Shown: piece by piece, positions 1-64,000 of the stretch
Position numbering within the stretch: position 1 is the stretch's first letter
Layout of the letters: each line of letters begins with the position of its first letter
Origin: a virus
Strand: one strand, 5' to 3'
Length of the DNA: 64,000 nucleotides
Virus record (IMG/VR): IMGVR_UViG_3300046692_000069
Span: 6,358-70,357 of that record
The notes under the pieces: generated by a model
Told to the model about the DNA's origin: nothing
The model's database searches: none
The model's input: the letters and a program-made list of their open reading frames with translations, nothing else
Translations under genes and position numbers: made by a program

Positions 1-1
1 A

Positions 2-130
2 TTGTTCGACGTGGCTGAGTACGCGGACAATGGCGATGCGTTGCGCAGGCGCAAGACAACCGGCGAATCGATACCACTATATATACAGAGGGCGGCATTC
101 TTCAGTTGCGATCAAGAGTGGCCGCTGTGA
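2..130 (+). CDS. 3' end of hypothetical protein (truncated by window start)
   Basis: Open frame LFDVAEYADNGD...DQEWPL*; its TGA overlaps the next GTG (GTGA). Confidence 0.5.
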   Translation: MFDVAEYADNGDALRRRKTTGESIPLYIQRAAFFSCDQEWPL

Positions 131-606
131 GACCAGATGGATTCGACGCGGCCTTGATGGCTTACATGCCAAGGCTGACCTCCATGGCGAAATACATGGC
201 GCGCGATAGGTGGCAAGACTTGCTGCATGATGCCGTTGCAGACATGCTGCACCTAGGCGCCCAATGCCGAATGGAAACGCACAAGATTTGGATGCAGACC
301 GTTTTGCGTCGTTCGCACTTTGCGTACAATAGATATATGAGCCAAGAGAAGCGGGCGGCGAAAACTGTTCAGTGGACCGATGATGACGACAGGTGCACGA
401 CGCCTCCCGCTCAAGAACATGCGGCTGACCTATCCATAGCTCTTGATGTTCTAGACTCATTGCCGTATGGTGATATCGTGATGCGCAGGGCGACGGGCGT
501 CCACCTGAAAGAGATCGGCGCTGAGCGCGGGACGAATAAAGAAGCGGTGCGCCAGCTAGAGGCCAAGACACGGCGCAAGATGAAGGAGATTTTGAATGAA
601 GTATGA
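127..606 (+). CDS. ECF-like RNA polymerase sigma factor (sigma70 region 2/4-like)
   Basis: LMAYMPRLTSMAKYM..WQDLLHD (region 2-like), KIWMQTVLRR, C-terminal HTH LKEIGAERGTNKEAVRQLE; GTG start coupled to the upstream stop. Confidence 0.7.
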   Translation: MRPDGFDAALMAYMPRLTSMAKYMARDRWQDLLHDAVADMLHLGAQCRMETHKIWMQTVLRRSHFAYNRYMSQEKRAAKTVQWTDDDDRCTTPPAQEHAADLSIALDVLDSLPYGDIVMRRATGVHLKEIGAERGTNKEAVRQLEAKTRRKMKEILNEV

Positions 607-946
607 TTTGCGAGTTATTGATGGAGAGCCAAAGTTTGTGTCTAGCGTTGTCAAGGAGGTGACGCGTCAAGTAATTATCGCATATGTTTGCGGCGATCAG
701 GGTGGGCGCTATTCTGTATATGATTACACAGCCACTGGAGAATTCTTGGGTTCTCGCCATGTCGACGGTGGAGATCTGCATGATGACATTCGTAATGCGG
801 CCCTATCGGCTTGGCCCACGGGAGCTGTGCACGACGTCATCAACGCTACTGTGGCGTGGAGAGATTCAAACTCCGGGAAGATGACGCCCGCTAGGCCGGT
901 ATCCGGCATCATCCCTAAGACTATACCGCTCAATAATATCATTTAA
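596..946 (+). CDS. hypothetical protein
   Basis: ORF with AAGGAG RBS, overlaps previous gene. Confidence 0.7.
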   Translation: MKYDLRVIDGEPKFVSSVVKEVTRQVIIAYVCGDQGGRYSVYDYTATGEFLGSRHVDGGDLHDDIRNAALSAWPTGAVHDVINATVAWRDSNSGKMTPARPVSGIIPKTIPLNNII

Positions 947-957
947 GGAGATATGAA

Positions 958-1449
958 GTGAAAGCTGAAGATGTAACAGAGGGTATGGTGCAGGCGTTCA
1001 AGGGCGCTTGTTGGGCAGATCGGCAGGGTATTAGAGATGGCCTAGCCGCCGCGCACAACTGCACCCCGCTAGACTTTATTATGCGCGCCGTGGATATGCC
1101 CGCCAACGCAGATGAAGCTGAGATGATGGAGAAGCTTGGCTTTGCGTATCTGAAGCAGCATGCTCCGGAACGCCTTACTGACGAGGGCGGCGCGCGGGCA
1201 GAGGCTGAAAGGCTTGTGCCGTATCGTGATGAGCTGCTAAAGATTGCCGAAGATGTCGGCGAGGGTGAAGATCCCTTCTCGGCTTGGGAGGCCGTTGCCG
1301 CGCTGAAGCATGATAATGAGCGCATGAGCAAGGCGCTAGCGAAGATCGCCATCAAGGCCGAGGCCGGCCTATGTGCCGGATCATTTGGTGGCGCGCGTGC
1401 TTTCCATGAAGACATCCATTCCATCGCGACCGAAGCGCGAGGAGAGTAA
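958..1449 (+). CDS. hypothetical protein
   Basis: ORF with AAGGAGA RBS. Confidence 0.7.
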   Translation: MKAEDVTEGMVQAFKGACWADRQGIRDGLAAAHNCTPLDFIMRAVDMPANADEAEMMEKLGFAYLKQHAPERLTDEGGARAEAERLVPYRDELLKIAEDVGEGEDPFSAWEAVAALKHDNERMSKALAKIAIKAEAGLCAGSFGGARAFHEDIHSIATEARGE

Positions 1450-1451
1450 CA

Positions 1452-2147
1452 ATGCTGATAAGTGATGCAATGATAAAGGCAGCAAACGATGCGGCAGCTA
1501 AGGCTTGGCGTACCGGCGAAAACATGACTATCGCCATGCTGACTACAGCCTTTGCGGCGTCAACATCCGGGGGTGAGCAGCACACTACTGGCTTGCCGGA
1601 CGGTTGGCAATTGGTGCCTATTGAGCCCACGGTTGAGATGGCTAGAGCTGCAAATATGCCATGGGAGAGCCCTCGATTTCCCGACAGATGGAAAGCCATG
1701 ATCGCCGCCACACCATCCCCGCCCGCAGCGGTGCAAGAGCCGGTGGTCGTGAAGGCTGACGAGCCTATGACATGGCGTAACATGTCTACCGCCCCCAAAG
1801 ATGGGAAACATTGCATTCTTGCTGTAAAAGAAGGTGCATTCATCTATTCGGTGCAAGGGGCTTTTCACGCCGGGCAGTGGAACGCAGTGCACCGTGGTAA
1901 TGTAGAGCCATTGTGCTGGATGCCGAACATTCGGCTACCGACCAATTTCTCCGCCCTCTCCACCCCCCAAAGCGACCCAGCGCCCGAGACAAAACTGAGC
2001 GGCATAAATACTGACCTTCTTAAGGCTTTGAAATACGTCAGACGCTTCCTCAACCCTGAGGATCACGACGTTTCCTATGTTGATGATGTCATTGACAAAG
2101 CTGAGGGACGAGGGCTGTACGCCACCACAGCGACGGAGGGCGAATAG
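1452..2147 (+). CDS. mosaic phage accessory protein (DUF551/Ead-like modules)
   Basis: PDGWQLVPIEPTVEM and WRNMSTAPKDG...WMP motifs common in phage accessory proteins. Confidence 0.65.
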   Translation: MLISDAMIKAANDAAAKAWRTGENMTIAMLTTAFAASTSGGEQHTTGLPDGWQLVPIEPTVEMARAANMPWESPRFPDRWKAMIAATPSPPAAVQEPVVVKADEPMTWRNMSTAPKDGKHCILAVKEGAFIYSVQGAFHAGQWNAVHRGNVEPLCWMPNIRLPTNFSALSTPQSDPAPETKLSGINTDLLKALKYVRRFLNPEDHDVSYVDDVIDKAEGRGLYATTATEGE

Positions 2148-2888
2148 ATGGTAGATCAAGCCACAATCGACCGCGTTGCGGCTGCTTTAGAAGGCGCTGA
2201 CATCGGCCACAGTATGTCGCTGACCCGTTTGCTAGACGGCGTCCACACCTACACTTTGAAGATCAGGGGCGAGATCGAAACGCTCATCGACAATGATGAA
2301 GCCGACGCCATCGATCAGGTCTATACCCGAATTCGCGAGGTGAAACATCGCCTTCAGGCAGAGGCAGTTATCGCTGCTCTCAACCCCACGCCCGCACCCG
2401 AGATAGCCGTTCATCCTGACGATGAAGCAGTGGATCGGTTCGCAGCGGCCATGAAAGCTAAGCTCGCCAAGAAGCGCGCCGAAGGTAGGGGCGGTTGGGA
2501 AGACAAATCGCAGTGCTCGAATGAATTCCTGTCGAAGCTTTTGCTAGAACACATCGCGAAGGGTGACCCGGTCGATGTCGGCAACCTATCCATGATGATC
2601 CACCAGCGCGGCGAACGCGTCATTTCGGCAGAGCCAGTTTCTGGGGTTATCGCCGCGCATAAAAACTTTATAAATGCGTGGGAAAGCCTACCTGGTGATA
2701 CACGCTACTCTGTAACGACCATGCAGGATTGGATCAGTGGTCCAATGAAAGCAGCAGTTGATAGGGCTCGTTCAGCCGTAAGTTCAATCTCAGCCGCCAT
2801 GCCCACATCCTCCGCAGAGATAGCCGTGCTTAGGGCTGAGAACGAAGCTCAAGCCGTCACCCCCGAGCAAGAGGAGGCGAAGCAATGA
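2148..2888 (+). CDS. conserved phage hypothetical protein
   Basis: Contains the common phage module HPDDEAVDRFAAAMKAKLAKKR..GRGGW..KGDPVDVGN. Confidence 0.7.
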   Translation: MVDQATIDRVAAALEGADIGHSMSLTRLLDGVHTYTLKIRGEIETLIDNDEADAIDQVYTRIREVKHRLQAEAVIAALNPTPAPEIAVHPDDEAVDRFAAAMKAKLAKKRAEGRGGWEDKSQCSNEFLSKLLLEHIAKGDPVDVGNLSMMIHQRGERVISAEPVSGVIAAHKNFINAWESLPGDTRYSVTTMQDWISGPMKAAVDRARSAVSSISAAMPTSSAEIAVLRAENEAQAVTPEQEEAKQ

Positions 2889-3163
2889 CCAAATACCCAG
2901 ACAGGTACGTAATTACAGCATTGGTTGCTGACGGCGATCATAAGGGGGAGCGCGTATATCTCCGTTGGGCAGAAGAAGCGGGTGGCTGGTGGTATTGGGG
3001 TCCGGAGGCGCGGGCTTATCGATTCGAGTCGCGGTCAGGTGATAAGTTTGACGACGCCGTGTGGTGCGCGCAAAGAACTGGCCGACCGCAATGGTACGCT
3101 CCGGATCTATCCACTATCGAGGTGCGAGCGGTTCCGGCAATAGTGGAGGTTGTTGTCCGATGA
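2885..3163 (+). CDS. hypothetical protein
   Basis: ATGA overlap, GAGGAGG RBS. Confidence 0.65.
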   Translation: MTKYPDRYVITALVADGDHKGERVYLRWAEEAGGWWYWGPEARAYRFESRSGDKFDDAVWCAQRTGRPQWYAPDLSTIEVRAVPAIVEVVVR

Positions 3164-3363
3164 CGCATGGACCATGGATTGATCACGACGGCATTCGCTG
3201 CCCACTTCCTGACGATACAGCGGTGGAGGTTCGCCTGCGCTATGGCGGCCTTAATCGGCGCGAGGCTGGGTTGTTCATTTGGAAGTGGAATCCTCTGCGC
3301 GGCGCTTTTGGGTATGAGCGCGACGATGATATCGTTGCTTATCGGGTAATAAAAGGAGAGTGA
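3160..3363 (+). CDS. small phage hypothetical protein
   Basis: WIDHDG..CP..VEVRLR..DIVAYRV motif; ATGA overlap. Confidence 0.7.
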   Translation: MTHGPWIDHDGIRCPLPDDTAVEVRLRYGGLNRREAGLFIWKWNPLRGAFGYERDDDIVAYRVIKGE

Positions 3364-3364
3364 C

Positions 3365-3625
3365 ATGAGCGAACTAAACAGACGCGAAGCGGCATGGATT
3401 CGCAAGCTGCAAAATGTCTTGGATGAGTGCCCATCTGATCGCATTGGGTTCTATACCATCGGAGATAGTGACGTTACGCTGTACGACCGCACCAAAGAGA
3501 AGGATATTAACGACGCGATTTACGACCGACATGGTGGCGATTTCTGCCAAGCGGTCGATGATGCTGACGCGGGATTCAATGCCTGCTTACTATTCCCTGC
3601 GAACGTTCATTCTACATCTGGATAA
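3365..3625 (+). CDS. hypothetical protein
   Basis: AAGGAGA RBS. Confidence 0.7.
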   Translation: MSELNRREAAWIRKLQNVLDECPSDRIGFYTIGDSDVTLYDRTKEKDINDAIYDRHGGDFCQAVDDADAGFNACLLFPANVHSTSG

Positions 3626-3839
3626 TTCCTCCCGTACGCTATTGACCTTTGGCGCCGCTCATGCATAATGGGCGGCGTTATTCGTTTAGGACATACCTAT
3701 CGATGGGGCGCATAAATTTGGTGCGGCCTTAACCATTATCACCCATTATTTCCATTAGCCGAGCAACAAACTAACCCCATATGCGTTTGGAATAATCACC
3801 CAAAACCAATGCGTTGCGCGCATATCACTCACGTATATT

Positions 3840-4370
3840 AGCATTTAGCGCACACACAGTACTCTAGGTTGTGGAAAAAATGCACACATATACACCATAT
3901 ATATATATATTAGCACATTTTTTCGTGTTTTATCCAATGAAATCATTGCACAGTTAAATTTTAGGCAGTGAGTTGCACACTTTTTAATCAGTGCTAAGTC
4001 ATTGATATTTTCTCTCGAAACCACGAAATGCACAGTAGCGCACACTAACAATCTTGCAACTGTGCAGAAATTATTTTTCGTTTGCACAGTCAATTACCCC
4101 TACTGTGCGGAATATTATTCTTTTGGGTGTTTTTGCTGTTTTTTGCTATTTCTTACAAACTACCAAAGCATTGATTTATAAGGTTTTTCGTTATATATAG
4201 TTCTTCTTATATTTAAGCCGCACAGTAGCGCACAGTAGCCATATTTTCACTGTGCAAAAGTTGCGCACAGTAGGCCATTTATCTCTACATCCCCTCTAAT
4301 CTCTATCTGTGCTATCTCCCTCTAAGGGGATGCACAGTAGAGATAGAGAGTAGAGGGGTAGAGTAAATAT
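3840..4370. repeat. AT-rich non-coding region with 10 copies of GCACAGT in both orientations; putative replication origin
   Basis: GCACAGT at 3948, 4030, 4084, 4220, 4230, 4265, 4332; ACTGTGC at 4059, 4102, 4249; (AT)n tract about 3897-3911; imperfect inverted repeat 4277-4368. Confidence 0.6.
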
Positions 4371-4391
4371 CGAGAGAGCGTGAGTGTGCAG

Positions 4392-4420
4392 TTGACAGGA
4401 GTCGAAAAAGACATTACGGG
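4392..4420 (+). promoter_or_regulatory. putative sigma70-type promoter
   Basis: TTGACA at 4392, upstream of the AAAGGAGA RBS of 4448. Confidence 0.45.
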
Positions 4421-4447
4421 TAGTGGAGATGAAAAGGAGAAATTGAC

Positions 4448-4840
4448 ATGAGCCATACGAGAAGCGCCCGCAATGCAGACGGTCAGTTCGCGGTCACGGT
4501 TTGGGATTATGAGGGCAACCTATTTGCGTTCGGTGAATTCCGTTCCGTCGAGGCTGCTGATGCATTTGCCCATGAGGAAGAGCGTCGCATGATATTTGCC
4601 ACGCAAATGGCTGGAGACGTCTATAGTGATGAATGCGCCGAGTTGACCGATGAGGATCTTTTTGAAGGAATTGGGCGAATGAAGAAATATGCAGACGTAA
4701 GGGTAACCTTGATCGTATCGTTTGAAGATGATGGCGAGAACGATCTAAAGGATCAGGCTCACGACGCGGCTATCTTTGCCGGCCTTCCCAATGGCGCATT
4801 CGACGTCGAAGTCATCGGCGAAGTTCGCGACACGGAGTGA
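4448..4840 (+). CDS. hypothetical protein
   Basis: Strong RBS AAAGGAGA. Confidence 0.7.
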   Translation: MSHTRSARNADGQFAVTVWDYEGNLFAFGEFRSVEAADAFAHEEERRMIFATQMAGDVYSDECAELTDEDLFEGIGRMKKYADVRVTLIVSFEDDGENDLKDQAHDAAIFAGLPNGAFDVEVIGEVRDTE

Positions 4841-5031
4841 CGGCCATGAAGCTAAGTGATTTCATCGCAGACCTAGAGCTGTTGCGCGCTAAGCATGGCG
4901 ATGATGTCGAGGTGAAGGCGCACGATATAGAGCGCGGATATGTTCCCGCAGATGCCTATCTGGTAGCGTGGCGGACTCCACTAGGAGTAATTACCCGCAA
5001 AGAAGTGCATATCGAACCAGCCAACCAATGA
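4837..5031 (+). CDS. hypothetical protein
   Basis: Coupled ORF. Confidence 0.6.
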   Translation: MTAMKLSDFIADLELLRAKHGDDVEVKAHDIERGYVPADAYLVAWRTPLGVITRKEVHIEPANQ

Positions 5032-5042
5032 AGGAGAAAGAC

Positions 5043-5174
5043 ATGGGTTTCATGTGCAGGATTGGCCGTCACGCATGGCGGTACATCAAAGGAAGCGAAA
5101 CGCACGTTGCGTGGAAAGAGGAATGCAAGCACTGCGGCAAGATCGTTAATCGCTCTGCATTTGATGGTTGGTGA
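5043..5174 (+). CDS. small zinc-ribbon protein (DUF1660-like)
   Basis: CRIGRHAW...ECKHCGK; AAGGAGA RBS. Confidence 0.6.
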   Translation: MGFMCRIGRHAWRYIKGSETHVAWKEECKHCGKIVNRSAFDGW

Positions 5175-5238
5175 AAATAGTTCTTGCGTCTCCAGCGAAT
5201 CGGCTATATTGTCATTTTAACGAAACGGAGTTGACGAC

Positions 5239-5460
5239 ATGGCCCGCATTATCAGAACGCCACTAACGCTAGCGCGCGCTAACGAAAGCGGGATCACTGT
5301 TGAGATGTCATGGAAAGCTAACCATCCAAAGGCTGGCCTTATGGGTATTCTTGAGCGCCGCGCTGACGGCACAGATACCGGCGTATGGGTAGTGTATAAC
5401 GACGGCGAAGAATCATACATTGCCGAGATTGGCGATTTGGTGATTGTGTCCATTAAGTAG
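5239..5460 (+). CDS. hypothetical early protein
   Basis: Own promoter-like element and CGGAG RBS. Confidence 0.65.
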   Translation: MARIIRTPLTLARANESGITVEMSWKANHPKAGLMGILERRADGTDTGVWVVYNDGEESYIAEIGDLVIVSIK

Positions 5461-5470
5461 GAGAACGAAA

Positions 5471-5680
5471 ATGACCGATACTGAGAAGCTAGCCATCGCC
5501 GTTAAGGCATTGCGTGCTATTGCTGGATATTGCAATCAACCTGCTGATAAATGGCGCGCGGAACATCATGACATGGCCAAGCGCATGGATGAGGGTCTAT
5601 CGAATAACTGGAAGGTCGGGGTTCTAAGTGATGCCGCGCTTCACTCATTGGGCGTAATTGGCATGTACATATCCCCATGA
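5471..5680 (+). CDS. hypothetical protein
   Basis: AGGAGA RBS. Confidence 0.65.
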   Translation: MTDTEKLAIAVKALRAIAGYCNQPADKWRAEHHDMAKRMDEGLSNNWKVGVLSDAALHSLGVIGMYISP

Positions 5681-6273
5681 CCATCCCACGCAAACGACCA
5701 ATCAAGCGCCAAGCCCGCATGATCCATGAACCGAACCTTCTCCAGCCCGGACGCAAGGTAACGCAGACCGTAAAGATTGACGGCGTTCGCTACAAGGTCA
5801 CCCAGACCATGCGAGCAGACGGGACGGTCGACGTCAAGCGCGTAGAGGCCGCCCCTCTGGAAGAGGATTTGCAAGCCGCCGTAGTTGACGAGCTTCGCGC
5901 TCGCGATGACTATCGCACATGGTTCTTGTTAGCTGGTGATATGGGTGCGGCAGATCGCGGGCCGAAAGCTATTGCCACTGCGCTAAAGACGGGCCTTGAG
6001 AAGGGGGAGCCAGACCTACGGCTCTATGTATGGCCCGGAAACTTGATCCTAATAGAGCTTAAGGTCCTGCCCGGTGGGACAGTAAAGAAGCATCAAGCAG
6101 ACAGGCACGACGACTTGCGGGGGGTTGGCTTTGACGTGCACGTTGTGTGGGCGGCTGATGCTGGATCTGCAGTAAGTCAGGTTGTTGCCATCCTTGAGGA
6201 TGCTCTCATGGATAATGGTCAGTATCAAAGGTGGCTACAATTGCCGCCGTCGACTAAAAAGGGGATTGATTGA
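5677..6273 (+). CDS. VRR-NUC domain nuclease (putative Holliday junction resolvase)
   Basis: GEPDL..LILIELK..G.VKKHQ..H..L...GFDVHVV, a PD-(D/E)XK VRR-NUC signature. Confidence 0.8.
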   Translation: MTIPRKRPIKRQARMIHEPNLLQPGRKVTQTVKIDGVRYKVTQTMRADGTVDVKRVEAAPLEEDLQAAVVDELRARDDYRTWFLLAGDMGAADRGPKAIATALKTGLEKGEPDLRLYVWPGNLILIELKVLPGGTVKKHQADRHDDLRGVGFDVHVVWAADAGSAVSQVVAILEDALMDNGQYQRWLQLPPSTKKGID

Positions 6274-6274
6274 T

Positions 6275-7024
6275 ATGCCAGTTTACTACAGGAACAAGAA
6301 GAGCGGAGTTATCCATGAGCTTGTCGGGAGACTGACATGGGGTGGCGGCACTCTCAAGAATCCATCAGGGTCAACTATTATGGTTGGCCACGCTACGCTG
6401 ATTGATAAATTCGAGCTTATGCAAACTACTGATTCGGCCAGCGACAGGGTGGCGATCGCCATTGCGGCAGAGAACGAGAAGTTAGCCGCTGGTCTAGCCG
6501 CACATACGCCCACGGAGCTACTTGATAGATTGAAGGAGCACTATCATTCGGCGCAGATCTGGAAAGGCGAAGCGGATAAGATGCGGGCGGCATTCCTTGA
6601 TGTCGACCGCTATCGCCGCGAAGTCCGCGCGCATCTTGGTCGCGTTAAGAAGGAATTGTTTGCCGCAAAGGGTCGCGTCAAGGAGCTGGAGAGTGGCAAG
6701 GCTTTTTCAGTGCTGTTATCGCAGGTCGCTGAGCTAAAGCGCTTGTTGCGGCGCGCCAACTCGAAAGCCGAGCGCAACCGCATTAATTCCGCGAATCGAG
6801 AGCGTGCAGCGCGAGACAATGCGCGTTACTGGAAAGCGCAATGTGAATTGGCAAATGAACAAGCGCGTAGCCAACTTGGCGTTGGGTCTTCGCACACCGC
6901 AATGGCCGTTGACTGTGCTGTTGCGCCTCCTGTCGACGCGCCAGATACCGAATCTATCGCCACTCTATCCTTGCGCATTTCCGCTCTTGAACGTGGCCTA
7001 GAAAAATCACGAAGAGGAAGTTGA
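6275..7024 (+). CDS. coiled-coil hypothetical protein
   Basis: Long ORF rich in heptad E/K/R/A helices. Confidence 0.65.
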   Translation: MPVYYRNKKSGVIHELVGRLTWGGGTLKNPSGSTIMVGHATLIDKFELMQTTDSASDRVAIAIAAENEKLAAGLAAHTPTELLDRLKEHYHSAQIWKGEADKMRAAFLDVDRYRREVRAHLGRVKKELFAAKGRVKELESGKAFSVLLSQVAELKRLLRRANSKAERNRINSANRERAARDNARYWKAQCELANEQARSQLGVGSSHTAMAVDCAVAPPVDAPDTESIATLSLRISALERGLEKSRRGS

Positions 7025-7048
7025 CCACTAAACGGTAAGAGTTATATC
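7021..7048 (+). promoter_or_regulatory. putative sigma70-type promoter driving a non-coding transcript
   Basis: TTGACC at 7021, TTATAT about 7042-7047. Confidence 0.45.
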
Positions 7049-7055
7049 CCTTTTA

Positions 7056-7418
7056 CTGGATGAGACGAAGCGGACAAAACCTTTACCTTTCATATGTGAA
7101 TTACGGTTTTTAGTTGCGCTTGCGGTCTCATCCATAATGGCGAGTGGATAAAACAATACTGCCTAGCGCTGTTGCCACTCCCATCGTGTTTCGCGACGAC
7201 TGTTGATTAGCGCATTCCGGTGACGGTTGACATATCCAGTTGGCGCGCATTTTGTTGCCTAGTCCCACTTGCATGCTGTCTCCTTTCCGGCTTGTTCGTG
7301 CCCTTCGTGGGTTGGCGTTTTGGTTGGGCGTCTGGACTAGGTGTTAATTGGTGGTGCGACTTCCCTCCGGTTGGCACTATCACAAAAGAGCGCGCCATTC
7401 AGTTGGCGTGCTCTTTTT
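7056..7418 (+). ncRNA. candidate multi-hairpin small RNA
   Basis: Consecutive stems TGGATGAGAC/GTCTCATCCA, GAGTGG/CCACTC, CCTAGTCC/GGACTAGG, GTGGTGC/GCACTAT, lying between a promoter and an intrinsic terminator; no convincing CDS. Confidence 0.55.
7384..7418 (+). terminator. Rho-independent terminator (possibly bidirectional)
   Basis: AAAAGAGCGCGCCA-TTCAGT-TGGCGTGCTCTTTTT. Confidence 0.8.
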
Positions 7419-7484
7419 GCATTTTAGGTGTTGACGTTGTCTCCGGGTTCGTGCACAAAGGGTCATAGAGCAAAGGAGATGAAC

Positions 7485-7868
7485 ATGCACAAGATATACG
7501 GATGGACTGACGAAGTTACGGCTTGCGACTGCTGCGGCAAGTCTGATCTCTCGGGAACGTTCTGCGTAGAGCTTGAGGATGGCGCGCAGCTTCATTACGG
7601 CTCGACATGCGTCAAGCGTAACACCGGCATTAAGAACCCAAAGACGGCTGCCTCTCAGTTCGAGAATGAGCGCTCTGCTGCTGCTCGCAAGGAATACATT
7701 GAGTCGCCAGAGTGGCGCGCGTACTTCGCAAGGCAAGAGGCCGGTCATAAAGCCGGTATCGTGCCGGGAAAGGCATTCAAGGAATACATGCATGATGTCG
7801 CTGAGGCTGATGCCGCTCTTAAGCGCAGTCTCGCGGAGAAGTACAGAATTCCCACTTATAGAGTTTAA
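7485..7868 (+). CDS. hypothetical Cys-containing early protein
   Basis: CDCCGK...HYGSTC; AAAGGAGA RBS; own promoter at 7431. Confidence 0.75.
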   Translation: MHKIYGWTDEVTACDCCGKSDLSGTFCVELEDGAQLHYGSTCVKRNTGIKNPKTAASQFENERSAAARKEYIESPEWRAYFARQEAGHKAGIVPGKAFKEYMHDVAEADAALKRSLAEKYRIPTYRV

Positions 7869-7976
7869 GTCCTAGCTATTACGACCATAAAAATAATCCA
7901 CAGGGGCCGTCACTTTGTTGTTGACGGCTTCTCCCGTTTAGTGCTAAGTATTAGTCATCAACACGGAGACACGCAC

Positions 7977-8141
7977 ATGACCGCCACCATCGTTCGCTAC
8001 GACATCATCGACCGCCAGACGGGTAAGGTTGTTGCTGCCGCTACGACACGCAAGGGCGCGACTCGTGCAGTTGACAGCCGTGACAACAAGTATGGTGCTT
8101 ATCGCTACACGGCTAAGGCTGTGTGGTCTGACGAAGCTTAA
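7977..8141 (+). CDS. hypothetical early protein
   Basis: Promoter at 7921, CGGAGA RBS. Confidence 0.7.
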   Translation: MTATIVRYDIIDRQTGKVVAAATTRKGATRAVDSRDNKYGAYRYTAKAVWSDEA

Positions 8142-8170
8142 TAGAGGCGCATAACCAAGGAGTCGCCGTC

Positions 8171-8290
8171 ATGAGAGCCAAGAATAGACGCCAGCAAGCA
8201 AGGCGCCGCGATACATTCATCGTCGCGCTCGCATGTGTTCCTGCGGCTCTTATCGCTGGCGTCATGATTATATCTCTGGCGGCATTTTAA
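8171..8290 (+). CDS. 39-aa single-TM peptide (not in ORF track)
   Basis: MRAKNRRQQARRRDTFIVALACVPAALIAGVMIISLAAF; AAGGAG RBS. Confidence 0.6.
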   Translation: MRAKNRRQQARRRDTFIVALACVPAALIAGVMIISLAAF

Positions 8291-8299
8291 GGAGGATAT

Positions 8300-8605
8300 A
8301 TGCCCATATACGTAATGTCTATAAATGATAAAAAGCGCATGTCCGGTTTCTCATGGCGCATCCATAAGCTAACGCCCGCGCAAATCGCCGTCCTGCGCCA
8401 AGCTATTGCGGATGGCGGCGAGATCATCATGTCAGGCATGGACTGCACAGAACCACGTCCACGTCGTGACGTTGTCGAGCGTCTCGCTGCCTTAGGGTTG
8501 GTTAAGTACGCCGCAAGTAGCCAGACTGGCTTTGGTATTGGCATCAATGACTATTTGCGTATTACGGATGCTGGTCGCAAAATTGTTTTTGGTGCTTCAC
8601 CATGA
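8300..8605 (+). CDS. hypothetical protein, possible winged helix
   Basis: KLTPAQIAVL...LAALGLVK...LRITDAGR; GGAGGA RBS. Confidence 0.65.
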   Translation: MPIYVMSINDKKRMSGFSWRIHKLTPAQIAVLRQAIADGGEIIMSGMDCTEPRPRRDVVERLAALGLVKYAASSQTGFGIGINDYLRITDAGRKIVFGASP

Positions 8606-8769
8606 CCTACCTTAACGATAAATATGAGATTCGCTCATGGGACGGCTGGATACTCGCAACCTACGCGCCAGAGAAATGTTTGCGTATCGCCAAGGCGCTC
8701 GTTGGCATTGGCGTACGTCGGCATTACGTTGTGGACACTGCTACGCGGGCTGTTGTGTGGCGGGCTTAA
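8602..8769 (+). CDS. 55-aa hypothetical protein (not in ORF track)
   Basis: MTYLNDKYEIRSWDGW...VVWRA; ATGA overlap. Confidence 0.55.
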   Translation: MTYLNDKYEIRSWDGWILATYAPEKCLRIAKALVGIGVRRHYVVDTATRAVVWRA

Positions 8770-8779
8770 GGAGATGGAT

Positions 8780-9016
8780 ATGAACGACCGAGACAAGAAG
8801 CAACTATCCAAGTTAATCGTACGCGCGACTAACGCCAGCAACGCATATGGCAAAGCAATGAACGATCTTGCCAAGTTTGAACTAAAGCACTGGGGCTTCG
8901 AGCATGCAGACAGGGATATTGACCAGATCATTGACGGTTGCTGTGGCGGATGTGGCTTTAGCCGTGGAATGACGGCGGATGAATTTATTCGTCTGATGGA
9001 CGAAAATAGGGATTGA
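8780..9016 (+). CDS. hypothetical protein
   Basis: AAGGAGA RBS. Confidence 0.65.
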   Translation: MNDRDKKQLSKLIVRATNASNAYGKAMNDLAKFELKHWGFEHADRDIDQIIDGCCGGCGFSRGMTADEFIRLMDENRD

Positions 9017-9068
9017 CCGCGTCTCCAGAGTCCAATATACCTTGTGCATGGAAACGGGGATTACGGAC

Positions 9069-9398
9069 ATGGACGCACGCATTGGCAAGCTGAACAGCGG
9101 CAAGTTCTACGCATTCGTGAGTGGCTACGACAAGCCAGCAACCTACGGCACGCTTGAGCAGGTAGAGATTGCATTGGGCCTGCGCAAGGCATCCCCAAAG
9201 GCCAAGACGCTGCGCAGCTACGAAGTCACCGTTACGCCCGCTATCGTCGTCTACGCTGGCGCATGGAAGGGCGACTCCTACACGGTGGACGTATCGGCCT
9301 ACACGGCAGCGGATGCCATTAAGCAGGCTCGCGCAAAGCGCCGCGAGGAAGATGGTCGCTTTGCGGTTCCTGCCGCATACAAGGCCTCGCGAAAATAA
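9069..9398 (+). CDS. hypothetical early protein
   Basis: Promoter at 9013, GGGGA RBS. Confidence 0.7.
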   Translation: MDARIGKLNSGKFYAFVSGYDKPATYGTLEQVEIALGLRKASPKAKTLRSYEVTVTPAIVVYAGAWKGDSYTVDVSAYTAADAIKQARAKRREEDGRFAVPAAYKASRK

Positions 9399-9478
9399 TT
9401 CAGGTCTCGTGCATTTTCCGCTTTACAGCGTCTCCGATTTGGTGCTAAACATTGGTCATCGAAACGGAGACGACGAAC

Positions 9479-9625
9479 ATGACGCACTTCATTACAGCAC
9501 TTACGAACGACAAAGCTCAGCTTATTGTTAGCGAGACGCAGACGACGGATGTGCAGCTGTGCACGATCATTGTGCACAACCTCAAGACTCGCGGCTACAT
9601 CGTCCGCGTAAAGACGGAGAGCTGA
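9479..9625 (+). CDS. 48-aa hypothetical early protein (not in ORF track)
   Basis: MTHFITALTNDKAQL...RVKTES; promoter at 9422, CGGAGA RBS. Confidence 0.6.
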   Translation: MTHFITALTNDKAQLIVSETQTTDVQLCTIIVHNLKTRGYIVRVKTES

Positions 9626-9626
9626 C

Positions 9627-9848
9627 ATGTTCTACGCACTCGACTTCAAAGGCCGCAATAACCTTCTCGCTCAAGAGATCCCATCCGCTGTTGGCATGCG
9701 CGGTTTCTACATCCATGAGCTTGGTGGCGAGTATGACTTTCGTGACTTCGAATACCGCATTGCTAAGGGTGAGGCGCGGGAAGTGACGTTTGTCGGACGT
9801 CGGCTTGATGAGATAGTGAAGTACAGGGCGCTATTAGCAGCGGCCTAG
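9627..9848 (+). CDS. hypothetical protein
   Basis: GGAGAG RBS. Confidence 0.65.
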   Translation: MFYALDFKGRNNLLAQEIPSAVGMRGFYIHELGGEYDFRDFEYRIAKGEAREVTFVGRRLDEIVKYRALLAAA

Positions 9849-9952
9849 CCCGTCGCAAAACTATTTTCCATTACCCGGCATTTTGTCGGGTTTTTGTCGT
9901 TGACATGTTCTACAAATACTCCTAAGGTGTATTCATCAACAAGGAGACGGAC

Positions 9953-10237
9953 ATGGCCAAGGTACACCTCAGAGCAAACAAGCTGATTGACGAAAACACG
10001 CGCCCTCGCGCCGTATGCGCTACCCGTCCGGGCAGCAACGGCAAAGTACTCAACAATGGACGCGCCTCTTATCGCTTCATGGCTTCCGAGATTGTTGGTC
10101 GCCCTGAATTCGCTAAGGTAGCGCCTGCCGACAGATGCGCACACTGCCTTGATACCGGCCTCGTAATGCGCAACATCGTTCGCAAGCAAAAGGGATTGCC
10201 GCCGCTGGAAAGCCTGTTCTCTGATCTGGAAGCATAA
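9953..10237 (+). CDS. hypothetical early protein (HL..C..CxxC)
   Basis: Promoter at 9900, AAGGAGA RBS. Confidence 0.7.
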   Translation: MAKVHLRANKLIDENTRPRAVCATRPGSNGKVLNNGRASYRFMASEIVGRPEFAKVAPADRCAHCLDTGLVMRNIVRKQKGLPPLESLFSDLEA

Positions 10238-10279
10238 CAACCAACTGGGCGCGAATGCCCATCATCAAGGGATACGGAA

Positions 10280-10615
10280 ATGGCAAATCAACAATCAGAC
10301 ATTTACAACGCATACGTCGAACGCACTGAGCGCAATAACGTTAATCCCGGCCCCTGCATCAAGGGCGACGCGGTGTTCGTTGAGCTTCGCGCGAACATTG
10401 CTGACTTCGACTTTAGCAAGCCGTACAGCTATACAACTAACTATTGGGACAACGACTCGCGCACGAAGGTGTTCAAGTTTGACGATGGCAGGATTGCCGA
10501 GTACGCGACCGACAACAGCTACTTTCGCACGCCCTTGCTTGTGATATTTGAGCAGGAAGAGGACTGGTCAAACTACCAGCGCGCTATGGGCATGTTCCAT
10601 TATCTCTACACGTAA
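10280..10615 (+). CDS. hypothetical protein
   Basis: ORF followed by terminator. Confidence 0.7.
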   Translation: MANQQSDIYNAYVERTERNNVNPGPCIKGDAVFVELRANIADFDFSKPYSYTTNYWDNDSRTKVFKFDDGRIAEYATDNSYFRTPLLVIFEQEEDWSNYQRAMGMFHYLYT

Positions 10616-10621
10616 TGCCCT

Positions 10622-10649
10622 AGGCTCGCTCACGCGGGCCTTTTCTTTT
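10622..10649 (+). terminator. Rho-independent terminator
   Basis: AGGCTCGC-TCAC-GCGGGCCT-TTTCTTTT. Confidence 0.8.
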
Positions 10650-10844
10650 GCGGCCCCATTGACCATCACCCACACACGCGCTATCTAGTATACGTTGCCA
10701 CCCCGGCAACGGCCCCGCGACTAAGGCCCTGACGTCTCGTAAACGTTGGGGCCTATTTGCGTTTAGGCATCCACATTCCCATCCCTATACACCTACCGCC
10801 ATACAGCCCCATAGACGCGCTCTGTGGCGTGGCTGATGTGGTTG

Positions 10845-11170
10845 CCTATCCATGTGTGCCCGTGCCCGTGTGCGAGGCGCTGTGTGCGCAGACCTATCCA
10901 TGCCCACCCATCCCCTATCTATCGGCCGCGCGCCTACCCATGCTCATGGGTCCATGCGCCTATGCCCCGTGCATGGCCGTGGGTGGGCGTTGTGGTGTGG
11001 TCGCGCCATCGGTCGCGGTGATCGGGGATGGCGCCCTATAGCCCCTCTGTGTGGTCGTGTGGGGCCGTCCATGCCCGTGCCTATGGCTGGCGCATCGAGT
11101 CGACACATCCATGCCAATCCACAGCGATTCGGGCATCAGACCCGCCCCACCCATCGTACCATGCCCCTCG
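10845..11170. repeat. degenerate CCATG(C/T) repeat tract upstream of the packaging region
   Basis: CCATGY at 10850, 10898, 10938, 10952, 11069, 11109, 11159, often as CCTATCCATG or CCATGCCC. Confidence 0.5.
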
Positions 11171-11284
11171 AGTCGAGTCAATAGGTCGAAAAAGGAAAAT
11201 ATTTTCGTTTTTTCTCGAAAAAAGGTCATTTATTCCCGATTTATGGGTTGACACGCAAAACGAATCGTGATAGACTGGAAGGTT

Positions 11285-11370
11285 GCCCTAGGGGGGGGAT
11301 TCGAAGGTTTGGGGCTTTTTTGCCATCGGGTACCGGCGGGGGGCCTTCGTACACGCATCTGCTTTTTAAA
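11285..11370. other. putative cos/packaging site
   Basis: G-run, then GGGTACCGGCGGGGGGCC, then an AT-rich tract immediately upstream of terS; layout typical of HK97-like cos phages. Confidence 0.45.
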
Positions 11371-11495
11371 ATATAGGGGTTTGTATTAAAATATTTAAAT
11401 TTTTTAAATTATTTGCATATATATTAGTATTATATTCGCATATTGACATGACGGCCCCTATGGTAATATCTGGAGTACGAAAGGAGCTTCGTATT

Positions 11496-11891
11496 ATGGC
11501 AAGACCGCGTAAACCTCTAGCTTTGGCAAAGATTGAGGGGCGGGACAAGGTGAACGCAGGCCGGTTTAGAGGACGCAATGAGCCATCCGTAAACACGCCC
11601 GTAGGCGACCCCCCACCCTACATCATGGATACAGAGGAAAACAAGGCTCGAAGCGCATGGTACGAATACGCCATGGAACTTCCATGGTTAAACGCTTCTC
11701 ATAGGTCGCTCCTTGAGATGGCGTCGCTCATACGTGGTGAAGTGATGGCGGGCAGGCTACCCGGTATCCAGCGCTTAAACCTACTAAGGCAATGCTTAGG
11801 CTCCATGGGAGCAACCCCCGCAGATGCGTCCAAAGTAGGCGCGGGTGGAAATGACGACAACAAAGATCCGGAAGACGCATTTTTTGAATGA
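11496..11891 (+). CDS. terS: terminase small subunit (P27-like)
   Basis: MARPRKP..K..G..PP..L..AW..LPWL..MGATPADASKV; directly upstream of terL. Confidence 0.85.
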   Translation: MARPRKPLALAKIEGRDKVNAGRFRGRNEPSVNTPVGDPPPYIMDTEENKARSAWYEYAMELPWLNASHRSLLEMASLIRGEVMAGRLPGIQRLNLLRQCLGSMGATPADASKVGAGGNDDNKDPEDAFFE

Positions 11892-11897
11892 TGGGAG

Positions 11898-14081
11898 TTG
11901 ACAGTGGTAGATAAGCAGATAGAAGATACGGAAAACCCATCCATTGAAATTGCGGCGAAGACTCGTACGAAAAAACAACCCGCAACCGCACAGACGAAGG
12001 AGAAGACGGCTAATGTTAAATCGCGCCGCACAAGCCGCAAAGGAAGCGGCGGGAAGACAGGAGAGACGAAACGAACTGTTCGCAATGGATCGAGCGCTAG
12101 AGTGTCAGTGGAAGGGAAGGTTGCTGAGCAACCGATTCGGAAGCTCAACGCATTGGAGCGCGCTACTGCCTATGCGGATGCGGTACTGGCTGGCGACATC
12201 ATTGCCGGCCCTCATGTGCGAAACGCTTGTCGTCGGTTCCATGATGACCTTGCTCATGGCCGGGAACGCGGTATCTACTTTAACGTAGAGAAGGCCCAAC
12301 GGGTATTTGACTTCTTTGAGCAGATGCTTAAGCTTTCTGACGGTCAATTTGAAGGAAAGCCGCTAATACTTGCGCCATCTCAGGCGTTTAAGATCGCCAA
12401 TCTTTTCGGATTTATGCAGGTTCCAAAGGATGCCGATGGTAATTTCGTGTGGGAACCGGGAAGGCGCGCGGCGCTAGGATTGTTTGAACGCAGGCGGTTC
12501 AGGCGCGCCTATATTGAAGAAGGCAAAGGCAACGGTAAGTCCCCGCTCGCTGGCGGTATTGGTCTTTATGGGCTAATGGGTGACGGCGAAGGAAGTTCGC
12601 AGATCTACGCGGCGGCCGCCAAGAAGGATCAGGCGAACATTCTATTCCATGATGCCTGCAAGATGGTGCGGGCCGCACCATCACTGTTGAAGCGCATCAA
12701 GTTTTCCGGCTCTCCCGGCAAAGAGCACAATATGGCATTCCTCCGAAAGGGAGCGTTCTTTCGACCTATCTCGCGCGAGGCGGGGAAATCTGGCTCTGGG
12801 CCCCGCCCTCTTTTTGCGCTCTGCGATGAAGTGCACGAACATCCCGACCGCACCATTATGGAAATGCTAGAGCGTGGCTTTAAGTTTCGTGTATCACCCC
12901 TCCTGCTGATGATCACGAATAGCGGGACGGATAAGCAATCAATTTGCTGGGAAGAGCATGAGTGGGCGTGCAAGGTTGCGGCGGGAACCAAGACGCCAGA
13001 TGAGAATTTTACTTACACGGGAGAGCCAATTGACGACGTTACCTTCAGCTACGTTTGCGCTCTTGATATTGGGGATGATCCCCTCACGGATAGCTCTTGC
13101 TGGGTAAAAGCAAATCCAATGCTTAACATCATCCTTAGCGAGGAATACCTTGCGGGGGTTGTTAAGCAGGCTGTAGACATGCCAGGTAAGCGCAATGGCA
13201 TTCTTCGTCTTCACTTTTGCGTCTGGACGGATTCCGTCGATGCGTGGATGGGTAAGGAGATCGTTGATAGGGCGATGGAGCATTTCGACCCTTACGAGAT
13301 CCACAAGGAGAAGGAAGTTGCGGCCTCTATCGACTTGTCAGCTAGTCGAGATTTGACGGCAGCGGCTTTTGTCGTTGAAACTGGAGAGGTTGAAGTAGAG
13401 CGGCAACTGCAAGATGGCAGCGTAGAAATTAAGACGCTGCCGACGTATGATGCATGGATAGAGGCATGGACTCCGAAAGACACAATGGTCAAGCGAGAGT
13501 CTGAGGACCATCAGCCGTACTTGTTTTGGTCGCAAACCAATCACGTAGGATCTGAAAACCAGCCATATCTAAGGGCGCTGCCGGGTGAGCGAATTCGACA
13601 TGATTATCTTGCTGGATTCTTTCAGGACGTTGATTCAAAATTTAAGATACTAGGTATCGCATATGACAGATACCAATACGACAAGTTCCGTGAGGAGTGT
13701 GATGACAGGGGTCTTGACTTGCGCCACGTCGCCCATCCGCAGGGCGGGAAGTTTAGGGCGAAGCCGGACCCAATCGAAGTTGAGGCTGCGAAGGCGAATA
13801 AAGAAGAGCCGCCGCTTGGCCTCTGGATGCCCGGAAGTATCAAGGCGCTAGAGGATGCGTTTACGGACGGACGAATTAGACTTAGATTTAGCCCGGTTCT
13901 TATGTCGGCGCTAATGGGTGCGACGCTTTCGCCTCCCGATGACCATGGAAATAAGTGGTTCATCAAATCGAAAGCAACCGTCCGTATCGACCCGGCTGTG
14001 GCTTTGGCTATGGCGTTCGGGTTGATGCAGGACAAGCCACGGAAGAAGAAGCCTAAACAATTTCAGCTCATGGTTTTTTGA
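11898..14081 (+). CDS. terL: terminase large subunit (Terminase_1, HK97/cos type)
   Basis: Walker A GKGNGKS, Walker B LCDEVHEH, WVKANP, nuclease DLSASRDLTA, YDRY, IDPAVAL; start may be GTG at 11904. Confidence 0.95.
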   Translation: MTVVDKQIEDTENPSIEIAAKTRTKKQPATAQTKEKTANVKSRRTSRKGSGGKTGETKRTVRNGSSARVSVEGKVAEQPIRKLNALERATAYADAVLAGDIIAGPHVRNACRRFHDDLAHGRERGIYFNVEKAQRVFDFFEQMLKLSDGQFEGKPLILAPSQAFKIANLFGFMQVPKDADGNFVWEPGRRAALGLFERRRFRRAYIEEGKGNGKSPLAGGIGLYGLMGDGEGSSQIYAAAAKKDQANILFHDACKMVRAAPSLLKRIKFSGSPGKEHNMAFLRKGAFFRPISREAGKSGSGPRPLFALCDEVHEHPDRTIMEMLERGFKFRVSPLLLMITNSGTDKQSICWEEHEWACKVAAGTKTPDENFTYTGEPIDDVTFSYVCALDIGDDPLTDSSCWVKANPMLNIILSEEYLAGVVKQAVDMPGKRNGILRLHFCVWTDSVDAWMGKEIVDRAMEHFDPYEIHKEKEVAASIDLSASRDLTAAAFVVETGEVEVERQLQDGSVEIKTLPTYDAWIEAWTPKDTMVKRESEDHQPYLFWSQTNHVGSENQPYLRALPGERIRHDYLAGFFQDVDSKFKILGIAYDRYQYDKFREECDDRGLDLRHVAHPQGGKFRAKPDPIEVEAAKANKEEPPLGLWMPGSIKALEDAFTDGRIRLRFSPVLMSALMGATLSPPDDHGNKWFIKSKATVRIDPAVALAMAFGLMQDKPRKKKPKQFQLMVF

Positions 14082-14173
14082 TCTGGGTAGAGTTGATAAG
14101 AAAGACGACAAGTTTAGATATAGTTGCTGGGTAGGGTTATCCTTAGCCAGCGCCCGATAAGAAAGGGTTTTGA

Positions 14174-16144
14174 ATGGAAAACAGAATTGCGTTTTCCTTT
14201 CTTAGCGTTGATAAGGCCATTGATACAATCGGCAACGAACGTATCATCAGCGGCATGGCAACGACCCCGACCCCTGATAGGGTTGGCGACATTGTTGAGC
14301 CGTTGGGCGTGATCTTCAAGAATCCTCTTCCGCTGCTTTTGTGGCATGATCATTCCGCCCCAGTCGGTACGGTCGTATTCGGTAAGCCTACAGAGAACGG
14401 TATTCCGTACACTGCTAAGCTTCCCGTAGTTCAGGAAGAAGGAAAATTAAAAGATCGCGTTGATGAGGCTTGGCAGAGCGTTAAGTTAGGTCTTGTACGG
14501 GCTGTATCGATTGGCTTCAGGCCGTTGAAATACAGCATCATCGACGGCGGCGGTTTGCAGTTTACGTCAACCGAAGTTTTCGAGCTTTCGCTTGTAACCG
14601 TTCCGGCAAATGTTGAGGCGACGATTGACTTTGTTAAGTCTCTCGACAACGAAGCAAGAGCAAAGGCATCGGCCAAGAGCAAAACAAAGGCGGCGCCTGC
14701 CGTGGTCAATAAGACCGTAAAGGGTGGCGTTAGCATCATCAATGTCAAAAAGGAGACAAGCTTGGATTTTCTCGAAACCATCAAGAATTTCAAGGACACC
14801 ATCACCGCAAAGAACGCTCGTCTTGACGAACTGCTTGCCAAGTCCACCGAAGCAACGCTTTCCGTTGAAGAAGGCGAAGAGCACGACGGCCTGATTACGG
14901 AAATCGGCGAAATCGAAAAGCACATTGAGCGTCTCGAAGCCGGCGCCGCTCGCGCCAAGGCCGCTGCCATTCCCGTCAATGGCAATACCGCCAAGTCCGG
15001 CACTGAAGCCCGTCAGGGCAAGGTTGCTGCTACTGCCAAGGCTGGCCAGCTTGAAAAGGGCATCAGCTTTGCGCAATGGACCATCGCGATTGCAATGGGT
15101 AAGGGCAACATCAACGCTGCTCAGTCCATCGCCGCAAACCGCTTCCCGAACAACGAAGAGCTGAACGGCGCCATGAAGGCCGCTGTTTCGGCCGGCACCA
15201 CGACCGACCCAACTTGGGCCGCTCCTCTGGTCGACACCTACCAGCGCTTTGCCGGTGACTTCGTTGAGTTCCTGCGTCCGGCCACCATCATCGGCAAGTT
15301 TGGTACGAACGGCATCCCGTCGCTCCGCGCCATTCCGTTCAACGTCTCGATTGCTGGTCAGACCTCTGGCGGTTCCGCTCAGTGGGTTGGTGAAGGTCAG
15401 GCAAAGCCACTCACGAAGTTCGATTTCAATCTTACCAATCTCCGTTGGGCCAAGGTTGCGACGATTTCGGTTCTGACTGAAGAGCTGATCCGCTTCTCCA
15501 ATCCGGCCGCTGAAGCGCTTGTTCGTGACTCGCTCCGTGATGCTATCGTGGCTCGCCTCGATATCGACTTTGTCGACCCCGCCAAGGCAGCCGTTACCGA
15601 CGTGTCCCCGGCCTCGATCACCAACGGCGTTGTGCCGATTGCGTCTTCGGGTGTTGATGCCAATGCTGTCCGCGCAGACGTTAAGGCAATCTTCACGGCC
15701 TTCATCAATGCCGGCAAGTCGCCTACTCAGGGCGTCTGGATTATGTCTGAAGTTACGGCCCTCTCGCTGTCGCTGATGCAGAATCCGCTTGGTCAGCCAG
15801 AGTTTGCCGGCGTCACCGTTACCGGTGGCACGTTCCACGGGCTCCCGGTCATTACGTCGCAGTACATCGGCAACGACATCGTTGTTCTGGCTGATGCGTC
15901 GGAAATCTACCTTGCCGACGACGGTCAGGTTGCGGTTGACGTTTCCCGTGAAGCCTCGCTTCAGATGGACTCGGCTCCGACCGGCAACTCCGGTACGCCG
16001 ACCGCTGCGAACCTCGTTTCGCTGTGGCAGACCAACAGCGTGGCCATCCGTGCCGAGCGTTGGATCAACTGGCAGAAGCGCCGCGCATTCGCGGTTCAGG
16101 TTCTGTCCGGTGTCAACTGGGGCGCTGTCGCTATCGGCTCGTAA
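14174..16144 (+). CDS. prohead protease-major capsid protein fusion (HK97 fold)
   Basis: Protease motifs DRVGDIV, LLWHDH, SIGF, ELSLVTVPAN; capsid motifs WVGEGQAKP, GLPVITS, LWQTNSVAIRAE. Confidence 0.95.
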   Translation: MENRIAFSFLSVDKAIDTIGNERIISGMATTPTPDRVGDIVEPLGVIFKNPLPLLLWHDHSAPVGTVVFGKPTENGIPYTAKLPVVQEEGKLKDRVDEAWQSVKLGLVRAVSIGFRPLKYSIIDGGGLQFTSTEVFELSLVTVPANVEATIDFVKSLDNEARAKASAKSKTKAAPAVVNKTVKGGVSIINVKKETSLDFLETIKNFKDTITAKNARLDELLAKSTEATLSVEEGEEHDGLITEIGEIEKHIERLEAGAARAKAAAIPVNGNTAKSGTEARQGKVAATAKAGQLEKGISFAQWTIAIAMGKGNINAAQSIAANRFPNNEELNGAMKAAVSAGTTTDPTWAAPLVDTYQRFAGDFVEFLRPATIIGKFGTNGIPSLRAIPFNVSIAGQTSGGSAQWVGEGQAKPLTKFDFNLTNLRWAKVATISVLTEELIRFSNPAAEALVRDSLRDAIVARLDIDFVDPAKAAVTDVSPASITNGVVPIASSGVDANAVRADVKAIFTAFINAGKSPTQGVWIMSEVTALSLSLMQNPLGQPEFAGVTVTGGTFHGLPVITSQYIGNDIVVLADASEIYLADDGQVAVDVSREASLQMDSAPTGNSGTPTAANLVSLWQTNSVAIRAERWINWQKRRAFAVQVLSGVNWGAVAIGS

Positions 16145-16165
16145 TATCTAGCCGGTAAAGTCGCA

Positions 16166-16194
16166 TTGACTTAAAGGGCTGGGAGCTGTAATAT
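16166..16194 (+). promoter_or_regulatory. putative promoter for the glycosyltransferase genes, overlapping the capsid terminator
   Basis: TTGACT-N17-TAATAT. Confidence 0.5.
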
Positions 16195-16212
16195 GCTCTC
16201 AGCCCTTTTTTT
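16173..16212 (+). terminator. Rho-independent terminator after the capsid gene
   Basis: AAAGGGCTGGGAGC-TGTAATAT-GCTCTCAGCCCTTT followed by further Ts. Confidence 0.8.
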
Positions 16213-16228
16213 ATTAACGGAGGTATGC

Positions 16229-17698
16229 TTGGCTAAGGTTATTATTGACGGCGTTGAATACGCGCCCGTTTCCAGCGTGTCGGCGGCCAAGATTGGCATT
16301 GTGATAACTACGCATAATCGGCACGATGTACTTAAGCGTTCGCTAGAGCATCATCTCCAGCACCTTCCGACCGGCGCAGTTGTCTTCGTTGTTGACGACG
16401 GCTCCGCCGCTCCTGTGTCAGTTGACGACAGTCGAGTAACGGTCGTTCGCAACGAAAGGAGCATGGGAATCGTCTACTCTAAAAACAGGTCGTTGTCCCT
16501 ACTCATGGATGCGGGATGCGATCACCTTTTTCTGTGGGATGACGATGCGTACCCACTCACGAACGATTGGCATGTGCAATATGTCGAAAGCGGAGAGGCA
16601 CATCTCGCCTATCAGTTCCTAGATCTAGCCGGCCCTAGAAAGCTAAAGGACATTGCCGTCATTCATCGCGATTCGAAGCATGTTGCCTATACGGGTCAGC
16701 GCGGAGTTATGCTCTATTACAAGCGCCACGCCATCGATAAAGTTGGTGGTTTTGATTCGATATACGGACGCGGGATGTATGAGCATTCCGATTTGGCGAT
16801 GCGAATTTATCAGTCCGGCCTAAACTCTTGGGCTTTTGCTGATGTCGTCGGCTCAAATGAGCTTATCCACTCGATGGATGAGCACGAAGAGGTGGAGCGT
16901 TCTGTTGCCATGGGTGATCGTCAAGCCCTTGTGGATCGAAACGTTAAGGTGCACAACGCGCGGCGGGATAATGGTTATTCAGGTTATGCTCCTTATGACG
17001 TGAAGCCCAACGTCGTATTGACGTCTTTTCTTACGTGTCATCCCGATCCGCAACGTGGCATCCGCATGGAAGCAAAGGCTTCGATGCTGTCGGAGTGGTC
17101 AAGCAGCATTAAGGGCGCCGCTGCCATTGTGTTGGCTGATGAGCTTGACGAAAATCCGCCCTACGCATCCAGAGTAAAGGTTGACTCTCTGGAGGGAAAC
17201 GTATATTTCATTAGGTGGCTGCATGTGTACAATTGGCTCCGGAGCAATCCTAGCGTTGGCAAGGTGTTTGTCACCGATGGGACTGACGTTGTCATGCTTC
17301 GTGAGCCTTGGGAGCATATGACATCAGGTAGCCTATACGTCGGCTCAGAGGCCAAGACTCTCGATGACGCATGGATTACGTCTAATCACGCGGCATCGCA
17401 TTTGAAGGCGTTCCTAGAGGCCAATAAGGGCAAGACAATGCTGAATGCCGGCATCGTTGGCGGCGACAGAGAAGATGTCATGGCGTTCGCGCACGATATC
17501 ATCAAGGACTACTATTTCACCATATCGCGCCGGTTCTGGAAAACGGAGCCGCAGGGCAATGAGGTTGGGGACATGGCGACGTTTAATTACGTGGCCTATA
17601 CCAAGTGGGCCAATAAGATCATGACTGGTCCTCTAGTACATACCGTGTTTAAGACTGAGGGCGTAGGCAAGGAATATGCTTGGTTTCGCCACAAGTAA
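16229..17698 (+). CDS. two-domain glycosyltransferase (N-terminal GT2 plus second GT-A-like domain)
   Basis: IVITTHNR, VVDDGS, FLWDDD, VGGFD..Y..EHSDL; second domain VTDGTDV..LNAGIVGG..DMATFN; GGAGG RBS before TTG at 16229. Confidence 0.9.
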   Translation: MAKVIIDGVEYAPVSSVSAAKIGIVITTHNRHDVLKRSLEHHLQHLPTGAVVFVVDDGSAAPVSVDDSRVTVVRNERSMGIVYSKNRSLSLLMDAGCDHLFLWDDDAYPLTNDWHVQYVESGEAHLAYQFLDLAGPRKLKDIAVIHRDSKHVAYTGQRGVMLYYKRHAIDKVGGFDSIYGRGMYEHSDLAMRIYQSGLNSWAFADVVGSNELIHSMDEHEEVERSVAMGDRQALVDRNVKVHNARRDNGYSGYAPYDVKPNVVLTSFLTCHPDPQRGIRMEAKASMLSEWSSSIKGAAAIVLADELDENPPYASRVKVDSLEGNVYFIRWLHVYNWLRSNPSVGKVFVTDGTDVVMLREPWEHMTSGSLYVGSEAKTLDDAWITSNHAASHLKAFLEANKGKTMLNAGIVGGDREDVMAFAHDIIKDYYFTISRRFWKTEPQGNEVGDMATFNYVAYTKWANKIMTGPLVHTVFKTEGVGKEYAWFRHK

Positions 17699-17710
17699 AA
17701 GGATGAAGAC

Positions 17711-18313
17711 ATGAATACATTATATGCAGTCGTCGCCCATCATTCGCGCGAGAAACAAGCCCTAGAACTGTGTTGCGCTCTAGGCGCTGAGCTGTTTATG
17801 GACGGCGGCAACGGTGGCGCGCTGGCCAATCATCGGCGCGCTATCCAGTGGGCCGCAAAGCAACGTGAGCGCGTTGTGATTCTTGAGGATGATGCGCAGC
17901 CGGTTATTGGTTTTAAGTTCAAGGTTGACGAATGGTTAGAATGCTATCCGCATAACCTTATCAGCTTTTATCTAGGAACTGGCCGCCCGCCCCAATTTCA
18001 ACCGTTGATTAACGAATCGATATCGCTGGCTGACATAAGCGGCTCCAGCGTAATATATTTGCCGCAATTGTTGCACGGTGTTTGCTACTCCATCCCTCAA
18101 AGTTGGATAACTCACATCGCCGCGCAACTTCCAGAGCGTGGCGTTGCCGCTGATTACGCCATCGGCGACGCATGGCGCCGTGTTACTGGTGGCGTGGGCG
18201 TCGTTTATCCGATCAGGTCCCTTGTCGACCACGAAGACGGCCAAAGCGTGGAGCGACACCCTGATGGACAACCAAGAACAGAACGCCGCAAGGCTTGGCG
18301 GCTAGACAACTGA
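17711..18313 (+). CDS. glycosyltransferase (GT-A, GT25-like)
   Basis: NHRRA..VVILEDDA, HGVCYS, ADYAI, SLVDH. Confidence 0.8.
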   Translation: MNTLYAVVAHHSREKQALELCCALGAELFMDGGNGGALANHRRAIQWAAKQRERVVILEDDAQPVIGFKFKVDEWLECYPHNLISFYLGTGRPPQFQPLINESISLADISGSSVIYLPQLLHGVCYSIPQSWITHIAAQLPERGVAADYAIGDAWRRVTGGVGVVYPIRSLVDHEDGQSVERHPDGQPRTERRKAWRLDN

Positions 18314-18324
18314 AGGAGAAAAGT

Positions 18325-18627
18325 GTGCAGGTTTCAATTGAATTCATAAAGGACTATGGTCACTACAAGGTTGGCGATATCCTCTCCATTCCGGATGGAC
18401 AGGCAAAGGTTTTGCGGTTGCTGGGATATGCCATCCACAAAGAGCCGCAGAGGGCCGTAGAGGCTGTTTCCGTGGCCGAGCAACCGGTTGCCGCCAATGA
18501 GGCCCCAGAGCGCGACATTGAGGCTCTGCGGGCCGAATACTTGGCCATTACAGGCGAGCGCGTGCACCACAAGCTTGGTGCCGAGAAGATTGCATTGAAG
18601 ATTGAGGAACTAAAGGCCGGTAACTAG
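18325..18627 (+). CDS. small head-region protein
   Basis: YKVGDI..A..L..LGYA N-terminus and helical LRAEY..ITG..HHKLG C-terminus; AAGGAGA RBS. Confidence 0.7.
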   Translation: MQVSIEFIKDYGHYKVGDILSIPDGQAKVLRLLGYAIHKEPQRAVEAVSVAEQPVAANEAPERDIEALRAEYLAITGERVHHKLGAEKIALKIEELKAGN

Positions 18628-18705
18628 TTGAGTCGCTTGCCGTCGAAGCTAGATATCAGGCGCGGGGGTTCGTCTCTCGCGCCTTTCCTTTTAGAGGAGC
18701 AAAAC

Positions 18706-20115
18706 ATGAGTGAAAGAAGCGGCTTTATTCGCCGCCTTAAGAGAATTACGTCTGGCTTGCTTTCCCCGCCTTCTTCGCGCGGTGGATGGCTTGGCCCCAT
18801 ACTGGAATCTTATCCCGGTGCGTGGCAGCAGAACGTTGAGATTTCCAACGACACACTAACGTCTGTTGGCGCTGTATTCGCGTGCGTTACGCTTATCGCT
18901 TCGGACATTTCAAAGCTTCGAATGAAGCTGACAAAATTCACGAACGGCGCGTGGGTGGAGGCCACTAATACGGCCTACTCGCCAATGCTGAAGCGGCCAA
19001 ATAAAAACCAGAATAGAATCCAATTCCTTGAGGCTTGGATTTTGTCGAAGTTGCTTCACGGCAATACCTATGTACTAAAGGTGCGGGATGCCACGGGTCA
19101 CGTTCGCGGCCTAAAGGTTCTTGATCCGCGTCTAGTGCAGCCGCTGGTTTCGCCAGACGGAAGCGTGTTCTATAGCATCAACACGGACAATTTTAACGGC
19201 ATTCAAGATCCGCCAGAAGCTATTCCGGCTAGCGAGATCATTCATGATCGTTACAATTGCCTGTTCCATCCACTCGTTGGGATTTCGCCGCTCTATTCGG
19301 CTGGCCTAGCGGCTCGTCAGGCATGGCATATCCAGAATAGCCAAACCCTGTTGTTTGCCAACGGCGTTAAGGCCCCCGGCATCCTTACGGCTCCGGGCGC
19401 CATCAGCGACGAAATCGCTGAGCGACTCAAGACTGATTGGGAAGCCAAATATGCTGGCTCCAAGGGTATTGGCAAAGTCGCCGTGCTTGGCGATGGACTA
19501 GAATTCCAAGCGATGTCTACAAGCGCCGTCGATGCCGAGCTTATCAAACAGCTTGATTGGACCGGTATTTCCATCTGTTCTGCCTTCCACGTCCCGCCAT
19601 TTATGATTGGCATTGGTTCGGCCCCGCCGTATACCGACATGGCGTCGGTTAACCTTCAGTACTATTCGCAGGCTCTACAGCACCTCATTGAGGCCGTCGA
19701 GCTTTGTGTTGATGAAGGCGTTGGCTTGGCGGATGACATGGGTGTCGAGCTTGACACGAATGGCTTGCTTCGCATGGATGCCAAGACTCAGGCTGAAACG
19801 ATCACAACTTACACCAAGTCCGGCATCATGAAGCTGAATGAGGCGCGTCGGAAGATTGATCTTCCTGATATGGATGGCGGCGATTCCGTTTACCTCCAGC
19901 AACAGAACTTCAGTCTTGAGGCGCTGAATAAGCGCGACAGCTCAGATGATCCGTTCAAGACTGGCGGCAGCTCGAAAACCACACAGCCGTCGTCGTCGCA
20001 GACTACGGACCCTCAAAAGTCTATCCGTAAGTCAATTGAGCGCAGCGAGGATGATGCGATTGAGTATCTGTCCATTCTCGTAAACAAGATGGAAGGATTC
20101 GAACTTGAATATTGA
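18706..20115 (+). CDS. portal protein (HK97 family)
   Basis: AVFACVTLIASDISKL, LLHGNTY, EIIHDR, GISPL, FANG..PGIL, AFHVPP, NEARR..LP..GGD. Confidence 0.95.
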   Translation: MSERSGFIRRLKRITSGLLSPPSSRGGWLGPILESYPGAWQQNVEISNDTLTSVGAVFACVTLIASDISKLRMKLTKFTNGAWVEATNTAYSPMLKRPNKNQNRIQFLEAWILSKLLHGNTYVLKVRDATGHVRGLKVLDPRLVQPLVSPDGSVFYSINTDNFNGIQDPPEAIPASEIIHDRYNCLFHPLVGISPLYSAGLAARQAWHIQNSQTLLFANGVKAPGILTAPGAISDEIAERLKTDWEAKYAGSKGIGKVAVLGDGLEFQAMSTSAVDAELIKQLDWTGISICSAFHVPPFMIGIGSAPPYTDMASVNLQYYSQALQHLIEAVELCVDEGVGLADDMGVELDTNGLLRMDAKTQAETITTYTKSGIMKLNEARRKIDLPDMDGGDSVYLQQQNFSLEALNKRDSSDDPFKTGGSSKTTQPSSSQTTDPQKSIRKSIERSEDDAIEYLSILVNKMEGFELEY

Positions 20116-21409
20116 AACCATTAAAAAGCTTGAAGATGTATTCTCCAAGCTGACAAATCACGTCAAGGCAGCGTTGCAGCCAATGGCGCAAGAGCTTCGT
20201 GATATGAAGGCGTCGATTGCAAGCGTCGTCAAGCATCAAGAAGATTTCAAGGCTGAAATCAAGTCGTCTGACTCGATTTTTCGCGATGAGATCACGGCCA
20301 TTGAATTGGTTGCTCATGATGCCACGGCGACAGCGAAAGACGCCAAGGAAACTGCAGAAGCAGCCGTCCAGCTTTGGCATGATCACGAATCCGGATGGAA
20401 TAAAAAGTTCGATAGTGCCGTGCAGCATTATGCCGATACGTCCAGCGGCGTGATCAAGGATGTATTGCCTCATGAGCTTGGCCACGAAGTTAAGCTGATC
20501 GGTGGGAAGTCGTTTGTTATTAAGAACGGCGTCGATGGCAAAGACGGGGAAAAAGGCGCGGATGGCATCAACGGAGATAACGGCGTCGATGGCAAAGATG
20601 GCAAAGATGGCGACAATGGCGTCGGAATCGTAGCTATTGACCTTGCTCAGGCCGATGACGACGTCACGATTGCGGGCCTTCTTTCGAATGGCGAGACATT
20701 CTCTTTGCCTTTCCGGATTAAGAGCGGTATTGACGGCGAAGATGGCCGTGACGGTATCGACGGCATTCGCGGCATTGATGGGGTTAATGGCGTCGACGGA
20801 TCCGATGGCAAAGACGGGCGGGATGGCATCGACGGCAAGGACGGACGCGATGGCGTGGATGGCAAGGATGGATCTGACGTTGTTGATGGCTTCATCGACA
20901 GAGACAACAATCTTGTCCTAACTTTCGCCAACGGCAAGGCAAAAACCCTTGGTGTGGTGGTAGGTCGCGGCGGCGAAAAAGGCAAAGATGGCCATAACGG
21001 CGCCGATGGCTTCGACGGCAAGGACGGCCGCGACGGCGCGGACGGCAAGGATGGCTTTGGCCTTGATGATCTGAGCATGGAGCACGATGGCGAGCGCGGA
21101 TTCTCATTCGTATTTCGCTCTGGCGATCTTGAGAGGCGCTTTGATTTCCGCCTTCAGGTTCCTATCTATCGCGGTGTGTACGGCGCTGGTAAGGCGTACG
21201 AGTCTGGAGACATGGTTTCTCACTTCGGCGCCGTATACCACTTCAATGGTGGCGACAAGGCTCCGGGAATTGATACATCTTGGACGCTTGCGGTTGCCAA
21301 TGGCCAACGCGGCAAGACTGGCGCCAAGGGTGATAATGGCAAACCGGGTAACGACGGCCGCGACGGTCGCGACCTTACCAAAATTATGCCAGATGGGAGT
21401 AAGTATTAA
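20105..21409 (+). CDS. collagen-like (G-X-Y repeat) head-region protein
   Basis: Blocks of GKDG/GRDG/GIDG repeats; C-terminal YRGVY..Y..GD.V..WTLAV..G. Confidence 0.85.
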   Translation: MNIETIKKLEDVFSKLTNHVKAALQPMAQELRDMKASIASVVKHQEDFKAEIKSSDSIFRDEITAIELVAHDATATAKDAKETAEAAVQLWHDHESGWNKKFDSAVQHYADTSSGVIKDVLPHELGHEVKLIGGKSFVIKNGVDGKDGEKGADGINGDNGVDGKDGKDGDNGVGIVAIDLAQADDDVTIAGLLSNGETFSLPFRIKSGIDGEDGRDGIDGIRGIDGVNGVDGSDGKDGRDGIDGKDGRDGVDGKDGSDVVDGFIDRDNNLVLTFANGKAKTLGVVVGRGGEKGKDGHNGADGFDGKDGRDGADGKDGFGLDDLSMEHDGERGFSFVFRSGDLERRFDFRLQVPIYRGVYGAGKAYESGDMVSHFGAVYHFNGGDKAPGIDTSWTLAVANGQRGKTGAKGDNGKPGNDGRDGRDLTKIMPDGSKY

Positions 21410-21735
21410 TGGCTGCTGACCCTATTGATATCATCACGCTTGAGGAGGCGAAGCGCAGGCTTCGCATTCTTCATGACGACGAAGACGAATCGATACAGGA
21501 TATGATTACAGACGCCAGCGCCGCCATTGTCGACTACATCAAGCTTGATGATGCGGCTATTGTGTTGCTGTCGCCCATTCAAAGCCGCTGCTTGCGGGCC
21601 GCATGCCAGAACATGGTGAAATGGCTCTATAATGACAAGGACAATACAACATCGTATACCCGCGCGGCCCTTGGGTATCTTCCCGACTCGGTTACTATGA
21701 CACTGCATCGAATCCGCAAGCCGTCGATGGCCTAG
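21409..21735 (+). CDS. head-tail connector (gp6-like)
   Basis: ITLEEAKRRLRI.HDDED..I..AS..IVDY. Confidence 0.85.
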   Translation: MAADPIDIITLEEAKRRLRILHDDEDESIQDMITDASAAIVDYIKLDDAAIVLLSPIQSRCLRAACQNMVKWLYNDKDNTTSYTRAALGYLPDSVTMTLHRIRKPSMA

Positions 21736-21920
21736 TGTGGGTTCGATTTGACAAGGGGTTCTCATGGATGCCAGCAAAGAACTTTTGCATAGACTTCCGT
21801 GAGGGCTCCATTCAGTTCGTAAAGCGTGATTGCTTTGCGGCTGCGAAGAGGGCGGGCGTAATAACCCGCCTAAAACGTAATCGATATGGAAATTTTACGG
21901 AGGTTGATGATGACGCCTAG
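21735..21920 (+). CDS. small hypothetical virion-region protein
   Basis: Coupled ORF WVRF..F.W.P. Confidence 0.6.
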   Translation: MWVRFDKGFSWMPAKNFCIDFREGSIQFVKRDCFAAAKRAGVITRLKRNRYGNFTEVDDDA

Positions 21921-22254
21921 CGGTAGATTTTTGCTGAAGTTTCAGCAGCGTGCGGAAGACGATGACGGCTTTGGCAATGTCATGCGCGGCGGAGATTTCG
22001 AGGATGTCTTCACGTCTTACGCCACTGTAACGCCTTTGCGGCCCGGAAGTGAGGCAGTTATCAATGCTTCGCTTACTGGCATTCAGCCATTGACCGTTAG
22101 CATCCCATCGCACTCAAAAGCGCGCATGGTCGACAACGCTTGGCGGGCAATCAACGTTCGTACTGGCGTTATCTACAATATCGCATCGGCAGTTGACTCC
22201 AACGGCGCTAACGCGACAATTGATATCACGATGACATCAGGGACATCTCCATAA
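21910..22254 (+). CDS. head closure protein
   Basis: FQQR..DDGFGN..EAV..L.G.QP..WRA..YNI; synteny. Confidence 0.8.
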   Translation: MTPSGRFLLKFQQRAEDDDGFGNVMRGGDFEDVFTSYATVTPLRPGSEAVINASLTGIQPLTVSIPSHSKARMVDNAWRAINVRTGVIYNIASAVDSNGANATIDITMTSGTSP

Positions 22255-22796
22255 TGGCGTGGAAAGTAAACATCAAGGGACTTGAGCAACTGAAGAAAAA
22301 GGTTGCGGCACTTCCAGCTGCCACCCGAAACGAAATAGCTGACGCAATGGCTAAGGGTGCGGGTGAGATGGTTGATTTCGCTCAATCCCTCGCGCCACAC
22401 AAGACGTTACAAGACTCAATCGGCTGGTCATGGGGCGATCTACCGAAAGGCAAGCGTTCTCTAGGCACGTTCGGACGCGGTGGGTTTACCAAGTCAAGCG
22501 GAGGAAGCGCGGCCAAGGGGTCGGGAACTAAAGACGATCTACTCATTACGGTTTACGCCGGCGATGACGAAGCATTTTATGCGCGGTGGGTAGAGTTTGG
22601 CACAAAGCCGCATAGCTTGGCAAAGGGCGCTATCCTCAAGCGAGGTAAAAAGCAGACTACGGGAATCCAGCATCCCGGCACAGCGGCAACTCCGTTCTTC
22701 TTTCCAGCCTACAGGGCGCTAAGGAAGCGCATCAATCAGCGGATAAGGCGAGCGATTAACAAAGCAGCGAAGCGCGTAGCGCAGGGCGGCAGATAG
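22254..22796 (+). CDS. HK97 gp10-like tail completion protein
   Basis: GLEQLKKK, AFYARWVEFGT, HPGT.A.PFFFPAY. Confidence 0.85.
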   Translation: MAWKVNIKGLEQLKKKVAALPAATRNEIADAMAKGAGEMVDFAQSLAPHKTLQDSIGWSWGDLPKGKRSLGTFGRGGFTKSSGGSAAKGSGTKDDLLITVYAGDDEAFYARWVEFGTKPHSLAKGAILKRGKKQTTGIQHPGTAATPFFFPAYRALRKRINQRIRRAINKAAKRVAQGGR

Positions 22797-22804
22797 GGGA
22801 TTGC

Positions 22805-23239
22805 ATGGCAGTATTTTCGCCAATGAATGCACTAAAGCAAGCAGCCACTTCGGCGATGAAGGCTGATTCAGATTTGCTTGGTATAGTTACGGGTGGCATC
22901 TACGACCGGGCACCGGCTAACACTCAGTACCCCATGATATCGATGGAGTCATCATTTGCCGTTGATGGCTCCTATGAATGCAATGATGACTCGGTTGAAA
23001 TAACTCTGCAAATTGCCGTTTGGGACTATTCCCCAGAAAGCGGCTCAAAGTCATACAACACATTCAACGCTTCGGAGGCGTCTTTTCTTGTCAAGCGTGC
23101 CATTATGACGCTTGATGGTGCTCAGCTTACTCCGGATTGGCGCGTTGTTAGTGTCCAGTACAGGACAACGAGAAATATTACGGCAAGCGATGGCGTCACC
23201 ACTCAGAGCGTCAACACGTTCATTGTCATCGTAGAGTAG
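22805..23239 (+). CDS. tail terminator (DUF3168-like)
   Basis: GGIYDRAP..YP.I; synteny. Confidence 0.75.
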   Translation: MAVFSPMNALKQAATSAMKADSDLLGIVTGGIYDRAPANTQYPMISMESSFAVDGSYECNDDSVEITLQIAVWDYSPESGSKSYNTFNASEASFLVKRAIMTLDGAQLTPDWRVVSVQYRTTRNITASDGVTTQSVNTFIVIVE

Positions 23240-23321
23240 GAGTCCCTATGGGCGTTGATACATAGTTCTTAAGAGCAATATCTGAAACTGCACAGTATTG
23301 AAATTTCCAAAGGAGAAAAGT

Positions 23322-23771
23322 ATGGCAAAGCCGGTAACTATTCGTTTCGGCATGTTCGCAGTGATGCTAGGCAACGTGGCGACTCCGGGAGTTTACGCCG
23401 CGCCTTGCGGCTTCACTTCCAAGTCCCTTCAGCTCACGAAGGAACTTAACGAGGTAACTATTCCCGACTGCGATGACCCTGATGCGGTTGCTTGGATTGG
23501 CCGTGATGCGGCGTCTCTGTCGGCGCAGGTATCGGGCGAGGGTGTCCTTGCGCAAGAGGCCGTTGACACTTGGCTGGCCGCGCAGGAGAGCATTGATTCG
23601 ATTCCCATCAAGATTGTTCTGTCCTTCCCCGCCAAGACTGTTACGTGGACGGGCCTTGCTCATGTGTCCGACTTGACCATTACGGGCGAACTTGGCCAGC
23701 GGGTGACTATGAATGTTACCATTCAGAGTGATGGCGAGCTTGTTCGCGTTTCCGCGCCGGTTGGTTCGTAA
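23322..23771 (+). CDS. major tail tube protein (GTA-like)
   Basis: APCGFTSKS..IPDCDDPD..W..SGEGV..QSDGE; ends in APVGS. Confidence 0.9.
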   Translation: MAKPVTIRFGMFAVMLGNVATPGVYAAPCGFTSKSLQLTKELNEVTIPDCDDPDAVAWIGRDAASLSAQVSGEGVLAQEAVDTWLAAQESIDSIPIKIVLSFPAKTVTWTGLAHVSDLTITGELGQRVTMNVTIQSDGELVRVSAPVGS

Positions 23772-23779
23772 TTACACTG

Positions 23780-23814
23780 GCAGCACTCGGCATTCGTGCT
23801 GGGTGCTGCTTTTA
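23780..23814 (+). terminator. Rho-independent terminator with UUCG loop
   Basis: GCAGCACTCGGCA-TTCG-TGCTGGGTGCTGC-TTTT. Confidence 0.8.
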
Positions 23815-23831
23815 ACTGAAGGGATAGGCAT

Positions 23832-24410
23832 ATGAGAAGTGGACATTTGGAGGCGGAATTTGCAGATGGTGAATACGTCTTTAAGTTGGGATGGGGTCAG
23901 CTAGTTGAGCTGCAAGAAAAGTGCAACATTGGGCCGCACGCACTGCTTAGGCGCCTTGAGGCTGGCCTATGGATGGTTGATGACATCGCTGAAACGATTA
24001 GGCTCGCGCTAATCGGTGGCGACCCAGTCAACATGCAGCCGATCAAGGCAAAGAAGCTAGTTGAGCGCTACGTCAAGGATAGGCCGCTTACTGAAAACAT
24101 TTCGTTGGTGCGCGTAATTCTTATGGTCGCGCTGTTTGGGGGCGAATCCGTAGAGCCTGTCGACCAGAAGAAGAAGACGGAAGAAACGTCGAGGGCCGTT
24201 GCCGATGAAGATGGAAAGATGAATTTCCAAGATCTTTACGGCATTGGTGCCGTGCTTGGATATACACCAGCGCAGGTTAACGAGATGTCGGTTTGGCAAC
24301 TGATGGTCGCGTATAACGGCTACGCCAAGGCGAATACCCCAGATGATGGATCGACCATCACGGAGGAGGAGGCGAAAGACCTCTATGAATTCGTTCAGAA
24401 TATTGAGTAA
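23832..24410 (+). CDS. tail assembly chaperone (GTA-gp10-like, G and T parts in one frame)
   Basis: FADGEY.FKLG..L.ELQEKC..GP..W..DD..E.IRL.LIGG, then LYG.GAVLG.TP.QV..MS.WQ; lies between tail tube and TMP. Confidence 0.8.
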   Translation: MRSGHLEAEFADGEYVFKLGWGQLVELQEKCNIGPHALLRRLEAGLWMVDDIAETIRLALIGGDPVNMQPIKAKKLVERYVKDRPLTENISLVRVILMVALFGGESVEPVDQKKKTEETSRAVADEDGKMNFQDLYGIGAVLGYTPAQVNEMSVWQLMVAYNGYAKANTPDDGSTITEEEAKDLYEFVQNIE

Positions 24411-24514
24411 TAACTAATCTTAATAAGGCGCAAGTTGATGCCTGACCGATAATTGCTAATTCAGTGGTATCGGGCTGCACGCATGCGCCTTTTTCACTTT
24501 AGAATGGAGAGAAC

Positions 24515-26743
24515 ATGGCGGCAACAGACCTAGAGAGATTGGTGGTTCAGTTGTCCGCCGACATGAAGCAGTACCAAAACGCCATGGATAAGGCGGTTGG
24601 GCTGACCGACAAGAGCACCAAGAAGATTCAGAAGCAATTCGAATCCATGGCGTCTAAAGTTAACTCTTCATTCGCCTCCATTGGCGCGAAGGGACTTGGT
24701 CTTGCTGCCGGCGCCGTTGGCACTGACAAGCTGATCGAGTTCGCCGACAGCTACACCAGAATTCAAAACTCCCTAAAGGTTGCCGGCCTTCAGGGAGATG
24801 AGCTTACCGCTACATTTGGAAAGCTTTATGATATTGCCCTGAAGAATCACGCGCCCATTGAGGCGCTTGCTTCGCTTTATGGCAGGGCTGCGCTTCAAGC
24901 TAAGGCTCTCGGCGCATCCAATGCGGACCTAATCAAGTTTACCGATTCCGTTGCTACATCGCTCAGAGTTAGCGGTACTTCCGCCTCTGAGGCTGGAGGC
25001 GCGCTACTTCAGCTTGGTCAGTCACTTGGTACGGGCCGCGTTATGGCCGAAGAATTCAATTCGGTCCTTGAAGGTATGCCAGCCCTCGCGCTTGCCGCTG
25101 CCCGTCGCATCAAGGACGCTAATGGTAGCGTTGGCGAGCTTAAGGCTCTTGTGTCCAACGGCAAGGTTTCGTCCCGCGCCTTGTTTGATGCCATCATTCT
25201 TGCCAATCAAGATATTCAGAAGCAGGCTGAGCTTACGAGCATCACGATTAGCGGCGCGATGACCGACTTGAGCACGTCGCTAATTAAAGCAGTTGGCGAG
25301 TTCGATGATACGACAGGCGCATCTGATGCGCTCGCTAAAGCAATTAGCGCGATTGCAGAGCAGATCGGCCCTCTTGGTCAGCTATTCGCCGATACGTGGC
25401 AAACTCTAAGTAGCATGGACCTAGGGACGTTCGCAGAGAATTGGTGGACTATTTCAACGGCCCTACATGGCGCCGCTGATGGCTTCAATGAGCTTAATAA
25501 GCAGGCTAATATAGCTGGTCAGGGTCTCAATAGCGCAATCAAGGATACGTACTCAGAATTCAAGAATGCTTGGTTTACATCCGTTGAAGATCAGCAAAAG
25601 GCCATCACGGATAGAAACGCCAAGGAGGCTAAGTCAGCTGAGATTGCGGCTGTATACGGTGCGCAAGTAAAGGAAAATGCAGACGCCATCACGAAGATGA
25701 ACAAGGCCGCGTCAGATGCGGGTGGCGGCATGGGAGTTGGACAGTTCGGGCCGGCTATACCGGCTGGGCGCGGCAAGTCTCAGGGGCCAAACAACGCCAA
25801 CACTATTAAGCCAACTCCTGTTGATGATCGGCAGATTAACCTTAGTGATTACAAGGTTCCCGGCGCGAAGGACAAGAAGGCAACCAAAGACAAGCAGGAC
25901 GCCTACGAAAAGGCGACGAAGTCCGTTCAAGACCGCATCAACGTCATGACGGCCGAGACGGCAGCGCAATCAAAGCTTAATCCGCTAGTCGATGATTATG
26001 GATTCGCCGTTGCTAAAGCTAAGACGCAGCAAGAGCTGTTGAATGCCGCTGAAAAGGCAAAGAAGGCCATTACGCCAGAGCTTACGGCGCAGATCGAGGC
26101 GCAGGCCACAGCCTACGCAAACGCAACGGTAAATGCAGCCAAGCTCAATGAAGAGCAAGAGCGCATGAAGAAGATGCAGCAAGACATCTCCGATACGGCA
26201 AAGGACGTAACGCAGGGCATCGTGCAGGGATTCATCCAAGGCAAGAGCGCGGCTGAGGTGTTTTCTGGCGCGCTTCAGAAGGTTGCAGACAAGCTGCTGA
26301 ATTTGGCTTTTGATCAGCTCTTTGATCCGACAAGCAAAGGAGGCATGGGGCTTGGCGGCGGATTCGCCAAACTGTTCGGTTTCGCGGCTGGTGGCTATAC
26401 CGGCTACGGTAACAAGGATGATCCGGCCGGCATCGTCCACAAGGGTGAATACGTTATCCCGGCCGATAAGGTCAAGAAGATGGGCGTACCGAACATCGAG
26501 CGCATGATTGGCTACGCCAACGGCGGTCCTGTCGGTATACCTAGCATGTCGCGCCTTGCTGGGTCCGGAGTTGGTAGTGGCGGCCTAAGCATCAACTACG
26601 CCCCATCATACGATAATCGTGGGGTCGACAACGAGAGGCTTGCTAAGCTAGAGCAAATCCAAGCCAAGGACAGGGCGGAGTTTAGCGCTCGCGTTGTCAA
26701 TTCTGTTCGCAAGGCAAAAAGCAGTAACGTGAAGGGAGTCTGA
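24515..26743 (+). CDS. tape measure protein
   Basis: MAATDLERLVVQLSAD, tape-measure N domain (QLGQSL..G..EEFNSVLE), FAAGGYTG..AGIVHKGEYV. Confidence 0.95.
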   Translation: MAATDLERLVVQLSADMKQYQNAMDKAVGLTDKSTKKIQKQFESMASKVNSSFASIGAKGLGLAAGAVGTDKLIEFADSYTRIQNSLKVAGLQGDELTATFGKLYDIALKNHAPIEALASLYGRAALQAKALGASNADLIKFTDSVATSLRVSGTSASEAGGALLQLGQSLGTGRVMAEEFNSVLEGMPALALAAARRIKDANGSVGELKALVSNGKVSSRALFDAIILANQDIQKQAELTSITISGAMTDLSTSLIKAVGEFDDTTGASDALAKAISAIAEQIGPLGQLFADTWQTLSSMDLGTFAENWWTISTALHGAADGFNELNKQANIAGQGLNSAIKDTYSEFKNAWFTSVEDQQKAITDRNAKEAKSAEIAAVYGAQVKENADAITKMNKAASDAGGGMGVGQFGPAIPAGRGKSQGPNNANTIKPTPVDDRQINLSDYKVPGAKDKKATKDKQDAYEKATKSVQDRINVMTAETAAQSKLNPLVDDYGFAVAKAKTQQELLNAAEKAKKAITPELTAQIEAQATAYANATVNAAKLNEEQERMKKMQQDISDTAKDVTQGIVQGFIQGKSAAEVFSGALQKVADKLLNLAFDQLFDPTSKGGMGLGGGFAKLFGFAAGGYTGYGNKDDPAGIVHKGEYVIPADKVKKMGVPNIERMIGYANGGPVGIPSMSRLAGSGVGSGGLSINYAPSYDNRGVDNERLAKLEQIQAKDRAEFSARVVNSVRKAKSSNVKGV

Positions 26744-26744
26744 T

Positions 26745-27395
26745 ATGGCGCTAATAACATTTCCATATGATTTGCTCGCTGACTTTCCGGGCTGGAGCAC
26801 GGAATTTAAGCTCAACTATCGGCAGGACAGGAGTCGGTCTGCCGGTGGAACTACGTACGTTAAGGATATGGGCAGCGCCATTTGGCGAACAACTTACTCC
26901 TCGCGCACGATGAGACCAAACGAGCTGGATAAGTGGCGCGCAAAGCTAGACCTGCTGGATGGCGGGTTGAATACATTCCTTGGCGTCCCGCTATCAAGGT
27001 GCTATCCCGTCGCCTACCCAAATGGTAGCGGGCAGTGGGCAACTCCATGGAATAGCGGCGTAACTGGACAGGGTTCATTGTCTTCTATTGTGACGCCCAA
27101 TAAGGAGATAAGGATTGCGGGATTGCCAGCCAACTACCAGCTCAATGTAGGCGATATGATCCGCATAGGGACAAGAAACCTTCATCGCGTCATGACGGCG
27201 GCGTTGTCGACTGGTGGAGGGTTTGCTACCGTTGAAATCCGTCCGCCGTTGTGGCCGGAATCGGTTGCCGGCTCCGCAGTGTATTTCCGGCGTCCATTTT
27301 GCAACATGGTTGTCGACCCGGACAGTATCGCCACTACCGCCGACAGGTCGACGGGCATGGGCACTATTTCATTCGATGGATGGGAGTATCGCTAA
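26745..27395 (+). CDS. distal tail protein
   Basis: Follows TMP; W.A.LD.LDGGL.TF..YP..YPNG..EIRPPL. Confidence 0.7.
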   Translation: MALITFPYDLLADFPGWSTEFKLNYRQDRSRSAGGTTYVKDMGSAIWRTTYSSRTMRPNELDKWRAKLDLLDGGLNTFLGVPLSRCYPVAYPNGSGQWATPWNSGVTGQGSLSSIVTPNKEIRIAGLPANYQLNVGDMIRIGTRNLHRVMTAALSTGGGFATVEIRPPLWPESVAGSAVYFRRPFCNMVVDPDSIATTADRSTGMGTISFDGWEYR

Positions 27396-28027
27396 TGCCA
27401 AGGAATATTTCACCTGAAAACTTGGCGGCGATGCAGCAAGGGCGGCTGGTGTTCCGTGACTTCATGACCATCAAGGCTAGGGACCGGACTACGGGCAATA
27501 TCGTGCTTGACAACGTATGGTCGGATTACGGCAATGTCTCGGCGCAGATCATCGACCCAGATACCGGCCTCACCGTCTCTCGCGATTGGTATGGCTCTGG
27601 CACCTTGATCAACATTGATGATATTCCAATGACCGCTAACCTTCAGGTGCAAAGCATTGGGATTAGCGTTGGTCAGATCAACGCCCATATTGAGAACCTG
27701 CTTCGAGGCTACGACCTTCGCCAAGCTCCTGTGGAGATTTATCGCGGGTTCTTCAATCCATCTACGCGCGTAATGGTGGCGCCGGCTGAAGCCCGTTGGC
27801 TTGGTTTTGTTGATGGGGTCGAGATCGATACGCCAAGTGAAAACCAATATGGCGACGGTAAGATTACAAGCACCAGTAATACGCAGGAGATTACGCGGGC
27901 TAACTCGCAGACGCGGTCAGACTCGGCGCAAACACATAGATTGACTGGGGATACGTTCTATAAGGACTCCGCAACCGTTGGCTCTTGGAAATTGTGGTGG
28001 GGGAACACCAAAGGTAAAACTACATGA
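27395..28027 (+). CDS. tail tip/hub protein
   Basis: Synteny; RGYDLRQAPVEIYRG..RSD..Q..R..GDTF. Confidence 0.7.
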   Translation: MPRNISPENLAAMQQGRLVFRDFMTIKARDRTTGNIVLDNVWSDYGNVSAQIIDPDTGLTVSRDWYGSGTLINIDDIPMTANLQVQSIGISVGQINAHIENLLRGYDLRQAPVEIYRGFFNPSTRVMVAPAEARWLGFVDGVEIDTPSENQYGDGKITSTSNTQEITRANSQTRSDSAQTHRLTGDTFYKDSATVGSWKLWWGNTKGKTT

Positions 28028-28461
28028 TCCGCAAGGCCCAAAAATCAGACATACCAGCCATCATCGATATGGCTGAGGGGTTTCACAAGGAGACCGGGTA
28101 TCCGGTCTCCTTTGACGTTGCCCGTGTGACGAGTTTCATATCAAGCCTCGTCGGAACATCATCCGCCGCCATCTTTGTCGCTGGCGAGCCTCTGTGTGGA
28201 TTTCTGGCAGCGATTCGCGACGTATCCCCCATGACGGGAGAGATGTACGCAAACGAAGTTGCCTTTTGGGTCTGTCCGGATCAAAGACGCGGCCCGTCTG
28301 GAGCGGCGCTGATTGATGCCTATGTCGATTGGGCTATATCTTGGAAATGCGACGTTGCAAGAATGACGACGCAAGCAAACATGCGTCCTGAGTTGGTCGG
28401 AAGATTATATAGGCGACATGGCTTTGAGGCGCATGAGACTGCATTCATAAGGAGACTGTAA
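28024..28461 (+). CDS. GNAT-family acetyltransferase
   Basis: MIRKA..SD.., FWVCPDQRRG..G..L..Y..WA, LYRRHGF. Confidence 0.8.
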   Translation: MIRKAQKSDIPAIIDMAEGFHKETGYPVSFDVARVTSFISSLVGTSSAAIFVAGEPLCGFLAAIRDVSPMTGEMYANEVAFWVCPDQRRGPSGAALIDAYVDWAISWKCDVARMTTQANMRPELVGRLYRRHGFEAHETAFIRRL

Positions 28462-28464
28462 CCA

Positions 28465-31107
28465 ATGCCAGCATTTACAGCCATAGCCGGGATTGTGACG
28501 GGCGTAAGTGCCTTTCTTGGCTCGCTTGGCACTATTGGAACATTTGCGCTAAAGATGGCCGTTGGCATCGGCCTTTCGTTGGCGGCTCAGGCATTAGCTG
28601 GGAAGCCAAAGACGCAGTCGCAACAGACTGGCGTCAATGGAGACCTGCAAGCTGGTGGAGACCTACCAAGGACGATCATCGTCGGCAGATACCATACTGC
28701 CGGCTCGCTTGTTTGGGCGAACACGTGGGGGAAGGATGACGGGACGCCAAACGCATGGCTAAGTCAGGTCATTGCCATCTCTGATATTCGCATCAAGGGA
28801 CTGCTTGAATTGTGGGTTGACGGCGCTAAGGTGACGTATAATCCTGCCGGCAACAATGACACCATCTACGGATACTCTATTCCGGAATACGTCAAGAGCG
28901 GCGCCAATCTGTACGTAAAGTTCTATAGTGGCGCGCAGACTGTAGCGGACGAAGCCCTCGTAACTAAGGCCAGCACGTCAGACCGCACGTGGGATAGCTC
29001 GCGCATTGGTGCTGGCGTTTCGTACATCGTGGTCCACTCTAGGTATACCAAGGGCCAGTTCTCTGGCTTTCCTACGTTTGGCTTCACGGTTGACGGCATG
29101 CCGCTTTACGATCCCTCGCGAGACTCCACCGTTGGCGGCGTTGGCCCGCAACGCTATACGGACCCCAGTACGTGGGGCGGCGACGGAGATTACCTTCCCG
29201 TAGTTCAGATCTATAATCTTTGGCGCGGCATTCGCTATAATGGCGAATGGCTTTGCGGCATGCAAAACATGTCAGCTAACCGACTTCCGTCCGCGAACTG
29301 GATTGCAGGCATTGAGGAATGCCGAAAACCAATCCTAGACGCATCGGCCGCTACGGTTCCGCAGTACAGGAGCGGCCTTGAGATTACGGTTGATACTCCG
29401 CTGTCAGATAGCTCCGACGCGCTGTTGACGGCATGTCAGGGCAAGATATCTGAGATCGGCGGCATATATCGTATCTTTGTGGGTGCGCCAACGTCGCCAA
29501 CGATTGGCTTTACCGATGACGATATTCTGTCGACGGAAGAGCAGAGCTTTACGCCATTCTACGGCCTGTCAGACACCATCAACGGCATTACGGCAACCTA
29601 TACCGACGAAAGCACGTGGCAGTCAACCACGGCCCCTCCGCTGTACCGAACGGACTTGGAGACGTTCGCCGGCAATAGGCGATTGCTGTCAAACGTTGAC
29701 TTCCACGCGGTAACCAACGCTGAGCAAGTGCAGCGGCTCATGAAGTCGGCGCTTCTTTCCGCTCAGCGAGCGCGACGCCATACAATCGTTCTGCCTCCTA
29801 GCTTTTGGGCCTACGGAGTTCCGGGGGAAGTCATTCAATGGACTTCAGCTAGGAACGGCTATGTCAATAAGCTGTTTCAGATCGATGGCGCTAGCGACCG
29901 CGCCAACTGCGATATTATGCTTGACATCACGGAAGTCGACCCGGATGATTACGACTGGGACCCGTCTACAGACTTCACGCCTCCGGTTGATGGTGCGCTT
30001 GGGCCAGTCGTTCCGCAGCCACAGGCTATCGTTGACTGGTTTGCTGAGCCGTACATCATGATTGACAATGATGGCGAAAGCCGGCGACCCGGCATCCGCA
30101 TTACTTGGTCTACTGATCCTGAAACAATTGTTGGCAACATGGGCGTCAAGTGGCGAGTTCGGGATGCCGTATCTCTTGCAATTCTATGGGATGGCCAAAC
30201 CAGCGTCATCGAAGCTGGTGCCGCGATCATTACGCAAGGTCTGTTGCCAAATACAAACTATCAGGTTGCCGGGGCGTACATCCCGACAGATCCGGACAGA
30301 GACACGACATGGAGTTCATGGATTGAAGTTCGAACCGACAACATTCTTCTCGGTGAGTCCGACATCTATTTCCCTGGCGTAGTAGAGGGCATCAAGGAAT
30401 TCGTCAGTGACGCTACGCTTTGGATTCGAGATGGAACACGCCAAGCTCTTATTGATGCGCAGCGAATCGCAAGACTTACTGCTGATCAGGACATGGGCAA
30501 TTACAGAGATCGACAAACTCTTCGCACGGAGCTGACGAGTGCAACTGGTCTAATAACAGCCTCGTACCTAAATGCTATCACGGTAGCAACAGGGCCGGAT
30601 TCTGCGCTTGCTCAGAGGATAGAAAGCATTGAGGTTATTATTCCAGACTTGGCGACTGTTGACGCTATGGACTTGCTGTCTGCGCAGGTCGATACTGTTG
30701 ACGGTGAGGTGCAGGCAAACGCCACGGCCATAACGTCGCTTAATGCGCAAGTCGGCGAAGTGTCCGCGAGTGCAAACTTTAGGATGAGCGTCTATGCAGC
30801 GCCAAGTGGATATTCATCCCGTATAGGGATGGAGGCGCGTGGCGGGTCTACAGGTGCATATCGTTCTGCGTCATTATTCCTTGATGTACCTGCATCCACA
30901 AGTGTGCCAACGCGTGTTGCTATCGTGGCTGATCAGTTCTCTATAACAAATGGCACAAACACCAATAACCCATTCGTCTTTCAGAGTGGTGTTCTTACGC
31001 TGAATGCTGCCAACATCGGCACTGTCACGGCTGGTCTAATCAATGGCGGCCCCGGAGCGAAGATGGTTATCGATATTACTAACGGCACGATTACTGTGTC
31101 TGATTAA
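28465..31107 (+). CDS. tail tip / central fibre protein (J-like)
   Basis: 880 aa; LYDPSRDSTVGG.G.QR..P.TW; C-terminal DUF1983-like IVADQFSI..PF. Confidence 0.85.
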   Translation: MPAFTAIAGIVTGVSAFLGSLGTIGTFALKMAVGIGLSLAAQALAGKPKTQSQQTGVNGDLQAGGDLPRTIIVGRYHTAGSLVWANTWGKDDGTPNAWLSQVIAISDIRIKGLLELWVDGAKVTYNPAGNNDTIYGYSIPEYVKSGANLYVKFYSGAQTVADEALVTKASTSDRTWDSSRIGAGVSYIVVHSRYTKGQFSGFPTFGFTVDGMPLYDPSRDSTVGGVGPQRYTDPSTWGGDGDYLPVVQIYNLWRGIRYNGEWLCGMQNMSANRLPSANWIAGIEECRKPILDASAATVPQYRSGLEITVDTPLSDSSDALLTACQGKISEIGGIYRIFVGAPTSPTIGFTDDDILSTEEQSFTPFYGLSDTINGITATYTDESTWQSTTAPPLYRTDLETFAGNRRLLSNVDFHAVTNAEQVQRLMKSALLSAQRARRHTIVLPPSFWAYGVPGEVIQWTSARNGYVNKLFQIDGASDRANCDIMLDITEVDPDDYDWDPSTDFTPPVDGALGPVVPQPQAIVDWFAEPYIMIDNDGESRRPGIRITWSTDPETIVGNMGVKWRVRDAVSLAILWDGQTSVIEAGAAIITQGLLPNTNYQVAGAYIPTDPDRDTTWSSWIEVRTDNILLGESDIYFPGVVEGIKEFVSDATLWIRDGTRQALIDAQRIARLTADQDMGNYRDRQTLRTELTSATGLITASYLNAITVATGPDSALAQRIESIEVIIPDLATVDAMDLLSAQVDTVDGEVQANATAITSLNAQVGEVSASANFRMSVYAAPSGYSSRIGMEARGGSTGAYRSASLFLDVPASTSVPTRVAIVADQFSITNGTNTNNPFVFQSGVLTLNAANIGTVTAGLINGGPGAKMVIDITNGTITVSD

Positions 31108-31116
31108 GGATAGATA

Positions 31117-31524
31117 ATGACTAGTAGAATTTACATAGCTCCCGCAAGAATTATCGTATCCCGCCCCGGCTTTACTGTCGGGGCGGGGATGCCAGATAGC
31201 CAGAAGATATTTGATTCAGATTGGAATTGGAGCGGCATCTTACTTGAGGCTGGCGCGGCTACAGATCCGGGTGGATCTACTGACTGGAATTTGATGTTCA
31301 AGAAAAACTATGGCTATCCGCCATGCGTTGTCGCCAAGATGCTGAGCGCTAGCCCCGGCAGCGTTCCTTGGGCTGGGCCGGATGTAACATCTCCAATGGA
31401 TGTTAGCACTCGAATTAATCAGCCAGTCATATATAGCGATAGAATTATCTTTCCTAGAGTCTATCTAACTGGCGGCAACATAAATTATGGGAATGTTGAG
31501 TACGAAGTGTACGGGGTGGATTGA
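31117..31524 (+). CDS. small tail-tip accessory protein 1
   Basis: IIVSRPG..FDSDW..F..YGYPP. Confidence 0.65.
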   Translation: MTSRIYIAPARIIVSRPGFTVGAGMPDSQKIFDSDWNWSGILLEAGAATDPGGSTDWNLMFKKNYGYPPCVVAKMLSASPGSVPWAGPDVTSPMDVSTRINQPVIYSDRIIFPRVYLTGGNINYGNVEYEVYGVD

Positions 31525-32003
31525 TGGTAAACAGAATGAGGTTTGGCTATAATGCCGCCGTTAACGACTACGGGATGTTCATTAGCAAGCCCGGCCTAGA
31601 TATCAGCAATGTTTCTACTAACTATCTTCTTGATAGTCGCTATAGAACGCTATCCGTTCATGCTCACGGTCTAGACACAATGACTCGGTCTACGGCTGTG
31701 TCTGGACAGACTATCTGGTACTCTGAAATCACATTTGCCGATCTTGGGTATAGGCCAGTATTCTATGGAAGCATTCGATATGACTCCGCTAACTCTGCCG
31801 GCCTTCCAGTCAATTGTTGCGGCTTCCCCTTGTCGTATTGCGCCTCTTATCGCCAGAACGGCTCATCAGGTGAGCGTCTGACAACCAATAGCGTTTGGTG
31901 GGTCAGCAACACCACGCTGAGGGCGAAGGCCATTATGAACGTCAATGGATCTGGTGGCCAGATGACTTTCCAGTGGATCGTTTTCAGGAATAGGTTTGAA
32001 TAG
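31524..32003 (+). CDS. small tail-tip accessory protein 2
   Basis: MFISKPGLD..LDSRY..ITF.DLGYRP. Confidence 0.65.
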   Translation: MVNRMRFGYNAAVNDYGMFISKPGLDISNVSTNYLLDSRYRTLSVHAHGLDTMTRSTAVSGQTIWYSEITFADLGYRPVFYGSIRYDSANSAGLPVNCCGFPLSYCASYRQNGSSGERLTTNSVWWVSNTTLRAKAIMNVNGSGGQMTFQWIVFRNRFE

Positions 32004-32381
32004 ATGACGAGAAGAGTAGTTATTGGCAACGTTGGCGGGACATTCTACTTCAGGTCCTCGCCGGTTGGGGTCGATGCCGTGACGGGAGATCCGTCATATT
32101 TATCAGCTTATGAGGGCATGGTCCCTTGCGTTCCGAAGGCATCGGGAACAATTGTAGTGCCCGCCGCAGCGAGCAACAACGGCGGCGCAACGGCTTCTGT
32201 GGCCCTGTCTCAGTCATTCTCATACCCCCCGTTCATTCTCATTAAATCAACGGACAACATCCTCCCCGGAGGGGATACAATAGGCGGGTGGTTTGTCGCT
32301 GGAAGCACGCCAAACATCTATTTCTTCAATAGATCAGGCTCAACCAAGACCGTGAAGTGGTGGGCATTCGCTGAACTATAA
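32004..32381 (+). CDS. small tail-tip accessory protein 3
   Basis: RVVIG..SPVGVDA..FSYPP. Confidence 0.65.
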   Translation: MTRRVVIGNVGGTFYFRSSPVGVDAVTGDPSYLSAYEGMVPCVPKASGTIVVPAAASNNGGATASVALSQSFSYPPFILIKSTDNILPGGDTIGGWFVAGSTPNIYFFNRSGSTKTVKWWAFAEL

Positions 32382-32431
32382 TTGATAGACGCTGCACGGG
32401 TGCTATTTACAGGAAAATAAAGGAGTAAGTT

Positions 32432-32728
32432 ATGAGTGAGAAGAGGACGATTTCAGAAAAGGTCATCATTGGCGAGCTTCAGGCGAGACTGGCATTCACG
32501 GAGGAGCGGTGCCTCAAACTGGCAGCCGCTGTAACTGAGATTGATGAAGATCTAACAATTGCTAGGAAGGCAATTGAGGTGGCTCGCAATGAATCGTCGG
32601 AGGCACGCAATCGTATTGCGGACCTTGATCGTGAATTGCATGAGGCGCAGATTCGCCTTGCGGAAATTGAGGCGCCTACGCTGGGCGCCAAGAAGCACAA
32701 CAGAACACCTAACGAGGGCACACAATAA
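32432..32728 (+). CDS. coiled-coil hypothetical protein (possible tail-fibre chaperone)
   Basis: AAGGAG RBS; upstream of tail spike. Confidence 0.65.
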   Translation: MSEKRTISEKVIIGELQARLAFTEERCLKLAAAVTEIDEDLTIARKAIEVARNESSEARNRIADLDRELHEAQIRLAEIEAPTLGAKKHNRTPNEGTQ

Positions 32729-34923
32729 TGGCCGTTACGCTTCCATCGGTATATCAGGACGGCACAGCCACGATAACTGGCGGAACCGTCGTCACTGGAC
32801 AAAGTACGCTATGGGTGAATGCCGTACTTCCCGGTGACTTCTTCGGGGTGCACAAGGGCTACGCCATCCGCATTCTGTCCGTTGACAGTGATACACAGCT
32901 TACTCTAGCCAACGCTTGGCCGGGATCTGCGCAGACTGCCGCGCACTATGAGATAATGCTGCAAAGCGATGTTGGGCGCATGCAGGAAACCAGCCGACAG
33001 CTCTTGCAACAGCTAAGTAATGGTAACATTGAGGCGCTAACGGGACTGATTGGAGCGGCAAACTCCATCCCCATCTTTACCGGCGTTGGCACGATGTCAC
33101 TTGTTGAGGTGGGAACTAGCGGCAATAAAATTCCATTGTTAGATACAGCAAACACATGGAGCGCTAAACAGACGACAAATGGCGGGTGGCGCCTTGATGC
33201 CCCTAGTGGCTCTGATCGAGTCATCGACTGGACAACTTCCGGTTCGCAGCGCTGGGCAGCGCACGCGAATGCGGCCCCCGAGTCCGGATCGAATGCAGGA
33301 TCTGATTTTCAGATATCTAGATTTGCAGACAATGGCACCCATATTGATAATCCATTGCAGATTAATCGAGCTACAGGCGTTACGACGATTACTAACCTAG
33401 CTGCGTCAAGTATTGCGGACGGCTCCATTACCGTTCCTAAGCTTGCAGCCGAAGTCGCGACAAGATTGATTGAATTCGACATACGCGATTCCCGCTTTGC
33501 CGGAGGCGCTAAGTTTGATGACGCCACGGACGATACTCCGGCTTTTGCTGCTGCTATCGCTTATTTCCAGACGCTTGGCGGTATCAATCAGTATCAGGGA
33601 AAGAACGCTGCCCGTCTGCGCATGCCGCGTGGTGTCAGTCGCGTATCTAACCTTGACGTGACGAACGCATCGAACGTCCAGTTCGTTGGTGAAGGCGATG
33701 GCGTCACGACGCTACGCAACACGGCCAACGCACCATGTATCAATTCGACTAACGTAACCGGGACGAATGACTCCTTCCGTATGGCGTTTAGGGACTTCTG
33801 CATTTATGGGCCGGGGCGTGCAAACACTAGCGCTCACGGGATGGATTTGAAGGCGCTCAATAACGGCAGCATTCAGGATGTGCGTTTCTATGCTTGCCGC
33901 GACGCCTTGCGCCTTACGAACAATTGGCAGACGGACGTATCTAGACTAAAGGTCGATGGGGGGGGCACGGTTGGCGGCTCACTGACTTGCTACAATGGCG
34001 TCGTCATGCTCGACGGTCCCGGAGCAGTTCTGGAAAATGCCGTTAAGTTTTACGGTGGCGTCATTTCAGGCTGTGAGAATTGGGGCTTTCGTGGGCAGTC
34101 TGTTACGGGATCGGCCATCTTTGGTATGGAAATCCTTGCTTGCGGTCAGGTCGGCCTCTATGTCGGCGACAACCCATCCGGCAAGGATCTTAAGTGGTTT
34201 ACCTATGCTGGCGGCCTGATTGATACTTGCGGTCAGTTGTTTATTGCTCATAGAGGCGGCGCAACTTACGGAGGCCAAATACACCTCTCTGGCTTGTGGA
34301 TGGGTTATGGCAATAAAGGTGGCGGCTTGGGTACTGCGATTGAAGTTCAGGGGATTAATGATGCGACATTCCGTCCTGACGTAATTTTTAACTCTGATGC
34401 TTCGTTTATCGCATCCGCCTGTGACAACGTCATCTTTGATTTTGGCACCATTCAGGGTTATGATAGGTCGCTTGTTGGTGTAGTTCCTATTCAGCTTGCC
34501 AATTCCACGAACGTAACGGTTCGCGGTGGCGGCATGAAGAAGACTCCTAGTTCGCCTAGCACTATTTGCGTAGCGGAAACAGGCACGTCAAATTCCAACA
34601 ATATTCAGGGCATCAATGCCGATGGTGGCGGCACGATTATTGGCTCGACAACTATCATTAAGGGCAATCGCGGTATTTGGTCTCGCCGCTCCGGTCAGGC
34701 CAACATTGCCGCAGGAGCGGCGAGCGTAGTAGTCAATCATGGATGTGTGCGTGCGCCCGTAATCGGTGATATTTACGTAACGCCATCGTTCAACTTGGCG
34801 GGACAAGGTGTTGCAACTTATTGGGTTGACACCATAACGTCAACAAGTTTTACGCTTAACCTTAGCTCCGCAACGCCAAATGCTTTGAATTTCCATTGGT
34901 CTTGCGACGTATCGAGAGGATGA
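32728..34923 (+). CDS. tail spike/fibre with pectate-lyase-like beta-helix (putative depolymerase)
   Basis: N-terminal anchor YQDGTATITG..VTG..T.W; GAKFDDATDDTPAFAAAI beta-helix cap; G/N/T-rich repeats. Confidence 0.85.
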   Translation: MAVTLPSVYQDGTATITGGTVVTGQSTLWVNAVLPGDFFGVHKGYAIRILSVDSDTQLTLANAWPGSAQTAAHYEIMLQSDVGRMQETSRQLLQQLSNGNIEALTGLIGAANSIPIFTGVGTMSLVEVGTSGNKIPLLDTANTWSAKQTTNGGWRLDAPSGSDRVIDWTTSGSQRWAAHANAAPESGSNAGSDFQISRFADNGTHIDNPLQINRATGVTTITNLAASSIADGSITVPKLAAEVATRLIEFDIRDSRFAGGAKFDDATDDTPAFAAAIAYFQTLGGINQYQGKNAARLRMPRGVSRVSNLDVTNASNVQFVGEGDGVTTLRNTANAPCINSTNVTGTNDSFRMAFRDFCIYGPGRANTSAHGMDLKALNNGSIQDVRFYACRDALRLTNNWQTDVSRLKVDGGGTVGGSLTCYNGVVMLDGPGAVLENAVKFYGGVISGCENWGFRGQSVTGSAIFGMEILACGQVGLYVGDNPSGKDLKWFTYAGGLIDTCGQLFIAHRGGATYGGQIHLSGLWMGYGNKGGGLGTAIEVQGINDATFRPDVIFNSDASFIASACDNVIFDFGTIQGYDRSLVGVVPIQLANSTNVTVRGGGMKKTPSSPSTICVAETGTSNSNNIQGINADGGGTIIGSTTIIKGNRGIWSRRSGQANIAAGAASVVVNHGCVRAPVIGDIYVTPSFNLAGQGVATYWVDTITSTSFTLNLSSATPNALNFHWSCDVSRG

Positions 34924-34929
34924 TATGAT

Positions 34930-35160
34930 ATGAAGTATGTAGTTGAATTTGATGGCGGCTTTCATTGGTATCGAAAAGGCAATGAGGAATACTCTACGCG
35001 TAAGGATGCCAATGCAGCCATGGACGCGTGCGCGCAAAGCAATCCGTGCAAAGCATACCGGGTAGCCGAACTCATTGAGGGCTATACAGGTATTACGGAG
35101 CAAGAAAATCCGTTTATGCGCATGGCGGCGGCAGCCTCACAGCATCGCGGCGCGCCGTAG
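34930..35160 (+). CDS. hypothetical protein
   Basis: GAGGA RBS. Confidence 0.55.
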   Translation: MKYVVEFDGGFHWYRKGNEEYSTRKDANAAMDACAQSNPCKAYRVAELIEGYTGITEQENPFMRMAAAASQHRGAP

Positions 35161-35197
35161 GTTGATCGCTTCGATAAAATAGCAATATCTTTCATAG

Positions 35198-35229
35198 CAG
35201 GGCGGCAACTTGTCGCCCTGTTTCTTTTC
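35198..35229 (+). terminator. stem-loop/terminator before the lysis genes
   Basis: CAGGGCGGCA-ACT-TGTCGCCCTG-TTTCTTTT. Confidence 0.65.
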
Positions 35230-35246
35230 CAAGACAGGAGACCCAT

Positions 35247-36167
35247 ATGAGCGCAGCAAACAGCAAAGTATTTTGGGATTATATCCGGCGCGCACCTCTT
35301 GGCGGTAAGCTTAGTACGGCGCAAATCAACGGCATTAAGGCCATCATTGCATACTGTGAGGCGCGCTCGCTGCCAATGGTGTGGCTGGCCTATATCCTCG
35401 CGACAGCATTCCATGAGACGGGCGGCAAGTTTCAGCCAATCGGCGAGGGCCTGACGTACACGACTCTTGGCGCCCTTCGCGCGGCGTTCAAGACGCCATT
35501 CAAAGACAAGCCAGATTCGTTCTTGGCTCCGTTCTTGCGCAATCCGCAGGGGCTAGCCAACTATGTATACGCCAATCGCAATGGCAATGGCGACGTCAAG
35601 AGTGGCGAAGGTTACAAATATCGCGGTCGCGGTCTTGTGCAGTTGACCTTCAAGAACAACTATGCCGCGTTCGGTCTTGCCGCCAATCCTGATGCGGCCC
35701 ATGATATGGATACGGCTGTACGCGTCCTTGTCGACGGCATGCTGCGTGGCCAGTTCGGGAAGAAGTTGTCGGCTTTCGGCAATGACGAGGCGAGCTTTGA
35801 TGCTAAGGGCGCGCGTGCTTCGGTCAGCTCCGACAAGGGCGCATTGATCGCAACTCATTATCAGGCATTCCTTGATGCCCTGAAGTCTGTTGATGAAGTT
35901 GTTGCTTCGGCAGCTCCGGACATCGATCCGCCCGTGCCTGTGTTGGGTGGCTATTCTGCGCCCATTGCAATCGCTGATGACGTGCCAGCTACCAAGAGCG
36001 GTATCGTCCAGACCATTCTTGGAACCCTGTCTGGTGGCGGTATCTTGAGCGCTGTAGCCGGCATCGCCAATCCATGGGCATTCGGGCTGCTCGCAATCCT
36101 TATTGTCATTGGCGCGGTGTTCGCGTGGGGCTTCTTCAGTGGAAGGATTAATTTCAATCGTGTTTAG
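35247..36167 (+). CDS. endolysin, glycoside hydrolase family 19, with C-terminal membrane segments
   Basis: LAYILATAFHETG, ANYVYANRNGNG, GYKYRGRGLVQLTFKNNY; hydrophobic C-terminus. Confidence 0.9.
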   Translation: MSAANSKVFWDYIRRAPLGGKLSTAQINGIKAIIAYCEARSLPMVWLAYILATAFHETGGKFQPIGEGLTYTTLGALRAAFKTPFKDKPDSFLAPFLRNPQGLANYVYANRNGNGDVKSGEGYKYRGRGLVQLTFKNNYAAFGLAANPDAAHDMDTAVRVLVDGMLRGQFGKKLSAFGNDEASFDAKGARASVSSDKGALIATHYQAFLDALKSVDEVVASAAPDIDPPVPVLGGYSAPIAIADDVPATKSGIVQTILGTLSGGGILSAVAGIANPWAFGLLAILIVIGAVFAWGFFSGRINFNRV

Positions 36168-36411
36168 TTTGATCGCTACCCTTGCGGCGAAAGTCAAGGG
36201 CTGGATGGTTGGTGCGGCGCTTGCTATTGGCGTCGTCGTCATCGCCTACATCGAAGGTCGTCAGGCGGCTACGCAGAACGCGAAGCTAAAGCAGGCGAAT
36301 GAAAACCTCAACGCAATCAAGACGGCTAGGAGTGTCGAAAATGAAGTTGCTGGCTACGATCCTGCTAAGCTTGACGCTAGGCTTTCTCGGTGGGTGCGCG
36401 ACAAGCAGTAG
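36160..36411 (+). CDS. inner-membrane spanin (Rz-like)
   Basis: N-terminal TM then coiled coil; overlaps a lipoprotein gene. Confidence 0.7.
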   Translation: MFSLIATLAAKVKGWMVGAALAIGVVVIAYIEGRQAATQNAKLKQANENLNAIKTARSVENEVAGYDPAKLDARLSRWVRDKQ

Positions 36412-36529
36412 TTACTGCGATGTCGCCAGACCAATTTACGTTAGCGTTGACGATAAAATCACGCCGGGAACGGCCACTGGAATCGTCACGGAAAATGAAA
36501 AATACGAACGGATTTGCGGAGTTAAGTAA
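36341..36529 (+). CDS. outer-membrane lipoprotein spanin (Rz1-like)
   Basis: MKLLATILLSLTLGFLGGC lipobox; overlaps the i-spanin 3' end. Confidence 0.75.
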   Translation: MKLLATILLSLTLGFLGGCATSSSYCDVARPIYVSVDDKITPGTATGIVTENEKYERICGVK

Positions 36530-36885
36530 TGGTCATTGAGACTTGGGTGATCACACTTCTTAGCTTCCTCATCATGGCGGGCGGCGTGCTTGTCAAGGTG
36601 ACTTTGGGCGTCCATGAGCGGTCTGGCAAGGTCGATAAAGATCTTCAGGTGCACAAGACCGATACGAGGGAGGAGCTTTCAAAGCTTCGCCTTCACATGG
36701 CCGACAAATATGTTTCCAAGGATGACCTTGATAAGGCGATGGCTCCTCTTGTGTCCGCGCAGCGAGACACGCGCCAGTCAATCGAAACGTTGCGCGAAGA
36801 GACGAGGAGTCAAACCGGATCAATTGCGGACAGAATCGACAGGATGATTGAACGGCAGAATACCCGGCCGCGTGGCGGGGCTTAA
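36529..36885 (+). CDS. single-TM coiled-coil protein, putative holin
   Basis: N-terminal TM, LHMADKYVSKDDL; in the lysis cassette. Confidence 0.55.
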   Translation: MVIETWVITLLSFLIMAGGVLVKVTLGVHERSGKVDKDLQVHKTDTREELSKLRLHMADKYVSKDDLDKAMAPLVSAQRDTRQSIETLREETRSQTGSIADRIDRMIERQNTRPRGGA

Positions 36886-36933
36886 TCCAGAGTGGGCGGG
36901 CGTCGAGGCGCTCGCCTAAAACAGGAGAATAAA

Positions 36934-38208
36934 ATGGTAACTGAACAGCAAATGCAAGATGCAGTTGCGGCCCTTCGTGAGCACGGCAGTCAAAGCGCCG
37001 CTGCACTGGCGTTGGGTATCGCGCGGTCTACGCTCCAGAATCAATTGAAGCGCGCTGGTGAGGCTGGAATCGCTGGCTATGAGCCGGTCATTCCGGGGTT
37101 TCGGGTTTCACAGGTGTCGACGGCCCATGATGAGTCAGGCGCGATTGTGCGCAAGTTTATTCAGCAGAAGCCAGAACGCGGCGGGGCGTTTGAGGTTCCC
37201 GATGGGCAGAAGATAAAGGGAGTATCTGCCCTAGTCAACGAAGACGGCCGGGAAATCATTAAGTGGATTAAGACCGACGAAGATAAACAGCGCGCCGAAT
37301 CGATTCGCAAGGCCGCTCTAGAGGCGCTACTTGATCAAGTGCCGCGCGTTGATGCATCCCCTCGTCAATGGCGCATTCCGCATGCTGACCTGCTGTGCCA
37401 ATATACTTTGACTGACGTCCACCTCGGAATGCTTGCGTGGGGAGAAGAGACCGGCGCGGGAGACTATGACCTGTCCATTGCTGAGCAGTTGTTGGAATCG
37501 TGGTTTGATGCTGCTATTGACATGGCTCCAGACGCACACACTGGCGTTCTGGCGCAGCTAGGAGACTTGCTTCACCATGACAGCCACGAAAGCGTAACGC
37601 CAGCCCATAGGCATGTCTTGGATGCTGATAGCCGTTTTCAAAAGATGGTTCGGGTTGCCGTGCGTGTTATTCGTAAGATCGTGGCCAAGTTGCTGTTTAA
37701 GCATGAGCGCGTTGTGATCATCATGGCAGATGCCAATCACGACCCGGCGTCTGAAGCTTGGCTGCGCGAGATGCTTGCGGCATTCTATGAGAATGAGCCG
37801 CGCGTTGAAGTTCTGTCTTCGGCCGGCACGTATTATGCCATCCCATGGGGCGATGTTTCGCTCTTTTATCACCACGGCCATAAGCGCGGTATCGCGAACG
37901 TAGATACGGTGTTTGCGGGCAAGTTCCGTTCGCTGTATGGCGCGACGAAGTACAGCTACGCACATATCGGTCACCTTCATAGTGATGAGCTGAAGAATAC
38001 GAACCTGATGAAGGTAGAGCGCCATGAGACTCTTGCTTCTCCAGATGCATACGCCGCGCTTGGCGGGTGGCTGACGAATCAGAGCGCTAAGGTCATTCAC
38101 TACCATAAGCGCTTTGGTGAGGTTGGTAGAAATACGATTACTCCTGCCATGCTTTCGGGTGAGGCTCTGGATAAACTTCAGGCGCTAATCGCAGCGTACG
38201 GGCGGTAA
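36934..38208 (+). CDS. HTH plus calcineurin-like metallophosphoesterase
   Basis: N-terminal HTH GSQSAAALALGIARSTLQ; TDVHLG, LGDLLH, ANHD, HHGH, IGHLH. Confidence 0.8.
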   Translation: MVTEQQMQDAVAALREHGSQSAAALALGIARSTLQNQLKRAGEAGIAGYEPVIPGFRVSQVSTAHDESGAIVRKFIQQKPERGGAFEVPDGQKIKGVSALVNEDGREIIKWIKTDEDKQRAESIRKAALEALLDQVPRVDASPRQWRIPHADLLCQYTLTDVHLGMLAWGEETGAGDYDLSIAEQLLESWFDAAIDMAPDAHTGVLAQLGDLLHHDSHESVTPAHRHVLDADSRFQKMVRVAVRVIRKIVAKLLFKHERVVIIMADANHDPASEAWLREMLAAFYENEPRVEVLSSAGTYYAIPWGDVSLFYHHGHKRGIANVDTVFAGKFRSLYGATKYSYAHIGHLHSDELKNTNLMKVERHETLASPDAYAALGGWLTNQSAKVIHYHKRFGEVGRNTITPAMLSGEALDKLQALIAAYGR

Positions 38209-38211
38209 ATT

Positions 38212-38703
38212 GTGATCAAGGGCCAAAAAAGAGGAGCGGCTGCTGACTGGTTAAAGTTTGCGGCCGCATACGAAGGTGAAGAATGTTTGATCTGGCCGTT
38301 TTGCCGCAATAATAAAGGTTATGGCGGCGTTCTTTGGATGGGTAAGCGGAGATTAACACATCGAGTCATATGCGAGATTACCAATGGACCGCCACCGGCA
38401 CCAGATAGCCAAGCCGCCCATTCTTGTGGGAACGGACATGGCGGTTGCATTGCACCCCGTCACCTAAGTTGGAAAGATCAGTCTGGAAACGAGAGAGATA
38501 AGATAGGCCACGGAACATCAAACAGAGGCGGCCGTAATGGCATGTCCGTATTGACTGAGGACGTGGTTGTTTCCATTTTGAGGCGGCGAAGGCTTGGGGT
38601 AACCTACAAGCAATTGTCGGCAGAGTTTGATGTTAAAATACAGACAATAGCGTCAATTTGTCAAAGGCAAAACTGGCGCCACGTCGACATTGACGCGGAG
38701 TAA
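38212..38703 (+). CDS. HNH endonuclease with C-terminal HTH
   Basis: CLIWP..GYG..THR..AAHSCGN..CI.PRHLSW..N..D. Confidence 0.85.
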   Translation: MIKGQKRGAAADWLKFAAAYEGEECLIWPFCRNNKGYGGVLWMGKRRLTHRVICEITNGPPPAPDSQAAHSCGNGHGGCIAPRHLSWKDQSGNERDKIGHGTSNRGGRNGMSVLTEDVVVSILRRRRLGVTYKQLSAEFDVKIQTIASICQRQNWRHVDIDAE

Positions 38704-38724
38704 TATTGGCGCGTAGATAAAATT

Positions 38725-38750
38725 AAAGGGGCCTTTTTGCTCCTTTTTTA
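38725..38750 (+). terminator. terminator ending the late operon; TTGACA promoter follows at 38751
   Basis: AAAGGGGC-CTTTTT-GCTCCTTT-TTT. Confidence 0.6.
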
Positions 38751-38804
38751 TTGACACCCAACGCCGTGCATGGGATAACTGCTATACAAATAAGGAGAAT
38801 GCGC

Positions 38805-39044
38805 ATGAAGGCTACATATCAATCATCCCGTTACGACTCAGGTATCGACTATCGCCGATACGCGCGCTGTGATGCTGATGGCGTTTTTACGTATTGCCTC
38901 CAAGATCCAAAAACTGGATTCGATCACGTTCAGGGTCAGGTGGATTCTAGCGAGCTTCCGGACCACGTCGTCAAGGAAGCGCGCATGCTGGCTGGCGAGG
39001 TGTATGGATGGGTTCGCTGGCTTGACGTGGGGGCAGCGTCGTGA
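38805..39044 (+). CDS. hypothetical protein
   Basis: AAGGAGA RBS. Confidence 0.65.
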   Translation: MKATYQSSRYDSGIDYRRYARCDADGVFTYCLQDPKTGFDHVQGQVDSSELPDHVVKEARMLAGEVYGWVRWLDVGAAS

Positions 39045-39478
39045 GCGCAGCCCTAGAGTCCGCATGGGACGAACTCGTCAATAAAGACGACCGCACTTCA
39101 CCACCCGAATATCCAGACATGTGCCTTATCACTCGCGAAGAGCTTGCGCAATTCATGATATTGTCCGGAGAGCCTCTAATTGAGGTTATCACGGATTTGC
39201 GCGACAAGATGGATACGGCCAACGCTCTTTTGCATTGCGAGTGCGGCAGTCGAGTTGATGGCCACGGCATGGGCGATGGACACTCTCCGGTTAGCATGTA
39301 TCACTATGCGTATTACAAGCTTGAAGAAGAGAATGACCGCCTGCGCCATACGGTTGAATTCGTTCAGCGATGGGCTTGGCGCGAAGATCCCCCGAACGCT
39401 AGCCGTAAGCTCTCGGATGAAGAGCGGTTATCCACCATCAAGTTCTATCCGGGCATTAAGGTGAAGGCCAATGGGTAG
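39041..39478 (+). CDS. hypothetical protein
   Basis: GTGA-coupled ORF. Confidence 0.65.
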   Translation: MSAALESAWDELVNKDDRTSPPEYPDMCLITREELAQFMILSGEPLIEVITDLRDKMDTANALLHCECGSRVDGHGMGDGHSPVSMYHYAYYKLEEENDRLRHTVEFVQRWAWREDPPNASRKLSDEERLSTIKFYPGIKVKANG

Positions 39479-39758
39479 CGTTCACAACGACTTATCATCG
39501 TGGGCAGCGAAAGCTAGGGAGCGAGGTAACGCCAAAATATACATATCAACAGACGTTGCCGATAATGCATCTGCGATCATTGTGGGGCAGGCCAATAAAA
39601 TAGAAGAGCTTGAAAATGCTTTGAGGCAAGGGTGGAGGCGCATTCGCTGGTATCACCATCTATTGCCGTGGAAGTTGCGGCAAATGAGGGCGGCAAACAG
39701 GGCCTACGTCCGCGACAATTCTTTTCAAGCATATCTAAAAAAGACGAGATCCGTATAA
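39471..39758 (+). CDS. hypothetical protein
   Basis: Coupled ORF. Confidence 0.6.
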   Translation: MGSVHNDLSSWAAKARERGNAKIYISTDVADNASAIIVGQANKIEELENALRQGWRRIRWYHHLLPWKLRQMRAANRAYVRDNSFQAYLKKTRSV

Positions 39759-39898
39759 TGCGCAGCCGCAATTGGTATCCAGTGTTAGAAGAGAAGCGCG
39801 ACCAGATGAGGGCGCGTCCATTTCGATACCGCTCAGCCAAGGGCCGTGCCATGTTTCGCCTTGAGGACTGGCGGTGGCGTTGGGATGAATGCGGATAA
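39758..39898 (+). CDS. small hypothetical protein
   Basis: TAATG-coupled ORF. Confidence 0.45.
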   Translation: MRSRNWYPVLEEKRDQMRARPFRYRSAKGRAMFRLEDWRWRWDECG

Positions 39899-39990
39899 TT
39901 TGCGCAATGCTGCTCTTGCATTTAATGCGATTGCTGATATCATGGATAATAATTGCGCTTAGCATCAAAAAAGCAAGGAGAGGCACTAGC

Positions 39991-40200
39991 ATGATCATCA
40001 AACTAGACAAACTTCAATCCATCGGCCAGCGAATCCGCTGCGTCCGCAACTCCATAATCCAGCGTCCCGGAACATTCAAGCGCTGGTTTGCGTGGCATCC
40101 CGTTGAGGTAGCCAGCGGAGAAATCGTATGGCTTCAGACTGTTGACCGCAAGAAGCACGGTGGCTATAGCTATGTGGTCTACTCCTACTTCATCGTCTAA
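39991..40200 (+). CDS. hypothetical protein
   Basis: RWFAWHPV..VWLQTV.R phage motif; AAGGAG RBS. Confidence 0.7.
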   Translation: MIIKLDKLQSIGQRIRCVRNSIIQRPGTFKRWFAWHPVEVASGEIVWLQTVDRKKHGGYSYVVYSYFIV

Positions 40201-40220
40201 TCAAAAAGGAATGCATTCAC

Positions 40221-40895
40221 ATGACTAATGAAAGTTCAACCCAATACGTGGTAGATGCCGGCATTGCCCGCACGCTTGCAACGGCATATCTTAACGCGCT
40301 GCAACTGGCTACCGATAAAGAGTTGGCGGCGCGCGCGGAGACGCTGGCGAAGTTCGTCGCCAACAAAGAGGAATACATTCGCGCCATTGCGCCGGGATCG
40401 CATTATCTTCCTCTTTACGTCAGCGCCAAGCATGCGCAACGGCGAGAGCGGGCCGAAGTCGATTACGAGCGCGAGCGCAACCGCCTTGAGTATGCGGCTA
40501 GAAACATCACGTATTGCCGCCGACACGAGCCCGTGATCAGGCTACCTGTGCCCGTAACTGATTTTAATGTTACCCCGTTCCTTAAGCGGACGGCGGAAAA
40601 CCTTGTCTACGCATCCCGTGTAACGACGCAATTCTTTATCGGCGTCAACAGCGAGGAGAATGCTGTTCTGTCTCGCGCCGCAGGGATCGTTAAGGCAGAA
40701 CAGGACAAGCTGGCCAAGGCCGAAGTAATGAAGCTGGCCGCACTTGAAGAAGCGCTTGATGCGAAGGGCTATAAGTATGATGTAATCAGCAATTCGTACA
40801 TCAGGAAGGAAGAGCTTGCGCGGAGACGTGCCGAAGGGAAGTACACGCCAAGCGCTGACTCCGAAACAATGGAGGTCTACAAGACTCATGACTGA
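40221..40895 (+). CDS. hypothetical protein
   Basis: 224-aa ORF with RBS. Confidence 0.7.
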   Translation: MTNESSTQYVVDAGIARTLATAYLNALQLATDKELAARAETLAKFVANKEEYIRAIAPGSHYLPLYVSAKHAQRRERAEVDYERERNRLEYAARNITYCRRHEPVIRLPVPVTDFNVTPFLKRTAENLVYASRVTTQFFIGVNSEENAVLSRAAGIVKAEQDKLAKAEVMKLAALEEALDAKGYKYDVISNSYIRKEELARRRAEGKYTPSADSETMEVYKTHD

Positions 40896-41367
40896 TACCA
40901 ACTCCCCTCTCCCTCCGCGCATCATGCCGTTCTTCAACGAAGACGTCGCATGGGCGCTTGCGGAAGCCGCTGAGTTGGCCAGCAAAGGCGGTCCCGTCTA
41001 TCTAGCCACGCCATATACTCGATACCCTCATGGGCAGGAAGAGGCTGCTAGGCGAGCTTCGGCTTATGCTGGGGAGTTTATCGCCTGCACCCTTCCGACG
41101 TTCTCTCCAATCGCCCACGGCCACGCAATCGCCAAGGCTGCGCACATTGACCCATCCGACGTTGACTTTTGGGTGGCCGCCAACGAAGCCATGCTCCGCG
41201 CAAGCTCTAGCCTGATCGTCGTCAAGATGGACGGGTGGCAAGAAAGCAAGGGTGTGGCTATTGAGATTGCCGCGTTCGAAGAGGCGGAGAATCCCATCCT
41301 CTACCTTCCGGAAGACTTCTTCCTTGACTACTGCACAGGAGGCCGTTGTGAGCCAACAAAACGCTGA
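40888..41367 (+). CDS. DUF1937 / nucleoside 2-deoxyribosyltransferase-like protein
   Basis: VYLATPYT, FSPIAHGH, FW..N..ML, MDGWQESKGVAIEI. Confidence 0.8.
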   Translation: MTDTNSPLPPRIMPFFNEDVAWALAEAAELASKGGPVYLATPYTRYPHGQEEAARRASAYAGEFIACTLPTFSPIAHGHAIAKAAHIDPSDVDFWVAANEAMLRASSSLIVVKMDGWQESKGVAIEIAAFEEAENPILYLPEDFFLDYCTGGRCEPTKR

Positions 41368-41701
41368 TAAGCCGTGGATGGACTTGACGGATGAAAAGGC
41401 CGCCAAGTTGCGAGATTGGATGACCACACAGAACTATATCCGTGCAGCCAACATGGAGACGAAAGCGTGCGCGCCTAAGTGGCGGCATGCATGGAACACG
41501 GTCAAGCTATGGGCTGCGTTCCATGCTCATGCTATCAAGCGTTTCGGATTTTGGCACTCCGTCAAGTTCTTTCCTCTGGTCAATTACGACTATGCTAGAT
41601 CCGTGTATAAGGACGGATTCATGACTGACGACTTCACGTCAATTGACGAGTTCGACGCTATGGATGAGGCTGCGACAGACATGGGTTATTGGGAAGAGTG
41701 A
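41348..41701 (+). CDS. hypothetical protein
   Basis: AGGAGG RBS before GTG. Confidence 0.6.
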   Translation: MSQQNADKPWMDLTDEKAAKLRDWMTTQNYIRAANMETKACAPKWRHAWNTVKLWAAFHAHAIKRFGFWHSVKFFPLVNYDYARSVYKDGFMTDDFTSIDEFDAMDEAATDMGYWEE

Positions 41702-41811
41702 CTTCGTTTGTCACTCGCGAACGCGCCGAGCGGATGAGGCTGTATATCGATAAGGTTGAGTCTATGCTCCCCGACGCTAGATCTATATCTATCACAGTCA
41801 AAGGAGAAGAC

Positions 41812-42111
41812 GTGGAAAACGGCAAATATCATCTGCCCCATCCGGGAATCGTTGGTCACGCAAAGGCCGACAAACCTATCTCTGGATACGGCAAGCTGTC
41901 TGACGCAGATGTCGGCCTAATCAATAGCGCGAAGGAGCATCAAGAGCGATGCTTGCGTCTCTATGACCTCCTATCGGGCCTATCGATCTACGACCAGCGC
42001 TCGCTAGCCACGGCAAAGACGCACATTGAATCTGCGTTCTCTCTCATGGTAAAGGCTATCGCGCAACCGGGCGGAACGACTCGCATTGCGTTGCCGGGTG
42101 ACATTCAGTAG
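41812..42111 (+). CDS. acb2: Acb2-like anti-CBASS cyclic-nucleotide sponge
   Basis: PISGYGKLSDADVGLINSAKE...QRSLATAKTHIESAFSLMVKAIAQP matches the recalled Acb2 pattern I.GYR.LS..EI..MN..K...R.LA.GKT.IQ.G.M...RAIAQP; AAGGAGA RBS; alternative GTG start at 41698. Confidence 0.75.
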   Translation: MENGKYHLPHPGIVGHAKADKPISGYGKLSDADVGLINSAKEHQERCLRLYDLLSGLSIYDQRSLATAKTHIESAFSLMVKAIAQPGGTTRIALPGDIQ

Positions 42112-42123
42112 CAGGAGACGCGC

Positions 42124-42741
42124 ATGACGGAAGTAAACAACTACCCTCCCATCATAGCCTTTACGGGCGGCAGAAACGTTGGCAAAACGACGGCTGCGGA
42201 GAAGCTTGTCAATGATTATGGATATGTGCGAGTCCACGCCTTCGAAGGCGGTAAGTATGCGGCATATCATTATTTTGTCTGGGTGCTAACTGGGCAGGTT
42301 GACGCCCCGCATGAGGTTGCGTCCCGAATGGTTTATGGCGACCTAAAGGACAAAGACTCCCCATATCTTCCAGAGGGAAAGTCTCCGCGATTCTTCATGG
42401 AGGAATTCGGTCACTTCATGGGTGTAAGTCTTGGCGTTCCGTGGACCCTAGGAATGGAGATCGACAGAGCGAAGCGCATCCATGGCGATGACGTCAAGCT
42501 CGTGATTGAGTCGCTGGTCTACGAGGTTGATGAGATCTATAGGCATAATGGCGTCGTCTGGCGACTTGAGCGACCGGGATTTGATTCCCCAGTTGGCGTT
42601 AAGACGGATGCCACGCAAAGGCTTATCAAGGAAGATTCTCTGATCGCATCTTCTTCGCTGGAAGAGTTGGCGCTGAACATTGACGACCTGATGGCTATCA
42701 ATGCCTATGCGGCTGGGTCTGCTTTGGTAAAGCAAGAATAA
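42124..42741 (+). CDS. deoxynucleoside monophosphate kinase
   Basis: IIAFTGGRNVGKTTAA P-loop, SPR..M..FG, E..I..NG.VW...RPG. Confidence 0.8.
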   Translation: MTEVNNYPPIIAFTGGRNVGKTTAAEKLVNDYGYVRVHAFEGGKYAAYHYFVWVLTGQVDAPHEVASRMVYGDLKDKDSPYLPEGKSPRFFMEEFGHFMGVSLGVPWTLGMEIDRAKRIHGDDVKLVIESLVYEVDEIYRHNGVVWRLERPGFDSPVGVKTDATQRLIKEDSLIASSSLEELALNIDDLMAINAYAAGSALVKQE

Positions 42742-42742
42742 G

Positions 42743-42766
42743 AAAAGGGGGCCGAAGCCCCCTTTA
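42743..42766. terminator. bidirectional terminator
   Basis: AAAAGGGGGC-CGAA-GCCCCCTTT between convergent genes. Confidence 0.8.
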
Positions 42767-42937
42767 TTACCGATAATCTCCGAATGCATCGAGTCGCATC
42801 TTGCTTGTGCGAGTACGATGGAACTTTCTTGCTTTCTCCCGCCGCTCATTATCGCGGATGCTGCGACGCGCAGACATGCGATCATCCGAGCTGTGAGCGG
42901 CGCGTTCAAAGTCTTCTTCGGTGAGGCGGTATTTCAT
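42767..42937 (-). CDS. 56-aa basic protein on the minus strand (not in ORF track)
   Basis: MKYRLTEEDFERAAHSSDDRMSARRSIRDNERREKARKFHRTRTSKMRLDAFGDYR; AAAGGA RBS; minus-strand TTGACA-N17-TACAAC at 43009-42981. Confidence 0.65.
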   Translation of the reverse strand: MKYRLTEEDFERAAHSSDDRMSARRSIRDNERREKARKFHRTRTSKMRLDAFGDYR

Positions 42938-43087
42938 TTGTCTTTCCTTTTATGTTCGCCACCATTGGCTGACGTGTATGGTTGTAAGTCTATCGCTCCA
43001 GTTTGTCAACGACAATAATCATTATTTTTCTAGGTTGATGCGAAAAAGAGCTGCGCTAATTAAACGTAACATGGAAAGGAGAAGCAT

Positions 43088-43333
43088 ATGAATATGATTG
43101 TTGATGGGTTCAGCCGTGGATTTAGTCATTTCAAGACCACTAAGTCAGCGGCGTCGTGGGAGCGAAGGTATGCGCTCAAGGGTGCGGTTGCCGCTCTGAT
43201 AGCTGGGGCCGCCGTCGCCACGATCTATGCGGTTGGGCCGCTTGCTGTCGTAACGTCTCTTGGTGGCCTACTGGTAGGGTACGCGGTAGCCTCGCGGTTC
43301 TACAGGTTCCTAGACAGGGACATCGAGCGATGA
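43088..43333 (+). CDS. small membrane protein
   Basis: Two hydrophobic segments; GAAAGGAGA RBS. Confidence 0.7.
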   Translation: MNMIVDGFSRGFSHFKTTKSAASWERRYALKGAVAALIAGAAVATIYAVGPLAVVTSLGGLLVGYAVASRFYRFLDRDIER

Positions 43334-43548
43334 ATGACTTCTTTAAGTACATCGGCGTTGCCGTTCTTCTAGTCGTCTCTTTCGTCCTGTCGCTAATTGT
43401 CGGAGTCGCGTTCTTGGTATTCTTGGTCGCCTACATCTTCGCGTCGCTTTTGGTTGCTGCCATTATTTGGGCTGCTGGTGACCTTCAGCAACGATATCGC
43501 CGATGGAAGTACCGCAAGCCAGGAACAATTAAGCAGAAAGGAAAGTAA
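43330..43548 (+). CDS. small membrane protein
   Basis: About 45-residue hydrophobic run, basic tail. Confidence 0.65.
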   Translation: MNDFFKYIGVAVLLVVSFVLSLIVGVAFLVFLVAYIFASLLVAAIIWAAGDLQQRYRRWKYRKPGTIKQKGK

Positions 43549-43848
43549 ATGAGCATTCTATCAAACATCCGTATCGCAGTAGGCGACTTCTTTTCCAAGC
43601 CAAAGGCGTTTGCTGAAGCGCGCGGCTTGACCGCCAAGCTTGCGGTGACTGTCTACACGTCTATCCTCGTCGTCGCCCTGATTGCGCTTGCATTCATCGC
43701 AACTCCATTCGTATTTATCGAGGCAACTATCCGAGGATTTGTATCGGCTGCTTTGGCCGGCTATCGCGATACGGCGGCAATCGCCAGCAACATTGCCAAT
43801 GCAGTCAAGACCCATGCAGTCATGGTGAAGGTGCTATTCAGCAAATGA
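43549..43848 (+). CDS. small membrane protein
   Basis: Central hydrophobic segment. Confidence 0.65.
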   Translation: MSILSNIRIAVGDFFSKPKAFAEARGLTAKLAVTVYTSILVVALIALAFIATPFVFIEATIRGFVSAALAGYRDTAAIASNIANAVKTHAVMVKVLFSK

Positions 43849-44606
43849 GCATCCTAGACAATCTGAAATCACAGGAAAGCGACGACCCGCCAATTATCCT
43901 TCTTTACGGGGTCGACGGCATTGGCAAGTCTACGCTGGCGGCAGAATTCCCCGATGCAGTCTATCTGCGCACTAAGGGCGAGCGCGTGCCAAAGGGTGTC
44001 AATATCCCCGGCATGGAAATCACCAGCTTTATTAAGATGGAAGATACGCTAGATGCCCTCCTGAAGGACGATCACAAGTTCAAGTGGGTGATTATCGACT
44101 CTCTTGATGGCTTTGAGCCGCTGGTGTGGGATGAGACGTGCTACCGGATCAATAAGAAATCCATTGAAGAGCTTGGATACGGCAAGGGTTACGTAGAGGC
44201 TGATGAGGAATGGGGCGCGTTCTCAGATCTGGTATTTGAGCTTCAAGCGGCCGGTATTGGCGTCTTGATCTTGGCCCATCCAGCTATCGAGCGATTCGAA
44301 TCCCCGATGTCGGAGCCATACAACCGCTTCACGATCAAGATTCACAAGCGTGCAAATGCCATCATGCGAGAGCGCGCCGATATCGTCGCTTTCATGAACT
44401 GGAAAGTTCAAATGAAGTCGACGGAAGAACGTGGCGGCCGCAAAGCCTCCCACGCCGAGGGCAAGGAGCGAGAGATCCTTGTTACGGGTTCGCCGTCTTT
44501 TGACGCAAAGAACCGTTACGCAATGCCCAACTCTATCACCTACAGATTGGGCGACGGATATAAAAAGCTATCAGAACACTTTCCGCCCGCCAAGGGCGTA
44601 AGGTAA
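43845..44606 (+). CDS. Sak4-like AAA ATPase (single-strand annealing recombinase)
   Basis: LLYGVDGIGKSTLAA, VIIDSLD, GYGKGY, ILAH, ADIVAF, AKNRY. Confidence 0.85.
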   Translation: MSILDNLKSQESDDPPIILLYGVDGIGKSTLAAEFPDAVYLRTKGERVPKGVNIPGMEITSFIKMEDTLDALLKDDHKFKWVIIDSLDGFEPLVWDETCYRINKKSIEELGYGKGYVEADEEWGAFSDLVFELQAAGIGVLILAHPAIERFESPMSEPYNRFTIKIHKRANAIMRERADIVAFMNWKVQMKSTEERGGRKASHAEGKEREILVTGSPSFDAKNRYAMPNSITYRLGDGYKKLSEHFPPAKGVR

Positions 44607-44633
44607 TTAATTCAGACAAAGGAGAATACCAGA

Positions 44634-45368
44634 ATGGCAAAGCTTAATAATTCCATCCGTCCCGGCGATCAGGATACGACGCAGCGTACGGGCGGGGTTC
44701 TTCGCGGGACATTCATCGGTGTCGTTCGCGATACTGACGTCAAGGAGAATGCAAAGGGCACAGGCGACTTGATGACTGGATTTGTTGAAGTCACCAAGCC
44801 GGAAAACTTCAAGGGCCGTCGCATCTATCTCAATATCAATGTCCGCCACGACAACCCGAAGGCCGAAGAGATCGGCAAGCAGGAATTTGCCAAGCTCGCA
44901 AAGGCGGTCGGCATTCCGGACGATCAAGAGGTAGAGGACACCGAGGATCTGGAGGGTTACGAATTCGCCTTCAAGGCCGGCCCAGAAAAGGATGATCCGG
45001 AGCGCTCGAAGATTGTTCGCTACTACTTCCCGGATGAGCCTGAGCCGGAACTTGGTCCCGACAAGGAGCCGGAAGTTCGTGGCCGTCGTGATGAGCCGCG
45101 CGGTCGCCGTGGTGAAGAGGATCGCGGTTCGCGTGATCGTGGCCGGGATCGTGACGAAGGTCGCGGTAGCCGCGATGATGACCGTGGCTCGCGCAGCCGT
45201 GGCCGAGAAGATGAGGGTCGCAAGGATGAGGGCCGCGAAGAGCGTGGCCGGGGTTCTCGCGACCGTGACGACGACAGGCGCTCGCCGAAAGAAGTAGCGG
45301 AAGAAGACAAGGGCGGCAATGATGCCGGTGACCGGGATCGCCCGTGGTCCAAAAGTCGTGGCCGATAA
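44634..45368 (+). CDS. DUF669-like single-stranded DNA-binding protein with R/G/D/E-rich tail
   Basis: Follows Sak4-like gene; KGRRIY.N.N..N.KA..IG...FAKL..AVG; low-complexity tail with a near-terminal PW. Confidence 0.75.
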   Translation: MAKLNNSIRPGDQDTTQRTGGVLRGTFIGVVRDTDVKENAKGTGDLMTGFVEVTKPENFKGRRIYLNINVRHDNPKAEEIGKQEFAKLAKAVGIPDDQEVEDTEDLEGYEFAFKAGPEKDDPERSKIVRYYFPDEPEPELGPDKEPEVRGRRDEPRGRRGEEDRGSRDRGRDRDEGRGSRDDDRGSRSRGREDEGRKDEGREERGRGSRDRDDDRRSPKEVAEEDKGGNDAGDRDRPWSKSRGR

Positions 45369-45388
45369 CGGCTATTGACATCTGACAC

Positions 45389-45415
45389 TAAGGGGCGGCT
45401 CACAACCGCCCCTTA
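45389..45415 (+). terminator. stem-loop after the SSB gene
   Basis: TAAGGGGCGG-CTCACAA-CCGCCCCTTA. Confidence 0.55.
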
Positions 45416-45438
45416 TCAGGTTAACGAAAGGAGATAAC

Positions 45439-45831
45439 ATGAAGATAAAGACCATCTATTTTGCTCATCCCGTGTCGCTATATAATACAGATATTGAGCG
45501 TCGAGCCACGGAAAAGCTCCTGTCTATGGGCTGGAGTGTTTTGTGCCCAAATGCCGAAGTTCACCAGCAAGGCTATGCTGACTTTGGATTCGCATACTTC
45601 CATAGCCTTGTTCGCAGGACCAATGCAATCGCCTATCAATCCGACAGGGGTTGCATTGGTCCGGGAGTCGCCAGCGAGTTGCTAGAGGCCGTTGTAAATG
45701 GCAAGGACATCTATTATCTCGGCAATGAGCAGGATGTGTTTTATTGCTATGAGCCAAACCTAAGATTTGCCGGCCTAACGGTTCGCACGATTGCTGAGCA
45801 GAGAGCTATCAATAAGGAAGCCAAGCAATGA
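45439..45831 (+). CDS. nucleoside 2-deoxyribosyltransferase-like fold protein
   Basis: IYFAHP..Y..E..VLCPN..GPGVASE...A...GKDIY. Confidence 0.55.
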   Translation: MKIKTIYFAHPVSLYNTDIERRATEKLLSMGWSVLCPNAEVHQQGYADFGFAYFHSLVRRTNAIAYQSDRGCIGPGVASELLEAVVNGKDIYYLGNEQDVFYCYEPNLRFAGLTVRTIAEQRAINKEAKQ

Positions 45832-46025
45832 AAATCATCGGAAAAGACAACTATGGACGCGAGAGCGTAGCCGACATTCTAGTCTGTGAAAACGTACGCA
45901 ATGACTACCTAGGCAATATTATGGTTGCGGCACTAAACGAAGACCAAGGCGATGATGGCAACACATTCTTCGACCTAGTTTCCGACGACTATCGACTTTG
46001 GCGCGGTATGGAGGATCTTGTCTAA
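45828..46025 (+). CDS. hypothetical protein
   Basis: ATGA-coupled ORF. Confidence 0.65.
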   Translation: MKIIGKDNYGRESVADILVCENVRNDYLGNIMVAALNEDQGDDGNTFFDLVSDDYRLWRGMEDLV

Positions 46026-46960
46026 TGGCTCCTGTACCAAAGCGCCAACACCTAACGACCGAGTACATATTTCGTGCGTATGAGGCGCAGGTTGAAGAGT
46101 GGGAATCGCTTGGTATTTCCGTTAGCGAGTGCGGGTTGGAATGCGACCGCGCGCTGTTTTATTCATTCCGCTGGGCGTCGCCGCACCAAAAGAAACCCGG
46201 CCGTATAATCAGGCGCATGGACACAGGCTCTCGCGAAGAGCCGCGACTGATTGGCGATCTACAGCTATCCGGTGTCGACGTAAGCGAACGCCAAAGGAAG
46301 ATGCTGTTTTGCGGTGGCCACGTTCGCGGCAAGGCGGATGCAGGTAAGGCCGTTGGCTTCATTGAGGCGCCGAAGGCTATCCACGCGCTGGAGACGAAAG
46401 CCCTCAATGCCAAGCGCTTCAGAGCCGCGCAAAAACATGGTTGCGCGAAAGCAGAGCCACTTCACTATGCTCAATGCCAGCTTGCAATGCATGCCTTCAG
46501 CCTAGAGCGTTGTGCTTATTTCATCTCCAACACCGATGATGACGACTTGCACCTTGAGCGAATCAAATACGATATCCATTACGCATCTAGGCTAGTCTCT
46601 CGTCTTCGGCGCATTATCGAGATGCAAAAGCCTCCGGGCAAGCTTTGTAGCGATATAGACGACCATCGCGGCATGTTCTGCAAGCATAAGAATGTGTGCT
46701 TTGGTGATAGGCTTATGTGCCAGACTTGCCGATCATGCATCTTTGCGAAGCCAGAGCTTGAAGGTGATGGCATATGGTCTTGTGAGCGCCATGAAGTTGT
46801 TTTGTCGACGGAAGAGCAAAAGGCCGCATGCCCGCAGCACCTCAATATCCCGGATACGGTTCCAGGCGAACTGGTGCGGATAAATAAAGACGAAGGAACA
46901 ATCACTTACAACATTCATGGCGTTGGTGAGTGGATTGATGGTCCAGTTGACATTGACTAG
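46025..46960 (+). CDS. Cas4-like PD-(D/E)XK exonuclease (phage recombination)
   Basis: GLECDRALFYSFRW, GH.RGKAD, LETK, HYAQCQLAMH, C-terminal Cys clusters. Confidence 0.85.
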   Translation: MAPVPKRQHLTTEYIFRAYEAQVEEWESLGISVSECGLECDRALFYSFRWASPHQKKPGRIIRRMDTGSREEPRLIGDLQLSGVDVSERQRKMLFCGGHVRGKADAGKAVGFIEAPKAIHALETKALNAKRFRAAQKHGCAKAEPLHYAQCQLAMHAFSLERCAYFISNTDDDDLHLERIKYDIHYASRLVSRLRRIIEMQKPPGKLCSDIDDHRGMFCKHKNVCFGDRLMCQTCRSCIFAKPELEGDGIWSCERHEVVLSTEEQKAACPQHLNIPDTVPGELVRINKDEGTITYNIHGVGEWIDGPVDID

Positions 46961-47013
46961 AGTTATCGCGTTCGGGTACTAATAGATTATCGAAGCACGA
47001 AAGGAGAAATGAC

Positions 47014-47292
47014 ATGGATTTCAAATTGTTGAGCGATGCCACAAAGACCAATGAGGCGTTCGCCGCTCATCCCGATATCGAGATTCGGGGCTATGCCATT
47101 AACGGCAAGAAACTTTTCGCCACGGCGGTCGCCGTCCATAAGCCGACTGGCCTAACTCTTGTTCGTCGCATCTTCTTCAATAAGAAGGGTGTGATTAAGA
47201 ATACTCGACAGTGGACCACGTCGCAGCCGGCCGCTGAATTTATGGCCGCCAACGGAGTTCCGGCCAATGCCGCTAAGGCGACAAATGAATAG
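47014..47292 (+). CDS. hypothetical protein
   Basis: GAAAGGAGA RBS. Confidence 0.7.
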   Translation: MDFKLLSDATKTNEAFAAHPDIEIRGYAINGKKLFATAVAVHKPTGLTLVRRIFFNKKGVIKNTRQWTTSQPAAEFMAANGVPANAAKATNE

Positions 47293-47551
47293 GGATGCGA
47301 TGCGGCAATTGATTGTCGAGGCCAAGCGCGACAAAGAGCCTATCATTCTTGAGAATGCATATGGCAAGGTAATCGGAGTCATTGGCGACGATGGTGATTG
47401 CTCCGTAACAAATGTCGACCCGCAAAGGCTAATGGCGGCAATGCTTGCTGACCCAGCTAGGCACGCAGCAAATAAAGATGCGAGAATGTCGCTGGTTAAG
47501 GCCGTAAATAGACAACGCATAAAGAAGTTTATGGCGTCTCTGTTTAATTGA
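47285..47551 (+). CDS. hypothetical protein
   Basis: Coupled ORF. Confidence 0.6.
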   Translation: MNRDAMRQLIVEAKRDKEPIILENAYGKVIGVIGDDGDCSVTNVDPQRLMAAMLADPARHAANKDARMSLVKAVNRQRIKKFMASLFN

Positions 47552-47589
47552 TTGATCAGACACCCATCACGAAAGGAAATAATACCATA

Positions 47590-48177
47590 ATGACAATTAC
47601 CGAAAGCGTTGCAATCCGTCCCGCATACATTGATGAGGCGGTTGTGAACTATACGCCAGCCCTGAAGTCTATGGCGGCGCGCCTGTTTAGGGCGAATGAT
47701 GATTTCACCAAGCAACTCCGGAATGAACTGGTCATCGAAACGCAAACTACAGCCCTTGAGAAGTGGGAAACATTTCGCGAGGACGGCGGGATCTATCTGT
47801 GGCTAATGTGGCGTATGCGGGATGTCCATAACCGTATGATGCGCGATCTAAAACGCCGAAGGCATACTTACTCGTATCAGAGCGCCAAGCTTGCCCATGA
47901 TGGCGCTGGAGGCAACACAGGCGGCACGGCGTCTGATGATCCAGACTATGTGCTGGGCAGGATAACGGATGGCATCGACCCAGCGCAGCACCATTCCCTT
48001 GAGGTTAAGCAGGCCATAGAGCACGCCATGAAGACGACTGAGGGTCGACAGCTACTCCAGTGGGCTATCGGGTACTCTCTTGACGAGATTGACGACACCG
48101 TGTCGCGGCAAGCCGTTAATCAACGCATCACACGCGCACGCAAGGCATTGACGGTGGCGATGAATGTCGCAGCCTAG
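47590..48177 (+). CDS. ECF-like sigma factor 2
   Basis: YTPALKSMAAR..ELV.ET..ALEKWETFREDGGIYLWL..MR; C-terminal GYSLDEI..VSRQAVNQRITRARKAL. Confidence 0.75.
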   Translation: MTITESVAIRPAYIDEAVVNYTPALKSMAARLFRANDDFTKQLRNELVIETQTTALEKWETFREDGGIYLWLMWRMRDVHNRMMRDLKRRRHTYSYQSAKLAHDGAGGNTGGTASDDPDYVLGRITDGIDPAQHHSLEVKQAIEHAMKTTEGRQLLQWAIGYSLDEIDDTVSRQAVNQRITRARKALTVAMNVAA

Positions 48178-48721
48178 CATTGATGAGCGTAACGATCGCA
48201 TTATGGCGTATTGGCCGGCAATCATTATGGCCGCGACAAAGCGTTATCCACGCAATCGAGAGGCGGCTTATGATTTGGCAGTCGACACCGTTATGGAGTG
48301 CAGAAAGAACTGGGATGGCTTTAGGGAGGATGGTGGATTCTACAATTGGATTATGTGGCAGTTGCGTGGCGCATTGAGCAGTAGGCTCAAGAGGCTACAT
48401 AGTGATAAGGCAACCGCAGAGCTCGATGCTACGCGAGGAGCTATATCTGATGGATTGGCTCTAGATATTGTTGTCGATCCTGCTTCTATGCCGCAAGCAT
48501 CCGTAAGTGCGAAAATGATGATCAATGATATCCTGAAGACAAACGAGGGTGAAGCTCTCGTGTTGACGGGAATGGGTTATAACTCTGATGAAATCGCAAG
48601 AATGATTAACAAGACGCCATCCAATGTGCGAAACATAATAGCGCATGGGCGAGCTAAGTTGAGAGGCGATTACATTGCAACCCCGCTACTACCAAAACGA
48701 GTCCATCGACTCCCTGTTTGA
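48164..48721 (+). CDS. ECF-like sigma factor 3
   Basis: AYDL..DT..KNWDGFREDGGFYNWI..LR; GYNSDEIARMINKTPSNVRNIIAHGRAKL. Confidence 0.75.
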   Translation: MSQPSIDERNDRIMAYWPAIIMAATKRYPRNREAAYDLAVDTVMECRKNWDGFREDGGFYNWIMWQLRGALSSRLKRLHSDKATAELDATRGAISDGLALDIVVDPASMPQASVSAKMMINDILKTNEGEALVLTGMGYNSDEIARMINKTPSNVRNIIAHGRAKLRGDYIATPLLPKRVHRLPV

Positions 48722-50450
48722 TTACTGGGATTCTGAGGCCGGCAATCCACTGATTGACCTAGCGACTGGCGCCGGCAAGTCGTTTGTTATGACGGGTATT
48801 ATTCGCCGACTACTTCGTGGGTGGTGCGACATGAGAATTGTCGTGGTAACCCACGTCAAGGAGCTAATTGAGCAGAATCACCAAGAGCTTATAGATGAAT
48901 GGCCGGAGGCGCCTGCTGGAATATACTCTGCTGGACTGGGTCGACGCGATTACCGCGCACAAATCCTGTTCGGCGGCATTCAAACAATATGGAACAAAAC
49001 CAACGAAATAGGCTTTGTCGATATCGTTCTTATCGATGAATGCCACCTCATAAGTCGTGACGCTGATGGGCGCTATGGCGCGTTCTTCGCAGAGCTACGC
49101 AAAGTCAATCCAGACTTGAAGATTGTCGGATTGACAGCCACTCCATATCGCCTTGACTCCGGTAGATTGGATGAGGGCGAAGATCGAATGTTCGATAAGG
49201 TTATCTACACCTACTCCATTGCCGATGGCGTTAGGGATGGTTATTTGACGCCGCTATCGACAAAGGAGACCGCTAGCGAGATTAGCACATTTGGAGTCAA
49301 GAAAGCCGGCAAGGACTTTCAAAAGACAGCACTTGGAAAGGCGGCCGACGAAATAACCGAGGCTGCAGTTGCTGAGATCGTTGCAAAGGGCCGCGATAGA
49401 CAGTCGTGGATGGCGTTTTGCTCTGGAAAGGAGCACGCGTATCACGTTCGGGACGCAATCAATCGTCACGGCATTACCTGTGAAGCCATTGTTGACGACA
49501 CGCCTAAAGGCGAGCGCCGCGACATCATCAGGGCATACAAGAACTATGAGATTCGTTGCCTCACAAACAATGCCGTCCTAACCACTGGATTTAACCACAA
49601 GGGCGTCGATTTGATTGCAGCCCTTCGCCCGACGCTATCCGTTTCTCTTTATCTCCAGATGATGGGACGCGGGACTCGTGCTATCTATCGCACTGGATTC
49701 GATGAACACGACCCAAAGTGGACGGCGGAAGATAGGCGCCAAGCTATTGCGGATGGCCCGAAGCCGACGTGCTTGATTTTGGACTTCGCCCGCCTAGTTG
49801 ATGAGCATGGCCCCGTAGACTCCGTTGTTGTTAGCGATCCGGGGTCTGGTGATGGAGAGGCCCCATCCAAGGTGTGCCCTCCTGAAACTCGCGAAGGTGC
49901 AAAAAGGGACAAGAACGGCATATTTGGTTGCGGGGAGAAGTTGCATGCTAGCGCTAGGTCATGTAAGTTCTGTGGATATGAATTTGAATTCGACACGGGG
50001 CCAAAGATTGATAGCACAGCAAGCGACAAGCCTATTATGTCGACAACTCCACCAGAGTGGCGGTATGTCCTAAATCGTCGGTTCAATCTAAACCAGAAAG
50101 GAGACGCGCCAAACATCAAGGTTTCATACATCAACGGCAAGTCTCAGATTTACGAATGGCTTGGACCGGCTCATAAGGGGCTGCTTCACAATAGGTTTAA
50201 GTCGTTCTGGCATGCGCATGGTGGTAAAGATCCGCTGCCGCGTGATGCCTTAGAATTTCTTGACCGGCAAAACGAGTTGAGGCAAACGCAAAGAATTCTA
50301 GTGACTCCCGGAAAGGGTGGTTACTGGAATATTAAAGATTATGATGTCGGCGCTATCGCTGATGAACGAAGCCTGTTCCAAAAGTTAAAGGGCGATCGCA
50401 AAGAGCGGCCGCCCTTGCTAGATGAAATGATGGATGAGATTCCATTTTGA
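48675..50450 (+). CDS. superfamily II DEAH-type helicase with C-terminal zinc finger (RadD-like)
   Basis: PRYYQ, ATGAGKS, IDECH, GLTATP, LTTGFN, LYLQMMGRGTR, C..C..CG; ends in DEIPF. Confidence 0.92.
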   Translation: MQPRYYQNESIDSLFDYWDSEAGNPLIDLATGAGKSFVMTGIIRRLLRGWCDMRIVVVTHVKELIEQNHQELIDEWPEAPAGIYSAGLGRRDYRAQILFGGIQTIWNKTNEIGFVDIVLIDECHLISRDADGRYGAFFAELRKVNPDLKIVGLTATPYRLDSGRLDEGEDRMFDKVIYTYSIADGVRDGYLTPLSTKETASEISTFGVKKAGKDFQKTALGKAADEITEAAVAEIVAKGRDRQSWMAFCSGKEHAYHVRDAINRHGITCEAIVDDTPKGERRDIIRAYKNYEIRCLTNNAVLTTGFNHKGVDLIAALRPTLSVSLYLQMMGRGTRAIYRTGFDEHDPKWTAEDRRQAIADGPKPTCLILDFARLVDEHGPVDSVVVSDPGSGDGEAPSKVCPPETREGAKRDKNGIFGCGEKLHASARSCKFCGYEFEFDTGPKIDSTASDKPIMSTTPPEWRYVLNRRFNLNQKGDAPNIKVSYINGKSQIYEWLGPAHKGLLHNRFKSFWHAHGGKDPLPRDALEFLDRQNELRQTQRILVTPGKGGYWNIKDYDVGAIADERSLFQKLKGDRKERPPLLDEMMDEIPF

Positions 50451-50464
50451 CAAAGGAGAATGAA

Positions 50465-50824
50465 ATGACTATCAAGACCGAAGCCCATAAGATCGCCGAT
50501 AACGCGCGCATTGCCAGCGGAATCAGGGTTACCGTACGCCGTGCTGACCTGTTCTCTTATCATCGCAATGAGGCGGCTGCTAGCGACATCGTCGGCCATG
50601 CTCGCGTTGATCTTGACGACCTTGGAATTTCGCTGAATGGCCTGAAGCTAGTCAAGTTCCGGGACGGCGGCAACTATCGAATCCAAGCCCCTCCCGCAAA
50701 GGTGAATTCCAGCATATACGCCGTGTTCATTGTGCCGGACAGTCCGCTTGAACTGGCTATCCGCACGGCGGTTATTGAGCGGTTTATTGAGATTTCCAAG
50801 GGTGCGGAGGACTTGCTGCAATGA
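50465..50824 (+). CDS. SpoVG-like nucleic-acid-binding protein
   Basis: ARVDLDD..I.LNG.KLV..G..I.AP..K, then a C-terminal helix AI..AVIE.F. Confidence 0.45.
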   Translation: MTIKTEAHKIADNARIASGIRVTVRRADLFSYHRNEAAASDIVGHARVDLDDLGISLNGLKLVKFRDGGNYRIQAPPAKVNSSIYAVFIVPDSPLELAIRTAVIERFIEISKGAEDLLQ

Positions 50825-51183
50825 AGTGCTACAAGTGCAACGGTTGCGGCAATCTAGTGATGGATGAATCCGCGTATCTAGCTGAGATCAAGGTGCGGGG
50901 TGCTTACTCTTGCTGCCCTGAAAGCAGATATGAGCCGTATGATACTGGTGAGTATGATCTTGAGCGCATGAGGTTCGATGTAGATGTAGCGGCTAGGTTC
51001 GGTGACCTTATGTTTATGTTCCGATGGTGCAGCACACCACAAGGGGCTAGTTATTAGTCGATGCAGTGCCAGCGACACGATGAAGGAAGAGATATAACGC
51101 AACTAGCCGTAGACGCTATCAATGACATGCTGCGGCAATATCGAGAGGAAGGGAACATTCATGGCTACGCGCAAAAATACTAA
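50821..51183 (+). pseudogene. hypothetical gene interrupted by an in-frame TAG at 51055-51057
   Basis: F.W.STPQG.SY-TAG where such motifs usually continue YW; frame stays open to TAA at 51183. Confidence 0.45.
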
Positions 51184-51940
51184 GAGCACCAAGGCAATTA
51201 CCGACGACGAAATTCCATCTATCGGCCACAATGGCGCGCCGGAAGACGATATCGACGTCAAGAAGGTTGCTGCCTTCAAGGATATTGACGATCTACTGGA
51301 AGAAACTTCGAACTGGGCGGATGGAGAGCCAATCACCAGCGAGACGATGCATGACGAGATCACTAAGCTTGTCGGGATGCTTAAGGATGCCGGCGACCGT
51401 GCAGACTGCATTCGCGTCGAGCTGAAGCGGCCGCACGACGTAGCCGCAAAGGCCGTGCAGGATGAATTTAATCCGTATGTGCAGAAAGACAAAGGCAAGG
51501 TCGATAAGGCAAAGCGCGTCCTCAATGAGCTTCTTACGGCTTGGCGCGTAAAGGTAGCTCGCGAGCAGGAAGCCATTGCCCAACGCTTGCGTGATGAGGC
51601 GAGCGCGGCGCGCGAAGAAGCCAACAAGGCTATCCAAAATAGTCGCGGCAATCTTATCGAGCGTGAGTATGCCGAGGACGATCTGAAGCGCGCCAAGGAA
51701 GATGAGGCGGCCGCCAATCGAGCGGCCCGCGATGCTGGCAAGGGCCTTGGTCTGCGCACGGTACTGTCGTCTGTTGTCCTTGATAAAGATGCCGGCGTCG
51801 GCATGGATTGGGCGTTTGACTTCGCTCCGGAAAAGTTCTATGAACTGGCTGAGCGACTAGCTTATGACCACGTCAGGACAAATCAGCTAGAACGTCTTGA
51901 CGGGTTCGTTATAACCAGAGAGAAGGTTGCGAGAGGATGA
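51161..51940 (+). CDS. conserved phage coiled-coil protein
   Basis: IGHNGAP, NWADGEPI, R.E.KRPH..Q..FNP. Confidence 0.75.
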   Translation: MATRKNTKSTKAITDDEIPSIGHNGAPEDDIDVKKVAAFKDIDDLLEETSNWADGEPITSETMHDEITKLVGMLKDAGDRADCIRVELKRPHDVAAKAVQDEFNPYVQKDKGKVDKAKRVLNELLTAWRVKVAREQEAIAQRLRDEASAAREEANKAIQNSRGNLIEREYAEDDLKRAKEDEAAANRAARDAGKGLGLRTVLSSVVLDKDAGVGMDWAFDFAPEKFYELAERLAYDHVRTNQLERLDGFVITREKVARG

Positions 51941-52319
51941 CAATGACAGAGCGCGCGAGGAATGGCGAATGACAGGCCACTACAAAAAGACAATTGCCGA
52001 TCTTGTCGAGAGTGGTGGGCTTGTTGAATATGTCACAATACCAGCGCCGCACCATTCACATTTCCCATTCTACAGCAGTTTCGTTGATTTCCATGGGAGG
52101 TTGCCTACTTCGGCTGAAGTCGGAGACTATCTCAACTCCGATAGTAAGGGGATGTACTTTCAGCGTTTTGGGCGCGGATTACGCAAGCCACCAATGATCG
52201 TTGATTATGCAGATCCATCTATGTTTCGCCTGCGTCCAAAATCCGTAACCGACTCGAAGCACTATCCAGACGGCATGGTGATACCGAAAGAGAGGGATAA
52301 TGTATTTAGAGCCGACTGA
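51927..52319 (+). CDS. hypothetical protein
   Basis: ORF filling the gap; contains YFQRFGRGLR. Confidence 0.55.
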   Translation: MREDDNDRAREEWRMTGHYKKTIADLVESGGLVEYVTIPAPHHSHFPFYSSFVDFHGRLPTSAEVGDYLNSDSKGMYFQRFGRGLRKPPMIVDYADPSMFRLRPKSVTDSKHYPDGMVIPKERDNVFRAD

Positions 52320-52521
52320 AGAGGAAAAGCGCGCCATTGCTGCGCTTCAAAGGATTGCAAAGAAGTGGCCTAAGTCTCTTTGGCTTTTTTCAGCATCTGG
52401 CTCTCTATGTGTCATGCGAACACTTCAAGGCGGCGAGCACGCTACAGAGCGTCACGGCGAGATAGACCCAGATTATCATCTGGCAACAATCGACATTCCT
52501 AATGATGGGGGTGACTGGTAA
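52300..52521 (+). CDS. hypothetical protein
   Basis: WPKSLWLFSASGSL.VM..IPNDGGDW. Confidence 0.7.
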   Translation: MYLEPTEEEKRAIAALQRIAKKWPKSLWLFSASGSLCVMRTLQGGEHATERHGEIDPDYHLATIDIPNDGGDW

Positions 52522-52522
52522 C

Positions 52523-52930
52523 ATGGCATTTGGAATACCTAGTGGTATCGGAGAAAACCTAGAGCTGCCATCTAATTGCTGGTTATGCGGCGCTGGTCAC
52601 GCTACAGGGATCGGCGCCAACGGCGATTGGGGCAAGCGCTATGGGAAGGACACTATCGAACCGAAGTGGCTTTGTGAAGAATGTAAGCATCTATGCGCGC
52701 GGGTTAAAGAAATGAAGCATTCTGATTTGTGGGAAGTGCACGCCCTTGATGGTGGAGTCGAGGCCGTTGGTGAATACCTTGATACTATCGGTATATTCAA
52801 CCTTGAGCACATGGATGGCCTTCAGGCTCGCATGATGGTTAAGGCCGCATGGCAGGGGTGCGCTAGAAAGCTGCGCAAGGACTTGGAAGAATCGTACGGC
52901 GAGCTGCCTCCGAAAGGGAGAAAGAAGTGA
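52523..52930 (+). CDS. Cys-containing hypothetical protein (DUF6511-like)
   Basis: CxxC..CxxC, then GGVEAVGEYL..IG; upstream of primase. Confidence 0.65.
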   Translation: MAFGIPSGIGENLELPSNCWLCGAGHATGIGANGDWGKRYGKDTIEPKWLCEECKHLCARVKEMKHSDLWEVHALDGGVEAVGEYLDTIGIFNLEHMDGLQARMMVKAAWQGCARKLRKDLEESYGELPPKGRKK

Positions 52931-55230
52931 AGTCAAAAGAAAAGACCCAAATGCACATTCTTGCGGAAGCCTACGCGGGCAAGCCGTGGGAATGGGACAT
53001 CTTTCCTGCTCGCGAAGAGGATCGTCGTGAATGGGATGAGATGCGCGGCGAAGAGGTGATGAAGCTTGAAAAGGCTCCATATCCAGCGCGTGGGCTTCGC
53101 GATGCCAAGCGCAGAGAGGCCGCCATTGAGGCTTGGTGGGGCCGTCTTCATCCGAATGCACTTGTTGCCCTGCCTACCGGTAGGGCGAATGACGTTTGGG
53201 TTCTTGATATTGACGTGCCGTCTAAAGACCACAAGGACGATGGCCGAGAATGGCTTGCTGAGATGGAAGATGAGCACGGCCCTCTGCCGCATACGCGAAT
53301 TGGCGTAACGGCTGGCGGTGGCTTGCATTACTATTTCAAGTATGTGGAGGGAATCGCGAATGGCTCCGGCCTAAGTTCTGGCCTTGGTCGTGGCGTTGAC
53401 GTGCGCGGCGAGGGCGGATATGTGGTCGCGCCGGGGTCCATCATGGCAGATGGTCGTTTCTATGAATGGAAAGACGATAACGCTCCGTTCGCCGACGCTC
53501 CGGATTGGCTGCTTGATATCGTTGTCAAGCGCAATGAGCGGCCTGAAGAGCCTCGCCAGCGCGCTTCTTCAGGATCAAACACCGATTATCGCCCATCGGG
53601 AGGAAACGACGCCTACGCGCGCACTGCGCTCGATGCTGAATGCCGAGACCTTGCGAGCATGGGTGAAGGTAGCGGGCGTGGCTTTGCGCTGAATAAGGCC
53701 GGCTTCAAGCTGGGGTCACTCGTTGCATCCGGGCACTTGTCTTACGACGAAGTCTATGGGGCGCTTCTTAATGCGGCCCACGATAACGGCCTAGTCAAGA
53801 CGGATGGTATTCGCGAGGTCGAGGCCAAGATTAGGCGCGGGCTGCAATCTGGTGGCAGAAAGCCACGCGATGTGCCAGAGGGCGACTATCAGGAAAACAA
53901 TCTGCGCCTACGTGACTTGAAGAAGGTTATCGAGCGCGGCCTTGAGAAGGGAAAAGACAGGGAGGATAGCGAGCGGGGAAACATCGACGCCGATGAAGAC
54001 GAATCGGCGGATGACGAGGAAGAGCTTGCAATCAAGATCACCCCGTTCAAGTACGTGGCTCCTAAAAACCTAAAGCGCCGGGAGTTCGTCTATGATGGCC
54101 ATTATGTACGCAAGTACGTTTCAGTTACCATCTCCCCCGGAGGCGTTGGCAAGACGTCGCTTAGCATTGCGGAAGCACTAGCAATGACTAGTGGCCTCAA
54201 TCTGCTTGGCTATGAAATTCCCGACAAGAAGCGCTTTAACGTGTGGCTATTCAACGCAGAAGATCCGCGCGACGAACTAGAGCGCCGAATCATGGCGTGC
54301 GCTGAATATTTCGGGCTTAAGCCAGATGACTACGAGGGCCGGCTGTTTGTCGATACTGGCCGCGAACAGGATCTTGTCATCATGCGCGAGGACAAGAAGA
54401 GCGGGCTAGTGACGGCGGAGCCTATCCTTGAGGCTGTTGTTCAGCACATGAAGCGCTACAAGATCGACGTCATGATTATCGATCCGTTCGTCTCTACTCA
54501 CGGCGTCAATGAGAACGACAATGGCGCTATCGACAAGGTTGCTAAGCTCTGGTCACAGGTGGCAGATTATACGAACTGTGCCGTAGAGATCGTGCACCAC
54601 GCCAAGAAGACGGGCGACAAAGCCGTTACGGTCGAGGATGCGCGCGGGGCGGTTGCGCTCTTGTCTGCCGCTAGATCGGCCCGCGTACTTAATCCTATGA
54701 CGGATGCCGAGGCGAAAGAAGCGGCAGTCAAGCTTGAGGATCGTCGTTCATACTTCAGCATTGAGATGGGCAAGGTCAACCTCCTGAAGAATCCGGGCAA
54801 GCGCAAATGGCGCAAGCTTGAGTCTGTCCCCCTCGGCAATGGTACGGGACGCGGTGGAGTCATCGGTCAGGATCATGCCGGCGTTGTGACTGAATGGCTT
54901 TGGCCAACAGCTAGCGAAGTGGCTGAGGAGCTTGACGAGAAAATTGAGAAGCTGATTATCATCAATCTTCGCAACAAGCTCTACAAGATGAGCCAGCGCA
55001 GCTCCGACTGGGCCGGCCATATGATCGGGCAGCTACTCGGTATCGAGACAGACAAGGATAGCAAGGACAACATTAATCGTTGCGAAAGCATCCTCCGGTC
55101 CTTGCATGAGCAGAAAAAGATTGCTAAGGTGCAAGAGGCTGTGGCACGGCGCACGGATAAGCAGTGGTTTTGGACCACTCCAGATGTGGCAATGAAGATG
55201 TTTGAAGATGCAAAGAAGGGTGATGAATGA
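52927..55230 (+). CDS. bifunctional primase-polymerase (Prim-Pol) fused to an AAA_25/RepA-like helicase
   Basis: PTG..VLDID, T.GGG.H.YF, DVRGEGGYVVAPGS; SPGGVGKT, NAED, IIDPF, VHHAKK, RGA. Confidence 0.9.
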   Translation: MKSKEKTQMHILAEAYAGKPWEWDIFPAREEDRREWDEMRGEEVMKLEKAPYPARGLRDAKRREAAIEAWWGRLHPNALVALPTGRANDVWVLDIDVPSKDHKDDGREWLAEMEDEHGPLPHTRIGVTAGGGLHYYFKYVEGIANGSGLSSGLGRGVDVRGEGGYVVAPGSIMADGRFYEWKDDNAPFADAPDWLLDIVVKRNERPEEPRQRASSGSNTDYRPSGGNDAYARTALDAECRDLASMGEGSGRGFALNKAGFKLGSLVASGHLSYDEVYGALLNAAHDNGLVKTDGIREVEAKIRRGLQSGGRKPRDVPEGDYQENNLRLRDLKKVIERGLEKGKDREDSERGNIDADEDESADDEEELAIKITPFKYVAPKNLKRREFVYDGHYVRKYVSVTISPGGVGKTSLSIAEALAMTSGLNLLGYEIPDKKRFNVWLFNAEDPRDELERRIMACAEYFGLKPDDYEGRLFVDTGREQDLVIMREDKKSGLVTAEPILEAVVQHMKRYKIDVMIIDPFVSTHGVNENDNGAIDKVAKLWSQVADYTNCAVEIVHHAKKTGDKAVTVEDARGAVALLSAARSARVLNPMTDAEAKEAAVKLEDRRSYFSIEMGKVNLLKNPGKRKWRKLESVPLGNGTGRGGVIGQDHAGVVTEWLWPTASEVAEELDEKIEKLIIINLRNKLYKMSQRSSDWAGHMIGQLLGIETDKDSKDNINRCESILRSLHEQKKIAKVQEAVARRTDKQWFWTTPDVAMKMFEDAKKGDE

Positions 55231-55592
55231 TGTATGGAAAGTATGTTGATTATGGTTTCGATATTTTCGCCCATTTTAGGGTCAGCAAGGGGCCTATCGT
55301 TCTTGGTAAGAGTGACTATCCATGGAGCGATGGATTGCCAGCAAAATCCGAAAAGAAAGCTAAGCGCAAAGCACAGGGCCGTGCGCGCATGAAGACGAGG
55401 CTTGCGCATCGCAAGGTGTCTCAGTTCGCTAAAAGGAAACGTCTTCGTTCGTGGCGCTTTATGCGTCCTGATATTGCTGCTACTCTATTTTATCATTCAT
55501 TCATCACTAGCCAAGAAGATCGCCATGCGATGGGGTTGACAAAAAACCCTATTCGCCTTTGGGAATCTTCCCCGTCCACTGCTCGCGTATAA
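55227..55592 (+). CDS. basic hypothetical protein
   Basis: ATGA-coupled ORF. Confidence 0.5.
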   Translation: MMYGKYVDYGFDIFAHFRVSKGPIVLGKSDYPWSDGLPAKSEKKAKRKAQGRARMKTRLAHRKVSQFAKRKRLRSWRFMRPDIAATLFYHSFITSQEDRHAMGLTKNPIRLWESSPSTARV

Positions 55593-55607
55593 TCACAAGG
55601 AGACCGC

Positions 55608-56438
55608 ATGACCAATAAAAATGAATTCACCAATATCCGCTATGCCAAGGGGCCGACAATACTCATGTCTAGTGGCGTATATTTCGACTACCTCTATCCA
55701 GAGGAAACGCCAATCACCATTGACGACTATGTCAACGGCCTTTTGTCTGAGGGGCGATATCGTGGGCAGACGATCAACAAAGTGACAGGCTATGGCGTTC
55801 GCTACACGGTTCTTCAGCATGCCTATTTGGCTGCGGTAGAGGCGAAACAGCACGCTAAAGAGCTTGGACTTAGCAAGGACGCCGCCGATGACCTTGCGTT
55901 TGAAGCGCTCATGCATGAGTCAGGTGAAGTAGTTTGCGGCGACATGACCAGTCCGCTAAAGTCATTACTGCCCGAATACAAGGTTATCGAGAAGCGATGC
56001 GAAAAAGCCATTGGCGATAGCTTTGGCGTGAAGGGGAATTATCACGACATCGTCAAGGAAATCGATAATCGCCTTTGGATGACGGAACGCCGCGACATGC
56101 TTAATTGGTCTGGTGAGGAATGGAGTGGCGATCATGGGTTGCGGGCGTATAAAAGAACTATTTACCCTATTGCTGATGGGATGGTAAAGTCTATATGGCT
56201 GGCTACATGGCGCATTCTTGATGGTCCCGGACGCATGCGCCGCGCTCGCAATAAGGGGGTGGTTGTTGAAAATGGGTTTGGGTATCCCATATTTGGCAAT
56301 GAATTGCTCGCGGATGGTTATGTTAATGTGTATTCCGGAGAAAATGGTCATTTCCCCGGAGCCGTGAATAATGTCCCGTTGGACAGGAGCGGAGCAAAAT
56401 ACCGCATCCGGATCAAACTAAAGGATAATGCACAATGA
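55608..56438 (+). CDS. HD-domain 5'-deoxynucleotidase-like protein (YfbR/YfdR family)
   Basis: RY.GQ..Y.V.QH..ALMHES.E..GDM.SP.K..VK..D..TERR; HD appears as HE. Confidence 0.75.
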   Translation: MTNKNEFTNIRYAKGPTILMSSGVYFDYLYPEETPITIDDYVNGLLSEGRYRGQTINKVTGYGVRYTVLQHAYLAAVEAKQHAKELGLSKDAADDLAFEALMHESGEVVCGDMTSPLKSLLPEYKVIEKRCEKAIGDSFGVKGNYHDIVKEIDNRLWMTERRDMLNWSGEEWSGDHGLRAYKRTIYPIADGMVKSIWLATWRILDGPGRMRRARNKGVVVENGFGYPIFGNELLADGYVNVYSGENGHFPGAVNNVPLDRSGAKYRIRIKLKDNAQ

Positions 56439-56851
56439 CCGTGAACGATATCGATGCCGGGAAGTGCGGTGATCCAAAGAGCCTTCGACGTCGCATTGCT
56501 GAGGTTATAGCGCCGGGTTCATTCGGCTCCTCCCCTGTAGATTACGGTTGGCAAGATGACGAGGATGGGTGGTTTCGCTTTAGCAATACAGACACATTCT
56601 TGATTCGAGTCGCGGCGCTTAATCAGGCCGATCGGGTTATTAAGTCCTTCCCGCAGATTGTTATCGAGAAAAATCATCCATATGAGGATGTGATTGCTGC
56701 GATCATGTTTACTACTGAGCACGCGGCCTATCGCGATGATGGCGTGTGGTTTCTGCATCTGTGGACTCATGGGGATTGGGATAAGATCGACATCGAATTC
56801 CCGGCGTGGCGTTGGTTCTTGAAGGGTAGCGGGGTTAATGTAGATGGATAA
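56435..56851 (+). CDS. hypothetical protein
   Basis: ATGA-coupled ORF. Confidence 0.65.
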   Translation: MTVNDIDAGKCGDPKSLRRRIAEVIAPGSFGSSPVDYGWQDDEDGWFRFSNTDTFLIRVAALNQADRVIKSFPQIVIEKNHPYEDVIAAIMFTTEHAAYRDDGVWFLHLWTHGDWDKIDIEFPAWRWFLKGSGVNVDG

Positions 56852-57038
56852 TGACAATCGCACGCAATCATATGAAAGCTGCGAGGCAGCTATAGCTTTC
56901 CTAAGTAGCGGCTATATATGCCTGCACGATGGCTCCGTGTGCACATTCCTTGATTGGTTTCATGGTGGGTATTGGGATTATATGGACCGTGACTTTCCTA
57001 TGTATGGCAAGTATGCAGAGGCCATTGCGGATAGTTAA
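56844..57038 (+). CDS. hypothetical protein, paralog of the upstream C-terminal domain
   Basis: Shared YE..AAI.F...FL..W/F.HG.WD..D..FP. Confidence 0.6.
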   Translation: MDNDNRTQSYESCEAAIAFLSSGYICLHDGSVCTFLDWFHGGYWDYMDRDFPMYGKYAEAIADS

Positions 57039-57385
57039 TGTCGAGACGCGATGAAATACGCGACAAGATACTAGCCAGATGCACAGTCGACCCAGTTACG
57101 GGTTGCTGGCTATGGCAAGGCCCAACGTCTGGCAAGACCGGTCGTGGCGCTGGATATGGACGAATGAGCCTCGACGGCGCCACAGTTGCAACACATAAGG
57201 CCATGTGGACAAACGAACATGGCCTTATTCCTCCGCGCAAGGAGCTGGATCACGTATGCCGCAATCGTCTTTGTTGCAACCCAGACAATGATAAGCATGT
57301 CGAGATGGTTACGCGCCTTGAGAATGCTAGGCGAAGGGATGCGGCGGCACTTGAGGATAAGGTCTGCATAAGTGAAACATTTTAG
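57038..57385 (+). CDS. HNH endonuclease
   Basis: GCWLWQG..GYG..TH..LDHVCRNRLCCNP..H.E.VT..EN. Confidence 0.85.
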   Translation: MSRRDEIRDKILARCTVDPVTGCWLWQGPTSGKTGRGAGYGRMSLDGATVATHKAMWTNEHGLIPPRKELDHVCRNRLCCNPDNDKHVEMVTRLENARRRDAAALEDKVCISETF

Positions 57386-57390
57386 CGTTG

Positions 57391-57621
57391 ATGGCGCGGA
57401 AAGAGGCTGCTGTGGGTGAAGAAAATCAACAAATGGAAATAAACCGCCTTCGCGTGGCTCTCGCTCGCATCGAAAAATGGTTTGGCGAATTCCCTGAAAC
57501 GGGTGATTTTTGGGATGACGATAAATCGCGGCCGATGTCATATGCCGCTTGCTACGGAAGCAACGGCGAGCGTGATTATATGCGGGCGGTTGCCCGTCAA
57601 GCACTGGAGGATTATCCATGA
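57391..57621 (+). CDS. hypothetical protein
   Basis: YGSNGERDYMR motif. Confidence 0.65.
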   Translation: MARKEAAVGEENQQMEINRLRVALARIEKWFGEFPETGDFWDDDKSRPMSYAACYGSNGERDYMRAVARQALEDYP

Positions 57622-57947
57622 GCCTATTAGGAATGAGACTTTACCGCACCCCGTATCTTGTTATGCCGCGCCTAGCCCTAGAAGCTATGCCGGAAGAATG
57701 GCAGCTTAGATTCGTGGCCATGCTTGATGAAATGGAAGATACGGGCATGCGAACGCCGGAATATCACGTCTTGCGCGATGAGCCAGAGTACACAACAACG
57801 CAGCCCAACGACTCGGAAGATCCGACGTCATGGCCGCGAGAATTCTATATCCAGCGCCTAGACCCGTGGGCGAACTATCGTCACGGCGATGCGCGTGAGC
57901 TATGCCCGGAATTCAAAGGAGATAAAAATGCTGGCGAAGTGGACTAA
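57618..57947 (+). CDS. hypothetical protein
   Basis: YLVMPR..LEAMPEEWQ.RF..DPWANYRHG. Confidence 0.7.
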   Translation: MSLLGMRLYRTPYLVMPRLALEAMPEEWQLRFVAMLDEMEDTGMRTPEYHVLRDEPEYTTTQPNDSEDPTSWPREFYIQRLDPWANYRHGDARELCPEFKGDKNAGEVD

Positions 57948-58065
57948 GGTTCTACCGTTCTTCGTTATCGAATGGATAGCAAAGCGAAAGTGTGAAAGTC
58001 ATACGTCATCGGGTGTGCGCTGGGCTGTAGCATATCCGGGCGTATGGTTTGTGGTGAAGTCATGA
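57928..58065 (+). CDS. 45-aa hypothetical protein (not in ORF track)
   Basis: AAAGGAGA RBS; ATGA overlap with the next gene. Confidence 0.55.
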   Translation: MLAKWTKVLPFFVIEWIAKRKCESHTSSGVRWAVAYPGVWFVVKS

Positions 58066-58433
58066 GCGTCTACGTCGACAACATGCAGGCGTCATTTGGG
58101 CGTATGAAGATGAGCCATTTGTGGGCCGACTCCCTAGAGGAGCTTTGGGATATGGTCGACAAGATCGGCGTAGATCGCAAGTGGATTCAAGGGCATCCCG
58201 AACACTCTTTGCCGAAGTATCGTAAGGCATCGTGGGTGCATTTCGATATCGCCAAGGGCAAGCGCGAGATAGCCATCAAGGCGGGCGCAATCAAGACCGA
58301 CAAATACGGTCCCATCGAGCATACCGCCCTCCTGGCCATCGCGAGCGGAAACCCTGATAGGGCATCATATGGTGAACAGAAATTAACGGCTATCGCGAAG
58401 TGCCGTGCTTTGGGGTTTGGGGGCGACGTATGA
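58062..58433 (+). CDS. DUF4031 family protein
   Basis: MSVYVD..MSHL.AD..EEL..IG..R.W.Q..HFDI..R..AI..GA. Confidence 0.8.
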   Translation: MSVYVDNMQASFGRMKMSHLWADSLEELWDMVDKIGVDRKWIQGHPEHSLPKYRKASWVHFDIAKGKREIAIKAGAIKTDKYGPIEHTALLAIASGNPDRASYGEQKLTAIAKCRALGFGGDV

Positions 58434-58636
58434 AAGTAAGGGTTCTTAGAGACCGTGAGCGCAAAGACCGCTACCGCGTGCTGATTGGGCCGAAAGAAGT
58501 GGGCGAGATTATTGCCGAGCCTCCGCATGGCGCATTCAGTTTCTACGGTAAGCATATCGCTGCTTATGACTTCGATACACTTGCGGATGCAGAGTGCGCC
58601 GTGAATGAGTTAGTAGAGGATGGGAGGATTGGGTAA
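58430..58636 (+). CDS. hypothetical protein
   Basis: ATGA-coupled ORF. Confidence 0.6.
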   Translation: MKVRVLRDRERKDRYRVLIGPKEVGEIIAEPPHGAFSFYGKHIAAYDFDTLADAECAVNELVEDGRIG

Positions 58637-59159
58637 ACGTTCAGATTTCAAGCGCATCAAAAAGGATGCGTATCAGACGATTGACAGGCGGGCAGTTCCG
58701 CCATTAATACCTCACTTGCACGGCATTCGCTCGTATGCGGAACCTTGCGCTGGAGAGGGAAAACTAATAGAAATGATGGATGAGTTTGCGCCACATATCC
58801 AGTGTGGCTTTGCGAACGATATCGACTGGTTTGATGGGGAAGATGCCATTGAAAGCGTCGCTCTAGCGGCGGCGCGGGATCGATATGACGCAATCATCGT
58901 CAATCCGCCATGGACACGCAAACTACTTCATCCGATGATCACTAGCTTTATGAGTTTAGCGCCTACTTATTTGCTTTTTGATGCTGGATGGGCATTCACG
59001 AAGCAGGCGGCTCCGTTCCTCCCGTATTGTACGAAAATCATTACCATTGGCCGCCTGAAGTGGATACCAGACACGACTATGTCAAGCAAAGACGATTGTG
59101 CGTGGTTTGTGTTTAACAAGGATCATGACGGCGGCCCAAGGTTTTATGGAAAGACGTAA
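58620..59159 (+). CDS. small amino-DNA methyltransferase (N6-adenine-type)
   Basis: EPCAGEG (motif I), IIVNPPW (motif IV), GRLKW, CAWFVF. Confidence 0.8.
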   Translation: MGGLGKRSDFKRIKKDAYQTIDRRAVPPLIPHLHGIRSYAEPCAGEGKLIEMMDEFAPHIQCGFANDIDWFDGEDAIESVALAAARDRYDAIIVNPPWTRKLLHPMITSFMSLAPTYLLFDAGWAFTKQAAPFLPYCTKIITIGRLKWIPDTTMSSKDDCAWFVFNKDHDGGPRFYGKT

Positions 59160-59629
59160 TGGGAAATCAGAAGAACAGAGGAAAAGGCAAGGGGATGATG
59201 TTTATTCTTCACGCTCATTCCATGGATACAAATGAGTGCATAAATTGGCCATTCTATCTAATGAAGAATGGATACGGCCAAGTCGGCACAACATTTGGTA
59301 TGATGTTGGCGCACAGATATTCATGCATGCTAGCCCATGGCGATCCGCCACGCGACAAGCCGCAAGCGGCGCATTCTTGCGGCAATAAATCATGCATTAA
59401 TAAAAGACATTTGTCTTGGAGGAACCAAAGCGAAAATGAAGACGATAAGCATGCGCATGGCACTTGGCTTACAAGGATTAGTAGTGCGAAATTAACTAAT
59501 AAGCAAGTGCTGGACATGAGGGCGGATCATGCCAACGGGGCGGAATACAAAGAATTGGTTATTAAGTATGAAACTCCGAAGTCAGCTATTGGCAAGATCA
59601 TAAGGCGCGAAACATGGCGACACATTTAG
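59159..59629 (+). CDS. HNH endonuclease with C-terminal HTH, paralog of 38212-38703
   Basis: ECINWPF..GYG..AHR..AAHSCGN..CIN.RHLSW..EN..DK..HGT. Confidence 0.85.
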   Translation: MGNQKNRGKGKGMMFILHAHSMDTNECINWPFYLMKNGYGQVGTTFGMMLAHRYSCMLAHGDPPRDKPQAAHSCGNKSCINKRHLSWRNQSENEDDKHAHGTWLTRISSAKLTNKQVLDMRADHANGAEYKELVIKYETPKSAIGKIIRRETWRHI

Positions 59630-59640
59630 AAAGGAATAAA

Positions 59641-59892
59641 ATGACCAACGTAATCTCACTAAAAACCAAGAGCTACAGCCGCGACAAGCTGCATACGCGA
59701 CTCGATATCGCAATGGCTAAGCTCGACAAAGAATATGGTTCTGCACGCCTATCTACAGCTGCCGCTCATATCATTGAGGGTTGGGTTTACTCCCTAGACA
59801 GAAGCCTGATGAATCACGAGTCAGAAGCTTCGTTGCCGGCCGAGATAAACATCGCTTGGCGCCGGTATTTCGGGATGGGGGATGCGGCATGA
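59641..59892 (+). CDS. hypothetical protein
   Basis: GAAAGGA RBS. Confidence 0.6.
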   Translation: MTNVISLKTKSYSRDKLHTRLDIAMAKLDKEYGSARLSTAAAHIIEGWVYSLDRSLMNHESEASLPAEINIAWRRYFGMGDAA

Positions 59893-60590
59893 AGTACATG
59901 GGCAGCAAGGCGCGACATGCGAAAGACATTTTGCCGATTATCTTGGCTGGTAGAAAGGCTGGCCAATTTTACGTTGAGCCGTTCGTGGGTGGCGCGAACA
60001 CAATCGACAAGGTGGATGGCAACCGGATTGGTGCGGATATCCACCCGCATCTTATCGCAATGTGGCGCGCGGTTAGTGACGGGTGGATGCCTCCACAGGA
60101 GGTGAGTGAAGACGAGTACAATGAATGCAATAATAGACGTCGCAATGAGCATGGCGACCCAATTCTTGGCTACGTGGGATTTGTCGCGAGCTATGCAGGA
60201 AAATGGTATGGTGGTTTCGCGAGGGATTCTGCCGGCGCCAGAGACTATGCGGCCGAAGGCTTTCGTAGCGCACAAAAGCAGTTTCCAAAGCTTCGCGGAG
60301 TCAGATTTGAGTGCGCCGACTATCGCGAGCTAGACATCCCGCCTAACTCTATCATCTATTGTGATCCACCATACAGAGGAACGACGGGCTATGCATCCGG
60401 CGCGTTCGATCACGATTATTTTTGGCATTGGTGCGGGGATATGCACGCCGCAGGCAATTCTGTATTCGTTAGCGAGTATGAGGCGCCTGAAGGCTGGAAA
60501 TGCGTTTGGTCGAAAGAGGTTAACAACACCTTAGCCAAGGGTACGGGGTCGAAAAAAGGAATCGAGCGCCTATTCACCCTCTACTCCTGA
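59889..60590 (+). CDS. DNA adenine methyltransferase (D12/Dam class)
   Basis: MKYMGSK, YVEPFVGG, IYCDPPY, FDHD.FW, VFVSEY. Confidence 0.9.
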   Translation: MKYMGSKARHAKDILPIILAGRKAGQFYVEPFVGGANTIDKVDGNRIGADIHPHLIAMWRAVSDGWMPPQEVSEDEYNECNNRRRNEHGDPILGYVGFVASYAGKWYGGFARDSAGARDYAAEGFRSAQKQFPKLRGVRFECADYRELDIPPNSIIYCDPPYRGTTGYASGAFDHDYFWHWCGDMHAAGNSVFVSEYEAPEGWKCVWSKEVNNTLAKGTGSKKGIERLFTLYS

Positions 60591-60645
60591 TCCACACTCG
60601 GAAAGATGTGTCAATAGTACGTGTGGTAATTAATGAAAAAAGTTG

Positions 60646-60672
60646 TTGACAACTCTACTATGTCGTATATAG
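60646..60672 (+). promoter_or_regulatory. putative sigma70-type promoter
   Basis: A-tract, TTGACA at 60646, TATATA about 60667. Confidence 0.5.
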
Positions 60673-60688
60673 TCGGCATTGTTAATTC

Positions 60689-61198
60689 ATGAAAACCACG
60701 AAAGGAGTGCTGGTTATGGTGACTGTCAAATATAAAGAGGCCGCGCTGAAGAATCTAGGCATTGATGAAAAAGTTGCGAAGATGATCGAAGATAATCGCC
60801 GCAAGCCCGATGACGACATCAACTCTATCTTGCGCCGTGTTCTTCTCGCGACAAAAAGAAATAAGGCGGCCGCCGCCAAGGCCCGTGCAGAGACGAAGGT
60901 TATTACCTACAAAAGCTGGGAAGGCGACGGCGTTGTCATTCCTCACGGAACTAGGGCGCGGATGGTCTATCAGAACGGCGCGCAGACGCACTATGGCGAG
61001 TTTGTGGACGGACTTCTAGTGGTTGATGGCACTGGCTACGAAACGCTGTCCACGGCCGCCAATGCGGTTGCTGTAACGCGTTCTGGGCGACACACTCGGC
61101 TGAATGGCTGGAGATACTGGGACGTGATGCTGCCGGGGTCTCGGTCGTGGGTCGGTATCGACTCATTGCGAAACGCCGCGCGCAAGATGTTCAAATAA
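60689..61198 (+). CDS. RAMA/DUF4357-like domain protein with N-terminal RHH/SeqA-like segment
   Basis: ID..V...I..R..DD.NSILRRVL; G..YETLSTAANAV...LNGWRYW. Confidence 0.65.
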   Translation: MKTTKGVLVMVTVKYKEAALKNLGIDEKVAKMIEDNRRKPDDDINSILRRVLLATKRNKAAAAKARAETKVITYKSWEGDGVVIPHGTRARMVYQNGAQTHYGEFVDGLLVVDGTGYETLSTAANAVAVTRSGRHTRLNGWRYWDVMLPGSRSWVGIDSLRNAARKMFK

Positions 61199-61204
61199 CC
61201 AAAT

Positions 61205-61229
61205 GGGCGGCGAGTGGCCGCCCTCTTTC
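61205..61229 (+). terminator. Rho-independent terminator
   Basis: GGGCGGC-GAGTG-GCCGCCC-TCTTT. Confidence 0.65.
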
Positions 61230-61243
61230 ATTTGGGGCTTTCA

Positions 61244-61450
61244 ATGATCAGAGTTGAAGAGGTTACGCGACTAGACGACAGGTGGGCTTTGTTACCGCAG
61301 AGCGCGCCGGCCGCTGAGTTTTTGTCGCAGTTTAAGGATAGGCTTGGCATGACGAAGATCCACAATGACTTCGTCTTTACCGCCTCTGGCTGGCAAATGC
61401 CGGGTATCGAGCAGCTTGCCGAAAGGAATGGGATAAAAATTACGTGGTAG
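61244..61450 (+). CDS. hypothetical protein
   Basis: ORF with GGGG RBS-like site. Confidence 0.55.
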   Translation: MIRVEEVTRLDDRWALLPQSAPAAEFLSQFKDRLGMTKIHNDFVFTASGWQMPGIEQLAERNGIKITW

Positions 61451-61495
61451 CGAAAATAGTTCTTGACGCGAGTCGCAACTCCCATTAGGTTTAGA

Positions 61496-61880
61496 TCATC
61501 AGCCGAACGGAGCCAACGCTACCAAGTAGGCGATACATTAACATATAGACCGAACGGCCTATAGCAGAAAGCGAAGGATGGCCATGTAGTATAGCGGTGC
61601 GGTGCGCGCGCCTGCGGGCAACTAAATTAGACAATTTAAAGGGCTGAGCCCATTGTCATCTCGCCCGTAACGGGTAGACTAGGTGAATTTATTATCTAAC
61701 TGTATGCCTTGGAAGCCACAGCAGAGTAGGCCGCAGAGCCGAAAGAGTCTCTGGTTTGCATTGTCACAGCGGAACAATCGCTTGATTGCTCACGATCCAG
61801 CCCCTAAGCATAACTGAACGCATGGAAGGTTAAGCCCACATGCCAGAACAAGCCACGGGCTGCGATCAATGAACAATCGG
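61496..61880 (+). ncRNA. candidate large structured non-coding RNA (about 380 nt)
   Basis: Promoter-like TTGACG at 61463; no ORF of 60 aa or more on +; about 9 short hairpins, including a GAAA-capped stem. Confidence 0.6.
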
Positions 61881-61891
61881 AGGTGCATGAA

Positions 61892-62149
61892 ATGGATAAA
61901 TTTAAGTTTACGAGCCGTGGCCTTGTCCGTGTCGTTGATAGCGACGCGACTCGGGCGGTAGTGCAAGACATTGATCCCAATGACGCGGCCCGTACTGTCG
62001 ACATCACGCCTTCATGGCAAGCCGTCATGCGCATCCTGATTGCCGCCCTTGAAGACGGCACACCAAAGGGCAAGGCGGCGGCGAAAGAAGAGCTTTTCCG
62101 CCTCGCCAAGTTGGTCGATGAATACAACACAAAGGAGTCTTCGCGGTGA
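61892..62149 (+). CDS. hypothetical protein
   Basis: GGAGG RBS; DITPSW..A.EEL.R.AK..D. Confidence 0.7.
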   Translation: MDKFKFTSRGLVRVVDSDATRAVVQDIDPNDAARTVDITPSWQAVMRILIAALEDGTPKGKAAAKEELFRLAKLVDEYNTKESSR

Positions 62150-62379
62150 CGGTAGTAGAACTATCACTAGCGCGAGATAGGCGCGACGGCCCCGACTTGG
62201 AATTTGTATCGACAGACGAATGCGGCCAGAAGATGTTCACATTTGGTGCGGAATACAGTATCGACGGCTCCACGTTTAGCTTTAACTTTTTCGCGTATGA
62301 TTTCAGCGATGCTGAGCGGCGTATTTTGGCGATGAAATCCGGTCTATCTCTCAGTGGCAAGATTTATTGCGAGATGTAG
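62146..62379 (+). CDS. hypothetical protein
   Basis: AAGGAG RBS, GTGA overlap. Confidence 0.65.
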   Translation: MTVVELSLARDRRDGPDLEFVSTDECGQKMFTFGAEYSIDGSTFSFNFFAYDFSDAERRILAMKSGLSLSGKIYCEM

Positions 62380-62446
62380 GTATTACTCCCTTGACGGGAT
62401 ACGGTGTGGCGGCTATAACCAAAACATCAACTAAGGAGATGACGAA

Positions 62447-62533
62447 ATGTTTGTGATCGCTGTACTTGCTCCCGCACTGGTGTTTGTGGCCTATGGTTTC
62501 TATATCGAGCGCAAGGAGCGTGAGAATGCGTAA
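62447..62533 (+). CDS. 28-aa single-TM peptide (not in ORF track)
   Basis: MFVIAVLAPALVFVAYGFYIERKERENA; TTGACG-N17-TATAAC promoter at 62391; AAGGAGA RBS. Confidence 0.6.
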   Translation: MFVIAVLAPALVFVAYGFYIERKERENA

Positions 62534-62759
62534 TATCTTGGATTATGCTGAGCACTATAATGAGCCGCATGTAGTTAACGCCGCTGCGTACAGCAACCCC
62601 ATGCTTCCTGCGCGAGTTGTCTTTAGCTGTGAAAATGTTTCTATACTATATTCCGTTCGCGGTTATAGTGTGACGGTTAATGGCGTTTACGCCATTGAGA
62701 ATGTAACTCCTGAAGCGGCTCGCGCGTTCGTTCAAGAATATTTCAAGGTGCAAGAATGA
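62526..62759 (+). CDS. hypothetical protein
   Basis: AAGGAG RBS. Confidence 0.6.
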   Translation: MRNILDYAEHYNEPHVVNAAAYSNPMLPARVVFSCENVSILYSVRGYSVTVNGVYAIENVTPEAARAFVQEYFKVQE

Positions 62760-62926
62760 CGTTCCACGACGCCCATGGCAGGATCACTCGCGCGCATGCC
62801 GCACGGCGCGCTAGGTTTGCGCTAGCCGGCATTGCCGATGTAAATGAGAATGCTCCCGTAACGAAGAAGGTTCACGTTGCATTGCGCAATAAGGACTATG
62901 CAAGCTGGGTGGATGGCGATGAATGA
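62756..62926 (+). CDS. 56-aa hypothetical protein (not in ORF track)
   Basis: ATGA overlap; fills the gap. Confidence 0.5.
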   Translation: MTFHDAHGRITRAHAARRARFALAGIADVNENAPVTKKVHVALRNKDYASWVDGDE

Positions 62927-63431
62927 TGAAGTAAAGACGGTGGCCGTCATTGATCATAGTAGCCGCGCGGTAATGGCGCAGCAACTTGTGGCGGCCGTGC
63001 TGGGTGGTTACTTACATGAATGGCAACGTAAGGCGCTTGATGACGAGTACGGTGTATTGCGACAAATACAAAAGGATGGTAGCGGCTTTACTGACAAAGT
63101 TTCGTATCCCGTCCACGTGGTCGAGCATGAGTCTGAGTTGGTTAGTAATGACGAATGGATAGGCGAGATAGCCAAGACGGGAACATATGGGGGCGTACGG
63201 GTTGATTACGTCATCGTTGACTCGATGTCTCAGTTATCGGAAGAGTATTGTAGAATGGTAGTTGACGCTGCCGGTGCACGAAAGAAGGCAGTTGTTGCTG
63301 ATAGCTCATGGATTGGCGAGGTATGGATTGATGGCAATCGCAAGAAACGACGCGCCGGCCACTACAATGACAAGCCGGGACACGTATCCAAATATCACGT
63401 TGGAAGGGTAAGTCATGTCGTGGCCACGTGA
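62919..63431 (+). CDS. hypothetical protein
   Basis: Coupled ORF. Confidence 0.6.
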   Translation: MNDEVKTVAVIDHSSRAVMAQQLVAAVLGGYLHEWQRKALDDEYGVLRQIQKDGSGFTDKVSYPVHVVEHESELVSNDEWIGEIAKTGTYGGVRVDYVIVDSMSQLSEEYCRMVVDAAGARKKAVVADSSWIGEVWIDGNRKKRRAGHYNDKPGHVSKYHVGRVSHVVAT

Positions 63432-63723
63432 TGCATATGTTGGGCAGAGGGTTGTTGCCATTCTGCCAACGGAAAGCAAAGCCCTTACTACGGGCGAAGT
63501 TTCCGTTAAGGTTGGTGTCGTCTATACGATATCCGGAATCATCCTAAACGCCACTGGCGATGACATAGGATTCCACCTAAAGGAAATACAAATGCCACCC
63601 GTAATGGTTTTGGGCATGGGTACTGTTATGCGGGCATTCAGCTATCGCCATTTCCGTCCGATTGATGAGACGAAGATAGATGTATTCCGCAAGCTTCTTA
63701 CTCCAGTGAAGGAGGATGCTTGA
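63415..63723 (+). CDS. hypothetical protein
   Basis: VGQRVV..G.VYTI..L.E..F...FRPI phage motif. Confidence 0.7.
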   Translation: MSWPRDAYVGQRVVAILPTESKALTTGEVSVKVGVVYTISGIILNATGDDIGFHLKEIQMPPVMVLGMGTVMRAFSYRHFRPIDETKIDVFRKLLTPVKEDA

Positions 63724-64000
63724 ATGCTAGCGCCGGTCACAGAGGACGTTCAGCGCGCCACATTCAAGGAGATGATGGCTAGGTCGACTACAGCTAACCT
63801 TGGCGGTTTCGTCCTGTTTGGTTACGGTTTCGACTTCTATGCATATGACTCTGGAAACGGGCACGAACGCTACGGCTTCCTTCTCCGCTTCCTAGGCGAA
63901 AGGGAAATCGAGTTCGTTGCATCGCTGTGGGGATTCTCTTCTCCGCTATCGGCAAATGCTATTGCGGCGGGGTGGGCGCGTACTCACAGCGAGAAGGGCA
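63724..64000 (+). CDS. hypothetical protein (truncated by window end)
   Basis: AAGGAGG RBS; frame open to the end. Confidence 0.5.
   Translation, partial: MLAPVTEDVQRATFKEMMARSTTANLGGFVLFGYGFDFYAYDSGNGHERYGFLLRFLGEREIEFVASLWGFSSPLSANAIAAGWARTHSEKG

Follow-up and report, generated by a model that had tools for sequence, protein, structure and literature searches.

Two glycosyltransferase genes in the head module of a probably rhizobial phage: a likely O-glycosylation cassette for the C-terminal serines of capsid and tail tube

Introduction

Which substrate is served by two glycosyltransferase (GT) genes that lie between the capsid and portal genes of a phage? The question is raised by a window of 64,000 nucleotides (positions 6,358 to 70,357 of the IMG/VR record IMGVR_UViG_3300046692_000069), the whole stretch of DNA analysed here. 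The GTs of mycobacteriophage Che8 reportedly put O-linked glycans at the C termini of the capsid and tail tube proteins, and little sign of glycosylation is said to exist across the wider phage population. To our knowledge, virion glycosylation is demonstrated only in mycobacteriophages. A preliminary description of the window knew of no demonstration outside actinobacteriophages; our literature search found none either and gave nothing to contradict this.

Results and Discussion

The locus and its probable host

All genes of the layout from TerL through the tail tube lie on the + strand:

11898-14081, +: TerL gene
14174-16144, +: prohead protease-scaffold-MCP fusion, 656 aa (Pfam, PHROGs)
16173-16208, +: terminator-like hairpin between the capsid stop and the GTA start
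16229-17698, +: GTA, first GT gene, 489 aa (phrog_1579, PF00535)
17711-18313, +: GTB, second GT gene, 200 aa (phrog_854)
18295-18627, +: small ORF between GTB and the portal gene, 110 aa
18628-20115, +: portal gene (PF04860, E 1.8e-79), downstream edge of the GT insertion
20105-21409: collagen-repeat protein just after the portal gene, 434 aa (PF01391, E 5e-21)
23298-23771, +: major tail (tube) protein, 157 aa, start TTG 23298 (PF06199)

The two GT genes thus stand between the capsid and portal genes as first described. The gene that had been called capsid does encode the capsid but is not a plain capsid gene. It carries Peptidase_S78 at residues 53-155 (Pfam), residues 6-649 match phrog_617 ('major head protein', E 1.8e-153), and the mature capsid protein corresponds to the C-terminal portion of this protease-scaffold-MCP fusion. 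The hairpin behind it has 14 pairs, 8 of them G-C, followed by a T-run. It is the top-scoring terminator-like site within 11000-25000, a region in which the total number of such sites is not above that of shuffles (19 vs 16.3 +/- 3.8), and it probably sets GT expression well under capsid expression.

GTA ends 12 nt upstream of GTB. For the small ORF that follows, only weak PHROG matches (E 1e-4) and, by tblastn against 28 related loci, no match were obtained. Where GT-less relatives contain both genes, the portal match mostly begins a few hundred bases past the capsid; larger gaps of about 1.2-3.9 kb occur in the GT-less loci L005, L014, L017 and L031. The tube protein matches PF06199 with E 2.7e-15, as well as phrog_1407 and phrog_13196, and its translation might instead start from the ATG at residue 9. 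By its capsid, the nearest isolate is Rhizobium phage RHph_X2_26 (55% identity). The alphaproteobacterial host proposed earlier is therefore plausible, and sequence likeness suggests that the host of this phage of about 70 kb is probably of rhizobial type.

Two soluble enzymes with three GT-A domains

GTA matches phrog_1579 (E 2.4e-208), and its N-domain barely passes the cut-off of PF00535 Glycos_transf_2 (23.9 bits, cut-off 23.3). The ORF opens at ATG 16193; the probable true start is TTG 16229, which stands 5 nt past a GGAGG and at the place where homologues begin. The motifs read in the preliminary description, DDGS and WDDD in the GT2-like N-domain, TDGTDV in the C-domain, LNAG and DMATFN, are present in the translation. 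Their key residues, including D104-D105-D106 and D350/D353, are invariant across 20 homologues (relatives at 41-62% identity). The predicted fold consists of two tandem GT-A domains (pLDDT 78) and matches the two-domain enzymes heparosan synthase 2, K4CP, COLGALT1 and LARGE1. We propose that GTA is a glycan-extending enzyme.

GTB matches phrog_854, labelled 'glucosyltransferase' (E 2.5e-59), and no Pfam family. In BLASTP it shows 34% identity to Che8 gp110 at full length (195 residues, E 8e-25) and 32% to Corndog gp38 (E 4e-20), both named in a secondary paper as enzymes essential for capsid glycosylation. The expected LEDDA motif is there, with E59, D61 and A62 invariant in 17 homologues (relatives at 53-88% identity). 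The model is a single GT-A domain (pLDDT 90), so that the folds bear out the three GT-A domains predicted at the outset. Nearly all of its 46 PDB matches at E<=1e-3 are GT-A enzymes, and among the nearest structures are the protein-glycosylating enzymes POMGnT1, COLGALT1, LH3 and ppGalNAc-T2. GTB is proposed to be a minimal GT-A, an initiating protein O-glycosyltransferase of the gp110/gp38 family. Hydrophobic segments are absent from both GTA and GTB (maximum KD19 1.17 and 1.07, respectively; usual membrane-helix level 1.6), so the cytoplasm would be where they encounter their substrates.

Gly-Ser ends of capsid and tube

The C-terminal features are as follows:

16124-16141, +: capsid tail A-V-A-I-G-S, following the conserved ...GVNWG with which the fold ends
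16139-16141, +: capsid terminal Ser, proposed sugar acceptor
23757-23768, +: tube tail P-V-G-S, at the translation end VRVSAPVGS
23766-23768, +: tube terminal Ser, proposed second acceptor

The 656-aa capsid ORF ends in VNWGAVAIGS. The final codons are GGC TCG TAA in the capsid gene and GGT TCG TAA in the tube gene, in agreement with the GGY TCG TAA reported before. A greedy search over the complete record (70,357 bp) called 116 ORFs, of which four end in GS, i.e. the capsid, the tube and two early-region ORFs without annotation match (6182-7024 and 7220-7468). Within these calls the earlier statement that no other structural gene has this ending holds true. With a GS rate of about 2% in the remaining 114 ORFs, both virion proteins would end this way by chance with a probability of about 4e-4.

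Co-variation of GTB with terminal Ser

A co-variation of GT presence with these endings had been suggested as a check, and the predicted association proved strong. The count covered loci L005-L255, with L033 and L034 left out. Only tails complete to the stop were used, from alignments that ended at most 15 residues from the query end and spanned 60% or more of the query; tails with identical last 40 residues were counted as one. In loci carrying GTB, 43/44 capsids (34 GS, 8 TS, 1 NS) and 29/30 tubes (27 GS, 2 TS) end in Ser. The values for loci without GTB are 6/49 and 11/75, many of these 'GT-less' loci being fragments whose label may in some cases be wrong. Fisher's test gives p 1e-18 for capsids and 9e-16 for tubes, for tails that are not phylogenetically independent. 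When pure 70%-identity capsid clusters are compared, Ser endings are split 5/6 with GTB vs 2/24 without (p 8e-4). The pattern spans several unrelated capsid and tube families.

None of 27 GT-less viral-contig relatives of this capsid ends in Ser, and their tail past ...NWG/AWG is different. GTB was found in 0/5 whole records of the nearest relatives, three of which are at least 95% complete, and the positive control matched. In the family tree the GT label switches three times (this phage, a Rhizobiaceae prophage and an enterobacterial clade), and Ser accompanies it at every switch; within the capsid family this amounts to only 2-3 independent contrasts and is not significant (sign test, p 0.5). 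The tubes of GT-less relatives at 67-73% identity end in ...VRVTTPTP and ...VRVETP, those of GT-bearing relatives in ...TTPAGS (L039) and ...SQPTGS (L165).

The lone capsid exception among GTB carriers, L062, has a capsid ending in VVN; its head-decoration protein (phrog_766) ends in NSGS, so that the tag is carried by the outermost protein of the head, and the major tail protein has the ending LSGS. The Ig-domain tube of the GT-bearing loci L239 and L255 ends in TVN. Conversely, the preliminary description had named GT-less relatives that keep GS as evidence against its proposal. None of the 27 GT-less relatives of this capsid does so, but HK97 does: a whole-genome tblastn found neither GT, yet the capsid ends in SSGS and gp6 in EEGS. 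This would be understandable if mosaic lambdoid head modules retain a tag that is neutral. Among 63 HK97-like loci whose sequence extends 7 kb or more upstream of the capsid gene, three are without GTs, and two of these keep SSGS.

Alternative explanations

HK97 also speaks for a cassette that is merely carried along, inactive or in decay, with GS endings left over by inheritance, since it demonstrates that GS can persist without the GTs. We regard this as very unlikely, as both GT ORFs are intact with all catalytic-motif residues kept, and the nearest GT-less relatives are without GS; therefore tags and GTs appear together in this lineage. A different virion protein might be the substrate, the likeliest candidate being the collagen-repeat protein (PF01391) 1.8 kb downstream of GTB, which would make the GS endings incidental. 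The nearest folds of GTB include the collagen galactosyltransferase COLGALT1, the GT domain of LH3 and mimivirus R655/R699. However, the C-terminal part of the collagen-repeat protein has a homologue in 19/28 related loci that lack the GTs, and the Ser endings of 43 of the 44 capsids and 29 of the 30 tubes in GTB loci would be left unexplained, so that we consider this substrate improbable.

There is likewise little probability that the enzymes alter the O-antigen or another surface polysaccharide of the host, in the manner of Gtr-like lysogenic conversion or superinfection exclusion. PHROGs places both GT families in the category 'moron, auxiliary metabolic gene and host takeover', and the site between lysis genes and cos, at which lambdoid phages carry the cassette, is a typical moron position. 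Here, in contrast, the genes follow the capsid gene within the head module, no flippase-like partner adjoins them, both products lack a hydrophobic segment, and this role offers no reason for the co-variation with terminal Ser. Glycosylation of phage DNA, e.g. base glucosylation against restriction, might be read from the phrog_854 label 'glucosyltransferase' and from a dNMP phosphatase-like protein (phrog_318) and a DNA methyltransferase encoded in the same genome. It appears extremely unlikely: the GTB homologues gp110 and gp38 are tied to capsid glycosylation in the secondary paper mentioned above, no hydroxymethylase was detected among 38 window ORFs scanned against PHROGs, and the terminal-Ser rule would remain unexplained.

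Proposed mechanism and significance

We read GTA and GTB as a virion O-glycosylation cassette for the terminal Ser of capsid and tube because of their homologues, their domain folds, the conserved motifs, their place in the genome and the co-variation with terminal Ser. As judged from sequences and models, this reading is likely. Both soluble enzymes would work in the cytoplasm during late infection. GTB would move a first sugar from a nucleotide sugar onto the hydroxyl of the last residue, the Ser that closes the short flexible C-terminal extension (x-x-[G/T]-S-COOH) of the capsid and tube proteins. GTA, whose two GT-A active sites differ, would then extend the glycan; with three transferase domains in all, a glycan of three or more sugars is implied. 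The outcome would be a sugar coat over the two surface proteins that are most abundant in the particle, and the strong hairpin behind the capsid gene might hold enzyme levels low relative to substrate. We infer which enzyme acts first, which atom accepts the sugar, which sugars are added and what the coat does (shielding or adsorption).

The gp110-family initiating enzyme and the terminal-Ser tag recur together in phages of Alpha-, Beta- and Gammaproteobacteria. Judging from such loci, sugar coating probably occurs in phages of Gram-negative bacteria, too, and this phage and its related loci argue against glycosylation being rare in the wider phage population. A broader joint reading, which we put forward as a rather doubtful possibility, is that a C-terminal [G/T]-Ser-COOH tag together with a GTA polymerase provides many Gram-negative phages with a capsule-like polysaccharide coat that has so far been overlooked. 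The tag may be a portable, cross-phylum 'glycosylate me' signal read by the gp110-family enzyme. It may sit on whichever abundant protein faces outward, i.e. the capsid, the decoration protein (L062), the tube or the HK97-like gp6 adaptor. By analogy to tandem GT-A co-polymerases, GTA may build a long chain of repeating disaccharides.

The carriers of the cassette include lambdoid E. coli phages, which can be grown in any laboratory. If confirmed, the cassette would supply a simple sequence rule predicting sugar-coated phage particles, a short peptide tag with an enzyme pair for site-specific protein glycosylation in E. coli, and a new variable for phage adsorption, stability and immune recognition.

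Comparison with known systems

Che8, which together with Rita is called glycosylated in a genome announcement, resembles this phage in encoding several GT activities side by side and in the GS endings of its capsid (KTGS) and tail protein (SDGS). The likeness of the GT set noted in the preliminary description extends to GTB, a homologue of gp110, but not to GTA, to which the partner enzymes gp108 and gp109 have no significant similarity. Further differences are the host phylum, the position of the Che8 cassette at the right genome end instead of between capsid and portal genes, and the Che8 capsid, a separate 273-aa protein and not a protease-capsid fusion. Many other cluster F mycobacteriophages possess a two-domain GT with 43-45% identity to GTA over 97-98% of its length. 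Sparkdehlily, Boomer and Emma carry both enzymes in the same order (in Sparkdehlily GTA 53546-54973, then GTB 55183-55761), with about 35% identity for GTB; unlike here, their cassette lies at the right genome end and their host is an actinobacterium.

Corndog shares the head-module site, its GT genes being located between the portal and protease genes. It has four small genes (gp35-gp38) and no two-domain GTA, and only gp38 matched the query panel. Corndog gp41 and gp49, presumably the capsid and tail proteins from their position and size, end in LVGS and KGDS, respectively.

Gtr-type serotype-converting cassettes comprise a membrane GT, a flippase and a bactoprenol-GT. Those features are absent from the cassette described here, whose neighbours are the capsid and portal genes. 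Fold alignment of GTA with Pasteurella heparosan synthase 2, E. coli K4 chondroitin polymerase and LARGE1 extends over the whole length (E 2e-11 to 4e-7), with an identity to the tandem GT-A polymerases of only 9-14% and TM-scores of about 0.24-0.36, which are low because the relative domain placement differs.

The nearest sequence relatives are found in enterobacterial lambdoid phages and prophages (GTA 56-59%, GTB 50-55% identity). This applies to mEp390 (gp54/gp56), HK542, HK633, ECP1, SaltyDalty and Cronobacter ENT47670, and also to many Enterobacter, Pantoea and Erwinia prophages; the cassette is common in enterobacterial and rhizobial prophages. There its genes are annotated merely as glycosyl- or glucosyltransferase or as hypothetical protein, and our literature search found no paper tying the lambdoid cassette to virion glycosylation. 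While the usual site of the enterobacterial cassette is between lysis genes and cos, not in the head module as in the phage described here, the capsid and tube of its carriers likewise end in GS or TS.

Gene layout and C-terminal residues

The window, 64 kb out of a single virus record of 70,357 bp, carries all genes of its capsid-GT-tail region on the + strand. Two glycosyltransferase (GT) genes, the two-domain GTA and the small GTB of the gp110/gp38 family, follow the capsid gene.

Features of the capsid-GT-tail region
11898-14081, +, large terminase
14174-16144, +, prohead protease-scaffold-capsid fusion, 656 aa (Peptidase_S78 at residues 53-155; phrog_617, E 1.8e-153)
16173-16208, terminator-like hairpin of 14 pairs between capsid and GTA, the strongest of the region
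16229-17698, +, GTA (phrog_1579, E 2.4e-208 over the whole length)
17711-18313, +, GTB (phrog_854, E 2.5e-59)
18295-18627, +, small ORF without assigned function
18628-20115, +, portal
20105-21409, +, collagen-repeat protein, 434 aa, overlapping the end of the portal gene (PF01391 collagen triple-helix repeats, E 5e-21)
21409-21735, +, adaptor; neck and terminator proteins are also encoded in the block before the tube gene
23298-23771, +, major tail tube protein (tube)
23788-23808, second terminator-like hairpin, 9 pairs, directly 3' of the tube gene and mirroring the post-capsid hairpin
3' of the tube gene: chaperone-like protein, tape measure, distal tail proteins, fibres, endolysin and replication genes
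28024-28461, acetyltransferase-like gene within the tail module (phrog_1249, E 1e-19)

The capsid protein ends in N-W-G-A-V-A-I-G-S (GGC TCG TAA) and the tube in V-R-V-S-A-P-V-G-S (GGT TCG TAA), just as reported in the preliminary description, which had proposed O-glycosylation at the terminal Ser of both proteins. Among the 116 greedy ORF calls of the whole record only four end in GS, namely capsid, tube and two early ORFs. The latter, located at 6182-7024 (280 aa, RRGS) and 7220-7468 (82 aa, HKGS), had no match in a Pfam or PHROG search and their GS ends are probably coincidental.

For GTA we prefer the start codon TTG 16229, as in the preliminary description, over ATG 16193, since the latter falls within the post-capsid hairpin, while the TTG sits 5 nt after GGAGG and agrees in position with the starts of homologues. 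The collagen-repeat protein, whose C-terminal part is kept in relatives without GTs, is probably a head or neck fibre. Rhizobium phage RHph_X2_26 encodes an N-acyltransferase at a place matching the acetyltransferase-like gene of the window.

The two enzymes

The N-terminal part of GTA barely passes the Pfam GT2 cut-off (23.9 bits, cut-off 23.3). An AlphaFold model based on 20 homologues (pLDDT 78) predicts two tandem GT-A domains for GTA. The whole chain aligns in Foldseek with the tandem GT-A enzymes heparosan synthase 2, K4 chondroitin polymerase, COLGALT1 and LARGE1, and one domain aligns with GT6 alpha-1,3-galactosyltransferases. Three motifs do not vary among 20 sequences: DDGS, DDD (from WDDD) and the TD-TDV core of TDGTDV.

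GTB belongs to no family detected by the Pfam search. Its model (pLDDT 90) suggests a minimal GT-A fold, so that the three transferase domains expected earlier are recovered, two in the model of GTA and one in that of GTB. The nearest solved structures are mimivirus R655, POMGnT1, COLGALT1, GnT-I, LH3 and ppGalNAc-T2. Residues E59, D61 and A62 of the LEDDA motif are invariant in 17 sequences. The C-terminal residues 170-200 are conserved, basic and modelled with low confidence; here R189 and R193 are invariant and E191 is nearly so. A hydrophobic stretch was found in neither GTA nor GTB.

Co-variation of GTB with terminal Ser

The preliminary description had suggested comparing GT presence with the C-termini of related phages. 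Four capsids and six tubes served as tblastn queries to locate capsid and tube genes, whose frames were then read to the stop codon. Only complete alignments reaching to within 15 residues of the query end and covering at least 60% of the query were kept, and tails were counted once per distinct last 40 residues. The expected association was clearly seen: 43 of 44 capsid tails from loci with GTB end in Ser (34 GS, 8 TS, 1 NS), whereas only 6 of 49 do so in loci without it. The corresponding values for the tube are 29/30 (27 GS, 2 TS) and 11/75. Raw counts are 103/104 versus 20/76 for the capsid and 70/72 versus 23/95 for the tube. The Fisher p values of 1e-18 (capsid) and 9e-16 (tube) overstate the evidence because the tails are related by descent; when capsids were grouped by single linkage at 70% and only clusters uniform in GT label were considered, Ser was found in 5/6 with GTs compared to 2/24 without (p 8e-4). 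Where the queries had found no tube, GT-bearing loci contain GS-ending ORFs of 150-175 aa. They belong to a different major tail protein family, phrog_158, which all three tested ORFs matched.

The same pattern applies to the window's own capsid family. Its 27 relatives on viral contigs without either GT (38-66% identity over the aligned segment, three matches being partial) include none with a terminal Ser; their tails include QPETP, QPVVP, A, TP, DA, LDSGT, NGKYSG, AE, AP, VPGT and G. In most of them the portal match begins a few hundred bases after the capsid. GTB was absent from all five whole records of nearest relatives, three of them at least 95% complete, in a search that matched a known positive. 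When 41 capsids, trimmed of their last 12 residues, are placed on a maximum-likelihood tree, the GT label switches three times, i.e. at the window, at the Rhizobiaceae locus L040 and at an enterobacterial clade of 15, and a terminal Ser accompanies each change. The sister of the window is the GT-less locus L005 (support 91; the set of three rows formed with L024 has 97). With only 2-3 independent contrasts on this tree, a sign test cannot reach significance.

The tube tails repeat the capsid pattern: GT-less relatives with 67-73% identity end in VRVTTPTP and VRVETP, whereas GT-bearing relatives end in VRVTTPAGS (L039) and RTSQPTGS (L165). The capsid of the closest isolate, RHph_X2_26, is 55% identical and ends in GTESV, its tube ends in APIP, and no GT was found within the 17.5 kb examined.

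The 3.9-kb capsid-portal insertion of L005 was considered as a site of other GTs. This was ruled out, as it codes for GDSL/SGNH esterase-like proteins: one at 12395-13606 and, at 13705-15693, a protein of 662 aa in which a tail-tube domain (PF06199) is fused to a GDSL-like part. RHph_X2_26 also has an SGNH hydrolase in this gap (L258:6032-7246). Judging from these gene contents, the capsid-portal gap appears to be a preferred site for carbohydrate-active cargo.

In many GT-less relatives of the window's tube gene, including L097/L005, L121, L153, L171, L175, L110, L131, L144 and L145, both capsid and tube end in Pro preceded by Thr, Ala or Val. The distinct capsid-tube pairs without GTB comprise 5 TP/TP, 4 AP/TP and 1 VP/VP, and the Pro ending is a second matched C-terminal tag on capsid and tube. 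None of the five searched records with TP on both proteins contained the GTB enzyme. Phage BP-4795, with a capsid of the same fusion family (49% identity), shows Gly-Gly at the C-terminus of both proteins (L259: capsid 8950-10887, SASGG; major tail subunit 15242-16087, GAGG), and no GT was found within the 20 kb examined.

Exceptions to the Ser rule

The Rhizobiaceae-MAG prophage L062 has both GTs, yet its capsid (6668-7711) ends in VVN. Here the head-decoration protein (phrog_766, 6194-6655) ends in NSGS and the major tail protein (12919-13383) in LSGS, which fits tagging of whichever head protein lies outermost. The tubes of the GT-bearing loci L239 and L255, which contain an additional Ig-like domain, end in TVN.

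The HK97 capsid ends in SSGS and the whole HK97 genome is devoid of the GTs; its tube, of the Ig-domain type, ends in TIS. Where at least 7 kb of sequence precede the capsid gene, 60 of 63 HK97-like capsid loci contain the cassette of GTA and GTB; two of the remaining three keep SSGS and one ends in SAD. A GS end kept without GTs, which the preliminary description had regarded as evidence against its proposal, therefore occurs among HK97-like phages, HK97 included, but in none of the 27 capsid relatives of the window. These cases indicate that a neutral tag can outlive the enzymes in mosaic lambdoid genomes. Several fragmentary contigs have a capsid or tube ending in AS or GS and no GT in view, their records being 11-39% complete.

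The head-tail adaptor Ad1 of HK97, gp6 (L033:5219-5545), and its homologues in L176-L255 end in GS or TS (EEGS, ERGS, EETS). The capsids accompanying the four EETS adaptors end in TS (2), NS (1) and GS (1), and each TS capsid of the HK97-like loci has a TS adaptor. In these phages the cassette may also act on the gp6 adaptor, as its third substrate. The adaptor of the window carries no GS and ends in PSMA.

Proposed mechanism

In the Methylophilaceae locus L085, where the capsid ends in DGS, GTB is the only GT. It is the component common to all versions of the system. The parsimonious reading is that GTB would recognise the Ser that ends a short flexible tail and attach the first sugar, and that the two active sites of GTA would then lengthen the sugar chain. 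The basic C-terminal stretch of GTB (170-200) could close over the free carboxylate of the acceptor, and the post-capsid hairpin would hold the enzymes at sub-stoichiometric levels.

Alternatively it might be that the cassette modifies host polysaccharide, glucosylates DNA, acts exclusively on the collagen-repeat protein encoded next to the portal, or is dead. However, each of these explanations leaves the terminal-Ser rule unexplained. Glycosylation of the virion in the phage of the window is predicted from sequence and structural models.

Distribution and comparison with known systems

By tblastn, GTB matched 718 phage records, 661 of them from Mycobacterium phages; the matches also include phages of Escherichia, Enterobacteria, Cronobacter, Salmonella, Aeromonas, Klebsiella and Serratia (48-55% identity). 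A protein search gave 1476 relatives, the named ones among the best 120 being mostly from Enterobacterales, plus Brucella, Xanthomonas and Sodalis. Species-representative genomes contained 58 GTB loci, again mostly in Enterobacterales and otherwise in a Rhizobiaceae MAG (3 loci), Martelella, Pseudomonas, Luteimonas, a Methylophilaceae MAG and Dietzia; in nearly all 58, GTA lies immediately upstream of GTB. The cassette is therefore widespread in proteobacterial phages. Its carriers include the laboratory phages mEp390, HK542, HK633, ECP1 and SaltyDalty. In E. coli it is rare at megablast sensitivity, the mEp390 cassette matching 7/5426 complete genomes and none with at least 80% query coverage.

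The whole region had no megablast match in the phage collection, and a scan of GTDB genomes with the capsid protein gave no relative. The metagenome scan for GTB returned a single match (2-kb contig, 35% identity), so that no second member of the window's own GT-bearing lineage was found apart from L096. This fragment of 10 kb has a tube of 82% identity with a TGS end and is too incomplete to read its GT status.

Freeman et al. (2023) reportedly saw little evidence of glycosylation in phages at large. We found no report in the literature of virion glycosylation by a GTA-GTB cassette outside actinobacteriophages, although Freeman et al. (2023) may already list enterobacterial homologues; the later reviews consulted cite this source only. 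In another study, ten phages were stained and none was glycosylated; it mentions no glycosyltransferase (PMC12894461).

GTB shows full-length similarity to Che8 gp110 (34% identity, E 8e-25) and Corndog gp38 (32%, E 4e-20). Precisely these two are described as the essential transferases for capsid glycosylation in PMC12363180, which cites Freeman et al. (2023). GTA does not resemble Che8 gp108 or gp109, so that the likeness to the Che8 enzymes put forward in the preliminary description holds for GTB but not for GTA. Instead, GTA shows 43-45% identity, over 97-98% of its length, to a GT that many other cluster F mycobacteriophages likewise encode directly upstream of a GTB homologue. Che8 shares the GS ends of the window (capsid KTGS, major tail protein SDGS). 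Corndog carries its GT genes within the head module, flanked by portal and protease genes; its capsid is probably gp41, ending in LVGS, and its tail protein probably gp49, ending in KGDS. Systems of this kind are already known from Che8, Corndog and Myrna. By sequence comparison, the cassette of the window is a homologous member in a phage of Gram-negative, probably rhizobial, bacteria; it lies in the head module and differs in its extending enzyme.

Follow-up and report, generated by a model that had tools for sequence, protein, structure and literature searches.

A predicted new family of structured RNAs in phages of Rhizobium and Agrobacterium

Judged by the comparison of homologous sequences, the gap at 61451-61882 of the stretch studied here (the window, 64,000 nt, positions 6,358 to 70,357 of the IMG/VR virus record IMGVR_UViG_3300046692_000069) encodes a member of a new, previously uncatalogued family of phage structured RNAs, and the comparison establishes the fold, the + strand and the non-coding nature of this RNA. 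The original prediction of a phage-encoded structured RNA, possibly of a new class, is supported by covariation in 23 homologues together with the absence of any Rfam match. The family is new, but the wider group it falls into, large structured RNAs carried by phages, is a known one.

The gap is real and non-coding. It measures 432 nt and separates an ORF of 78 aa (61214..61450) from one of 88 aa (61883..62149), and the long gene-free interval noticed in the sequence stands, as the ORF list has no + strand ORF of at least 60 aa inside it, the largest there being 33 and 44 aa. No reading frame on either strand is open across the core of the RNA in more than 3 of the 23 members. The ORF after the gap (61883..62149; probable ATG at 61892) matches PHROG 22670, an entry without functional annotation, and in a clustering of flanking ORFs is homologous only to the gene following the element in L009, the closest relative. 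On the other side, a perfect 7-bp GC hairpin with T-runs on both strands is found at 61205-61223 of the window, 7 nt past the stop of ORF 60689..61198; it is likely a bidirectional intrinsic terminator, in which case the 78-aa ORF would begin within or just past a terminator. An HNH endonuclease (PHROG 59, E 6.5e-22) lies directly upstream of a D12-class N6-adenine DNA methyltransferase (Pfam PF02086, PHROG 56) at 59159-60590. The remaining neighbourhood consists of small ORFs without known families. The features of the gap are the following.

61452..61491, + strand: promoter-like site, recognised from sequence only (A-rich 14-mer, -35 TTGACG, 17-nt spacer, weak -10 TAGGTT)
61463-61468, + strand: -35 TTGACG, inside the promoter-like site
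61486-61491, + strand: weak -10 TAGGTT, 17 nt past TTGACG
61495-61500, + strand: ATCATC, 4-9 nt past the -10, the likely transcription start and RNA 5' end
61497..61639, + strand: 5' domain, ~145 nt, lineage-specific, with patchy similarity to the closest relative L009 only
61640-61880, + strand: family-wide core, the 3' ~230 nt, in all 23 homologues
61641..61651, + strand: P0 hairpin GGGC-UGA-GCCC, upstream of the GUC anchor
61656-61660 / 61682-61686, + strand: P1' (UCAUC / GGUGA), enclosing P1 (region 61656..61686)
61663-61666 / 61672-61675, + strand: P1 hairpin (GCCC / GGGU), compensatory changes in 4/4 pairs
61700-61703 / 61766-61769, + strand: P3a (CUGU / ACAG), 4/4 pairs with compensatory changes, 88% of cells pair
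61704-61707 / 61758-61761, + strand: P3b (AUGC / GCAU), weaker, 76% of cells pair, last pair unsupported
61708-61757, + strand: P4, variable insert in P3
61762-61765, + strand: UGUC bulge in P3
61779..61798, + strand: block 1, 5' strand of P5 (UGAUUG 61783-61788, UCA 61790-61792, GAUC 61794-61797)
61798-61803 / 61857-61862, + strand: P6 (CAGCCC / GGGCUG), with a variable distal arm at 61804-61856
61864..61879, + strand: block 2, 3' strand of P5 (GAUC 61864-61867, UGA 61870-61872, CAAUCG 61874-61879)
61879-61883, + strand: Shine-Dalgarno GGAGG, preceding the in-frame ATG (61892) of the next ORF, which ends at 62149

Homologues were collected from several sources. With blastn against phage records only a block of ~40 nt (window 61758-61799) was matched, in Agrobacterium phage JP1 and in Rhizobium phages RHEph10, RHph_N1_10, N1_15 and N2_6, and a shorter query added Y2_11, Y2_17_1, B1VFA and V1VFA-S. 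An exact scan of IMG/VR with a 20-mer of block 1 gave 11 loci. The corresponding scan with a 15-mer of block 2 gave 68 loci, 13 of them in the family and two of these new (L018, L023); the other ~55 were without block 1 and were set aside as chance. The genome collection yielded one new member on a 379-kb Rhizobium lusitanum contig, one duplicate and one chance match, the metagenome scan a single duplicate, and relaxed patterns four added members (L108, L110, L111, L115) and six chance matches. Set aside by name as chance matches were L075, Rivra, L109, L112, L113, L114, L116 and L117. The final set comprises 23 distinct sequences, drawn from phages of Rhizobium and Agrobacterium, from IMG/VR contigs and from a single Rhizobium genome, with a pairwise identity between subgroups of ~40-60% overall. 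No match was found in the plasmid collection at E up to 0.001, a search which a lone 20-nt block would escape.

The collection scans used exact patterns, and the pattern of each productive scan included a part of block 1 or block 2. Therefore the near-invariance of P5 is partly a matter of construction. This ascertainment bias is limited, as two cross-checks indicate: the exact block 2 15-mer is in each of the 11 loci retrieved with block 1 alone, and the two new loci retrieved with block 2 alone depart from block 1 by only 1-2 changes.

The evidence for the fold comes from these homologues, not from the folding energy of the single sequence. Folded whole, the gap has an MFE z-score of -0.91 for the + strand, an energy that 21 of 100 shuffles attain, and of -0.73 for the - strand; the conserved core by itself reaches -1.33, with 20 of 200 shuffles as good. 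Single-sequence folding is thus no better than that of shuffles, and the argument from folding energy was not borne out. The nine hairpins listed in the original prediction can all be read in the sequence exactly as given, and the MFE fold contains several of them, but several are not conserved helices: only GGGC-UGA-GCCC and the core of the UCUCGCCCG hairpin are, and those in 61518-61640 are not kept in L009. The motif CCGAACGG, pointed out as repeated, has 3 copies in the window, a number reached by 37 of 100 shuffles, and so is unremarkable.

When RNAalifold was applied to a plain MAFFT alignment of 17 sequences, it returned unprompted P1' and a helix of block 1 with block 2 which runs into P6. 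P1, P3a and P3b were added by inspection, and the pairs were then counted on the same alignment, which had not been fitted to the structure. In this alignment 90.5% of 608 cells pair, as against 30-43% with the partners slid by 1-3 columns. Compensatory changes on both sides occur in 15 of 36 pairs (7.6 +/- 1.6 in shuffles), and 41 cells hold double changes (12.1 +/- 3.0 in shuffles), neither value being reached in any of 500 shuffles. The control covered five measures; for four of them 0/500 shuffles reach the observed value, and for further pair types 10/500 do. The covariation among homologues that had been suggested as a check is thus present, and compensatory changes above controls are what defines a structured RNA family. 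A covariance model (R1) aligned all 23 members, including six that had not been used in building it; here 91.8% of cells are paired and 64 show double changes, compared with 20.6 +/- 3.7.

The individual helices differ in the kind of support they receive. P1' is paired in 100% of cells and has compensatory changes in two of its five pairs, and the three middle pairs of P6 show 13, 3 and 7 double changes in the 23 sequences. Towards their distal ends P4 and P6 differ between members in both length and sequence, the distal arm of P6 measuring 43 to 115 nt. A hairpin of at least 3 bp ending 0-5 nt before the GUC anchor, as P0 does, occurs with differing sequences in 19 of 19 members examined, which is a weak test without a shuffle control. 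P5 is an irregular helix of 6 bp, a C/A mismatch, 3 bp, a 1x2 loop and 4 bp, formed by two nearly invariant blocks. One pair of P5a changes from U-A to G-C in 4 of the 23 members, namely in all four found with relaxed patterns, which indicates that P5 is a real helix beyond two conserved blocks. Of the 43 invariant core positions 12 are unpaired; helical segments, not junctions, hold most of the 43. The long-range pairing proposed between 61641 and 61798 proved wrong: CAGCCC (61798-61803) pairs, with covariation, with GGGCUG (61857-61862), and this helix also overrides the suggested AGCC-ACG-GGCT hairpin.

Two further pairings were tried and rejected. For a P2 pseudoknot of CUAGG with the segment after GGUGAA the best stems sum to 63, a total that 60 of 300 shuffles attain (shuffle mean 60.0 +/- 2.9). 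A switching hairpin formed by the second copy of GAACAAUCG as a competitor of block 1 is absent in the four variant members and in several others.

The strand follows from the wobble pairs. Of the 23 members, 20 keep a G.U pair in P1' and 20 a U.G at the base of P5, and G.U cells number 51 overall versus 22 A.C cells. As the kept G.U pairs of P1' and P5 would be A.C on the opposite strand, they point to an RNA of the + strand. The element is co-oriented with the flanking genes in all five annotated records inspected.

Concerning the extent, the original estimate of a structured RNA of ~380 nt agrees with the total length, but the part conserved throughout the family is only the 3' ~230 nt. The members from large phages carry another 5' domain, ~190 nt long and conserved in its own right, behind a conserved promoter-like motif; homology between this domain and that of the window could not be demonstrated. 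From the likely start we infer an RNA of ~384 nt, at about 61497-61880, and because the 5' domains are of similar length in both lineages, the total would be ~380-400 nt throughout.

The promoter-like sequence reported ahead of the gap is present as TTGACG-17-TAGGTT, but the site does not appear in the output of the promoter scan because its -10 fits only 3/6. The 14-mer GAAAATAGTTCTTG is repeated as claimed, with exact copies at 5173 and 61452, and when up to two mismatches are allowed it is also found at 60635 (+) and 56152 (-). These 4 matches compare with 0.44 expected, and 0 of 100 shuffles contain at least 4. The copy at 60635 (+) precedes TTGACA-16-TATAGT, an 11-of-12 match to sigma-70. 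The + strand sites at 5173, 60635 and 61452 have GAAAA(T/A)AGTT(C/G)TTG in common and differ in the quality of their -10; the shared string looks like an A-rich upstream element plus the -35 of the sigma-70-type promoters of this phage. A TCATC start-like motif, said to occur at other early promoters too, is found here within ATCATC at 61495-61500 but is missing after the other two + strand 14-mer sites. ATCATC occupies the equivalent place in 10 of 15 large-phage homologues, and ACATC or GCATC in 3 more. The RNA presumably has a sigma-70-like promoter of its own and heads a block of small accessory genes.

The large phages show a promoter-like motif of another kind, a CCGCA-rich box followed by GCGATAAC or GCTAAAAC and then by ATCATCAA. 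It is found upstream of the element in L002, L012, L105, L013, L110, L005 and others, and downstream of it in L023 and L115. It is unlike the usual -35/-10 and recurs ahead of other genes, for which reason it is possibly the early promoter type of the large-phage group.

What follows the element differs between members. A start codon is found within ~45 nt past P5 in 16 of the 23, and in the other seven the next gene lies beyond a terminator, a spacer with promoter-like sequence or more than 75 nt of gap. L014 (G153) is the sole member with an intrinsic terminator at this point, ~20 nt past P5 (about 7460-7480); in its close relative L005 the place is taken by a ribosome-binding site and a start codon. 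A promoter-like spacer of ~80-100 nt follows in L023, L115, L104 and L010, and longer gaps in L105 and L006. The terminator scan found none inside the window element, and most members are also without one after it. The seven separated members suggest that the element can stand as its own transcription unit.

The carriers of the element are diverse. The window record is a 70,357-bp virus with 127-bp direct terminal repeats, and the element lies ~2.1 kb from its right end. Its genes (large terminase, major head, portal and tape measure, then helicase and primase/polymerase) identify a siphovirus. It has 2-4 weak protein matches each with JP1, RHEph10 and the 118-kb relative G153, none common to the three. 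The only clear protein match between the window phage and JP1 is JP1_106 (record 74505-74819; 43% over 89 aa), which lies directly upstream of the RNA in JP1, the window homologue (2148-2888; G000 8505-9245) being ~59 kb from the element. Flanking ORFs are common only within close subgroups, the largest cluster covering 4 of 17 loci, and the gene immediately downstream clusters in at most 3 of 17, all close relatives.

All five phage genomes searched have a single strong match, as does the 7.8-Mb Rhizobium genome. Among 151 sampled genomes of the host family the element occurs in one, the already known contig, and was not found in the other 150. JP1 also contains a second, weak match of 19.1 bits (L082 1501-1628; JP1 record 17746-17873; GC 64%), which covers only the 5' part of the model (GUCGCC, hairpin, GGUGA) without P5 and may be chance or a diverged fragment.

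In five inspected records the block lies in a gene-free gap of ~400-670 nt, the one exception being the annotated gp130 of RHEph10 (L002 2473-2643; record 87491-87661), a hypothetical protein of 56 aa that overlaps the conserved RNA core. Because no frame is conserved in the RNA family, this CDS was probably annotated in error. The B1VFA element, ~28.6 kb into a record of 122 kb, is not close to a terminus and has accessory genes around it, among them ones for NAD-salvage and ppGpp enzymes. According to the depositors' annotation, the region upstream of it (L106, B1VFA record 13.5-23.7 kb) encodes a NadM-type adenylyltransferase, a nicotinamide phosphoribosyltransferase, a prohibitin-family protein and a (p)ppGpp synthetase/hydrolase. 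B1VFA and V1VFA-S have been described as phage-plasmid-like, with parA, parB and repC, in an account that makes no mention of an RNA (PMC12509600). Among the genes examined in the window phage there are no plasmid-like ones.

Membership in known RNA classes was examined by several routes. Rfam 15 gave no match at gathering threshold in the whole window, GOLLD, ROOL, RNase P, group I/II introns, tmRNA, 6S, ribozymes and riboswitches included, and none in 61150-62000 at E up to 10. A search of ten homologous loci at E up to 1 gave a single match, which falls outside the element and is below threshold. ARAGORN found no tRNA or tmRNA genes in the window. In local alignments to the host rnpB, located with RF00010 at 312 bits, five members score 18-28 and shuffles reach maxima of 24-35, so that a kinship with RNase P RNA was rejected. 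Nor does the host 16S gene, taken with the spacer and 144 nt of leader, show similarity or complementarity to the element above that of shuffles. A self-splicing intron was rejected, as the flanks are unrelated between lineages and a promoter-like site lies upstream and a Shine-Dalgarno downstream. A dispersed intergenic repeat or MITE was rejected as well, each of five phage genomes having a single strong copy. Literature searches, some of them poorly aimed, found no description of the element.

GOLLD and ROOL are large structured RNAs common in prophages and phages, and in size both exceed the element. Like them, the element is phage-borne, has several helices and is large for a bacterial non-coding RNA, but with ~380 nt (core ~230 nt), no Rfam match and no resemblance seen in its helices, the kinship that the original prediction had mentioned as an impression is not supported, no model being matched even at E up to 10. 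The put RNAs of phage HK022 comprise ~70 nt with two stem-loops, occur in two copies per phage, act in cis and bind the host RNA polymerase. The likeness concerns placement only, the element being a folded RNA just past an early promoter-like site, whatever genes follow; a partner in the host would then account for its conservation. It differs in being single-copy and in having a core of ~230 nt, and put lies outside the models searched. The RNase III hairpins of T7 early mRNA and of the lambda N leader are likewise long irregular hairpins with internal loops, placed between early genes and right before a ribosome-binding site. This likeness covers only P5-P6 of the element, not P0-P4, and RNase III sites would not be expected to stay nearly unchanged over 36 nt.

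With phi29 pRNA the element shares that it is a phage RNA with an early promoter whose structure is kept over its sequence, and that in the window it lies ~2 kb from the genome end; the carriers and the window phage have, however, no packaging proteins in common, and the B1VFA element is not terminal. The immunity RNAs of the phage-plasmids P1 (c4) and P4 (CI) are ~70 nt long and act on complementary sites downstream. They are cut from operon leaders of plasmid-like prophages, and large carriers of the element also have parA, parB and repC (PMC12509600), but the element has no Rfam C4 match and the window phage has no plasmid-like genes among those examined.

For the function of the RNA we tentatively put first that it works on a conserved host factor, with P5 as a putative recognition element, a reading that we rate as the likeliest, though at somewhat less than an even chance. 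The RNA would be made early in infection and act on this factor as RNA, whether in the manner of a decoy, a scaffold or a modifier. Recognition would fall to P5, irregular and nearly invariant, and the covarying helices would merely hold P5 in shape. This reading is favoured because the element is the one clear module found in common between phages with hardly any shared proteins, because its neighbours change and because it was not found in the sampled host-family genomes, the known contig apart.

The main rival, somewhat unlikely in our estimate, is a cis-acting leader of an early or accessory operon, in which P5-P6 might be a processing or stabilising site of RNase III type or a translation operator beside the ribosome-binding site, or the folded RNA a put-like device for processive antitermination through RNA polymerase. 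The position directly past a promoter-like site, in the orientation of the genes, would suit a leader, as would the overlap of the last P5 pair with the Shine-Dalgarno of the next gene in the window and the form of P5-P6, a helix of more than 20 bp with internal loops. There is no terminator inside the element, and with most members lacking one and the start codon lying within ~45 nt in 16/23, a role in cis is equally natural; the terminator directly past the element in L014 would even suit an antiterminator. However, the downstream genes are unrelated between lineages, and in 7 of 23 members a terminator, promoter-like sequence or a long gap stands between the element and the gene after it. 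Each genome has a single copy, a conserved multi-helix core of ~200 nt far exceeds what a processing hairpin needs, and the alternative hairpin able to switch P5 is not conserved in the four variant members.

Less likely than a leader, indeed improbable, is a new self-cleaving or otherwise catalytic RNA that frees itself from a polycistronic early transcript. The size, the several helices and the strictly conserved unpaired nucleotides (12 of 43 invariant core positions) would fit such an RNA, as would the lack of an own terminator in most members and a phage-borne occurrence independent of neighbouring genes. But it matches no Rfam ribozyme family, no candidate cleavage site could be found, and most of the invariant positions are within a helix instead of in junctions. 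A riboswitch-like sensor controlling the downstream gene is also less likely than a leader, and very improbable. A complex conserved fold directly upstream of a ribosome-binding site is what one would expect of it, yet the genes after the element have no known family and no common or coherent function, some members have a terminator or a promoter next, and no conserved alternative pairing was found that could serve as an expression platform, the GAACAAUCG copy not being kept. An element acting as DNA, either an imperfect inverted repeat bound by protein or a single-stranded hairpin in replication or priming, less likely than a leader too, has the slightest chance of all, for although blocks 1 and 2 form an almost invariant imperfect inverted repeat of 16-20 bp, a pattern typical of protein-binding DNA, and plasmid-like genes are known from the large carrier phages (PMC12509600), five separate helices show compensatory changes, three of them outside the inverted repeat, the opposite strand would have A.C in place of the conserved G.U pairs, the spacer is anywhere from 43 to 115 nt long and the plasmid collection gave no match.

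The finding bears on annotation and on experiment. It corrects the entry of RHEph10, in which gp130 overlaps the RNA core. Cultured carriers are available, RHEph10 and the RHph phages on Rhizobium etli and R. phaseoli, and B1VFA on R. leguminosarum, and as these are phage-host pairs in culture, expression, partners and phenotype are open to direct testing. The element is the one clear module common to a 70-kb siphovirus and to phages of 97-122 kb, several of them plasmid-like, and that phages sharing almost no proteins should have just this in common points to a host-directed function.

Bacterial and phage RNAs of more than 200 nt with a complex fold are rare, and those that are understood are ribozymes, ribonucleoprotein scaffolds or self-assembling RNAs. 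There is a small chance that the element represents a hitherto unseen class of large phage RNA, one that has its own activity and, as a stand-alone RNA gene, has passed horizontally between unrelated phages of Rhizobiaceae. Such an RNA could be a ribozyme, or could reprogram or block some conserved machine of the host, for instance RNA polymerase, a nuclease or a defence protein. If the version directed at a host machine is true, the element would be the RNA counterpart of the protein genes for host takeover or anti-defence.
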